DNA of 64,000 nt from Azolla caroliniana (Eukaryota; Plantae; Polypodiophyta). The DNA lies in NCBI GenBank assembly GCA_043228905.1, contig JBHGNT010000009.1, forward strand, positions 14,942,001-15,006,000, read 5' to 3'. The notes under the pieces were generated by a model. It did no database searches. It had not been told where the DNA came from and worked only from the letters and a program-made list of their open reading frames with translations. Positions 1 to 64,000 of this stretch are shown piece after piece; within the stretch, counting starts at the first letter, position 1; the number at the start of each line of letters is the position of its first letter. A program made the translations under genes and the position numbers.

Positions 1-1360
1 AAAATCGAATTCGTCATCCGACTCGGCGTCATGGTCTCTTCCGCTCCTTTCTTGCTTCCTTCCATGGTCTTCCGGGACTTCTCTCCCCCTCAAGTTCGGC
101 AAATCGCGGTGTTGCAACCCAAGTGCACCCGAGAATTGCTCCAACTTGATGAGACCAAGGGGCTTGGTGAAAATGTTGGCGGTCTGCCGATCCGTCGGAA
201 CATACTAAAGTTCGACATCACCGGAGAGGACATGCTCGTGGACAAAGTAAAGTGGTAGTGCACCTCAATGTGCTTAGTCCGGGCGTGGAAGTCAGGGTTC
301 TTCGCTAACTGGATGCTACTGAGGTTGTCGTAGTAGATCGTCGTCAGATCAGACACCTCCACCTGCAGATCCTGAAGTAGTCGTTTCAGCTAGATGGCTT
401 CGCATGTTGGACAACCGCTCCTCTATACTCGGCTTCGGTGCTTGACAGGGCAATTGTCGTCTGCTTCTTGCTACTCCACGCAATCGCGACGCTCCCAAGA
501 GAGAACGCGAATCTGGATGTGGATCGGCGATCGCCGGCGTTTCCGACCCAATCAGCATCGGTGTAGCCTACTAACTGCGTGGTAGTATCGGTCTGATATA
601 GTAGCCCCTGGTCCTTAGTGCCACTGACGTACCGGAGTACGCGTTGTGCGCACTAAAGGTGCTCCTCGGTTGGCCGCGCCATGAACTGACTAATCACACC
701 GACCGGGTAGCTGATGTCTGGTCGAGTGATAGTCAAGTATATGAGGCTTCTGACAATCTGTCGGAACCTCTTCGGGTCGCAAACCTTTCCGTAGTCGGGG
801 CGAAGCTTGACGGTTCTATCTAGAGGAGTCGAGACAGAATTACAATCTGCCATCCTGAACTTGAAGAGCATACTCATCACGTAATGTTGTTGGCTTATCA
901 GTATGCCTTTGGGGGTATGGATCACTTTGATCCCGAGGAAGTAATGAAGGTCCCCCAGGTCCGTCATGTCAAATGATGCCGCGAGCTAGAGCTTTACACA
1001 GTCAATTTAACCTAGGTCAGCGCCGGTGATGACCAAGCCATCAACATAAAGTAAAATACTAACCGGCATGAGTCGACCTTTCTGAATGAACAGTGAAGAG
1101 TCCGATTTTCGCGTTCCAAGCACGCGGGGCTTGCTTTAGTCCGTAAAGGGACTTCTTCAACCGGCAGACCGCCGAGGTGTTCATTCCGGAGTGAAATCCA
1201 AGGGGTTGTACCATGTACACCTATTCCTCAAGCTCGCCTTGCAGGAATGCATTCTTGAGATCCATCTGATGTAACACAAATGTCTCATCGTAGTCGATGC
1301 CATGTTGTTACGCGTAGCCTTTCGCTACTAACCGGACCTTGTATCAATTCACCGAGCCAT
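1..1360 (-). mobile_element. Ty1/copia RT-RNase H fragment (same family as 4337-10245), degenerate, runs off the window start
   Basis: ORFs 653-967 (MTDLGDLHYFLGI...LIYLTITRPDISYPVG) and 90-362 (HARTKHIEVHYHF) are copia RT/RNase H, with stops, frameshifts and an internal deletion near 1275. Confidence 0.9.
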
Positions 1361-4336
1361 GTCTGATTCTAATGAATCGAGTCCATTTCGAATTTCATGG
1401 ATTGTAGCCATGTTTCGGCGTCCGGTGTGGCTATAGCTTCTTCATACGTGCTTGGTTCATCAGCATCCGTGTAGTTGACATAGTCGAGGCCCGGTTGATA
1501 AAACTCTGTTGGCCTTCGAGCTCGTCCAGATCTCTTGGGTGCCGTAATATCTGGTTCGGATCCGTCAATCAGTTCCGATTGAAGATTGGTATTTGTTGAA
1601 CCAGTTGTGTCAGGAGTCTTGTTAGGTGTCCCACCCCTGCGGTTGTCGTCGACTCTTTTCTAACTTGTCTCTTTGTGACTTTACATGTATCGATCCTTGT
1701 CGATTCAGTTGTGTCGACTTTGTCTTTGAGTTTGATGATAGGACTTGTTGTTGATTTGGTGTCGGTAGGGAAGCTGGCAACTTGTTGGAGTTCGACTGTT
1801 TGTCGAGTCTCCGATTCGGCCCGGTTGGTTGGTCCTTCTACGACAGTGTTGTAATCTTTGAAGGATACCTTCTTACAAACTGTTCTCTGTTGGTTCCGCT
1901 GAGAGAAGATAGATTCTTCATTGAAGACTACGTCGTTGCTCCGGATCAATTTCCGGTTCTCAGGGTCCCATAGCCGGTAGCCGAAGTCCCCATCGGTTCC
2001 ATAACCGAAAAATATGCACTTTGTTGCATGGGGTGCCAACTTCTTCCTTTTGTCCCTGGCCATGAATGCGTAGGCTTCACATCTGAATATACAGAGCCTA
2101 TTGTAGGTTGGTTGTTTGCCTGACCATAGTGCCTGTGGCACTTCGAGCCTGTTTGCATTGCCTCGGGCTAGAATTCCAACTTCACTCTAGCTTGTTGGAG
2201 CATTGCTGTCAACCTCTCCTGGATCTTCCTGTTGATCCATTTTGCCACTCCATTTTGCATGGGTGTTTAGGAAACGGTCTTTTGGTGTCGGATCCCTTTT
2301 CCGTACAGGTGTTGTTTGAAGGCTCTAGAGGTGTACTCACCTCCGCTGTCGGATTGGAGTGTCTTCACTCTGTATCCCAACCAGTTCTCCACTTCATATA
2401 TCCATTGAGTGAAGACCTTGAGCGCTTCATCTTTGAACTTGATGGAGTATGCCCAAACTTTCTGTGTACAGTCATCTACGAATGTGATGAAGTATTGGGA
2501 GCCTCCTAGTGATCGCTCTCGCATGGGCCCACATATGTCTGTGTGCATGAGCTCTAGGGGTTGTCGTAACGTCTCATAGTGGAGAGAGTGCAGACTTCGG
2601 GTTTGTTTCCCATATCGACAATGCTCGCAAAAGTCCGTCTTTGCCTGGAGTTTAGAAATGTAGCCAACTGACATCAGCCAATCAAGTCTGGCTTGAGACA
2701 TGTGGCCAAGTTGGCCATGCCATAAGTTTGGGTCGGTTTTCTCGACTATGTTCACGACCCTTTCAGGGTTGTGCGCCATCAATGGGTATAGATTATTATA
2801 CTTGTGCCCACTCCCGATTTTGAGGTTTCCTCGGCTGATCACCCATGTCGACTCGTGTAGAGTCGTCTGATACCCATCTTCGGCTAACATGATGATGGAG
2901 ACCAGACTCCTCTTTAGATCGGGTACATGCCGAACTCGGTGCAAGGTTATTGTGTTGCCATTTGACAATCGGATGGGAACCTCCCCGGTTCCGGCTATCT
3001 TGCACTCATGCCCGTTTCCCAATCAGATTGTGCCGCTGGCGTCGGTTGAATAGTTTGAGAACCATTCAATGTTGGGGGTCACATGAAATGTGGCGCCAGA
3101 GTCTAGTAACCACATGTGTGCAACTTGTGCACTGTAGAGGACTTCTCCGATCATTGAGTCCTCTAAGGAGAGGATTTCTCCAGATTGAGTGTCGGCAACG
3201 TTGATTTGGTTGTCGACTGGAGAGTGGTTCGAGTCGGAATGTCCCCGATTCCGCTCAGATCACCGACCACTCTCTTTTCTTTTTAATCACCAGTAATCGG
3301 AAATATTGTGGCCAGCTTTCCTGCAGTGTGTGCAGTACTTGCTTGATCGACCCGTTTTCAACTTCGATCGTTGTCGGTCTCCCCTTGTTTTCGATCAACT
3401 GTAGCGTCGACCGGTTCTGTTGGCTTGTTCTTTCATTCAACTTTGTCGGTTGAACGACTCGGTTGAGTGATGGGCTTCTGCCGACTCATCGATGGTTAGT
3501 CCCATCGATTTTCGTCTGATGTCCTTTGTGAGGACTTGGCCGATTGTTTCATCCAAGTTTAGGATCGGTCGGCTATTTGCGTATGTCGTGCAGAATACCT
3601 CCCAACTTGATGGCAAGCTCGATAGGACGGCAAGGACTTTCACTTATTCTTCGAAGTTGATCCCTTGTGACGAGAGCTCAGACAACACCCAGTTGAAGGT
3701 GTTGATGTGGGAGGTTGCCGGATCAGCCTCTCTCATCTTCATGTTGAACAGTTGTTTGATCAAAATCAGTTTAGAAGATGAGGACTTCTTTTCATAAACG
3801 GCATGTAGCTTCTCCCACAATCAGAACGTTGTCGTCTCTTTTGCCATGCTGAAATAGACGTTTTCGGCCAGATGCATTCGGATGGTGGAGCGTGCAATTT
3901 CATCCATTGATCTCCACTCCTCGGTTGTCATTGAAGTCGGTTTTTCACTGTGCTGAATCGCCTCGACCTGTCTTCGAATGATCAACACATCCGGCATCAT
4001 CTCCTTCAACAAGGCAAAGTTTTTGCCATCGAATTTTTTGATTTCAACTCCTGTTCCGGATGTTGAAGCCATATTTTGTTTGTGAACTTGTGATTTCTAA
4101 CTTGGTCTTTTCTTTCAGCTTCTTCTGTTGTCTGTTGCCACCAAACAACAAAATCTTCGCTTTGATACCAGTTCTCGGTAACGAGTGCGATTTGCGGAAA
4201 TGTGTATGGATCTATGTCGGTTCTGAATAGCAAACAACGTAGACAAAAAATAGAATGGTGTGGACTTACACAGTGTAAGCTCTAATGGAAAGCTTTATTG
4301 CTTAGTTCTCTCTCTCTCTTTGAGATACAATACACA

Positions 4337-7300
4337 TGTAAATGTTAATGTGCGGAAGTGTCAAACAAAACCGGCTCAACCGGATAGCAACAGAAAATGA
4401 GATGAAGGTTTAATGGAAAAGCTTAAAAACACAGAGAAGATAGAGAGAGCAGAACATAAAACTATATCCAAAAATTAACTCTAAAACTCTGTTCATACAA
4501 CGTGCTAAACAACACTATTTATACAAGTCCATAAAGGACTAACAGAAGTATTGACAGGTACTTCAATGCTCACACGTGCGACTGACACTAACTACTAGAC
4601 AATGATTACCTAGTAGTCTAGGCTACTACTAGGCTTCCGGTTCGCTCTTTGATCCGGCTCCCCGATCCGGCCGGTTGTTTCCGGAATCCATCCAGATACC
4701 GATCCGGCTCATCCTTCCGGATGTCGATGCGGATATGGTTGAGCTTGCTTGCTCAACACTCCCCCTCAACCTCAACATGAGGTCGAATCGTGGTGTTAGT
4801 GTCTGCGGCAACCGGTTCTTCTACTCGGCTCCTTCTAGCGTTGCTCCACCTCGCCCGTGTTCCTCGTCCGGTCCGGTCTTGTTTGTTGCGACCCTTCTGG
4901 TTCTGCGCACCTCGACCTCCTCGGTCAGCTTGTCTACTCACCTCGACCTCCCTCGCTACTGCGACTCCGACACTTGTCGACCCATCGGTTCCTTCATGTT
5001 GGCGTCGACTTCCGCTGCATCTGTGTCTGCTTCGCCTTTAGTTGATCCCGCTTCTCCGAATCTTGAACCGAATTGGTTTCCTTCGATTCGTTCCAGCTCT
5101 TGTCCGAGTCAGTGTTCTTCAACTCGTCTTCCGGTTTCAGGCCCTTCACCACAACGGACCACGTCCGGGTCTTGGCCATTTTCTTCCGGTTGGCTTTGTC
5201 CTTCTTGACTCTGACGCCGTTGTTGCTTGTTCCGACCTTTTCGGATGTGCCGACTCCTTCGGTCAGCTCGGCTTCCTTTTTCTTCTCATCTCCCCCTTTG
5301 TTGGTTCTTTCTTCCTCTTCGGCTCCTTGTCTGGTGCCATCCATTTCCTTTCCTTTTCTCCCCCTCAAGTGCGGCACATCGAGATGCTGAACACCAAGCA
5401 TTTCGGTGAAGTGCTGCAACTTGTCCGATACAAGCGGTTTGGTGAAGATATTGGCAATTTGTTGATCCGTCTGAACATACCGAAGTTCTACTTCACTGCT
5501 CAAAACTAGCTCACGCACAAAGTGATAGTGGACTTCAATGTGCTTCGTCTGAGCATGGAACACGGGGTTCTTGGCGAGCTGAATGTTGCTCATGTTGTCA
5601 CAAATAGATCAAGATCGGGGTCGGGACCTCAAACCGCAGGTCTTGCAGCAATCGCCGAAGCCAAATGGCTTCACAGGTGGCATTGGTAGCGCCCCAGTAT
5701 TCAGCCTCAGTGCTCGATAGAGCCATTGTTCGCTACTTTTTGTTGCTCCACGCAACAGTCGCACTACCCAAAGAAAACATGTAACCAAAGGTGGATCGGC
5801 AATCTGATGCATCACCGGCCTAGTCACCATCTATATATCCGACTAATTCTTCGGTTATACCATGCCGGTATAACAGTCCCCGGTCCTTCGTGCCGCTCAC
5901 ATACCGGAGTATCCGGTGTGCGCACTAAAGGTGCTCGATGGTCGGCTTCTGCATGAACTGGTTGATCACTCCGACCGGGTTACTGAGGTCGGGTCGAGTG
6001 ATCATCAAGTATATCAGGCTTCCGACGATTTGTCGGAACTGTTGCTCATCGCAGGCCGGTCCGGAGTTGGGACAAAGCTTCTAGTTTCGGTCCAGGGGTG
6101 TGGAGACAGGTCGGCACTCCGTCATACCGAACTTGTACAACATATTCAACACATAGTGTCATTGTGAGAGCAATATGCCGTCGGGGGTCCGGATCACCTC
6201 GATCCCAAGAAAATAATGAAGGTCCCCCAGGTCCTTCATTTCAAATGCGTCCGACAACTGGGACTTTACTCGGCCGATTTCATTGAGTCCGGGTTCAGTG
6301 ATGACTAAATCATCAACATAAAGTAGGATGCAAACCGGACCGTCCGGACCTTGCTGGATGAACAACGACGAGTCGGATTTAGAGGTCACAAACCCCATCT
6401 TATGGAACCAGTGCGTGATCTTCGCATTCCAAGCTCGGTGGGCTTGTTTCAAACCATAAAGTGACTTCTTGAGCTGGCACACCGCCGACTTGTTCATCTC
6501 CGACTGAAAACCGGGAGGTTGGATCATATAGACCCGTTCTACGAGGTCACCTTGAAAAAACGCATTCTTCACGTCCATCTGGTGAAGATGCCACCCCCTT
6601 GCCACAACAACCGTTAGTAACACACGAACCGTCCTCATCTTCGCTACCGGGGTGAAGGTCTCGTCGTAATTGATTCCCTGGGTCTATGTGTATCCCTTCG
6701 CCACTAACCGGGCCTTGTACCGGTTAACTGAACCATTGGCATTGTACTTTACCTTGTACACCTATTTGCAACCGATCGATTTACAGTGTCGGGGAGGGTC
6801 AACGAGGTCCTATGTGTCATTGGCATCTAGTGCCCGCATTTCTTCCTCCATAGCGGCACACAAATTTGTGTCCTTTGCCACTTCTATGTAGCTCTCCGGC
6901 TCACGCCCTTCCGCCACCTTAGTCATGAATGCATAATGATGCGCCATGTACTCATTGTACCCGTACCACATAACGGGGTTCTTCAGGCGGGAAGACTGGC
7001 GTAACTTGGTATTACCTGGTTTGGGGCCCTTCTTGACCAGGTCGGACTTCATTCCCGAAGATCCGCCTTCATCCTTTCCGGAGTCGGATTCGCTTCGTTC
7101 CAGCTCAAAGTTGTCGGTTTCGTATTCCAACATCTTTTTCTTCCCTTTCTCTTTGCGTGTGAACCGTCTCCTCAATTCCTTGTGCGGGGAGAGCACGACA
7201 GAGTCTCCACCACTCACCAGTTCCTCATCCGACTGGTCATCTCGACTCAGCCGCTCATTCGGTCCACTTAGCCGGAATGAGATCAGACTCTCTTCTAGAG

Positions 7301-10245
7301 TGCCGAAGTCTTCATCTTCTACCTAGACCTCCTCGGACTCACTAGCCACATCTTCCGGAATCGGGTCTTCGTCGGGAGTTGGAGTCAGTAAGGAGTACCA
7401 TGATGCCGTCTCATCAAACTCAAAATCTCGGCTTACTCGGACCTAATTAGTCTGGGGGTTATAGCACTTATACCCCTTTTGCTCATGCCAATAACCGACT
7501 AGAATGCACTTCTCCGACTTCAGATCCAGCTTCCTCCGCTTCTCATCCGGTACATGCACATATGCTATGCTACCGAATATCCGAGGTGTCTTAAATTCGG
7601 CTTTCGCCCGAAATACAGCTCATGTGCTAACACCATGTCACCAATCCGGTTTTGGATGTAGACGGCCGTCCGAACTGCCTTGGCCCAGTAGAAATGGGGC
7701 ATGCTCTTCTCCTCCAGCATTGCCCCTGCCGCGTTGACAATCGACCAGTTCTTCCTTTCAGCCACACCGTTTTGCTCCGGTGTGTACCTATAGCTGAATT
7801 CTCTCTGAATTCCATTCTACTGTAGATAACTGTTAAATTGGCCGGAAAAGTATTATTTCGTGCCATCAGACCACATGCACTTGATCTTCCTCTCCATTTC
7901 CCGTTCAACCAAGTTTTGAAGGTTCCGGAAACACTCGAAGACTTCGCTCTTCCTCTTGATGAGGTAGATCCACTTGTGTTGGTTGTACTTGTCGATGAAG
8001 GAGACGAAGTACCGACTCCTGCCAAGACTAACATTTTGTGTCGGTCCCCATACATCCGAATGGATTAAATCGAGCTTGTTATGGCTCCGGTCTCGATCGG
8101 TGGGGAATGGAAGCCGGTGTTGCTTTCCGAGTTGGCAGGCTTCACAAATTTCGGCCTTCCGGCCGCTAAATTTCGGCAAACCGAAAACGACTTGTTTCGA
8201 TTGCAGGTCTTGAAGCCTCCGATAATTGATGTGGCCGATCCGCTTGTGCCACAGGTCGATGTCCTATTCGACCTTTTGCCCTTTCGCAAACATAGCGGTG
8301 CCGGCATCATTAGTGTTGAGGATGAACATCCTCCCGTCTCTGCCCTTGTGCAATTATCCGGCCCTCTTCCTCAATGAAGCACCCTAGGTGTGTAAACCGC
8401 ACCTGCATCCCCTGGTTGAGGATTTGTCCAGCTAACACCCGGTTCTTGTGATAGTCAGAACGTGTAGTACTTTCATCAACTTCCCCTTTTGTCCGACATG
8501 GCTTACATGGACTTCTCCGACATGCGCAATCGGGTGAGGGGTGTCATCTCCAGTTTCGACAATCCCCGATTGTTCCGGTTTCTCCAAAAAAGAGAACCAC
8601 TCTTCATGGCTCGTCATGTGCTTGGACGCTCCGGAATCAATGTACCATACTTCCTCCAATACAGAAGTAGTCTTCTTCATCGAGTTGGCCTTGTGCTTCA
8701 TCACGAAGGCTAGCCCTTTACCGGTTTTCCCGGTTCCGGATCCTTCCGATCCTTTCGCGTAGTGCGAGCTTTGCCGGTTTTCCTGGTTCCGGATCCTTCC
8801 AATCCTTTCGCGTAGTGCGAGCTTTGCCGGTTTTCTTGACCGGTTTTGCTGGATCTGAATTTGTCCTAATCGGCGCGCTTCTTCCAGCACTCGCTTTCCC
8901 TATGGCACTTTTGCCACAGTACCAACATTCCGTGTTGGCCTTTCCTTGCCAGTTCCTGGCGCCGCTTTGACTCCCTCTGCTTGTGGAGGGTCCAGAACTG
9001 TTTTCGGCACACCCTCTGTCCCTCCGGTCTTGCTCTTGTCGGCCGTCTCCATTGCGTGCCGATCCACCTCGTCCACCATGTCCATGGGGCCAATCTGTCT
9101 CCATGTACAACATCCGGCCGTCCGATTGAGTGGTCCTTGACCCACTCGCATGGTTTTCTTCAACCATCAGCATCGATTGCAAGTCGAAGAAGGACGGTGG
9201 TTTCTCCCGGGTGCAGATTGCTATCCGGATTTGCCCATACCTTTGCGCTAGACCACCGAGGCAGATTTGTACCATCTTGTCTTCGTCCACCGTCACGTTG
9301 ATGGAGCCGAATGCATCACAAATCTCCTTTATCTTGGTGGTGTAGTCCGTAACCGACATGTCTCTTTGCCGGATGTTGTTCAACTCTTGCCAGAGCTACA
9401 ACTTACGAGCTATGGTACTTGCGGAGAAAATCTTCTGTAGATTTTCCCATGCCTCCTTTGGTGTCTTTGCATCCTTGATGTTGATGAGCATTTGATCATG
9501 CACACCGGACGCGAGACAATACAGTACCCAACTCGCTCCTTGCTCCCATACCGGGAAGTCTTTGTGTGACGGCTCCAATACCACTTCATTTGTTCCTTCC
9601 ACAAATCTCCAATATCCATGCCCCAGCAGGTACTGGTGCATTTTATATTACCAGGACGCATAGTTTCTCCGGTCAAGCTTCTCTATTGGAAGTGAACTCG
9701 CCATTCCTCTGTCCATATCTTCTCTCTATTTGTTGTTACCGGGTTCTAGGGTTCGTCTACAAAAGCAAATGTCGGCTGCAGAGGTTCTCAACCCTCGCGC
9801 TCTAATACCATGTGAATGTTAATGTGCAGAAGTGTCAAACAGAACTGGCTCAGCCAAATAGCAACAGAAAATGAGATGAAGGTTTAATGAAAAAGCTTAA
9901 AAACACAGAGGAGACAGACAGAGCAGAACATAAAACTATATTCAAAAATTAACTCTAAAACTCTGTTCATACAATGTGCTAAACAAAACTATTTATACAA
10001 GTCCATAAAGGACTAACAGAAGTATTGACAAGTACTTCAATGCTCACACATGCGACTGACACTAACTACTAGACAATGATTACCTAGTAGTCTAGGCTAC
10101 TACTAGGCTTCCGGTTCCCTCTCGAATCCGGCTCTCCGATCTAGCCGGTTGTTTCCAGATACCGATCCGGCTCATCCTTCCGGATGCCGATCCGGCTCAG
10201 GCTTATTCAGCCGATCCGGATCCGGTTGAGCTTGCCCGCTCAACA
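4337..10245 (-). mobile_element. Full-length degenerate Ty1/copia element, LTRs 4337-4758 and 9811-10245, TSD ACACA
   Basis: Paired TG..CA LTRs; ACACA at 4332-4336 and 10246-10250; PBS rc TGGTATTAGAGC 9799-9810; PPT rc GAGGGGGAG 4759-4767; gag (CWYCGK), protease (WYIDSGAS), integrase (HSDVWGP), RT ([12 protein letters not shown]), RNase H in copia order with stops and frameshifts. Confidence 0.95.
8721..8835. repeat. 53-bp tandem duplication inside copia gag
   Basis: CCGGTTTTC recurs at 8721, 8774 and 8827 with the intervening unit duplicated; single-copy in the sister element near 20640-20710. Confidence 0.9.
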
Positions 10246-10395
10246 ACACAAAACCAGAGAATATGTTCTTCGTCACTCTTCCTCTCGTCACTCATTACAA
10301 TGTTAGGTATTCGCTTATATAATAAGCCCTAACTTATTAACAAGTTCACACTCGGACGGATACAACTTGGAAGGAGTCGGCCTTTTATGCCAACA

Positions 10396-13300
10396 ACCTA
10401 ATGTTCTTTGCACACTTGAGTGTCCAGTAGAAGGGGCATCATGACATTCATATAGAATTTTATTCTTGATGTCCTTTATGTGTGGTATGCAACCCTTACT
10501 ATTATGGTGCAATAACCCATTCACGACATAGTAAACATTCTTCCGAGTAGATGTGGTTCCATAATTGACATCAATACCTGTTTCAGCTCTCTTCCAAAAC
10601 TTGAAAAATGTTCTGTCATCAAGGTATTTTTGTTTACCCCGGATCAAATCAAATAAGTCACTGTTAAATTCTATGAAACTTAGGGCATTAATTTGTGGAA
10701 TACAACTCAAGGCATCTGCAAAGGAATTCGAAGACCCTTTTCGATATCTAATTTCGAAATTGAAGTCTTGCCTCAACTCTACCCATCTTGCCTTTCAAGC
10801 CTCAAAATTCTTTTGAGAAAGGAAGTATTGCAAGGATGTGTGGTCCGTTAAAACAATGAATTTACTACCATACAAATAATGTCACCATTTCTTTAAGGCA
10901 TAAATGATAGAAAATAATTCTTTTTCTTGAAACGAGTAATTTCTTTGGGCCAAATCTAATTTTTTGCTTTCAAAAGAAATTGGTCTCCCAATTTGAAATA
11001 ATGCAGCCCCAATAGCATAATCACTTGCATCTGTCTCAACTTCAAACATTTGATTAGGATCAGGTATAGCTAAAGTTGGTGCATTCACAATTAATGACTT
11101 CAACATATTGAAGGTTTCTTCAAGAGAGGCATTCCACTCAATAGCTTTAGTGGACTTTCTTGTAATACCCTTCAATAGGTCCGTAAATAGTGCAGTGTAG
11201 GATGAATAGTTTTGAAGAGATCTTCTTAGGAATCCAACAAATCCTAAGAAAGATCGTCGCTCCTTAACATTTGAAGGTCGTGGCCAATTTAATACTGCTT
11301 CTATCTTAGATTTATCGATAGAAACACCCGACCTAGATATGTGGCGTCCAAGATACATAACTTCCTTTTGAAAGAAATCACATTTAGATAGTTTGGCAAA
11401 TAGCTTGCATTCACGAAGCTTATCCAAAACTATTCAGACATGACACACATGATCCTCAAATGTGTTACTATATACCGTGATGTCATCAAGGAATACGACC
11501 ACGAAATCGCCTAGTTGATCTCTAAATATATCATTCATCAATTGTTGGAATGTGGCTGGAGCATCCGTCAATCCAAATGGTAGAACCCGAAACTCATAAT
11601 GACCATAACGAGTTCGGAAAGCTGTTTTGGAAACATCTCCTTCCGAAACCCTAATTTGATGATAGCCAATGCGCAAGTCTATCTTAGTAAAATATCTTGC
11701 ACTTTGGAGTCTATCTATCAAGTCATCAAAACGAGGCAAAGAGTAAGAATTGTGAATGGTGAGTTTATTCAAACCCTTGTAATTTACACACATTCGCCAA
11801 GTTCCATCCTTCTTCTTGGCCAAGATGACGGGAGCTCCCCATGGCGATTTGTTGTACCGGATGTGTCCCATCCTCAAGTATTCCTTGATTTGTCGGGCAA
11901 TTTCATCCTCTTCAGTTCGACTCAACCGATAAGGGGGTATGCTCACAGGTTTAGCGCCTGGAACCAAGTTTATCTTATGATCTATAGACCGAGAAGGAGG
12001 GAATCCTTGAGGTAACTTATCTGGAAATAAGTCCTTAAAATGCGACAATATATCATGTAGAGCATCTTTCTCAAAATCATCCAATGAACTCTTATCTACA
12101 AATTGATAAAGAGGATCATTGGGCTGTAATATACACACATAAAATTGTGCATCGACATTTCGATCATAAGTATAAAGATGATTAATAGACATTAAATTGT
12201 TTATTGCAGTCCCCTGAATAAAAACTTGTTGGTTGTTATTTCCTTCAAAAGAAATAGTATGATTCAACCAATCGATATCAAGACTATGTCTATTATAAAA
12301 CCATCTGTAACCAAAAACTACATCTGTCGCTCGTAAACGCATTACAAGAAAAGTCAACTTTTCAGTGTAGTTATTTATTACTAGGCGTACACCATGTGCA
12401 ATTAATGAATGGCTTTGGACATGGCCTCCCACAGTAAGGACTTTGTAGTCGTGGTCACTTTTGGTTGTTTTTATTCATAACATCTGCACCATATTAGAGT
12501 CAAGAAAATTATGAGTGCTACCACAGTCAAATAGTATAGTTACACTTTGATTGTGGATAGTTCCATAAGTTTTAAGTAAATCGTGTGGTCCCAGAATATT
12601 TTTTTGTAATGCAATAGTACTAACGAAATTCAAATAATTCAAGAACATACTTGGACTATTGGAACTTGATGGTTTTCTTTGCGGATTGTTGGAGTTACCG
12701 CTCTCCTTTCTCTGCCTACACTCGTTGGCTTTATGCCCAGGGTTCTTACAAAAGTTGCAGATTATTACCCGCCTTTTCGCATTGTCACATTGACCTATCG
12801 AAGAAGGTTGCTATCTACGTTTATCGCTTTCTCCTTTTGACTCTTTTGGTTGTAACGAGCTTTTGTGTCAAATAAAATGCGGGCACGTTCCATCGCTTCT
12901 CCCAAAGTCTTGGGTTGATGAGCATGGATCTCATAATGAAAATCTTTATTATGGAAATTATTAATATATAATCCTATTAGTATTTCCTCATTAGATGTCG
13001 ACAAAAGTCCATTCTTTGTTATCAAGTCACAGAATACTTATTGAATTGCTAAATAGTCCTGCCCTTATCAAACAAGTTACACATATCTTGTATCACTTGA
13101 GAAGTCGTCTTGGGACGGACAAATTCCATCCTGAGAGTCTTTTCAAATGCCTCCCACGTTCCTGGTTGTTTATCCAACCACTCCAACCAAGAGTTTGCGG
13201 CACCGATCATCTCACGAACCACCATATCGATCTTTTTAGAGTCATTCTGAATATTCTCGAGGCGAGAGTGAGCATTCCATCGGTTTATCCAACTGCTCAC

Positions 13301-13714
13301 AAACTAGTGGGTGGGTTGCTTATCCCTTCTTGAGAACTGTTGAGGAGTAAATGAAGGCTTCTTCGTATTGCTTGATGTGGAAGTGTGTGCCTTTAACTCC
13401 AAAAAATTTTGTTGAAGGTTTTCAAACTGATGCTTATTGGCATCAAGAAGCCCTTCAAGTTTGGAGGAGAACACAATTGTGACCATTGTCATTGACTTGA
13501 CAATATTGTCTTGCATTTTACGGAAATCATCCCTCGTGACGAATTCGATATCGTCGTTAATATCCTCGTCACAGACCGGAGATATTGGTCGGTCGTCCTC
13601 ATCTCGCATTGGAGAAATTGGATGACCTTGACATGTGGGAGATGTGGGATGTATCTGAAAACTTTGATGGTTGGGAGATGTAGGATGTGTAGAATTGCGA
13701 GAAGAGGAAGCCAT
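10396..13714 (-). mobile_element. Ty3/gypsy chromovirus-type relic (gag-PR-RT-RNase H-start of integrase), cut by the copia LTR at 10395
   Basis: [22 protein letters not shown]...SPWGAPV...[12 protein letters not shown]...FLDDI; RNase H ETDASDYAIGAAL; integrase HDAPSTGH; gag-like ORFs 12795-13714. LTR ends not resolved. Confidence 0.85.
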
Positions 13715-15944
13715 GAATAATAAGGAGAGTTGAGAGAGTAAAGAAATAGTATACTAAAGTCTAAAGTACTAAAGTGTTATAAAAGACTTTAGAATTTGGA
13801 TGAGGAAGTGAAGAGTGATAGATAATGAGAGAGTGGGTACATTTATATACCCAATTTTCTTAAGTCGGCGAGTAATAAAGATTCCCCTAGATATGTCCAA
13901 TTAAGGCATTTATCCCCTTTTCATCTATAGAGATTCCTAGATTAGACATTAAGAGCAATACCTTCCCTTTTAGGAAGTCAGTGAGGAATAGTCGGTCACC
14001 ACCTCTCTCAAGATAATCCCCTAAATTCTTCCAAACTAAGAAATTCTCCCTTTTTAGTTAATGAAAAATCCTAGTTTAGGTTTTAGGAATAAACATTCCC
14101 TTTTAAACATTAATTTCTTCTCTTATCTCTCTCCTTTGTATCGATTAATAAATGATGATGATCTTATCCATATAATTATATTATCATCCTTATAATCAAC
14201 TATATAATCATCCATATAATCCATCCATAAACACTAATGATCTATGGTTTATCCATTCATCATTGCGTAATTAACATGCACCCGTGGTGATGGATGATTG
14301 TGGCCATTCAAATAAACCTTAGGGTCGATGAACAATTGATTATTGACATTCAACAATCATCACCCTAGTTCTTTTAGCCAATAATAATATTGATTAACAA
14401 TTATCATTATCCATATATATGATGATCATCAATTAATTCATCGAAAATTAGATGATCAAGCATCACCTATAGTATATTAGGTGGCCGACCCCTAGAGATG
14501 TGATCTCCACACATAAGGCCGCCTCATGGGCATGGCCATCAGATCAAGAGGGGTATACGAAAAATAAAATATAAGTATATTTAAGGTGCTTTTATTTTAA
14601 TAAATATATATTAAATATTGTGAAATGCACATAAGAGCTCAAAACTAGTCTACTTAGCTTCTTACTTCTTAATCAATTTATAGTTGATACAACGGAACCC
14701 ATTTGGGTTGGCTTGGCTAAAAAGGGTGTGCTAAAAGGGTGGGTCAACTTGGGTACGTGCATCCTAAAAAGGGTGAGCTAAAAGGTTGGCACAAAGGAAC
14801 ACATGCACACCACAATATCTTAACGTAAAACAAACACATAATAATAATAACAATAATTCTATGAAACCTCTTTTTTTCTTTCTTTTTTAAACCCCTTGAT
14901 TTTGCGATCGAACTCAAAGCCTTCTCTTTTAAGGTTATAACAAGGATCTACTAACCAACCCATCACACAAATCTTGTTATGATAAGGTCTATGTCAAAAC
15001 CTTAATATATTTATTATACATAACCCCCTACAATAAACCGCACATCAACATATCACCCCCAAACGGAATCTCCGTGGCGTTTTCGACACTCCCCAATCTA
15101 TCATTTAACATACATTAGTACATAAAAAAATAACATATTTTCCCATACTAAAGCACACAACGTGAATCCAATCAAACAATATTCTTTTAGGATTAAAACC
15201 GCTCTCGTACCATATGTAATAACCAAGATCATTAATTCCAAAATAAAGACATAAGTGACACAATCATACTGAAAATACGCGTTACCACCCATCCGCCCCT
15301 ACGCCAGAGTCGACAATGTAAACGAGGAATCTCAATCTATCCCATACTAGCCAGGATCTCCACATTAGGACCTTGGTAGATGACTAGTCCACATCAAAGA
15401 GAGCTTCATCAGAACCACTCATGCCCCCCCCCCCCCCCCTAACTAAGGAGAGTATCCCCTATTTATAGGACCTAGGCCATGTAATGACATCTACTTGACC
15501 AATCATGTGTGGGGTACCCAATGACACACATTAGGTCAGTCCAATAAAGCCGACGACTCAGATATTATAGTATGATAGCCCCCAAATAAACACGTCTAAA
15601 CCAATGAACATTACACCCCCCTCCCAAGGGGAATTACGTTAGAGAGAGAGAGAGAGAAGAGAGTGAAAAGAAGAAATGACACAAAAATGAGAGGGGAAAA
15701 AGCTCCATTCATTACCTGCCCCATAAGGGGTTTATATAGTACATGAGGTAACCTTTACAAAAGAATGAGACAAGTAGGGAGTTACATTACTGACCCACTC
15801 TCTCACTTTTGTACACATACACACAAATGTGCATGTGTGCATGCACATACTCATCCTCGCGCACTCATACACATTACACATACCCATCAACCACATTATC
15901 ATGTTCCACCCCTTATGCCTCCCCGTATATTCTTAGGGGTAACA
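13715..15944 (-). repeat. Unresolved LTR-like/leader sequence(s)
   Basis: Minus-strand TATA-like motifs near 13845, 15463 and 15735, a GA tract at 15640, and a TG-type terminus (rc TGTTACCCC) at 15944 that abuts copia RT mid-motif. Confidence 0.4.
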
Positions 15945-17526
15945 CCTATCGGTTTTTGGTGGGTATACAAAGTAAAATATAACATTGATGGCTCCGTCAA
16001 CCAGTACAAGGCCCGATTAGTGGCAAAGGGCTATGCACAGTAGCACAGCATTGACTACGATGAGACATTCGCATCGGTTGCAAAGATGATGATCGTCTGT
16101 ATCTTGCTTGCGATGGCAGTGGTGAAGGGGTGGCATCTACATCAAATGGATCTGAAAAATGCATTCCTACAAGGTGATCTTGAGGAACAAGTATACATGG
16201 TTCAGCCCCTCGGATTTCAGTCCGGAATGAACACATCAGTTTTTGCCGTCTGAAGAAGTCCATTTACGGACTCAAGCAAGCCCCACGTGCCTGGAACACA
16301 AAAATCACATAGTGATTGCATCGGATGGGGTTTGCCGCGTCGAGCTCAGAAATTTCCCTATTCATCTGGCAAGGTCGAAACAGACCAGTTAGTATTTTAC
16401 TTTATGTTGATGATTTAGTCATCGCCGGCGCCGACCTTTACAAAATCGACCGCGTCAAATCCGAACTCGCGGCATCGTTTGACATGAAGGATCTTGGGAA
16501 CCTTTATTACTTCCTTGGGATCGAAGTGATCCGCACCCCGGAAGGCATACTGATCAGTCAACGCCATTATGTGTTGAGTATGCTCTTCAAGTTTGGTATG
16601 ACAGAATGCAAGTCCATCTTGACTCCTCTGGATAGGAATGTGAAGCTTCGGCCCGACTTCGGAACAACATGCGACCCGAAAAGGTTCCGATAGATAATTG
16701 GAAGCCTTATATACCTGACCATCACTCGGCCAGATCTAAACTATTTGGTCGGCTTGATTAGTCAATTCATGGCGCATCCAACCGTGGAGCACCTTCAGTG
16801 CACGCACCGAATACTCGGATATGTCAGTGGCACTAAGGACAGGGGATTGTTGTATCGGACCGGTGTATCCAAACAGCTTGTCGACTACATGGATGTCGAT
16901 TGGACCAGAAATGCCAACGACCATAAGTCTACATCCGGATATGGATTTTCCTTTCGAAGCGTTGCAGTTTCCTGGAGCAATATGAAGCAATGGATAGTAG
17001 CATTGTTGAGCACCGAGGCCGAGTACCGAGGAGCGGTTGTTGCGACATGCGAAGCCATATGGCTCACGAGGCTCCTAAAGGATCTGCAGTTGACGGTGTC
17101 CAATCCGACGACGATCTACTGTGACAACCTCAGCAGTATCCAACTGGTAAAGAACCCCATTTTTCACGCCCGAACCAAGCACATTGAGGTGCACTACCAT
17201 TTTTTCCGTGAGCATGTCCTCTCCGGTGAAGTTTAACTTGTGTATGTTCCGATGGATCGACAGACTGCCAACATCTTCACCAAACCTCTCGGCCTGGACA
17301 AGTTGCTTCATTTTTCGGGGATGCTTGGTCTTCAGCACCTCGACATGCCACACTTGAGGGGGAGAAAGGAGGAGGAAACCGCTAGGGGAACTTGGAAAAC
17401 AAGTAATGGCACGGACAAAGAGCCAGAGAGACAGGTGGAGACGAGAAAAAGGAAGCCGAGTCGACTGAAGAAGTCGGCACATCCGATAAAGTTGGAACAA
17501 GTGGCGACAGTGGCAGAGTCAAGAAG

Positions 17527-17614
17527 TGTTGAAGACAAGGCCGTGTCGATGCGGAAGATCAAGAAGCATTCGATTCTAATTTGAGTACCTGCGTATGACA
17601 GTTTCCAAGATCGT

Positions 17615-17651
<37 letters not shown>

Positions 17652-17836
17652 CACACAAGACTTTCTATTCCATAGAAAAACAACAATACAACCAACCTTA
17701 CAAAAAGGTTACAAGGTCACTATATATAGTGACCGACTTAGGGCAACTACCATTTATGCTAATTACACAAATGGCCCAAACTTGATCTATACAAAGGGAT
17801 AGTGTGAATACGTCCATTATACACTTGTATTCGACA
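17527..17836 (-). mobile_element. Solo LTR (310 bp), TSD AGAAG
   Basis: TGTTGA...TCGACA termini; AGAAG at 17522-17526 and 17837-17841; internal (GA)n and TATATA. Confidence 0.85.
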
Positions 17837-18066
17837 AGAAGGACAGAGTCAACCGAAATGAGAAGGCCAAGACCCGGATGTGGTCCGACATGGTGAAGGG
17901 CCTGAACGTTAAAGACAAATTGGAGACAGCCTATTCAAACAAGAGATGGAACAAATCGGAGGTAGCCAATTCTGAAGAGGAGTTCGATTTAGAGGAGCTG
18001 AATCAACTAAAGGCCAAACGGACGAGAAGGCAGCGGAAGTCGACACCGGCACGGAGGAACCAATGG

Positions 18067-19166
18067 TGTCGTGAAGTACGAAAGCTTCACATTAAAAGTC
18101 TACAATAAGATAAATACGTAACTAAAATAACATTTGATAATGTTTTATATATAAAGATAATATTAACAACACATATGATAATATTATATATATGTAAAGA
18201 AAAATAATATATATATATAGATAAATATATTATATTACACGAACAAGAGAGGACTTGAACCAATAACCCCACCCTATGACTCTCAAATCTTACCATTTAC
18301 TCTATACTAGTAATATACATAAAATAAACCATACTTTATATATACTTTATATTACATAAAGGATTTGCTTCATGATATAAAAATAAAGTTGTATGTTGTA
18401 TTCAATAGCATTTTGAGACTCAAACCCACAACCTCATACACCAAAGTTGACACACCTACCATTAGGCTAGGCCCTTTCTCTTTAAGATTATGTTTTCATG
18501 TTTATTGTTATTGCATATATTGTTTCATACATAAAAGCTCAAATGAGCGAGATGTTTATCATGCATCACATGTAATGCATGAACGCCAAATGGCGATCAT
18601 GCATCACATGCATTTCATGCACTACATGCATGACTTGTACCCTCCAATGCATCATATGCATGGGGGCACCTATTTAAATGGTGAAAGAGAAGATCAAAGG
18701 GAGATGGATGAGATATCAATCAAATATATATTACATTAGAGATACCATAAAATAGAGAAAGAAAGGAAGAAGTTCAAGATAAAGGTGGAGCTCTAGCCTG
18801 GTGGTCGTGGTGTTCAACTCTCAACAAGAGGGAGGCGGTTCGAGCCTTATCCTCATCAAAATATTGAAGTGAAGATTGTAGTGGTCTACGATCAAGAAAG
18901 AGAAGAGCGATTTTCTTGCAAGACAAAGTTCGGAGGTTCAACGACGTGTACAACCACTTTTGTAACTCTTTCATCAAATAATTATAAATCTCTTTTATTG
19001 CTTCAAATATCATTCTATATCCTATCTTGTCATATCTTGTTGATCACTATTTATCTATCTCTACTCTTTCGTCTCTTCCGTCCATAATCCCAGTGATTCC
19101 TTCCTCACTTTCACGATATCTTTTGTCTACTCAACGCTACGCTTCTAGGCAAGCCACGTCACGACA
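18067..19166 (+). mobile_element. Solo LTR (~1.1 kb), 4-bp TSD ATGG/ACGG
   Basis: TGTCGTG...CACGACA perfect 7-bp inverted termini; flanks ATGG and ACGG; host copia sequence rejoins across it; CTATTTAAA TATA-like motif at ~18670. Confidence 0.8.
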
Positions 19167-19556
19167 ACGGGTCGAGAAGCGGCAAAGTCGCAACATCGAA
19201 GGAGCTCAGAAGGGCCTTATGAACAAAAAAACGGTTACGCGGCAAGCTCAACCGAATCCGGATCGGCTGAATAAGCCTGAGCCAGATCAGCATCCGGAAG
19301 CTTGAGCCGGATTGGTGACCCGGTGAGCAAGTGAGTCGGTGAGCTGCAGAGCCGGTTAGCTGGATCCATTAGTAACCAGAAGCCTAGTAGCAGTTACACT
19401 ACTAGGGAGTTAATAGTCTCGTAGTCAGTGCTAGACGCTCGAGTGACCATTGAAGTACGCGGTACTTTTATCAGTCCTCTCAGGACCTGTATAAATAGTG
19501 TTGTTGAGCACGTTTCATGTATAAAGAACTATTATTGTTTTGTAAGAGATTTGAAA

Positions 19557-19558
<2 letters not shown>

Positions 19559-19633
<75 letters not shown>
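19559..19633. repeat. (CT)n microsatellite in the copia 5' LTR
   Basis: Pure CT dinucleotide run. Confidence 0.97.
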
Positions 19634-19635
<2 letters not shown>

Positions 19636-22600
19636 TGCTACGCAGCCAAGCTATTGTCTTACGCTTCTGCACATACGCTTTCACATGGTATCAAAGCGCG
19701 AGGGTTGAAGACCTTTGCAACTGACATTTGCTTTCGCAAGAAAAACCCTACAAGTTGTGAGAACAGAACAATAGACAGAAAGAAAAAATATGGGCAGAGG
19801 TATGGGCGAGTTCACTTCCTACAAAGAAGCTCGACCGGAGCAACTATGCGTCCTGGGGCATGGGTATTGGAGTTTCGTGGAAGGAACGAATGAGGTAGCA
19901 CCAAAGCCTGGACACAAGGACTTCCCGGTATGGGAGCAAGGAGCGAGTCGAGTATTATACTGCCTCACGTCCTGTGTGCATGACCAGATGCTCAGCTACA
20001 TCAGGGATGCAAAGACACCGAAGGAGGCCTAGGAAAACCTGCATAAAATTTTCGCCGCAAGTACCACAGCCCGTAAGTTGCAGCTCCGGCAAGAGCTGAA
20101 CAACATCCGACAAAAAGATATGTCGGTTACGGACTACACCACCAAAATAAAGGAGATTTGCGACACGCTTGGGTCCATCAATGTGACAGTGGACGAAGAC
20201 GAAATGCTACAAATCTTCCTTGGTGGTCTAGCACAAAGGTACGGGCCAATCTAGACAACGATCTGCACCCGGGAGAAACCACTGACCTTCTTCGACTTGC
20301 AATCGATGCTGATGGTCGAAGAAAACCACGCAAGTGGGTCCAAAACCACTCAATCAGACAACCGGATGTTGTACACGGAGGCGGATAGGCCCCGTGGGCG
20401 TAGGGGATGAGGTGGGTCAGCACGCATTGGAGGTGGCCGGCAAGAGCATGAAAGAAGGCAGAGAGAACGGGCAGACAGCAGTTCCGAGACTTCCACAAGC
20501 AGGGGGAGTCAAGGCTGCGCTAGAGGCCGGTAAGACAAATCCGCCACGGAATGTTGGTACTGTGGCAAAAAGGGCCACAGAGAAAGAGAGTGCTAGAAGA
20601 AGCGCGCCGATTCGGACAGATCTAGATCCGGCAAAACCGGTCGGGAGAACCGGCAAAGCTCCCACTACGCACAAGGATCGAAAGGATCCAGAACTGGGAA
20701 GACCGATAAGGGGCCAGCCTTGGTGATGAAGCACGAGTCAAATTCGATGAAGAAGATCACTTCCAAATCGGAGGAAGTATGGTATGTTGATTTAGGTGCG
20801 TCGAATCACATGACGAGCCACAAAGAGTGGTTCTCCTTCCTGGAGAAACCGAAACAACCGGGAGTTGTCGAAACCGGAGACGACACTCCTCACCCAATCA
20901 TGCATATCGGAGAAGTCCCTTTGAGCCACATCGAACAGAGGGGGAAGTTGATGAACCTATTACACATTCCGACTATCATGAAGAACCTAGTGTCGGTTGG
21001 ACAGATTGTCGAGCAGGGGATGCAGGTGCGGTTTACGCACCTCGGGTGCTTCATCAAGGAAGAAGGCCAAATCATTGCGCAAGGGTGCAGAGACAGGAGG
21101 ATGTTCATCCTCAACACCAATGACGTCGGGACCACGTTGTTCGCCAAAGGACAAAATATTGAATCGGATATTGATCTCTGGCACAAGCGGATTGGCCACA
21201 TCAATTACCGGCGGCTTCAAGACTTGCAAACGAAACAAGTTGTTTTCGTTTTGCCGAAGTTTAGTGGCCAGAAGGCCCATGTATGTGAAGCCTGTCAACT
21301 CGGGAAACAACACCGGCTTCCATTCCCCACCAAACGAAACCGTAGTCGTAACAAGCTCGACCTTATTCATTCGGATGTATGGGGACCGGCATAGAACGTG
21401 AGTCTTGGCGGGAGTCGATATTTCGTCTCCTTCATCGACGACTACAACCGGCACACATGGAACTAACTCATTGAGCAGAAGAGCGAAGTCTTCGAGTGTT
21501 TCCAGAACCTACAAAGCCTGGTTGAACGGGAAACGGAAAGGAAGATCGAGTGCCTGCAGTCGGATGGCGGAAAAGAATATTTTTTCGGCCAATTCAACAG
21601 TTATCTGCAGCAAACAGGAATTCGGCGAGACCTCAACTGCAGATACACACCGGAACAAAACGGTGTAGCCGAGAGGAAGAACCGGTCACTTATCAACGCG
21701 GCAAGGGCGATGCTAGAGGAGAAGAGCATGCCCAAATTCTACTAGGCGGAGGCAGTCTGGATGGCCATCTATATCCAAAACCGAATCGGTGACAAGGTGT
21801 CAACGCATGAGCTGTATTTCGGGCGCAAGCCAAATTTGCGACACCTTCGGATATTCGGCATCATTGCATATGTGCATGTGCCAGATGAGAAGCGGAGGAA
21901 GTTGGATGCAAAGTCCGAGAAATGCATCCTAGTCGGTTACTCGCATGAGCAAAACGAGGTATAAATGTTATAACCCTCGGACGAAGCAGGTCTGAGTTAG
22001 CCAGGATGCCTTACCGGCTCCGACTTCCGACCCCGACCCGATACCGGAGGATGAGGCTAGTGAGCCTGAACCGGTTCAGTTAGAAGATGAAGATGTCGGC
22101 ACTCTAGAAGAGAGTCCGATCTCATTTCGGTTAAGTGGACCGAATGAGCAGCTGAGTCGAGATGACCAGTCGGATGAGGAACCGGTGAGTAGTGGAGACT
22201 CTGTCATGCTCTCCCCGCGCAAGGAACCGAGGAGACGGTTCATGCGCAAGGAGAAGGGCAAGAAGAAGATCCCGGAATACGAAACTGGCAACGCTGAGTT
22301 GGATCGGTGCGAATACGACTCCGGAAAAGATGAAGGCGGATCTTCGGGAACGAAGTCCGACTTGGCCAAGAAGGGCCCCAAATCAGGTAATACCAAGTTA
22401 CGTCGGTCTTCCTGCTAGAAGAACCTCGTGACGTGGTACGGGTGCAATGAGTACATGGCGCATCACTATGCGTACATGGCCAAGGTGGCGGAAGTGCGTG
22501 AGCCGAATATCTACACAGAAGCGGCAAAGGACGCACATTGGCATGCCGCTATGGAGGAAGAGATGCGGGCACTTGATGCCAATGACACATGGGATCTAGT

Positions 22601-24931
22601 TGACCCTCCCGACGTTGTAAACCGATCAGATGTAAGTGGGTGTACAAGATAAAGTACAATGTCAACGGTTTGGTTAACCGGTACAAGGCCCAGCTAGTGG
22701 CAAAGGGATACATGCAGACCCACGGAATCGACTACGACGAGACCTCCTGTCCGGTAGCGAAGATGACGACAGTTCCTGTGGTGCTAGCGGTTGTTGCGGC
22801 AAGGGGGTGGCAGCTTCACCAAATGGACGTGAAGAATGCATTTCTTCAAGGCGATCTTGAAGAAGAGGTCTTTATGACCCAACCCCCCGGTTTTCAGTCG
22901 GAGATGAACAATTCGGCGGTATGCTAGCTGAAGAAGTCACTTTATGGCCTGAAGCAAGCCCCCCGAGCTTGGAATGCGAAGATTACGCACCGGTTGCATA
23001 AGATGGGGTTTGCGGCCTCCAAGTCTGACTCTTCATTGTTCATCCGGAAAGGTCCGGATGGTCCGGTTTGCATCTTGTTGTATGTTGATGATCTAGTCAT
23101 CACCGGACCCAGACTCGATGAAATCAGTCGAGTCAAGTCCCAGTTGTCGGACACATTTGAGATGAAGGACCTGGGGGACCTTCACTATTTCCTAGGGATC
23201 GAGGTGATCCGAACCCCCAATGGCAAATTGCTCTCACAAAGACACTATGTCTTGAATATGTTGTACAAGTTTGGCATGACAAAATGCCGACCTGTCTCAA
23301 CACCCCTAGATCGGAACCAGAAGCTCTGTCCCAACTCCGGACCGGCCTGCGATGAGAAACGGTTCCGACAAATTGTCGAAAGCCTTATATATTTGACCAT
23401 CACCCAACCCGACATTAGCTATCCAGTCGGTGTGATTAGCCAATTCATGCAGAAGCCAACCGTAGAGCATCTTCAGTGCGTGCACCGAATACTGCAATAT
23501 GTGAGCGGCATGAAGGACCGGGGACTGTTATACTGGTGAGGTATAACCGAAGAGCTAGTCGGTTACACGGATGCCGACTGGGCCAACGATGCATCAAATC
23601 GTTGATCAACTTCCGGTTACATGTTTTCCCTAGGTAGCGCGGCTATTGCGTGGAGCAGCAAAAAGCAGCCAACTGTGGCTCTATCAAGCACTGAGGTTAA
23701 GTATCGGGGCGCTACCGTCGCCACCTGTGAAGCCATTTGGCTTCATTGACTGCTACAAGACCTACGGATCGAGGTACCGACCCCGATCTTGATCTACTAT
23801 GACAATATGAGCAACATGCAGCTCGCCAAGAACCCTGTATTCCATGCTCGCACCAAGCTGATAGAAGTGCACTACCACTTCGTGCGTGAGCGTGTCCTGA
23901 GCGGTGAAGTCAAAATTTGGTATGTTCATACGGATCTGCAAGTTGCCGACATCTTCACCAAACCGCTCGGATCGGACAAGTTGCAGCACTTCACTGAAAT
24001 GCTTGGTGTTCAGCATCTTGACGTGCCACACTTGAGGGGGAGAACGGGCAAAGGCAAAGAGACTACCGATTGCGCTGGTGAGGGAAGAACCGACAAAGGG
24101 GGAGACAAGAAGAAGAAAGGAGTCGAGTCGACAAAGGAAGTTGACACATCCGAACAAGTCGGAACAAGCGGCAGCGGAGGCGGAGTCAAGAAGGACAGAG
24201 CCGACCGGATGAAGAAGGCCAAGACCCGGACATGGTCCAATGTGGTGAAGGGCCTGGAACCAGAAAACGAATCAGGAGCGACCGATTCGGACAAGAGTTG
24301 GAACGAATCGGAGACAGCCGATTCGGTTCTACAGAAGGATTCGGAAGAACCGGATCAATTCAAGGCCAAGAGGACGAGAAGGCAGCAAAAGTCGATGCCA
24401 ACACAAAGGAATCGGCGAATCGGCAAGAGCCGAAGTCCCAGCAGCGAGGGAGTTGAATTGGGCCTGTTGACTAGACAAGCCGACCGAGGACATCGAGGTG
24501 CGCAGGAATAGAAGGGTCGTGGCAAACGAGACCGGACCGGATGAGGAGTGCGAGCGAGGCGAAGTGACGCCAGAAGGAGCCAGGTGGAAGGACTAGCTAC
24601 CATGGAGACTGACACTACGATCCGACCTCAAGTTGAGGTTGAGGGGGAGTGTTGAGCGGCAAGCTCAACCGAATCCGGATCGGTTGAATAAGCCTGAGCC
24701 GGATCGGTAACCTGGTGAGCTAGGGAGCCGGTTAGCCAGATCCATCAGTAACCGAAAGCCTAGTAGCAGCTAGACTACTAGGGAGTTAATAATCTCGTAG
24801 TCAGTGCCAGACGCTCGAGTGAGCATTGAAGTACGTGGTACTTCTGTCAGTCCTGTCAGGACTTGTATAAATAGTGTTGTTGAGCACGTTTCATGTATAG
24901 AGAACTATTATTGTTTTGTAAGAGATTTGAA

Positions 24932-24969
<38 letters not shown>

Positions 24970-24974
<5 letters not shown>

Positions 24975-25800
24975 ACCAAGTTTCTACAAGTTAAGAAACA
25001 AACGCCCTACACCCTCCTCCTCCTTGAGACGGGATCGCTTCCCATTGAGATCATGGCCATGGAAAGGGTTGTTGAATACATGCTTAAGGTTCAAAAAAGT
25101 CCCTCACATCGACTTCCTAGAATTGCGTGGGAAGCAAGCAAAAAGATCCAAAAGACGCATAAAAGCAAAATTTTATGTTCCGGTTGGATGCAAGATATAA
25201 AAAATGGTTTGGTAGATGGGATGCGAGACACTTGCTTCATGATGCATCATTAGATTCCTCTGTAAATGAGGCATTTTTGCAATGCCAATGTATCATGACA
25301 TGGGACAAATGTGGAGGCTCACGCTTCACACATTATACTACACATGTTGCACCTAACTACAAAACCATATTCTTTGCGGAACGGGGAAATCGTACACATC
25401 CATACATGTTAGAGCCCATACCGTTATCTGCCATTCGAACCATTGCTTCCATGCGACTTAGCTCACATGCATTGCGATGTGAAACAGGGCGTTGGGGTAC
25501 AAGTGATGAGAGTGGTCGGCTATGCACACTTTTCCCTAAACAAGTTCGCGAGTCTGAGTATCACACTTTGATACAATGCTCTGCCTTTGATCATATTCGA
25601 CCATGCTTTCCACATCTCTTCGATCGAGCCCAATCTTTGCATGAATTCCTCTCACAACCACAATGTGCACTCTCGATTGCAACATTCATTGGTAAAGTTC
25701 TTGAACATCGAGAGTCACTACTCACTTTCACACGTATCACGTGAAATGTAATATTTTTGGTCTCATAGGTCATATTTGATCTCCGAAGACGATAATATAA

Positions 25801-25805
<5 letters not shown>
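24970..25805 (+). mobile_element. 5'-truncated LINE copy (3' end of ORF2 plus 3' UTR), flanked by (CT)n on both sides
   Basis: Near-identical to 28798-29635; lies between CT runs at 24936-24969 and 25806-25833. Confidence 0.93.
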
Positions 25806-25833
<28 letters not shown>

Positions 25834-25845
25834 AAACCCTAAACC

Positions 25846-26193
25846 CGTGGGATTAAAGAAGAGAGTATTGAAACACCCGCATCCCTTGGAAAGGCCATTG
25901 GTGAATTTTTTAGCATGCATTATGGGATGTCAGATGTGAATGTATATGGGGCACACCGAGTTGGGAAACATGGTGTTAGTCGCTCCGGAGAAAGGCCTAT
26001 TGTATGCACAATGACAGATGATACAAAGCGGCGGATCATACTCGAAAATAGTTGGGTATACCTCAAAGGTACACAATGCTTTGTGAGTGAAGATCGTACT
26101 ATCTCACAACAAAATGCTCGTCGTAAAGCATATGAAGAAAGATTGAAAAAAAAGGTTAAGGATGTGCCTAAAGATGGAAATGTAGGCAAATAG
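25846..26193 (+). pseudogene. LINE ORF1 C-terminal remnant (RRM/CTD type seen in CR1/L2-like elements)
   Basis: RGIKEE..E, AHRVG, RPIVC, LKGT..FVSEDRT motifs; the frame is open back to 25846. Confidence 0.7.
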
Positions 26194-26199
26194 GGACAC

Positions 26200-29100
26200 G
26201 TGATCTATGAGACTAACCCACGCCTTTTACGACTATGCTTTTGGAATTGCAATGGATACCCATGGAATGCGGGATTTGGCATAGAGGAGTTCACCGATGA
26301 CTCGGATATCACACTTCTTGTTGAGACATGGGAGCATGATACTCAAAGGATTCAAGGTTTAGGAAACTATAATGTACACTCTTTGATATGGAAGAAAAAT
26401 CCAAGACAAAGAAGAGGACAAGGAGGGGTGGCATGTTTGATTAAGAAGGAAATAGAGAAATATGTGTCAATCATAAAAAATGATGAAAATAAATGCTACA
26501 TATGGCTCAAAATAGAAACACCTAATTATTTGCCCACTTTTGTAGTTGGATGTTACATCCCTCATCAAGATTCTAACTTTTATGCTTGTTTGGATAAAGA
26601 TCAACCGTTTGCCAATCTAGAAGATGATATTGCTTATTTCAAATCCAAAGGGGAAGTTATTGTCTTTGGTGACATGAATGCTCGTACAAGAAGTTTCCAA
26701 CTTGATTCACAAGAATCTTTCATGCCACATATCTCAAGGATGCAAGAGGATATGCAAATGTATAACCGCTCTTTTAGCGATGAAAAAGATCCGGACCAAT
26801 TTGGGAAGTTACTCCTACAAATGTGCAATAGTACCGGATTGCTTATTGCAAATGGTATTTCCTTATGGCCCAACACTAATGGTTTTACATGTAGAAAACA
26901 CAATGGAAATAGTGTGATTGACTATGTGCTACTTTCCGAATGTATTTTGGATCGTATACATAAATTCTCACTTGGTGAATGGACACCGGAATCCGATCAT
27001 AGGCCTTTATGTATCGATCTCAAATGTATGCATAGGTTTGATTGTGAGAAGGCTATTGAAGATAATAAACAACCGCACTTGAGCATGAACCTTAAGCGAG
27101 CACCCATGTATTCCAAGATGGTTGAGGATATGTTACAAATGACAAAGATACAACATGGTGCCACACTAGAATGCAAATGGGAAGCTTTCAAGAAAGTCAT
27201 TCTCTCATGTACAAACAAATGTTTTTCGACCAATCGCACATCTTGGAAATGCACCAAGAAACTTAGGAAAAAATGGTTTGATAAAGAATGTCATGAAGCT
27301 CGAAAGTGCCTTATGGTTTTGGATGTAGTTAAGGATAAAGAGAATTACCAAAAGCATTTGCATGAGTATAAAAGGCTTATTCAAAGAAAGAGAAGAATAT
27401 GGGAAGTTACTCAACAACTTATCCAAACGCAAGAGAAAGCACATGCATGTGCTAAATTTTGGGGAAATCTAAAGGGAAAACGTATTGAGAGTTATGGTGA
27501 CTTAACTCTTCACGACTTGTCTATGCATTGTAAGAATTTATATGAGTTATCTCTTGCCGGAAAGATGATGTGTTATGGTTCTCTTTCACATATGCCTCCC
27601 TTCTTTACAATTGAAGATATATGCATAGGACTTAAGAAATTGGCCTCTCGAAAGGCAAGCGATCTTCAATGTATAAAGGCTGAAATGCTCAAATGGACGG
27701 GAAAGGAAGCACATATATGGATAAGCGATATGTTTAATGATGCATTGCAACATGGTATGCCGTACGATTGGACTACAAATTGGATCAAACCTTTACATAA
27801 AGGTGGAGATATAAATAATGTAAACAACTATCGAACCATCATGGTTGGCTCATTAATGGCAAAACTATTTGGATGTATAATGGAATCAAAGATAAGTGTA
27901 TGGGCTGAAAAAAGTGGTAAGAGAGCTTATGGACAAGTTGGCTTTCGGAAACACCATAGCACCATTGATCACCTTATCACCCTTCGAGTATTAATGGAGG
28001 AAAGTCGCCTTAGAGGTAAAGGTTTATATTGTTGCTTTGTAGACTTCAAGAAAGCTTTTGATATGGTACCTCGTGAGCATCTTTGGAGGCGAATGGAAGA
28101 ACTTGAGGTGCCAAGTGAATATATGCTTGCAATTTTCCGAATTTATGAGAAGGTTATATGTTGTGTGGGCATGAGAGATAAACTTTCAGATTTTTTCAAA
28201 AGCACTATTGGTGTTAAGCAAGGATGCCCACTCTCACCAACACTATTTGGTCTATGCATTGATGAATTGGAAGAAATGGTTACCAAGTTTGCAAAGGAAG
28301 AATGTGTTGAAGAAGTTGCCATTGGGAATGTTGTGATTATGCTTTTGCTATATGCAGATGATGTAGTGCTTTTTGCAAATACTTTAGGAGATGCACAAAA
28401 GCTTATGAAGGCATTGGAAAAATTTTGCATGCATACTAAATTAAGTGTCAATAGCTCTAAAACAAAGATTATGCTTGTGAAGAGCCAAAAAAGAGATAAA
28501 CCATGCATTATGTACAACAATGAGCTACTTGAATGTGTGGAAAGCTTCAAATATCTTGGCCTTGAAGTTCCTTCAAATCATAGATGGAATGAATGTGCTA
28601 CACGCCGCTTAGAGGCGGGCAAGCGAGCATACTATGCATTTGAGAACACATGCAATCTTGGAGATATTAAGTGTTGGGTCCTCAAGAAATATCTTTTCGA
28701 CACTTTGGTGACACCGGTTCTTCTCTATGGGGTGGAAGTATGGGGCGGTAGCATCCCTAAATCTATGTGGAAAGAGTTTGAAAATGTCCAAAAGCATTTT
28801 CTTACCAAGTTTCTACAAGTTAAGAAACAAACGCCCTATACCCTCCTCCTCCTTGAGACGGGATCGCTTCCCATTGAGATCATGGCCATGGAAAGGGTTG
28901 TTGAATACATGCTTAAGGTTCAAAAAAGTCCCTCACATCGACTTCCTAGAATTGCGTGGGAAGCAAGCAAAAAGATCCAAAAGACGCATAAAAGCAAAAT
29001 TTTGTGTTCCGGTTAGATGCAAGATATAGAAAAATGGTTTGGTAGATGGGATGCGAGACACTTGCTTCATGATGCATCATTAGATTCCTCTGTAAATGAG

Positions 29101-29574
29101 GCATTTTTGCAACGCCAATGTATCATGACATGGGACAAATGTGGAGGCTCACGCTTCACACACTATACTACACATGTTGCACCTAACTACAAAACCATAT
29201 TCTTCGCGAAACGGGGAAATCGTACACATCCATACATGTTAGAGCCCATACCGTTATCTTCCATTCGAACCATTGCTTCCATGCGACTTAGCTCACATGC
29301 ATTGCGATGTGAAACAGGGCGTTGGGGTATAAGTGATGAGAGTGGTCGGTTATGCGCACTTTGCCCTAAACAAGTTCGCGAGTCTGAGTATCACACTTTG
29401 ATACAATGCTCTGCCTTTGATCATATTCGACCATGCTTTACACATCTCTTCGATCGAGCCCAATCTTTGCATGAATTCCTCTCACAACCACAATGTGCAC
29501 TCTCGATTGCAACATTCATTGGTAAAGTTCTTGAACATCGAGAGTCACTACTCACTTTCACACATATCACGTGA
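26200..29574 (+). CDS. LINE ORF2: APE endonuclease, reverse transcriptase and C-terminal CCHC; one premature stop at 29014-29016
   Basis: WNCNG, VETW, GDMNA, IDY, SDH (APE); FVDFKKAFD, GVKQGCPLSP, YADD (RT); CALC..ESEYHTLIQC. The TAG corresponds to TGG in the upstream copy. Confidence 0.93.
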
Positions 29575-32564
29575 AATGTAATATTTTTGGTCTCATAGGT
29601 CATATTTGACCTCCGAAGACGATAATATAATCTATCTATCTATCTATCTATCTATCTCTCTCTCTCTCCCGAGTACTCTCTGTATTCTGTGTACTATTCT
29701 CTCTCTCTCTCTTTGCTGCTACGCAGCCAAGCTGTTGTCTTACGCTTCCGCACATATGCTTTCACACAAATAGACCGAGAAGGTCGAAAGGCCCGGAATT
29801 GGATGGGTCATGAAAAGCGGGACCAGACAGGTCGAGGAGCAGGAGCAAGGCAAGAAGACACCAAGAGGAGCCAGAGGGAAGGACCAGCAGACACTAACAC
29901 CACGATCCAACCTCAAGTTGAGCTTGAGGGGGAGTGTTGAGTAGACAAGCTCAACCGGATCGGGCTTGGTTGAATAAGCCAGAGCCGGATCGGTATCTGG
30001 AACGAAGAACTGAATAGGTATTCGGATCGGTATGCCAAATTAGAGAGATGGATCGGATTGTAACAGGTAGGCCATTGGAGGTCCACAATCTTAGCCTAGT
30101 ATGTAGGCAGATTCCTTGGATTTAGTGTTAGTCGCTCGTATGAGCATTGAAGTACTTGTCAGTACTTCTGCCAGTCCTTTTAAGAACCTATATAAAAAGT
30201 GTTGTGTAGGACATTGTATGTACAGAGTGTTATTATTTTGAATTTAGTTTTTATGTTGTTCTGCTCTCTTTGTCTCTCCCGTGTATTCAAGCTTTCCATT
30301 GAACCTTCCTTCTGTGTTCTACTATTATCTGAACTAGCCAGTTTTGTCTTAGCTTCCGCACATTATCTTTGTCATTGGTATTGTTCTTCACTCACCATTC
30401 CTCTACAACTTTTCGTCCCTCATACATGTTCCTATCCACCTCTGTGAGTAGCTTTGAGCATAAAGCCCTAGTCATAGAAAACACCTCAAATAGAAGAAGA
30501 AGCCATACTCGGGGTCCACAAAATAATAGAAATAACTCTAAGGGGAGGTCTAAATTTAGAAATAAGAAAAAAAAAATCATGTTGGTAATGTGGTGGTCTA
30601 AATCACTACAAAAGAGATTGTAGAATGAAGAGGTGAGACCAAAAGAATGGAACCACTAACAACAAGAAAAATGACCCTACAACAACCACATGTGATGGTG
30701 AAATTACCAGTGTTTGTGATTATTCTTGTGACAATTTAGCATGCCAACAAACTTATTGGATTATTGAGTCGAGAGCTTCATATCATATTACCCCATATCG
30801 AGAGATGTTTACATCATATGCTAGTGGTAGCTTTGGTAGAGTCAAATTGGCCAACCAAAGTGTGACAGAGGTTGTTGGCATAGGGAACATCATTTTGGCA
30901 ACAGACACAAGTTGTAAACTTGTATTGAAGATGTTAGAGATATTTTGGATATTCGTTTGAATATCATTTTTTCCGGTAAGCTCAGAGGGTTATCAAATTA
31001 CTTTGGTGAAGGAAGATGAAGCCTCACCAAAGGGTCTCTAATCATTGCAAAATGTCAAAAACTAAAATCCATATACCTTATGCATGTTGTGGTGTCTAGC
31101 AGAGAGGTAAATGTAGCTAACAAGAATGTCTCTATTAAGCTATGGCACAAGAGACTTGGGCACCTGAGTCAAAAAGGACTTGAGGTTCTAGCAAGGAAGA
31201 ATGTTTTTCTAGAGATAACATGTTTGCATTTGGAAACTTGTATTGATTGTTTGGTCGGTAAACAACATAGAGTTGCTTTTCACCTGTTACCCCCAGAAGA
31301 AAATCTCAGTCATTGGAATTGGTGCATACTAATTTCTACTATATGAAAGATTAAACTCTTGGTGGTGCATTATACTTCACTACACTCATTGATGATTTCT
31401 CGAGGAAATTGTGGTGCTTTGCAATGAAATCTAAAGATCACATATTTGATATCTTTAAGAGCTTTCATGCTAGTGTTGAAGAGAAACTAGAAAGAAGTTA
31501 AAATGCATTTGTGCGGATAATGGTGGTGAATATTGGGGTCAATTTGAGCAATATTGTCGTGATCATGGTATTAGGCTTGAGAGAAGTGTTCCAAAAATGC
31601 CTCAGCACAATGGTGTGGTTGAAAGAATGAATAGAACAATTTGTGAGCGAATAATGTGTATGTTATCACACTCCAAATTGCGTAAACCTTTTTGGGGTGA
31701 AGGAATTAGAATTGAAGTTGATTTTAGAAACTTGTCTCCGTCGGCACCTTTGGACGGTGATGTTCCCAAGAGTGTTTGGACAAGAAACAATGTTTCATAC
31801 AAACACTTGAAAGTCTTTGGTTGTAGGGCTTATGTTCACATCCCAAAATATAAAAGATCCAAGCTTGATAACAGGCGCAAACTATGTATATTCTTCGGCT
31901 AAGGTCATAAAGAATTTGGTTATAGATTATATGACCCAGTGAATAAGAAGGTTACTAGAACCAGGGGGTGTAGTATTCCTTGAGGATCAGACTTTACAAG
32001 ATCTAGAGCTGAGTGAAATACCAAATTTCACGCCTGATTTTTCAATCACCACACATTCAACTCCTACCCTAGACATTTAAGTTCATGAGGGAGATGTGGA
32101 GGAGTATGATGATTGTTGTCTGCTGGAATAGTAACCGACGGACAAGAGCGCAGGAATAGGAAATAGTATAAGATTGTAACGCATGTAACGGTTCACATGG
32201 GAAGCGTGAACGGCAAAAAGACCCTACGTATATAAAGGGCATAAAACCTCTAATAGAAGTAGCCTGTAATTTTGGAATGTAAAGAAGCGTATCGTAATAG
32301 ATTTCTATCTTCTCTGATATTTGTGTATAGCTACGGCTAATCTACTGTGTGTCTAGAATACCTGAGAGTGTAGAAGTAAGAAACGTGAGCGTGTAGCCAC
32401 TGTTAAGGAGTTCGGTTGTAGCCGTCTCCCTTATACGTTGCTAGGTCACGGGGAACACCCCCCTACGTGTTACGCACAGACACCACCGTTCGTTGTCTCA
32501 CAGTCACTTGGAGATCTAGGTCGAAGGACTCACCGCAGACCGTGTTCCTAATCGGCAACACTTT

Positions 32565-32578
32565 TGGCACGCTTGGTG
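32565..32578 (+). promoter_or_regulatory. Primer-binding site, tRNA-Arg type
   Basis: TGGCACGCTTGGTG 4 nt after the 5' LTR; 13/14 match to the complement of the plant tRNA-Arg(UCU) 3' end as recalled (TGGCACGCCTGGTG). Confidence 0.7.
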
Positions 32579-35500
32579 ATCTGTGTCTTCTCACAGACGA
32601 ACAGCGACGAATGGATGTTTAGCCGCAGATGCCCCAGAGAACCAACACGACAAGACCGGCCAATCTCAAGGTCCATCACACGCCAGGCAGAGGAACGCAC
32701 ACGGCAAAAGCCTCGCCTCAGCGACCTCAGTACTACCTGTCGTGATTACAAAGGTGATTTTTCGCTCTCCAAATACCTCGACGATACGCGAGGAGCATGC
32801 TCACCCCCAGCAACATTGTGGTCTTTCCCGACCTGTCGTCGCCCCCAGCATTGCCTTTGCCTATCCCCGCTTTAACGGTGAAACCGACGCCGCAACCCAT
32901 ATTCGCATGTTCCTCAATGTTTGGAATGCGAACCACATGGCGCAGAGCCTTTCTGAGGCGGTAGCGCACCAGTCTAAAATGACGGAGTTCGGGTTAACAT
33001 TGGATGGGCGAGCGGCATTTTGGCATTCACAGATGGATTTGCCAGCAATCACGACCTTCGATTAGCTGCAGTCCGCCTTCTTGCGGTTCTTCCATCGGAG
33101 GGTTCCACAACGCAAAATCCTCGGACAGTTCTACACAATTAAGCAACTGCCAACTGAGACGATCGCAGACTTCAGCTTACGTTTCCAAAATTTACGGCGG
33201 AAACTAGAATGGAGCCCCGCGGAGGATGAGGCTTGAGAGACATTTTTGGCAACATTACGTTGACCCATACGGACAACGCTCAACAACAATAGCGTGAAAG
33301 GGGAAACGGTGGATATGGTCATTGAACGAGCGTTACAGCTCGAGTTGGACGACGAGGAGAAAAGGTTTTCTATGTCCTCCTTACGACAAGCGTTACCCCA
33401 GGACGAGGAACGACAGTTTCGTCAAGCAATCCAGTGCATGATTTGCTTGAACTCGGGGCATTCCGCAATGGAGTGCAACATGCGAATCCATTGCCCAATC
33501 TACCACTCGAAGGCTCACATAGTCAAACAGTGCGAATACAATATGCTGAATAGAGCCGCTCCCACAGTACGTAGCATGGACACACAGCGTCCCCCACGTC
33601 GTACTGAACAAAGGAGACAAGAAGACCGACCACGGTATGTGGATCGCAACCCACGTGACGACCGGCACCACCGGAATCGCCGGAATCACAACGATTCCGA
33701 GGAAGACGAACCAGAGGATGAGGATTACCATGGACCTCTGAGTTATGCTAAAGGGGGCCGGCGCTATGAGAATCACCGGCCGACAAACAAACGTGGTGGC
33801 TTCAATAGTTATGTGGGAAGCCGCAGCAATATCGAGACCACCGGCGATATGACGAAAGCTCGGGAGATGAGCGACACCAAGAACCACGTCGGGACCAACA
33901 ACAACCACCGCCTACGTTCCGACAAACGAGGCCGGACCATGAGGAGTAAGTCGCACCAGGGGATCGGCACACACCACCAGGAGCCGAGAAGGGCGAATCG
34001 AGCATCCATTGTTTTGTTTGTCAGCAGCCCGGACATTATGCCACGCAATGCCCAGCATGCAAGGGCAAGGGGCCCGCCGTCAATATGATTATGACAGAAG
34101 TGCAGCAAGTCACGACACGCCGGCAAACAAAAATGGCTAATTGGGCCGCTCAAGTTGAGATACGACGACAAGCCCAGGCATGGGTGGAAAAAACAAATGC
34201 GACCAATACAGAGCGCATGCAAAAGGAGTCCGCGAATACGATGGAGCGAGTGGAAGATGAAGGACCGGCCCCAGACCCCATTTGGCAAGCATTAGCGGGT
34301 TGCGAGATAACGTTAACCATGGAGAAGCTGTTGCAGCTAGTCCCACGCTTCCGCCAAACCATGGAAGAACGGGTGACGGGCATACCCAAGGTGAGCGTTG
34401 TTACGAACCTTACGGACGTGAGTGACGGACTACCTGTAGTGGATCACCACAACCCGGCTATTACATTGATATTACACGGACAGGAAATTCCTGGATGCGT
34501 AATCGATGGCGGCTTAGGCGTTAATGTAATTAGCACGAAAACATGCGAGCAATTAGGCATTTCAGAATGGGAGGCTTGCCCATTCTGGCTCCGAATGGCA
34601 GATACCCGCTTAGTACGACCATTGGGGTTGATTCGCAAGATAGGCATTATCGTGGGCGGACATCGCATCGACATCTCGGCGGTTGTCCTCGCCTTGGACG
34701 CCCCAGGGGCATACCCCGTGCTTCTGGGCAGACCGTGGCTTCAGGCAACAAATATCAAGCAGAGCTGGCAACACAAGTGTATCAGTTTCCGACACAGACG
34801 CACTAAGGTTCGCGTACCTACGGAAGGAAGCACGCCACAATCCAAGGGTATAACACCATTATACGCAGAAGATATAAATATGTTGGTTGGGATGGAGGAT
34901 GCAGAATTAGAGGCATACCTAGACGAGCACCCTCGGATCATTCCGTTGTTCAAAATCAACATCATCGCAACCGCGGCAGAATATGCCACGGCCACTATTC
35001 TCCACGACGAGGCTTACGAACCAAACCTGGAGTCCATATTGGAACTCAGCAGAGCACGGGTGGCATTCGAAAGGGAAATGGAAATTTCACGATGAGTCAT
35101 CGCCTCCGCCCTGGAAGAAGTAAACGTGGGTATGGAGTCCAAACCCCGTTTCCTCTCCATCACAAAGAAATTAAGGCCGGACCAGAGAAACACGATGATC
35201 GAACTACTCAAGAAATATAAAGATGTGTTCGCTTGGGCTCACAAGGACATGAGGGGTTAGATCCCAAGTTTTATCAACATAAGATCAATTTAGCAACCAA
35301 CGCAAAACCCGTCTAGCAACGCCGCTACCGCATGAAACCGAACTACGCGACCCGTTAAACAAACTCCTAAATGCGGGATTCATACAGCCAGTTAAACAAG
35401 CCACATAGTTAAGTCCGATAGTAGTCGTTCCAAAGAAAAACGGAAAAATATGGGTATGCGTGGATTACCGAAAATTAAACGTCGTAACCATTACGGACGC

Positions 35501-38288
35501 ATTCCCTTTACCATTCACCGATAATGTATTGGACGCCGTCGTAGGACATGAGATGTATAGTTTTTTTGATGGCTTCAGTGGGTATAACCAGGTACACATG
35601 CATCCTGATGACCAAGAGAAGACGGCATTTGTCACGGACTGGGGAGTCTATGTGGCAGTCGTCATGATGTTCAGGCTAAAGACGGCGCTAGCAACATTTC
35701 AACGGACAATTACGGAGATCTTTGGGGAATATATTCCGGCATTCATGCAAGTTTTTTTAGACGACTTTGCGGTATATGGGAAAACAATCAACTATTTTAC
35801 GCATCTGCAACTGTGCTTGGAACGTTGCCGCACCGCACGCTTAAGCCTGAATCCCACGAAATGTGCCTTCGGTGTGACCAGCGGGACTCTCCTAGGCCAT
35901 ATAGTCAGCAAGGATGGAATAGCGGTCGATCCGAACAAGATCTCTTCGATTACGCAAGCCAAAACTCCGACAAACGCAAAATCACTCAGCCGGTTTTTAG
36001 GACAAATACGATGGCATAGTCGGATGATACTATATTTGGCGGACTTCGCCACGCCGTTACATGCTATCATGCATCGGACTCCCTTCCAATGGACCGCAAC
36101 GGAGGACAAGGCCTATGAGGCGCTTAAGATAATGCTCACACAGGCCCCCATCGTACAGCCACCAGTTTGGGCGAAGCCATTCCACGTGTTCGTCGACGCC
36201 TCGGACATAGCAATAGGGAGTGCGCTAATGCAGCTGACCGAACCAAACTGGTATCGGCCATTGTACTACGCTAGTCACATATTATCAACAGCAGAGCGTA
36301 ACTATTCCACAACGGAGCGGGAGGCGCTAGGGATGATCTATAGCATCAATAAATTCCGGCATTATTACCTGGGGAGGAAATTCACGTTCCACGCGGATCA
36401 TTCGGCACTCCTATATTTGGTGGAGAAACAAGCTCTGACAGGGAAATTGGCGCGACGGATGCTGCTGGTTCAAGAATTCGATTTTATAATTCAGCACCGA
36501 CCGGGGATGCAACACGCAGTGGCAGATTTTTTGAGCAGACTCAATAATGGAGAAACAGTACAGAAGGACGACGATGATTTTCCGGACGCCGACATATGCG
36601 GGTAGCCACACTAGCAGAAAGAACGGAATCGACCTTTCCGGACCGGTGGCTTATGGAAATGACATACTTTTTTACTACAAAACTGCCTCCACCACAATTA
36701 AGCACGGACAAGAAGAAATGATTAGCCGTCTGAAGCCGTAACTTCTGCCTCGTAGAAGGAATTTTATATCACAAAGGAAGTGACGGCATTTGGCGACACG
36801 GGGTACGTCAGGATGAGAAAGAAGCAATTTTACGGGAAGCTCACTACGGCACGGCAGGCGGCCATTACGCGGGTGATGTTACGCCCGGAAAATATGGCAG
36901 GTGGGCCTATGGTGGCCGACAACACATAAGGACGCATACGAGTATTGTAGAAAGTGTGATTTGTGTCAACGGATGGGCCAGCCCACGGAGGGCGCAAGGA
37001 TGCCACACCAACCTGTATTACCGTTAGACCCCTTCCAAAAGTGGGGATTGGATTTTGTGGGCCCCTTCACATCGGAGGCAGCCCGTACGGGCAATAAATA
37101 CATATTGGTAGCCATGGATTATTGCACCAAGTGGGTAGAAGCAAAGGCACTACAAGAAAATACGGCAGCCGTCACAACGAGATTCCTTTACGAGCACATC
37201 TGGTGCCGGTTCGGCTGTCCGATTGAGCTCATCACTGACCAGGGGAGCCACTTTCTCAATACGGTTGTTCGAGAACTAACACATCATTACACCGTAGTCC
37301 ACAAGAAGAGTATACCATATTATCCACAGGCGAATGGGTTAGCGGAATCCACCAACAAGACGTTGCAGACCATCTTGAAGAAAATCGTCAATGAAAATAG
37401 AACGGACTGGGATACCAAATTACAGAGTGCGTTATGGGCGTACAGAACCAGCTACAAAACAAGCATATAGTCAACGTTGTTTCGACTAGGGTTTGGACTG
37501 GAGGCCGTGATGCTGGTAGAGTTTCAGATACCCAGTTTACAGATTCAGGTACGGGACCGACTATCAGAAGCCAAGTTGGAGGACGTACGGCTCCACCAGT
37601 TACTCGAACTCGGCGAAAAACGCGTACACAGCATGGCTGTCTTGGAGCAGGAACAACGACGGCGTAAAGCGTTTGTAGATCGACATCGGAATGCATGGGA
37701 AAAGGATTTTGTCGTCGGTCGAGCAGTACTGGTTTTCCAAACCCGCATGGGCCATATGCTCGGGAAGTTACGATTCCGCTGGACATGCCCGTACTGGATA
37801 ATTGGAGCAGAACAAGGCACGTTCCAACTAGGTACGTTGGTTGCGGAAGTCTTATGACAAAAGGTGAATGGGTTTTACCTTAAACCTTACCTGGGCCCTA
37901 CGCCACCTAACCCATTCACCGCCGGACAGGACAAAGGAAGAGAACCCGCGGCGTAAGTGGACGGGCCCACTTGTATCATAATGTAAGAATAGTTTGTATG
38001 TAACCGTTACGAAAAAAAAAAAAAGGAGAAGATAGTGACACTATTAAAGAAAAAGGACTGAATGCATGCACAGACTCCTAGATCAAGAACACGCGGCACC
38101 ACGATGGCTCATCGCCCAATGAACCCTAGGCCATAGAAAGAAGAAAATAGAAGATCTTCTGCACAAAATAGAAACCCACCTCCTAACCCTCAGCGCTCTC
38201 ATCGCTCCCTTCCCTCACCTTCTCCTCCATCCTCTCACAAAGCTCCAACCCATCGCAACCACACCAGTCTCCTCCCCACGAGCATAGT

Positions 38289-41021
38289 TTGGCGATGTCG
38301 ATCTTCATCTCTACCGCCTTACGCCGATGGCTCGTGGAGAAACGCCTGGATGGGTACATCCGGGTCGCAGAGGCACCTCCACACCCAGATGCCATGGACA
38401 TCGCCAGAAAGCTTAATATCGACACGGTCACCAACTCTTCCATCCGGAAAAAGTTGGACCTGTCATCGCTAGGCGAGAGGCATTTCGACATCCCTCCTGC
38501 AGAGGCACTGCAGAGATATTTCGGTCCATATTCCTCCTCCGCCAAGGCCTATAGAACGAAGCAGATCCCGGATCCCTTCTTCCGTGAAGTCGTCAAGTTC
38601 CTATTAGAGGTCGGATGCGTACACGTCAACGCATATGGGATGCCCAAGCAAAAGGCAGGTATCAATATTGATACCTTTGAAGGGCATGCGGTCAATTGGG
38701 GGGTCATCACAGGGTCGGCGTTAAGGGAAGGCCTGCATGCGTATCAGGGAGGCAAGAAGCTCAGGCCGATCATACAACAGTACCTTACGGTGCTATTCCC
38801 ACCCCGAGGCCTGCCGGCACTGAAGCCCAGCAGACCCACGCCTCCGCCCCAATCCGCGAAGCGCAGGTTAGCGGAGTTAGCTGCCCCAGAGTGGGAAGAG
38901 GAACCCCAACCCGCCCAGCCAGACACACGGACAACACAGGAAGAACAGCCGGCGCGCTCCGCGGAAGCAGCCCCAGAGCCAGACGCCGAAACACGGTAGG
39001 ATAGCCCCAAACCGAAACGGCGGAGGTTGGACCGGAAAGATGGGCGGGGATTAGTCAAAGACGTCCCCACGGCGGCAGAGACAATGACCGAAGGCGATGG
39101 CTCCGCAGCTACGGAGCCCAATACCACCTTTGAAATCATCCGGGAGCCACGGTCGATCATTACGACCCAGTCACAACGAGGGAAAGCCGTATTGACAGCG
39201 GAAAGTGAGGTTTTGGCATATCCAGATATCCCGGACACGGCCCATGAGTTCAACGCCCTCTTGCAGTTCGAAAACTCTTTTGAGCTCATGGAATTCCTGG
39301 CAACGCAACAGATAAAGGCCTCACAACGAATGGTAGAGGAGCACACGGAGCGCTAGATGATCGAGCGCGCCCTAACACAAACGACGGAGAGCGACAATGC
39401 GGACCAGCTAGCCAGGGTCGGTAGACAGAGGAACGCCGGTGTACGTCGAGTGGGGATGGAGCTACCCCCATTAAACACGGCCCTAGTCAAAGTCCATAGG
39501 GAACTAGCAAAGGTCAGCACGAGCACCAAGGAGATGGCCATTAAAAATAAGAATGTCTAGAAGAAGGTGAAACTGACCCAAGCCAAGCTACAAAAAGCCA
39601 ACGAACGCATCGCGGAGTTGGAAACTAACGCGACTATGGCGCAACAGGCAACTCCGCCACCAACCCACACCATCGACGCTTTGAAGGAAGAAATTGAGGC
39701 TCAGACCACCATCGCCTCAAAAGCGAAAAGGGTCGTACAACTAGCGGAATCAAAAATTGACCACCTTCGCGCTGAACTTCACCAATCCTCAGACAAGGAA
39801 AAGGATATCTGGGCTAACGACCGGAAGGCAGTAAAAACCCTTGAAGAGAAACTCGTTGCGGAGGCAGCTCAGCACACCCGGACAAAAGAAGAAAACGCCC
39901 AATTACAGGAGGAAGCGAAGAAGTCGGAGGCGGCAATCGTGGGACTCCGGGCCTTATTGGAGAAAAAGAAGGTATGGTTCGACAAGCAGCTGGTGGGCTA
40001 ACAGGAAAGAAGGCATCAACTCGAAATCCGCCTAAACAATGAAATGGGGAAACTAGAAGAACTCCATGCGAAGGAAGCCTAGTTGTGGGCGGGCATGAAG
40101 AGCACGTACGAAGAAGCGGCGGCAGTTAGCCAGCAAGAAATTGCAAACCTCAAGAAGGCGGTAGAAGAAGCAGGCAACCGCTGCCAGGCCATCACAGACA
40201 ACGTGCATATCCTTCTCCAAACGAATCGGGAGAGGTTCACAGCGCAATTGAAAACGGCGCTAGACAAAGGACGGATGGCGTGGGCAGCCCAAGCGGCGGA
40301 ATTGCACGCGTATCATGCGGACTGGGAGAACAAGCAAAAAGACGTCTGAGGCTTCTATAAACTCAATGAGGAGAGCATTGCGGCAGTACGCGAGGACCTA
40401 GCGCAGGACTATCGCGTGCTAGCAGACCAGCATTCCGAAGAACTCGCGCAGCTATTAGACGATTTTGGGGAAAGCCAAGAGGACCTGTTTCACCATATCA
40501 CACAAACCGGCAGCACGCGAACAAATGAGGAATCCGTCGCGCCACCAATTCTAGACACTACCGAAGAAGAGAAACCTCAGGCCAGGTCACCAGACATTAC
40601 AACTACGGTGAACAGCGCAGCGGGGTCCCCCACATTACCAGACAGCGACACCACGGCCCAAGAGGAACCCCATCTACCGGAGCATACGCTAGCGGCCGAC
40701 CACACGGAGAACGTTGCGGACCAAGCGGAACCACAACCCCACTCCCCAGAGCGTACAACAACGGCCGACACCACGGAGCAAGTGACGGAGGAGATAGCGC
40801 CGCGACCGACCGCAAGCCTGCCGACGGCTGAGCTCAACCCCATAGCCCAAGAAGAGCCCACAGAACCCGGACCGCCCACACAGGACGATCGTGACACCAG
40901 GAGAAGCCCTCCCGACCACACAGGGGAACCACACCACGATGCACCTACAGGCTCTACGTCGTCCACAAACGCGGACACCGTAGCAGAGCCAAACATCTGG
41001 GACATTTTGGAAGAAGATTAA
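38289..41021 (+). pseudogene. Gypsy extra ORF (~910 codons, one frame, several stops): globular N-terminus, coiled coil, P/T/E-rich tail
   Basis: ORF pieces starting at 38289, 39027, 39357, 39567, 40083 and 40416 share one frame and are separated only by stop codons. Confidence 0.8.
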
Positions 41022-43304
41022 TGGGATGGGTCCGATGTGCCATGGCACTGTCCCACAGGCGTGCCAGGTGTTGTCTGCTGGAATAGTAACCAACGGACAA
41101 GAGTGCAGGAATAGGAAATAGTATAAGATTGTAACGCATGTAACGGTTCACGCGGGAAGCGTGAACGGCTAAAAGACCCTACGTATATAAAGGGCAAAAA
41201 ACCTCTAATAGAGGTAGCCTGTAATTTTGGAATGTAAAGAAGCGTATCGTAATAGAATTCTATCTTCTCTGATATCTATGTATAGCTACGGCTAATCTAC
41301 TATGTGTTTGGAATACCTGAGAGTGTAGAAGTAAGAAATGTGAGCATGTAGCCACTATTAAGGAGTTCGGTTGTAGCCGTCTCCCTTATACGCTGCTAGG
41401 TTACGGGGAACATCCCCCTACGTGTTACGCACAGACGTCACCGTTCGTTGTCTCACGGTCACTTGGAGGTCTAGGTCAAAGGACTGACCGCAGACCGTGT
41501 TCCTAATCGGCAACAATGATGTAACTGATGATGATGATGATGAGCAAAATAATGATCATTGTATTCCAAGTGACGAGATTGATGACATTCTAGCAGTTCC
41601 ACCACAAGAGGAAGAGATTAGATGGTCTATGAGACAAAGACAACCTTCTATTAGATATAGTCCACATGAATATGTGATGCTCACAAATGGGGGAGGGCCA
41701 AAAAGATTTAGAGAAGTTATGGCACATGATCAAAAGAGAAATGGTTTGAGGCCATGACAGATGACATGAAGTCCTTGCAAGATAATCACATTTATGACTT
41801 AGCAAAAGTTTCCTAGCAAGATAGCGTTGAAGAACAAATGGGTTTACAAGCTAAAGACCGAGGAACATTGCTCACAACCAAGATACAAGGTAAGATTGGT
41901 TGTGAAGGGATTCAATCAAAAAAAGGGTGTTGATTTTGAGGAGATGTTTTCACCCGTGGTGAAGATGTCCTCAAATAGAGTTGTACTTGGGATTGCAAGT
42001 AGTCTCAATTTAGAAATTGAACAAGTTGATGTAAAAATCACCTTCTTTCATGGTGATTTGGAAGAAGAAATTGACATGGAATAACCTAAGGGGTTTGAAA
42101 CCAAAGGAAAAGAAAACAAGATCCTAGACTTTGGTACAAAAAATTTGACTCGTTCATGTTAGACCACAGGTATAACAAGACTAACTCAGATCATTGTGTT
42201 CTTTAAGAAATTCTCCAATGGTGATCTCATCATTCTACTCTTGTATGTAGATGATATGTTGATCGTTGGTCAAGATACCAACCAGATTGAGAAATTGAAG
42301 AGAGAACTTAGCAAGTCTTTTGCTATGAAGGACTTGGGAAAAGCTAAGCAAATCCTTGGGATGAAGATAACCAGGATAGAGCAAGTAAAAAACTTTGGTT
42401 GTCTTAAGAAAAATATATTGAGATTTAACATGGCTAAGTGTAAGGCAATCAACACTCCACTCGCAAGCCACTTTAAAGTCACTCCGAATAGTGCCCTACA
42501 AGTGAGGAAGAACATGAAGAAATGAAACAAATATCACATGCTTTTGCAGTTGGTAGTTTGATGTATGTTATGGTTTGCATGAGGCTTGAGATTGCTCATG
42601 CAATTGGTGTTGTAAGTCATTTTCTCTCAAATACTAGCAAAGATCATTATCTTAGAGGCACTTTGAGAGTTTGTCTAAATTTCATTCATAACCAAACTAT
42701 GTTAGATGGGTATACAGATGCAGACATGGCTAGTGACATTGACTCTAGAAAATCCACATTAGGGTATTTAATGATCTTTGTAGGGGGAATTGTCTCTTGG
42801 CAATTGAGACTTCAAAAATGTGGGGCATTATGCACAACAAAGGTTGAGTATATTTTTGCCACAGAAGCTTGTGAAGAGATGTTATGGTTGAAGAGATTCC
42901 TACATGAGTTGGGGTTGGTGTGAGAAAGGTATAAGCTTCATTGTGATAGTCAAAATGCTATACATTTATGCAAGAACTCTTCCTTTCATTTTTAAGTCTG
43001 AACATATTGATGTTAGATACCATTGGATTTAAGATGCGTTTGAAGAAAATCAAATGCACATTGAGAAGGTTCATACCAATGAGAATGGCTTCGACATGAT
43101 GGCAAAGTGTTTGCAAAGAGAGAAGCTTGAAGCTTGCAAACAAAAAGCACGTTTGATTGTGCCCCCTACTTGAGATAGAGGGGTAGAATTGTGGGGGGGG
43201 TGGGGGGGTTTCCACTCAAGTGGAACCAACAATTAAAAGGCAATAAGTAAAAAGGTTGCGGCTATTTGTGGAATTGTTGCACTACCTTTTACTTATTGTT
43301 CATA

Positions 43305-43690
43305 TGCGGTTTAATAGGTTCAGTTCAGGTTCAGGTTTTTTTAACAGTTCGGTTCGGTTTCAAACATTAGAAACCACGGTTTAAATGGTTTAATGGTTTT
43401 TTTTTAATTGGTTTTAAACAATCTTTTCATTGTTAGACCTTATTTTCACATTTTAGAAACATCTTTAAATTTTAAAAAATTTAAAATAATGAAATGTTTA
43501 AAATTTTAAATTTTAAATTTTGACACAAGTTGAAAACCAAAACCGAACCACGAACTGTAGTTTTAATGGTTTGAAACTTTTTTACCAATTCGGTTTAACG
43601 ATTTCTTGGTTTGATTCGGTTTGGTTCAAGTTTCAAAATTTTTAAACAGTTCGGTTTTGACCCTCTCGAATAGAACCGAACTGTTGCTGA
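43305..43690. repeat. MITE-like AT-rich repeat with clustered GGTTC/AACCG motifs; related patches at ~46075-46320 and ~46530-46630
   Basis: Dense TCGGTT/AACCGA motifs typical of plant non-autonomous DNA transposons; no TIR or TSD resolved. Confidence 0.5.
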
Positions 43691-45323
43691 TTGTTATATG
43701 CCATTACGGAGGGGTAGAGTAAGCAAACAGAAGAAACAAAAACCCTTTTTTCTTTTTCGCTGAGAAAAATCAAAAAATTTGACAGAGTGAAAACAACATG
43801 AATAAAAAATTTGATAGAGGGAAAAATAGAGAGGGAGAGAGAGAGATCAAAAAGGGCACACGGGATAGAAGTGAAGGAAGCTTGAGACACTACTGATTTC
43901 AACGAGCACCATAGCCCACTTCTATTATATGTGCAAGAGTTCTTTTCTCCATCAATTTCACGCACTACTCACATATAAGCAAATCTTCCTGCCTTCCTCT
44001 TAGAGCTACATCATGGTAGAAGCAAGACAGCAAGAAAAAGGTATTGACAGTGGTCTGTTTTGATGTAATTGGAAGACCTGCCCCAAACATCCACCAATGC
44101 CGATATCCTTTGCTTCTAGATGTATGGTGAAATTGTTTTCAGTTGAAACCAAGTTTGTTGTAAAGTGAAAAAAAATTGTATCTTCACATTTTCAATCATT
44201 TTGTAAGACTAGCATGCCCTAAATGCAATAGGGTTTTCTTTGTAATTTCATTCCCATATATAATGTACAGAAATTAAGGGAAAATGAAACAATTTCATTT
44301 CGTTGTGTGCGTTTGTCAATTAGTTTTTTGACAGCCTTTTTCCCAAACACTTGGAACCATGTACCATATAGAATCATTCTTGCACAGATGTTACAGATGT
44401 CATGTTGCAACAAGCAGACAATAGATTTCTTTGCACATCGTATGTGCTTTGATTATTGAAATTCAATTATCAATTGTCAAAGATCAACGATAGACCATTC
44501 TGTCCCCCAACCCACCTTTCTAAACAGTTGCATGCCCCAACCTTTTCAAAAAAAAAATTGAAGGCATAATTTCAAGGTCTCGTCACTTCGGTGAATCACT
44601 TGAGCCCCGAGACATTTCGTAACAGAAACATAATAATCATAAAGATTACATTCTTTTAGAACACTTACACAACATGATAACTGTATACATTAAAAAACCT
44701 ACACAAGTGTTGACCCTTGTATAATTGTAATGATATGGCTAAAGCCAAAGCCACTTGATTTTGGCCAGAAAACTTATTCAACATACTCACTGAAACGTCA
44801 TCATGGTCTATACATCCAAAATGTTAAAAACATTAATTGCCATTGTATAATTGTAATGATATGGTTCTGGGATTTAAGGCATTTCTGCAGCTGCAGATTC
44901 AAAAAACAATGTATTGCTAAGTATTCTTAATTATTTCTAGTATTTATATCATATATGCATCAATGAATATGAATCAAAAGTACAACCCCCACAAAACATA
45001 TAGCACAGAAACCACCATAAATAAAAGAAAAAGAGAAAGACCTCATTCCAGCAGTGTTCCTATGCAATATAAACGCATGCAGCATTGATAATAAAACCAA
45101 ATGAACCAACATAGACTGTCAGAGTAGATACAGATGCTACCGAGCCTCTATTCTGGTTCAATATGCCATCATACTGAGTGATATACACCTCTTATTAAAT
45201 CTTTTTTCATCAGCAAATCTTGCTTCTCTCTTCCAAACCCACATGAAAAAGCATACACCCGAAACTTCAAAATCTTAGAACTAAACTTTCTTTTATCGCC
45301 TGTCCCTTCATAAAAGCAAAAAG

Positions 45324-48300
45324 CTAACCATCATTCCAATTTCGCATTGGGCGAGCCCTCATCCCTGATGATGAAGAAGATCCAACTTGGTTTTTGCTTG
45401 TCTCCAAAAAGTAACCAATTGTTTCATAAAACTGCTCTAATGCTGATGTTGGAAGAATGATTGCCGAACGATCGGCACCAGTGACCTACATTTCCCAACA
45501 AAACAAGTACCAGAAGTGTTAAAAAAACTATTTTATGAAAAAGGTTCAAATTTTAGGAATTGTTTATTTAGCAAATACCTAAATATTTGAAGGTTTCTGC
45601 TATAGAAGATCTAAACAACTCTGAATCTGAAAGTTCTTATTCAATTACATTGAAGTTTTCACTCATGAAGATTCTCATAAATTTTGAGGTGTATTTCAAA
45701 TTCTAAAGGTAGGTTCAAACAATATCAGTGCAAACATACTACTGATGTTAGTTCGCCTCTGTAAGGATGTTTGAAGACTTATGCAAGCGCTAAATTGTAA
45801 AATGCCCGAATATCCTTCTTGTTGTCCAATCAGGTTACAATTCTGGAAGACTTAGAAAATATTTATCACCAATTCTCAAGATAATCCTCATTGACATAAC
45901 AAGATAGATGGGCCTGAAATGATAACTAAATGACATGAATAATCAACTGAAAATAGGCTGGCCTTCTACAGCCATCATTTTCAAAACTTGGGTTGTGGAT
46001 TGAAAATGTATAAGGGCATTTTCTTTAGGAGAAAAGCCTTAACGAAGCGGTAAGTGTACATGATCTCAAATAGCAATCGGTACAGTTCGGTTTGAACCGA
46101 ACCGAACCACATCTACTATGATTTAACAGCTTAATGGCTCAAACGATTTGATTCGGTTCAATTGAAGTTTGAATATTTATTAACAGGTTCAATTTTGGTT
46201 CAGTTTAGTTTGGGGTTTCAACAGTTCAGTTTGATTTCAGCCTTTATCAGCTTAATGGTTTGCGGTTTAAATGATTTTATACCGCGGTTTAAATAGTATA
46301 AACAACTTACGGTTTAAGATTATGACACTTCCTTGAATATTAAATTTTAATAATTCTGGAACATTTTCAGGATTGTTTGTATGAATCAATATAGGATAAG
46401 GGGTGAAAACTCATAGAAGTGTTAGGGGTGAAAATTTGAGTGTGCAAATGCCGTGGCGTTGATAACTTGGTCTACACCAAAACCGAGCCACAGCTTAAAG
46501 ACTAAATTTGAGCTTGGAAATTCCTATGACAGTTCAATTTGAACAGTTTAGTGGTTCAGTTTAAGTTTCACATTTTTTTTGAATGGTTTTGAGTTTTAGA
46601 CTCCCAAACTGTTGCCAATTGCTAATCTCATACTAGAATGCTTTTTAGATTCTTTTCATCGGACTTCAACCCACCAATAATAGAAAGTGATTTAAGGTAA
46701 AAGTGTGTTAGTATACATTATATGAAGCTAAAAACATGAATTTTTATTAGGCAAATCTCTTTATAATTGAATTCAAAACAACGTTCTAAAGCATAAAATT
46801 TACCACTTCAGAATATGTTCACAGTTAATTATCAGTCATATTTATATGGAAGATAAAGCATATGTTTTCACATAAAGAATTTAGTCGTTTGGTACCTCCG
46901 ATATTCTCAGGTACTGACCCCGCGTATTAGATCCAAGATCAAAAAAGAATCTTTTCTGCTCTGCCCGAAGAATTTTCGAAAAAGTGCCACTTGTCTCATT
47001 GCCAGATGGCGGCAACACCGAGCCATCATCTGCACTTGCAGGGGGAGCAACCTGAGAATTGGCACCAGGCTTGATGGCATGTTGCACCACTGTGTGCTCA
47101 GTTGGCAAGGATAAATCCTGCTTCATTATAAGATGCCATTTGAGACACATAGTTGAATGTTCTAAATGACGATAAGAAAGCAAGGTAGTTGAGCAATCTA
47201 ATAGAAAATAAGAAAGCCGCTTGATATATCTAGCAGGATATTCAAATAGCTAATAAGAAAACAAGTTGGTTAATCATTTATAGTAAATCCATTTGCCATG
47301 TGTATTGAACATAACTCTAATTGGATCATTTTATTTTTCCTGGATCCTTTCTTCTAACACCATTTTCCTAGCAAAGAGTATAGACTTTAGAAAAATCAGT
47401 GGAAAGAAAATGAAACAGATTGGCCAAATTTTAGGATTTCATCTTTTAAGCTCAAACTTGACAAAGGCTTGAGATTTTTCTCAAACCAATTAAGACCAGG
47501 GAACAAATTTGCATAACACTTTCACAACAATAAGCATGAAAGAACCATTTTCGCAAGCAGAGAGAGTAGGTTTATGGGGCGAAGGCTATAATAGTGTTTG
47601 GAAACTAACCAAGTGACACATTTAAGACTTTGAGACTGAAACTCTTTGATCATGTAACAGAGAGAGTAGGTTTATGGGGCGAAGGCTATAATAGTGTTTG
47701 GAAACTAACCAAGCAACACATTTAAGACTTTGAGACTGAAACTGTTTGATCATGTAACAGGTATTATAAATAAAAGAATGAAATTTGAGAAATTTTGTTT
47801 GAAAGTGGAAAATGAATACTGGAGAACATTGCCAAACAAAGCATATCAGAAACAATCAGAAGAATTTATGGCCCAATAAATAGAAACAGAAATGTTGTGG
47901 ACCCAAAATACTTACTCCATATAGTATCCTCCAAAACATAATCAAACAGAAAACTATCCGCATTCCCCCATAATATACCAAATATCAACAGTCAAGCTTT
48001 CAAAGTAATACTTGATGAACCCACTCACAGATATGTTGTCAGTTGTTGGAAGTAGATGTTGGGCCTCATCAATCTCTATGAGGATGTCACGGAAGGCTGC
48101 CCAACCTTCTCCTTCAGCATTACCAGCAGGAACAATGATTGTACTACGATTGCGAGTTACTTCAGACACCTGCATACAAAGACACCTTATAGAAGTTTTT
48201 TATGTTGTATCATTCAATATAACAATTACTTCTTCTCTACGTTAGATAGGAATAATCACAGCCTTGGTCAACAACTCAAAAATATAGAAGGGAACAATAT

Positions 48301-51300
48301 GACACCACTTTACTTTCAGTTTGTCTAAACAAACTAATTTACAAATACTTAAAAGAAATTATTACGAAGCCAAATATCTGATTCTCAACTTCCTCTGTTC
48401 ACCATGGTCACAAGAACATGGATCAAAAAAGCTTTGCAAATGGTAAGCTGGAGATTTTTGTCTTCTGGAATGTATCATTGCCAATTTTACCCATTCACAA
48501 GTGTATCATATTTCATCGTAGGCGTTCACTTCCATTGTCAGTACTATCCCACCTGGATTCTCCTCAGTAACTTCACCCGGTTCTGTCCGATTGCTGCCTT
48601 TGTAAAGAAATCCACAAAATTGACCACCAATGCACAATATTCAGCGTAACCTTCTCATCTCACAATCAGCTCTGTACACTTGGGGTTATTGCATGCTATC
48701 CAGCCCAGCTCCCCATAATCAACCTTCTAATTTCTGCTAGGAGCTTCTCAGCCTCATTAATTCACATCCCTCATATATCGCCATCTTGTACTCTATGTAC
48801 ATTGAAGACAAGGAGAAATTCAGTTGCACTTTGTTGTCCAAGAAAACACCCCAGAACCTAGAGAAAAATAATATCCGGGAGTAGATCTAGGGCATCCAGA
48901 TCACTAGTCTAATCAGAATCATAACATTTAATCGACTTAGTCCATTGGCCAAACATGATATTGAATCCAACCGTAACCTTCAAATACCTTACACATGCAT
49001 CATGGCTTGCAATTTGATTTTCTCCGTCCATTGTTAGCTTTGCAAGCACTCCCACAAGACAGGCTAAGTATGTCTTGGGTTGCACAGAGACTCCCGGCCA
49101 GAGTCCGATATTTTAACTCTCTCCATCTTTCAGTTTACACTCTTCAGTAGTTTCAGCTTAAGATCTATAGGTATGAACAGAGACTTCCATTGCAGTCCTT
49201 TCCAAATGCCTCAAATGTTAAGCAGGCATACATGATCTGAGCTACAAATACTTTTTTGTTCCTTTGACGCATCTCTAATCCAAGATAAAAGCACAAAAGA
49301 ACCAGATCAGTTATCATGAATTCGGAAATATGCTTTCATCCAAATAAACCAACATACTGTTATGTGCTGCAACTTAGGACTAGATCCTCCACATACAACA
49401 CAATAATCATTGTTTGTTCAATTTATAACCTAAAGGATTGTATCCACTGGACACCTCCTAAATTGGCCATATGTGAGAAATCCATCAATCCACTCATCAC
49501 AGGCCATTGATGCTTGTTTTAGCTCATATATAAATCAACTACAGAATCTTTCCTTCTAAATCAGGCAATTCCCAAACTTGATGGTTACTCCATGAGTAGA
49601 TGCTCCTTGTGATATGCATTAAACAGCACTCACTTAGTATCCATTTCATATACTACAGATTTCCAAGTCTCGGACAATGTTAGGAATGCCACAATCATTC
49701 TAAACCTTGCAGTATATGCAAACATTTCTTCAAAAGCCACTCCCTTATTTTGCATAGACCCTTTACCACTGCTCCAGCTTTGAATTTGTTTATGGACCCA
49801 TAAACCTTGTACTTGAGTCTTCTAGACCCACTTCATCTTGATGACCTGGTGTGGTCTATCAACAAAGTTCGAAATACTCTCCATCTCAAACTTCTTAATT
49901 TACTTCTACCTTAGATCCTTCATTGCTACATTCACCGAACTTGGTTCCTCATTATCTTCATCTCATTCTCCCATTGTCCTTGCTCCCTTCTTGATCTTCA
50001 AGGACCTTCTTTCCACAGGATCATAGAATCTTTACTCTCAACTCACCAAATCCTCAGCATTACCTTCATCTATGCCTTCCATCTCATGTTCTTTTTTCAT
50101 CTTTTGCCAGTTTGTTACCATACTTTTCTAATGTCTCAAAACTTCCATTATCTGAGTTATGTAGACTTTTAGTAGGTTCTACATCTCGAGTGATTACATC
50201 CTTTCCGACCAGATTATGGAGTTTGTAGCCTTAAGACTCTAGATTATATCCAACAAAGATGTATCTCCTAATCTTGGTGTTCAAGTTAACTAAATATATT
50301 CAAATGTATCACAAAAGGTTTCTTACATAATGACAATGATGACATATTAGCATGCCTAAACATGAATAAGATGTTAGAGAATTGATCTGTACACACCAAT
50401 GAGAAACTCCAGATGCGGGTTTAGAAAAATAGGTGCAAACAACCTCAACACAATAGAAAACGGGAAATTCCAATCTTTTGGGCATACACATCGTCTCAAC
50501 AATGGTCTGATTTCATTGTTCAACTACCCTTTTACATTCTGGAGTATGTGAACTGCACACTCCATGAACTCCTTCGAGAAAAACTTTCCACCTCAATTCA
50601 TCCACAATATTTCAACTTCTGTCTCTGATTTCTTCTCCACCATCCAATGTGATGTTTTACATTTTCAAAAATCCTATCATTGTCCTTAAGGAATTAGAAC
50701 ACATCATCATACTATAATCATCTATAGTCAAAAGTAGGATGATCCACTTTCAGTCATCACCATCTTTAAGTATTTTAACCCTCCAGCTTAAAAAGAGTTT
50801 CGATATTGCTTGCCCATAAGGAAATCCTCGCCCTTCCTGAGCACATCAGCCAGTCCAAGAAAGTCATGCACAAGCCATTTGCTTGCATCTCCTACATAAA
50901 TGAATTCCAATCCTACTTGTTTATCATGCAATCATTACATTTAGGTTTTCACAATGTTGGTGCTTTTCAGCAAATAAACAAACATTCCCCATGCAAAATC
51001 GTCGACAAAATAAATAAAATACAGACAAACCCCCATAGATTTAGAAAGCATGCTACAAATATCTCAATGCACAAGATCGAAAGACTTTTCCGGCGTAACA
51101 CACAAAAGTAATAGGATTTTCATTTGTTTTCCAAATGCTAGATACATATGTGACCTCATTCAATACAACTTCTTCGATATCACTAAGAGCCAGAAGCACA
51201 GAGCCTATTCCGTCAATAGTGCAAGCTTGATTTGTTGCCCAAATAGACATTACCATAATTTCCTACCCAGAAAGTGCCCAAACACTCGTTCGTAGGATTC

Positions 51301-53781
51301 ACATAGAATGAGGCACTTGAGTCTACAATTCAAATTCAATTCAACACATCAATAATGTCACTCGTAGTGATCTACATATTTTGCACATGGCTGTGGAAGC
51401 ATCACATAAAGACAAAGTGGCACAGAGTATTTTCTATCATTACAAAATTCAAGCTTAATGCCCTTGGCACAAATGTTTTGTAGAAAAGAAAAGATATCCA
51501 ATCATTTTTGCTCGTATGGTTCAATTTGTTATTGCCAAGGCTCCACATGAGAAACAACCTTTGCAACATCAATAAATTCATTTGATAAGGTCTTTCCTTC
51601 CAAAGAATGCAAAATGCATTTCTTTCTAGCCTTCACCACAAGTCAAGAAGCTTGTTGTCAATTTCCATGATGCGCTATTAAAGGTGGTGCTATGGCTCTT
51701 TAATAACCACATTAGAGACCAAAGTGGCCTTCTCACTGCCTATTTGCATGATCAGATTATCCTTTTCCCATCCTTCTTCTTTTCAATGGCATTCTTCCTA
51801 AGTTCAAGTTCTTTATTAAAGCACCTACAATCAAGCTTCTTGTGACCTTTGCTACCACAGTGATAGTATAAACATCAGACTTCCCTTTACTCTTACTCTT
51901 ACTGTTACTTCTCTATTCTGTATTAGATTTTGAGTTACCTTTTCAACAAACTACATTAGCTCAACCACTACTTTGACCTTCGACTTCTGAAATAGGATGC
52001 CCTGCATCCCTTCACAAATCAAAGCTTGCAAAAAATAAACTCCAAAATATGTCAACGAATTTCCAAATTAAAATTCTAAAAATCCCAAATTTAATCATGA
52101 TTAGAATAATTACTATTAATTGAAAATAACCATGTGAGAGCATCCTAGGCACCACGAGGAATAATTTGCATTGAATGCATATATTACTGAAACAAAGTTT
52201 TCCTATTGTGGAATACTAGAAATAGCAAGTATCTACAGGATTCCTCCTATTTTGACCGATTCTCACAATGAAACTTCTCTAAGAAGCTTGAAGTTGGTGG
52301 AGAATTGTACCAGTAGCAGCACTCTTCTGTTTGCAATACCTTTGTCGCAAATGATATAGCATTGTCCTATTACCATTTGAAAGGAGGAGTTCAAGAGGTT
52401 TGTTTTGCTACTATGTGTCAAAGTGAACTTGGTGTATGAGAGAGAGAGAGAGAGGGAAAATGGCTGAGGTGCAGAGAAAACACTGAAGGATAGGAAGGAC
52501 ATGTACTAATGATTTGTATTAAGCAGCAAAAGTATATTGTTTTATTAGAATGTACTTTTAGGGCAGTTGAGCCATTTAACACCGGCCAAGTGACCCAAAT
52601 ATGCCTTAGAAGCTCTCAAGAGGGCTATAGTATGAAAGGCAAATGTACAAATGGAGAAATATTGGGCCTTATACCCAACAAGGATTATCTCTTCAAAAAC
52701 CATTCTCTACTCACTTATGTCTTTTAGGTGTCCTTGTGTAACACCTAACCTACACTCGCATTACAAGCCACAACTTTACTATTAGACACACTCATTCGAG
52801 CCCAACGCTAACTCTACCAAATGCATGCTGGTCCTGGGCATGTCAGCTTTGACTCCTTCAGTCTTAGCACCATCAGTCCTCAATTATTCCAGTGTCTATG
52901 CAATGTCATATGTCTTTTCTGATTTCAAGAGTTCCAAGTAACAAATAGAAGAAGAATACGAACGAAAAAATTGTTAAATGATATCATAATGACAAATAGA
53001 AATAACACCTCTTGGTGTCAAATTTTTTATACATGTATGTATACATTTAATATGCATATATATAGGTATACATAGTACATGTAGATGTATATGCATTTGT
53101 ATACATATAATACGTACACGTACATGTATAAAAAGATTTATTAGATTGCGTGCATATGCACATTGTCCGATATATGCATGTATATAATATCATAAATGTG
53201 TACGTACATCGTATATAGTATATATTTTTTGTATAACTAGGTAGAGCAGCTATTTGCAACCTCTCAATAATTAAAGTATGAATCAAAACTATTACTGAAC
53301 TCTCCAAGTTAACTATTACCTTCAAGAACCGTCCCCTTTGGTTTTCTCCCACATCAAAGTAAAACACCTGTATGAATACAATAAATTTATATCAATACAT
53401 TCAGAAAGGTAAAATATATAGAATGTAATGCAGGAAGAAAACCATCATATATATCAACACATCAAAAACACAAGCAAAGAAGGTAAAGATATATACAATG
53501 CATAGATAGAAGAAAACAACCTTTGTGTCAAGTTGGACCTCACTACTCTCAAGAGATGACTCTTTGCCACTATCTCCAGCTGCATAATACTTGAATAGAT
53601 CCACAAATGCATTGATACCAGAGACAGGTATAATTATAGTCGACCTAGAACCCGAGGTTTTCTCAGATATTTTCAAGTATTGTCCACGAGGATTCTCTTT
53701 GAGATCAAAGTAGAAAATTTTGTGTTCCACTTGAAGAGTCTTCGAGATAATCTCGACATCACTACTAGGTGTGTTTTCCAT
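45324..53781 (-). CDS. PURA1: Pur-alpha family single-stranded nucleic-acid-binding transcription factor; coding exons 53781-53521, 53367-53320, 48169-48029, 47117(or 47120)-46896, 45485-45324; ~277 aa
   Basis: Three PUR repeats (SKTLQVEHKIFYFDLKENPRGQYLKISE; VQLDTKVFYFDVGENQRGRFLKVSE; SKILRAEQKRFFFDLGSNTRGQYLRISE). All introns are GT-AG phase 0 and the spliced frame is open to TAG at 45324. Confidence 0.93.
47561..47760. repeat. 100-bp tandem duplication in a PURA intron
   Basis: AGAGAGTAGGTTTATGGGGC...CATGTAACAG at 47561-47660 and 47661-47760 with ~3 mismatches. Confidence 0.93.
48360..52800 (-). mobile_element. Highly decayed Ty1/copia relic inside the 5.1-kb PURA intron
   Basis: Minus-strand traces of RNase H (~48420-48660), RT (~49700-49830), integrase (~50200-50750), protease and a gag knuckle (~51850); LTR-like GA/TATA region ~52130-52800. 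Confidence 0.6.
53030..53230. repeat. Degenerate TA/TACA simple repeat (intronic)
   Basis: Alternating purine-pyrimidine TATA/TACA/TGCA tract. Confidence 0.8.
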
Positions 53782-54185
53782 CGACGATAAATATTGTTAT
53801 AAACGTTTTAAGAAGAAATTCCAATGCTCAGTTTATATATGTGATAGAAAACTAGGATACTATTAGCCCCATTCCTCGTGTTAAAAAATGTAGCTTTATT
53901 GAAGCTTTACGACCTCGTCTATTTTCTTTCTTAAGAAAATGCTGTTAGGGATGTGTTGAGGATCTGTAAATGAATAGATAAACCAAAACCTAGAAATGTT
54001 CTTACTGACCGAACCTCTGCTTTCCCCACTCTCAATAAGAATACTGCACCACAACACTTTCCTGGCCTTTCTTTCTACCTGCATAATCCAACATAGGTTC
54101 CATGGAAGTACAAAAAAGGCACACGTGGAAAAAATGTAAATAACGAACGAAATACTCTGAGAAAACGTGGAAGATATTTCTTCGG

Positions 54186-54515
54186 CTTACCTTACCAGAG
54201 TGGAGAAGGAGAAGGCGAAGGCGAAGGCGAGGCAGAAGGAAGAGAAGGCTAACCTATAACCCTAAACACGCGGGAGACAGAGAGAGAGAGAGAGAGAGAG
54301 AGAAGCAGAGAAATGCAAGGGATGGAGTGACGAGTGCAGTGCAGGGGAAAAAAATGGAGCTCCCAACTTTTCCACTTGGTTCCTTTATTATCCATAATAC
54401 ACACACGCGCGCCCACACACACACACACACACGAGAGAGAGAGAGAGAGAGAGAGAGAAAGAAAGAAAGAAAGATATATTAACTAACGTCTTCTAAGGCC
54501 AAAATTGGCCCATGA
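54186..54515 (-). promoter_or_regulatory. Probable PURA 5' UTR exon and core promoter
   Basis: rc G|GTAAG donors at ~54195 and ~54190; CT-rich leader; telo-box-like AACCCTAAA ~54258; TATA-like ~54388; CA and GA microsatellites; site II-like GGCCCA ~54507. Confidence 0.55.
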
Positions 54516-56131
54516 GACAAATGGTTTACAACAAAAAAAATGGGATATTTACCCATTCATCGAAAGTAAACAAATAAAAATAAAAATAGAGTTTTAAGCT
54601 AAATAGTTCTAGTTAAAATAAAATAACAAACATGTTCTACAATGAAAATGATGTTATACTAGGCCTAATTTCATTTCCATCCAAGTCTCTCGAAGAGAAG
54701 TGGGAGGTCAAAGGGTTTCGATGTGGATGTGGCCCGTGGCCCCAATGTAAAAGGCACCCCAACCACGTTCCCTTATCTTCTTAATCCTTTCTACTCCGTG
54801 TCGACTTGTTTTGAAGCCCAACATCCGAGGGCATTTGGTTGTTCTTTGCGTTTCGGCTTCCTCAAGAGAGAGGCCGAACGGCGTAAGTGTATCCACATTC
54901 ATTGTCTCCCATTGTTCCTAAAAAATTACACTAGTTACAAGTTGATGAATAGTAAAAGGGTTATGGTTAACACTTTGTAATTTATTCTCCCTATGTTGTT
55001 TTAGCTCTAAGATATACCTACCTAGTCTCTTTACATTCAGGGTATCTAATAGTTTGGAGAGGGTGGGAGAGGGTCCTAATATGTCTTGGTATTCCACTCG
55101 TATCTCGGCATAAGTTGGGCACTTGCATGTGAAGTGATACTCATCCTCTATCTCTATGTGGCACAACCTACATAGCCTTTCCTCCCTAGGGACTCTATTA
55201 GCCCGACCATTCTCAATCTCAAGTTGGTGAGATGATATCCTAAGTTGTCCAATGGCAACCCTTAGTGCATTTGATAAGAATGTATCTATATATCTTGGTC
55301 GTGTAATAAAACCTAACTGAGAGAAGTGCAAGAAGTGTTCCTTATAGTACAACATTTTAGATGGGAGTGGCTCTCGTGGGGTGATCCATTTATATATCAA
55401 GTGTAAATTTGCCATATTTCTTGGCGTATCACTTTATTACGGTGTCGTGTTGTTACGCGCATATGTGTAGAAAGGGGCGGGACCACGGGGGTCTTGGACC
55501 GAGGAGCGAGAGAGAGACAGAGACAGAGACAGAGAAAGATTCACCAACACGTAGAAGCGAGAAAGAGAGAAATAGAACGTAACACTTAAATATAATGACA
55601 ACGATTACAAACTCCGACAATTACAACCGACAAGGCGGTGACGGGCCCGACACGGGGACCCTACTCACGCACACAGACGACGGTCACCGACTCAAAGAAA
55701 ACAAAGGGGGAAAGGGGAGCGACTCTGCCGGAAGCACACGGGCTGTCCACGAAGCAAAGGCAGCGACCTCCCGACACCCGCAGAGAGCGACGATTCGAGA
55801 CGAAGAGAGAGAGCTCCGCCTTCCGTTTTGCAGCAACCTCCCTCTCCCTCCTCGCGCACGATATCCTCTTTTCTTTCTCCTCTTGCCTTTTATCCCCTGT
55901 CCCCCTTTGGGATACGCACAATCCCCTCTGATAAATGCGTGTGGCTTAGTAGTCACATCCACCGGTTCGCGTACAAAGTATCTAGTCACGCGTCCATCTG
56001 TGTAGGGGCCGGTTTACGCGCTTTCTCTCCGATTCCGCCTATGGCCGGTTTTCTTCACGACATCCACCCCCACCAAACCACGCATCCACCGGTATGCGCT
56101 AGAGACGGGTAGATATCGAAGAAACCTGGCC

Positions 56132-59100
56132 TCACTCGTTGCTCTCCGTTTCTCCGTCGGACCCGAACTGATCGTCGTTGTCGTTTCCGCTCGCAAGCTC
56201 CGGCTCGTCTTCGAACCGCTTTTTGAAAGCTTTGATCCGCTTTCCGGCCACCGGCACCGCTAGCCGTGTCCCGTCGAGCTCTGCGAGGTGGTACGTGTCG
56301 TTGCCGTTCGCGCTCGTCACCATGTAGGGCCTGAACCATCTCCTAGCAAACTTTCGCACCGCCTTGTGCTGATTGTCGAGGCTGCTGTCGTATACCAAGA
56401 CCCAGTCGCCTTCCTCGATCTTCTTTGGTCGCAATCGGTGCGTCCGGTTGAACCGGATCTTGTTCCGCTCCCTTGCCGCTCGCAACCTTTCCTTCGCCCG
56501 TATCACGTCCTCCGGCCTCCGCTCAAGTTGCCGAATCCGCGCCGCCAACAACTCCTTCCAGCTCATTTCGTCCTTCCAATCTACCATCGCCCACAAAGAA
56601 ACCGTCCGCTACACCGGCATGATTGGCTTTTGCCCGTACATCAGCTCCACCAGCATGAACCCTGTCACCGAACTGTGCGTAGTTCGGTCCGCCCATAGTG
56701 CGTAGGGAAGGAGTCACGACCAATTCTCGACCTGCCCTCCGCATGCACGGACCAACGCTTTTACGATAGGCCCGTGCCCACGTTCTACCTTTCCGTTCGC
56801 CTCCGGATTGTACGCTGTGGTGAGGGAGAGTTTGACACCTAGCCGGTCGAACAACTCCTCGGCCTCCCGCGCATCCAACTCTCCCCGGTCCGCCACGATC
56901 CTCCCGATGCACCCGTACCGACACACTACTTCTTCGATCAGGAACCGGCATACCGCCGCGGTTGTCTTGCTTTGTAGTGCACGGCCTTCCACCTGGTTCG
57001 TTAAGTCTTCCCGTGCAAGCACCAGGTATCGCATATGTCCTACCCCCATCGGCATCGTCACCAAGTCCACCATCCACTTGAAATGGACCGTAGGCGGGTA
57101 GGTCGGGTGTAGCTCGTCCCGGTGTCGGACTACGGAGTGCACCTGACAGCTTTCGCAGGTCGTTACGAACCGATGCACGTCCTGGTATAGCCCCGGCCAC
57201 CAGTACTTCTCCTTCAACTTCTCGAACGTGGCCCATGTTCCGCGGTGTCCGGCCCATGGGCTCTCGTGGAATGCCGTCAGTAGTTTCCCATGTTCTTCTT
57301 TCTTTGCCACTACTCAGAGTGGGATTCCGCTTCTCTTCATTGGGTGTTTCCATATGCACCTATCCCGCAGGAAGAATCGGTACGCCTTCCTCCGTATCCG
57401 GCTTGCCTCCTCTCTCGCCCATGCTGCGTCCGTCGTCATCGTCCGTAGGAACCTCCCGATTTGGAGCCACTCCCCATCGTACCTGCTTTCGTCAAATTCG
57501 TTAAGCGCCAAAGTGTTCCCTTTCCTTCTTGTCGTTACGTTAGCCGACCCGAAGAAGTCCTCGCCGACTTCTTCGTCCTCTGAAACCATGTCGTCTTCGT
57601 CGTTGAACCTTGCCCTCGAAAGCATGTCGGCCATGGCGTTGTCCTTTCCGGAGATGTGCCGTATCTCCGGGTTCAGGGACTTAATGTACGCTATCCACCG
57701 GAGCATTGCTAGGTCCGGCGTCGCGCATCCGGAAACCATGCCGAGTATCGGCAGGCAGTCCGTCTCGATAATCACCTCCGTCCCGATCAGATAATCCTTG
57801 TCGGCCTTAACTGCCGAAACGACACCCCAAAGTTCGCGCTTAACTTGGGCGTACCCTCGCTGCCGCTTGCTCAATACCTTCGCCCCGAACCGGATCAAGA
57901 ATCGTACGCCGCCCCTGTCCTCCTGACTGATTACCCACTCGATCCCGGTCGGGCTGGTGTCCACCGTTACGCAGATGGGAACATCCTTGCCGTAAACCAC
58001 TTTACGGAGAGCCGGCGCTGCTGTAAGCGCCTCCTTTAGTCTCCGAACCGACTTCGTGTGCTCCGTCCTCCACTCAAAGCTACACCCCTTTTTCAATAGT
58101 CCGTAGAGGGGTTCCGCGACATGTGTGTAGTGTGGGATCCAGATGTGGTAGAACGCGCATGCCCCCAAGAATCTGTGGACCTCCGTGACCGACCCGCAAT
58201 CGTTCCTCATCGCGGAGATGGCCTCTACCTTTGCCGGAGACAATTTCCTACCGTAAGGCCCGCACAGGTGTCCGACCACCAAGATCTCCGACTGTCCGAA
58301 GGCCGACTTTTCCCCGGAGAAGGTGAGCCTCGTGCGCTCTAGTCTCTGCAGCACCTTCTCGTAGTCATCGATGTGGGACGCCACGAAATTCCGACATCCG
58401 TCCAGCCCGATTGCCTCGTCCCTTTTCTCCACCGGGCATCCCTTGATCGGGATGTCGTCTAAGAACGGCATGGTGATGTCCGGGATACAATCCCTGAGCA
58501 CTTTGTTCATCGCGTTCACCATGTGAGCCACTGAGTTCATCCCTCCTTGTGGCAGGGTACACATCCGCACTTGGCCGAGAGGAGTCCGCATCGTCGTGAT
58601 GTCCCTGCTCTCCACAGCTAGTTGGAACTGATCGTACCCCGAGTACAAATCACCGACGGAATAGATCGACCTTCCAGCGAAGGCCTCTGCGAACTCGTCT
58701 ATTGTCGGTCTGATCCCTACGTTACGGATGGTCACCTTGTTGACCGGTTGTAGGTCATGGATGAAGCGCAGCGTGCTGTTCTTCTTCGGCACCGTAAACC
58801 ACCGATTCGAATACGGGGCACTCGACGGTTCGAGGATGCCCATCTCCACATTTTGCTTTTTGAGCTCCATCAACTTCGGGATGTGACCTCTAGGCACCGG
58901 AATTGGCTTGAGATTCCACGGTACATGCGGTACCGTGAAGATCACCATCGGTTCGACAACTGTCGGGTCTACACACCCGATCTGCTCCAGTGAGAATGCG
59001 AAAGCCTTCCCGTGCCTCCCGAACATTCTCCGAAACCGGTCCTCCTCCGCCGGCAGTAGGAAGCCGCCCCCACCGACCTTGAGCTCCCATAGCGTTATGT

Positions 59101-59629
59101 CGGTGAACCGGTGCCCTATGCTAGTCGGATTTCGTAAACTTGGGTCCGACACGACCCCTTTTATCCGGTCCTCACTGCCCTCCGGCAAGGGTGCCGCGAC
59201 TGGCCTCACCTTCCGGTCCACAGTCTTATATTTCGTATCCACGCGGGCCGTCCGATCCGACCCGATCCTTTCCCCAAAGTTTGTGATGACTTCGTACATT
59301 CCCATCGACCCTACCGGAACGGTCCGGTCTTCTCTAAGGTCTTCATCGATCACCTTTCGTAGTTCGCCCAAGGTGTCGCCAAAAGAGACCGCCTCCACGG
59401 CGCCGCTGATGTCTTCGTCGGGGAAGAGGACTCCGCATCCCTTGAGCCGCTCCTCCGCTCGCTTCCTCTCCCGGCCGCTGACGCCGGTTATAGTACAACC
59501 TCCATTGTCGGAGAACCAAAACTTCCTACCCATGGTACAAGTCTTCATCCATACTGAACATTTGTGGGGTTGTTCCTGGGAGTCCGGACTATCGTGGCCC
59601 CACGCCTTGATAGCCCTCTCTAAAAATCC
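56132..59629 (-). CDS. Gypsy Pol (RT-RNase H-integrase) in the -1 frame relative to gag; a few premature stops
   Basis: DLYSGYDQF, LPQG, FLDD; TVDTS; H..GH..CESC, VDL, ADRGE, NGKVE. Pieces 57314-59548, 56714-57310 and 56132-56596 are in one frame. Confidence 0.88.
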
Positions 59630-61752
59630 CCTCGGGTTTCGCTGCCAAGGGCCTCGCGGTTACGCTCGTGGTTTGGTCGCACTATTAGGAATTGGACCGA
59701 GTGACGCCCGTCCTTGCTCTTGACTCTTGCATAGGCTGAACCGTTGTCCAGCACCTTGGTCTCCATTCGTGCCGTCGTGATATATGGCTCTCCTAGTATA
59801 ACTGGATGCGAGGACATCTCCTGCACGAAGAAGTGCTGGTCGATCTCGACATCACCGATTTTCACCCGTACGTTCGGACAGGCCCCATGTAGTTCTTCCG
59901 TGGCGCGCTTCGCTGCCCGTATCTTCCAGCCATGCTTGGTGTTGATCGGCCATTTACCCTTCTTGTAGAAATCCATGGACATCAGGTTGATTTCGGATCC
60001 ATGGTCTACCAACGCCACCACCGGTTCCAGAACGTTGCCGATCCGTACTAGGGTTTCTGTAGTCGCCCTGGCCCAATGTGGCTTCGTGTAGTGGCTTCCT
60101 GCTAGCTCATCTTCCAAGGCTCCGTCTTCCAGGTGCGTGGCCCAAACTTCCACCGGCTTCTCCGGTTCCGGCTCCGTCGAGAGCCTTTTACGCTTCACCA
60201 AGTCTACGATAGAGTCGTGGAACTCCCTCTTGGCGATTCCCAGCACCTCCTGCAGTGACAACTCCACTTTGCTGTTGAGGATACGTTCCTCCAGGACCTT
60301 TCGCAGGTTTGTGGTCCTTTCGATCTCGGTGCTCAACCGAAACCCCGCATGCTTCTTTCCGTCTGGTGCGCCCGAGTTGCCAGCACCGGTCAGTTTCGGT
60401 CCAAACCGGGTCTCATACCTCGGGGGGCCGACCCCTCCGGCCTTTCCTGCCCGTTTTTCCTCCACCAGAACCTCGTAGTTCTGGCAAGTGGCTTCTACGA
60501 AGCCCGTTTTCTCTTCCACCGGATCGTCCAAACCGGTGACCTCCTGGACCCGCTGTTCCGCGCGGTCCGCCTCTTCCTTCCTCAGCCGAACTCCGAAGAC
60601 GCCTTCGAGCACTAGCGGCCAGAATCCGGAGTCCTTCGCCTTCTGGGTCTCATCACCCCCGACCCGAATTCCCGCCGACACTGAGTAGTTAACGGCTTCG
60701 ACGTGCTGTGCCGCGGCCTCTTCCATCAACCTCTTCATTCTACCGCACCCCGTATTCAATTCCAGGGCTCTCCGGGTCTCGCTCGCGTGCACCCGCCCGT
60801 TCCAGAGGTACACCACGTTGGTCCTGACCGCGTCGGCGAAATCCGCACAGTCCTTCCGAATGTGACCGATCGCGTCACACCACATGCACCGCTGCCCAGC
60901 CGGCGGCCTCCGGTCGCGAGGTTGTTCACCGCTGTCTCTTCGGGCCTGTGCGATCTGCAGGTCGCGCACCATCTGTGTTAGCTCCTCCAGAGCCGCTCCT
61001 CCGGATGGGCCTCTGACCATGTCGTTCGATGCCAACCCCGACTCCGGCCAGATTCGGGTCTCTTCCTTCCTCCCAGCCGGCACCGAAACCGGCTCCTCGA
61101 GCCTCCTCCCCGGGACCGGCCCCGACCCCGATGTGCTTTCGTCGCTCCAATCGTGCCGTTTGTCGAAACGGCTGCAGACCCGTTTTACCACGGCCCAATC
61201 CGTCGTGAGCCCTTCGTCCGTTTCCAGTAGGGGACCCACCTTTTCCCTGTCGAGCGCATCCACCGACTTGACAAACAACAACACTCGACTTGTTTCGAGC
61301 ATCGTCCGGTCCAGCGTCGACAGCCGTGCGAACCGTTTTTCGAACTCCTGGAGGAGCACCGACGTGTTCCTCCCTTTTCCGGGGCTTTCCACCCACGCCA
61401 TGAAGTCCCGCCTCGACAGCCGGAGCGAGTCGTTGAACCCGTACTTCTCGAGGAGATGCAGCTCGAACTCCTCCCAAGTCTGGCATCCGGCCAGCACCTC
61501 GAGCACCTCCGCATGGATGCCCGACGTCACCACCCGAGGGAATCCGGACAGCCGCCTGTCCACCGGGATATCCCTCATGATCATTTCGGCCTAGTAAGCC
61601 TCCAAATAACTTGTAGCGTCTTTCCCTCCGAAACGGCCTATAAAGCCGATGATCGATTCAATGGCTCTGTCGAGGGTACTCGTTCCCTCACGAGCGCTCA
61701 CCAGCTGGTCGACGCCCACCGCCATTGCCTCTGCTAGCTCCGATCCCCTCAT
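59620..61752 (-). CDS. Gypsy Gag-protease (one premature TAG near 61592)
   Basis: CMWCDAIGHIRKDC knuckle; LVDHGSEINL and ILGEPY aspartic-protease motifs; the frame extends upstream to ATG at 61752. Confidence 0.88.
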
Positions 61753-61774
61753 CTTTCAACTCCTTTGCCGCCCT

Positions 61775-61792
61775 TTCACGTCGGGTTCACCA
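61775..61792 (-). promoter_or_regulatory. Primer-binding site complementary to tRNA-Trp
   Basis: Plus strand TTCACGTCGGGTTCACCA equals the 3' 18 nt of plant cytosolic tRNA-Trp as recalled; 3 nt from the 5' LTR. Confidence 0.85.
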
Positions 61793-61857
61793 AGATGTCG
61801 CGTTGTTAGGCGCATATGTGTAGAAAGGGGCGGGACCATGGGGGTCCTGAATCGAGG

Positions 61858-61860
<3 letters not shown>

Positions 61861-61938
<78 letters not shown>
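61861..61938. repeat. (GA)n microsatellite in the Gypsy 5' LTR; much shorter in the 3' LTR
   Basis: Long pure GA run versus a short interrupted run at 55508-55535. Confidence 0.95.
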
Positions 61939-61954
<16 letters not shown>

Positions 61955-64000
61955 AAGATTCACCGACACGTAGAAGCGAGAAAGAGAGAAACAGAATGTA
62001 ACAGTTAAATATAATGACAACGATTACAAACTCCGACAGTTACAACCGATAAGGCGGCAACGGGCCCGACACGGGGACCCTACTCACACACACAGATGAC
62101 GGTCACCGATTCAAAGAAAACAAAGGGGGGAAGGGGAGAGACTCTGCCGGAAGCACACGGGCTGTCCACGAAGAAGAGGCAGCGACCTCCCGACACCCGC
62201 AGAGAGCGACGATTCGAGACGAAGAGAGAGAGCTCCGCCTTTCGTTCTGCAGCAACATCCCTCTCCCTCCTCGCGCGCGATATCCTCTTTTCTTTCTCCT
62301 CTTGCCTTTTATCCCCTGTCCCCCTTTGGGATACACACAATCCCCTCTAATAAATGTGTGTGGCTTAGTAGTCACATCCACCGGTTCGCGTACAAAGTAT
62401 CCAGTCACGCGTCCATCCGTGTAGGGGCCGGTTTACGCGCTTTCTCTCCGATTCCGCCTATGGCCGGTTTTCTTCACGACAACGGTCTTCATGAGATATT
62501 AGAGTTTGGTCAGCCCCATGGTTGTACTTAAGGGGGGGGGTACGTTATTAATGTCTATGTCGTTTGCAAGTAACCAACTCACCACGGTGCTATACCAAGA
62601 GCTAGTGTCTCCAGACGCATGTAGGGATCGAGATGCCTCAAAGGCTGGACGAGATATCCTATCTTGTGGTTGTCTATGTATCCAATGAATAAAAACTACC
62701 ACTTGAAATAGTGCTTTTACTAACATCGGGGGCAGACTGAACTCGGCTCTAATAATGTCATGTGGTACTGTCGATTTGCTTCGGCGTTGACGTGATAACA
62801 TCATCACCAAAGGTCTCTCTAATTGCGTCCACATGAAAGATGGTAGACCTGGAGCCCATACCACTGATGCATACATGAGGGAAGGGGTCACTAATGAGTC
62901 GAAGAGCCATCCCTTAGTTTGTGGCTCTTGAAAGTATGCCTGGTGGCATTGTCTCTCTAAGAGTGAGAGGGTTGCATACCCTCTCGTTAGCCTATCTTTG
63001 GCTGCCTGGGTCATCGAGAATTTACGTGAGCGAGCACTAAAAGTGACTCCCAAGTATACATATGATCCAACTACCTCAACTAGTTTATGAAAGAGGATTA
63101 GGTGACATTTACTCCTAACTTGGGACGATGTATGAAAGATAAGGACTTTAGTTTTCACTAGATTCACTACCCAGTCTTCGTTGTGTAGAAAAGTCATCTA
63201 GGGCATTAAGATGCTTTTGTAGGTCGTGTTCTGACTCCGAGCACAAGACAATGTCGTCTGCGTAGCATACGAGACTAACTTGTGTATCTCCAATAGCTAC
63301 TCCCTTGCCTCCCTTACAAGCAATAAAATCAGTGATCTCATAAATGTAGATCCCAAAAAGAGTTGGTGATAGGGGGCAACGCTGTTTTACACCAATGGTG
63401 CTAGTGAAACAATCAGATAGGCCACCTGGGCATCTTACGCACCCAAAGACTTGCTCATATAGGGCATAAATGGCCAAGATCATGTTATTTGGTATCTCCA
63501 AGCTCTTAAGTCTATCAAACAACCTCTCCTTAGGAATTGTGTCAAAGGCTTTGTGGAAGTCAACAAAGCAACAATATAGTTTCTTCTTACGAGCCTTCGT
63601 CTGGTCAATTAAGCACCTAAGTGTAAAGATATGGTCAATAGTAGAGAAGGCTCGTCTAAAGCCAAACTGCTCAGGTGCTCGAAAACTTAATGTTTCTATA
63701 TAATCGCTAAGCTCCGCTTCCATTACCTCACCATATAGTTTAGCGAGCGTATGGCCTATCATAATGGTCTTTTATGTATTTGGGTCTATTGGGTCCCCTC
63801 CTTTTTGTATAGGGGCCACTATGTTCATGGTCCGTTGTGGAGGAAAACCCTTGGCGAGGGCGCGGTTGAAGATTAGAGTGAGAAAGAGGGCTAGGGACTC
63901 TCAAGCATATATGATGTGCTCAGCTCGCAATCCTGTGTGGTCCATGGATTTCCTATGTTGTAATTTTTTTATGACCTTCATGACCCTAGAGGTCGTGAAA

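What the first reader, a model, noticed from the sequence alone, without database searches (positions are those of the whole stretch)
41022..41068. Gypsy element with a tRNA 3'-end copy (inverted PBS) where the polypurine tract should be
Seen: the bases before the 3' LTR are ...GTGCCATGGCACTGTCCCACAGGCGTGCCA-GG-TGTTG, with no purine tract. GTCCCACAGGCGTGCCA (41050-41066) ends in CCA 2 nt from the LTR and is nearly complementary to the element's own PBS (TGGCACGCTTGGTG, 32565). The segment can fold (TGGCAC/GTGCCA and CTGT/ACAG stems) and overlaps a 12-bp palindrome GTGCCATGGCAC. Knowledge: LTR elements normally prime the plus strand from an RNase H-resistant PPT; plant tRNA-Arg(UCU) ends ~GTCCCACCAGGCGTGCCA (recalled), matching here with one gap. 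Inference: either tRNA-Arg primes both strands by using a second PBS on the minus-strand DNA, or the RNA supplies its own tRNA-mimic primer, or the 5' and 3' ends pair to circularise the RNA. I know of no described case. Paired LTRs and a TSD show this copy integrated normally.
Basis: partly seen in the sequence, partly recalled or inferred. Interest (0 to 1): 0.85.

Follow-up and report, generated by a model that had tools for sequence, protein, structure and literature searches.

The report
Second tRNA site replaces polypurine tract
A high-copy plant jumping gene and its relatives lack the purine-rich signal that normally starts their second DNA strand and instead carry, two bases before the right-hand repeat, a conserved copy of a tRNA's 3' end, so a second host tRNA likely starts that strand.

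Summary
The element (32114-41515; LTRs 94.4% identical; 5-bp TSD) has no polypurine tract (PPT). Its last 41 internal bases before a 2-nt spacer are a cassette: tRNA-Arg(UCU) nt 49-58, a 14-nt hairpin, then nt 59-76 lacking one base, ending CCA. In four sequencing runs the cassette is the deepest internal part of the stretch laid. A metagenome scan found it in 32 contigs (12 LTR-start groups besides this one, probably one study), always 2 nt before an LTR start and retained in ORF-less short elements. The inserted hairpin shows compensatory changes. One contig supplied the tRNA itself, copied whole behind an LTR. Read on the minus strand, the cassette resembles the element's own bipartite PBS, and the two sites match tRNA better than each other. 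Best reading (0.55, untested): a second tRNA-Arg primes plus-strand DNA. Main rival (0.28): the element's own RNA cassette is the primer. Ten literature searches found no described case. The scan noted the same feature twice before on other pieces of this genome, and similar cases in fungal elements; those are unchecked notes.

The parts
32109..32113 (+). target-site duplication ATGAT (left)
32114..32560 (+). 5' LTR, TGTTG...CAACA
32565..32578 (+). primer-binding site, 14 nt complementary to the tRNA-Arg(UCU) 3' end (with G:U wobble), after a 4-nt spacer CTTT
32580..32597 (+). 6-bp hairpin right behind the PBS
32598..32602 (+). CGAAC, complementary to tRNA nt 53-57; likely second part of a bipartite PBS; at offset 31-33 in 4 of 4 autonomous-type PBS seen
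32580..37956 (+). gag-pol region (zinc knuckle, RT, RNase H, integrase in Gypsy order), broken by stops and frameshifts; no archaeal RNase H or chromodomain hit
38011..38032 (+). 22-nt purine run between pol and the extra ORF; possible internal plus-strand start, 3 kb from the LTR so it cannot define the LTR end
   Evidence: role inferred
38295..41021 (+). extra sense ORF after pol (relatives 538-1075 aa, no known family), interrupted by stops in this copy
41026..41035 (+). cassette part 1: copy of tRNA-Arg(UCU) nt 49-58 (T-stem 5' strand and start of T-loop)
41050..41066 (+). cassette part 3: copy of tRNA nt 59-76 lacking one base at the T-stem/acceptor junction, ending CCA; on the minus strand it reads as a primer-binding site pointing into the LTR
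41067..41068 (+). 2-nt spacer (GG here; TG, AG, TC in relatives)
41069..41515 (+). 3' LTR
41516..41520 (+). target-site duplication ATGAT (right)

Best explanation
This Gypsy lineage has replaced its polypurine tract with a conserved tRNA-Arg(UCU)-derived cassette whose minus-strand copy likely serves as a second primer-binding site, so that a second host tRNA would start plus-strand DNA two bases before the LTR. Shown: no PPT; the cassette is family-wide, sits at a fixed distance from the LTR, matches the tRNA and is kept in ORF-less elements. Follows from established LTR replication: the plus-strand primer end sets the left LTR boundary, so priming must happen at this spot. Inferred: after RNase H removes the RNA, tRNA nt 59-76 (one base bulged) and nt 49-57 pair with the minus-strand DNA. 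The 13-15-nt hairpin would loop out at position 58, where m1A blocks pairing. RT would extend the CCA end, RNase H would remove the tRNA, and integrase would trim the 2-nt spacer.
For: (1) Position: in 32 of 32 full cassettes CCA lies 2 nt before TGT (31) or TCT (1); none has a purine run over 8 nt in the last 60 nt. (2) Conservation: in run X1 the cassette bins have summed depth 149-165k against 4-79k in the upstream bins; the pattern holds in 4 of 4 runs; none of the 40 listed variants (of 141) and no listed indel falls in 41037-41075. (3) Retained in short elements with PBS, 777-926 nt of internal sequence and no hit to the element's proteins inside (L045, L049, L063). (4) The minus strand uses real tRNA: L041 has a whole antisense tRNA-Arg(UCU) with CCA joined to an LTR end. 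(5) Same design at both ends: tRNA-3' complement, small hairpin, then a complement of tRNA nt 53-57 (CGAAC in 4 of 4 autonomous-type PBS). (6) The two sites do not track each other: the cassette mismatches its own PBS at nt 55 (window) or 53 (L040, L046) where the tRNA pairs 5 of 5, and the PBS keeps the base that the cassette lacks. Nominal duplex energies: 18-mer with minus-strand cassette -35.2, with PBS -28.2; cassette with PBS -21.4 kcal/mol. (7) Among 13 groups, changes at nt 49-57 are 12 wobble-compatible against 6 mismatches; position 58 takes all four bases, and G53A breaks a T-loop closing pair, which argues against a folded tRNA mimic. m1A58 blocks base pairing (PMC13191261, passages).
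Against: No experiment and no RNA or cDNA-end data. The one-base deletion is fixed in all 32 cassettes and weakens tRNA pairing; a pure binding site has no obvious need for it. The wobble-compatible changes (G>A, T>C) are also the commonest mutations, so point 7 is weak. The added T-arm pairing beats shuffles of the upstream block (at most 10 of 200) in only 4 of 23 distinct segments. T50-G52 and the CCCAC block could equally be kept by an intramolecular stem. The four CGAAC-bearing leaders are homologous, so they are not independent. Energies use RNA:RNA parameters for an RNA:DNA duplex, and the tRNA copies carry mutations. The 17-mer was fixed by my search pattern, so its invariance across families is not measured.
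Confidence: 0.55

Rival explanations
1. The element's own RNA cassette is the plus-strand primer, a non-purine PPT. RNase H, tuned to cut after the tRNA-Arg 3' end when it removes the minus-strand primer, would cut after the same CCA in the genomic RNA, and the hairpin would pause RT or shield the fragment.
For: Keeps the usual cis logic. The sense RNA can fold GUGGG/CCCAC plus the inner stem, leaving a 10-nt tail; inner stems give 79 Watson-Crick, 7 G:U, 5 A:C and 1 other of 92 pairs, with three pair types at one position. It needs no exact tRNA match, so the fixed deletion is no problem. Ty3 PPT cleavage depends on local structure (PMC5371799, passages).
Against: Folding is not better than shuffles (mean z -0.94 RNA, -0.67 minus DNA). 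The tail is free in the predicted fold in only 9 of 23 segments. G:U versus A:C counts (7 vs 5) do not favour the sense strand. A pyrimidine-rich RNA in a perfect hybrid should be cut by RNase H (inference). It does not explain why the PBS has the same architecture.
Confidence: 0.28
2. The cassette mainly pairs with the PBS in the genomic RNA, circularising it or acting as a self-made minus-strand primer; plus-strand priming at this spot is a by-product.
For: The cassette tail and the PBS can form 10-11 bp (-18 to -23 kcal/mol). In L045, L049 and L063 the PBS match stops at 10 nt, the length of the tail. Ty1 has 5'-3' cyclisation motifs (PMC3592414, passages).
Against: A tRNA-length 18-mer binds the window PBS more strongly than the cassette does. 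Cassette and PBS mismatch each other where tRNA pairs (the single L045 copy does pair 5 of 5). The L041 read-through shows tRNA priming of the minus strand. It leaves the missing PPT unexplained.
Confidence: 0.1
3. A tRNA fragment captured once by a reverse-transcription accident and carried along without function, or a chance match; priming uses some unrecognised sequence.
For: These elements do copy whole tRNAs into DNA (L041, two copies), and the insertion sits where RT stalls.
Against: The cassette is the best-conserved internal segment. It survives across groups with unrelated LTRs and extra-ORF pieces only 29-68% identical to the window's, it is kept in ORF-less elements, and its hairpin covaries. 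Chance 17-mer hits (10 in metagenomes; 5 in 596 Gb of prokaryote genomes, not examined further) show what a bare match looks like: the 10 score 17.6-19.4 bits against 38.9-64.3.
Confidence: 0.05

Closest known systems
Canonical LTR retroelement priming, e.g. Ty3 of S. cerevisiae (PMC5371799, passages)
   Same: tRNA-primed minus strand, LTRs with TG...CA ends, Gypsy domain order, a fixed plus-strand start just upstream of U3.
   Different: The paper gives tRNA and PPT as the two primers; here there is no PPT and a tRNA-derived cassette holds its place.
Bipartite PBS of Ty1 and Ty3 (PMC5371799, PMC3592414, passages)
   Same: Acceptor stem and T-arm of the primer tRNA pair with two segments; in Ty1 they are separated by a small internal loop, as predicted here for both sites.
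   Different: Those segments are complementary to tRNA in the RNA and serve the minus strand. Here the 3' site is tRNA-sense in the RNA and becomes complementary only in minus-strand DNA.
Plant non-chromovirus Gypsy, OTA superclade: Athila and Tat/Ogre (PMC6317226, passages and its summary table)
   Same: 5-bp TSD, no chromodomain, extra ORF after pol, 4-5-nt spacer before the PBS; tRNA-Arg PBS as in Ogre and TatIII; RT 39-43% identical to the listed angiosperm proteins.
   Different: No archaeal RNase H (unlike Tat), Arg rather than Asp/Asn/Ala primer (unlike Athila), short LTRs; the RT groups with liverwort and fern proteins, not inside angiosperm Athila (quick tree).
Self-priming Tf1/Tcn1 and TAR elements (PMC6317226, passages)
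   Same: A known departure from the standard primer set.
   Different: They drop the tRNA for the minus strand; here the departure is on the plus strand.
Cer7 of C. elegans (own tRNA-like primer) and Drosophila micropia (possible second tRNA site): recalled only
   Same: If recalled correctly, tRNA-like sequence near the 3' LTR.
   Different: Not confirmed: searches found no passage on either point. These are leads for a reader with access to the original papers.

Membership tests
Ty3/Gypsy LTR retrotransposon | RT-RNase H-integrase order after gag | tested here: met
   zf-CCHC, RVT_1, RT_RNaseH, Integrase_H2C2, rve in that order; the protease was not hit by Pfam
Ty3/Gypsy LTR retrotransposon | paired LTRs TG...CA with TSD | tested here: met
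Ty3/Gypsy LTR retrotransposon | tRNA primer-binding site after the 5' LTR | tested here: met
   tRNA
Canonical PPT-primed replication | polypurine tract next to the 3' LTR | tested here: not met
   absent in the window element and in 32 of 32 relatives
Athila (OTA) | no archaeal RNase H; 5-bp TSD | tested here: met
Athila (OTA) | PBS for tRNA-Asp/Asn/Ala | tested here: not met
   PBS matches tRNA-Arg(UCU); expected types
Athila (OTA) | extra ORF of the ATHILA family (PF03078) | tested here: not met
   no hit in three window pieces or four full-length relatives
Athila (OTA) | RT groups within the Athila clade | tested here: inconclusive
   quick tree only, no REXdb references: the element is in a 36-row group (SH-aLRT 92) with liverwort and fern proteins, beside a 17-row conifer and angiosperm group (96) that holds a PF03078 protein; no clade test run
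Tat/Ogre/Retand | archaeal RNase H domain | tested here: not met
   no such Pfam hit in the element or in P0121, P0122, P0124
Phygy / Selgy | 4-bp TSD and tRNA-Trp or -Ala PBS | tested here: not met
   5-bp TSD and Arg PBS
Tcn1/Tf1 self-priming chromoviruses | chromodomain; PBS not matching a tRNA | tested here: not met
tRNA-primed plus strand (proposed) | tRNA covalently attached to plus-strand DNA 5' end | not testable with these tools
   needs particle cDNA or an in vitro assay

The most novel reading that the evidence does not exclude
A whole lineage of plant LTR retrotransposons replicates symmetrically: host tRNA-Arg primes both DNA strands from two mirror-image bipartite sites, the second one on single-stranded DNA with a hairpin placed at the tRNA's m1A58. 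This would make the PPT dispensable for LTR replication.
Probability: 0.55. Interest if true: 0.87.

Novelty: new variant of a known kind. Interest (0 to 1): 0.76.

Why it matters
PPT priming of the plus strand is treated as a constant of retroviruses and LTR retrotransposons. A successful high-copy lineage without a PPT shows that the step can be rewired, whichever of the two leading mechanisms is right. If tRNA primes on DNA, it gives a natural test of how RT and RNase H choose and remove primers, and it doubles the element's exposure to tRNA-fragment silencing. In practice, annotation tools that score a PPT will under-call these elements or may read them backwards.

Tried and rejected
No host genome is held, so full-length sister copies could not be collected. 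Viral collection: three scans, no match. No tRNA gene in the window and no Rfam family at the motif. No RNA holder listed among sequencing runs; this says nothing about expression. The MAFFT alignment misregisters the inner stem for one family, so the pair counts understate it, while the per-sequence fit chooses the best loop and overstates it. Ten of the 42 loci with the 17-nt form were first set aside by eye and then scored: they match only the 17-mer. The profile was built from 27 of the 32 kept loci plus the window, so their scores are partly circular. Palindrome as a dimer signal: rejected, since it is not kept in other families. A sense-strand whole tRNA in front of an LTR, the expected fossil of plus-strand tRNA priming, was sought in the 120 loci and the window and not found; the sample is small. 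Searches of paper text for the motif sequences gave nothing relevant. The careful tree did not finish; the Phygy-like row is a long branch and is unplaced. Atlas hits for the extra ORF were all below 0.9.

Full report
Observation. The element spans 32114-41515, with 447-bp LTRs (422 of 447 identical, no gaps), TSD ATGAT, a 4-nt spacer and a PBS at 32565. Pfam places a zinc knuckle, RT, RNase H and integrase in Gypsy order; the frames are broken by stops and shifts. An extra sense ORF runs from about 38295 to 41021. The 17-mer ending CCA is at 41050-41066, then GG, then the LTR. There is no PPT: the longest purine run in the last 60 nt is 9 nt inside the ORF end, whereas three other LTR elements in the window have G-rich tracts beside their 3' LTR.

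Is it a defect of this copy? No genome is held, so I laid contigs of public runs on 40860-41260 at 80% likeness (four runs, at most three samples). In run X1 the two bins covering 41042-41069 have summed depth 149k and 165k, against 4-79k upstream and 13-212k in the LTR bins; the other three runs show the same shape. Summed contig depth is not copy number, but conserved, shared sequence gives this pattern. None of the 40 variants shown (141 in all) and no listed indel falls in 41037-41075. Loose ends at 41023-41027 and 41075-41099 suggest other families that share only this block. A narrower lay could assess only the middle positions. It listed 41043 (hairpin loop; about 15% A and 15% G in X1) and 41050 (about 5% A), and no indel. 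The best run may be the window's own sample.

Relatives. A metagenome scan for the motif with or without one extra base returned 120 loci from 22 of 64 parts of the collection. Of these, 78 have the 18-nt form, mostly with a 3- or 5-nt spacer (70 of the 74 with a measurable spacer). Where pol could be placed it mostly lies on the other strand (L001, L003, L023, L024, L033, L059; both strands in L052), so these are mainly ordinary primer sites read backwards, plus a few chance hits. The other 42 have the 17-nt form: 10 are bare matches (17.6-19.4 bits) and 32 are full cassettes (38.9-64.3 bits, partly circular). In all 32, CCA is followed by 2 nt and TGT or TCT; for TG spacers a zero-nt reading is possible, but the LTR ends seen in L045 and L046 fit 2 nt. 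Eleven of the 32 have the extra ORF in sense upstream; ten had 300 nt or less upstream to test. They fall into 12 groups by LTR start, 13 with the window counted apart from its nearest group (my grouping). They come from nine assemblies with neighbouring accessions, so probably one study and few hosts; none is over 83% like the window across cassette plus flank. L045, L049 and L063 are short elements with a PBS, 777-926 nt of internal sequence and no hit to the element's proteins, and they keep the cassette. Retention in such elements marks a needed cis signal (inference).

Anatomy. L041 carries, directly behind an LTR end and a 5-nt spacer, a complete antisense tRNA-Arg(UCU) of 76 nt including CCA, and a second, more decayed copy. 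This gives the tRNA from data and shows that tRNA primes the minus strand; whole-tRNA copying is known for unmodified primers (PMC13191261, passages). Against it, the cassette is tRNA nt 49-58 (41026-41035), a 13-15-nt insertion (41036-41049), and nt 59-76 with one base missing and A where this tRNA copy has G67. The insertion is a 3-4-bp hairpin; one pair occurs as U-A (12), G-C (11) and C-G (2) among 28 rows, and none of 500 shuffles reached the observed count of double changes, a figure that relatedness inflates. Overall folding is not better than shuffles on either strand. The 5' PBS of four autonomous-type leaders has the same layout read on the RNA: 14 nt of tRNA complement, a small hairpin, then CGAAC, the complement of nt 53-57. 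These leaders are homologous; a looser version of the 5-mer occurs in 13 of 78 control loci.

Mechanism. From established LTR replication, the plus-strand primer end fixes the left LTR boundary, so the primer or its binding site must be in this cassette; the purine run at 38011-38032 is too far away. Two candidates remain. For a tRNA bound to minus-strand DNA: the shared layout of the two sites; the stronger nominal duplex with the cassette (-35.2) than with the PBS (-28.2); mismatches between cassette and own PBS where tRNA pairs fully (3 of the 3 pairs tabulated; the L045 copy is an exception); 12 wobble-compatible against 6 mismatching group-level changes; and a free position 58, where m1A cannot pair. 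Against it: the fixed one-base deletion; the fact that wobble-compatible changes are also ordinary transitions; and a T-arm pairing gain that beats shuffles in only 4 of 23 segments. The rival, an RNase H-resistant self primer, fits the intramolecular stem and the deletion, but the tail is free in only 9 of 23 predicted folds and the wobble pairs show no strand bias. I put these at 0.55 and 0.28, 5'-3' pairing at 0.10, and a functionless fossil at 0.05. All steps after the sequence anatomy are inferred.

Classification. The closest RT relatives are unnamed (73-77%); the closest named ones are liverwort and fern proteins at about 45-52%. A quick tree of 61 rows places the element in a group with those proteins, beside conifer and angiosperm Athila-type proteins. 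It lacks the archaeal RNase H of Tat, the Asp/Asn/Ala primer and PF03078 ORF of Athila, and the 4-bp TSD of Phygy and Selgy. I file it as an unclassified non-chromovirus Gypsy, probably of a seed-free plant.

Literature. Ten full-text searches listed no paper describing a tRNA copy in place of the PPT or tRNA priming of both strands; I judged most from listings and abstract starts, and the library lacks most subscription papers. I read passages of PMC6317226 (plus its summary table; Additional files 1 and 3 were too large and may list related elements), PMC5371799, PMC13191261, PMC3592414, PMC3601003, PMC7264820 and PMC9669667. Cer7 and micropia are recalled leads that I could not confirm. Earlier scan notes describe the same feature on two other pieces of this genome and mirrored primer sites in single decayed fungal elements. 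I saw the two plant notes after my analysis was done; they are not independent support.

Verdict. A real, conserved, PPT-replacing cis element in a large plant Gypsy lineage; a new variant of LTR replication signals; mechanism likely dual tRNA priming but untested. Interest 0.76.

Noticed in passing
L041:2079-2154 and 2797-2872 (minus strand): Two whole antisense copies of tRNA-Arg(UCU), the first with CCA and joined to an LTR end by a 5-nt spacer, each followed by an integrase-like fragment: likely fossils of RT reading through the entire primer tRNA and then switching template.
   Followed up: partly
window 38295-41021: Extra sense ORF after pol; eight relatives of 538-1075 aa, 41-71% identical over the N-terminal 235 aa, no Pfam family; only a weak Atlas lead (0.79) to plant mobile domain proteins.
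   Followed up: partly
window 38011-38032: 22-nt purine run between pol and the extra ORF, a possible internal plus-strand start in an element that lacks the terminal PPT.
   Followed up: no
window 55443-62481 (minus strand): Second Gypsy element with a 4-bp TSD ACGG (NCGN type), a G-rich tract before its 3' LTR and a PBS that I read from memory as tRNA-Trp; fits the Phygy description in PMC6317226.
   Followed up: partly
L045, L049, L063, L072 (also L034): Short non-autonomous family with internal tandem repeats, a 10-nt PBS and the cassette; L045 shares its LTR with an autonomous-type PBS and gag start (tandem or collapsed assembly).
   Followed up: partly
window 26194-29016 (+) and 11434-12474 (-): LINE-type ORFs (endonuclease plus RT in the first, 940 codons open); the first lies between 866-bp direct repeats at 24969-25833 and 28798-29663 that are 97.6% identical.
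   Followed up: no
window about 4330-10240 (-) and 19240-24970 (+): Two related Copia-like elements (79% identical over 5.9 kb) whose LTRs hold long CT/AG microsatellites; both have G-rich tracts next to the 3' LTR.
   Followed up: no
window 31000-32108 and 41521-42900: The Gypsy element appears to be inserted into an older, decayed Copia-like pol region (read by eye, not scanned).
   Followed up: no
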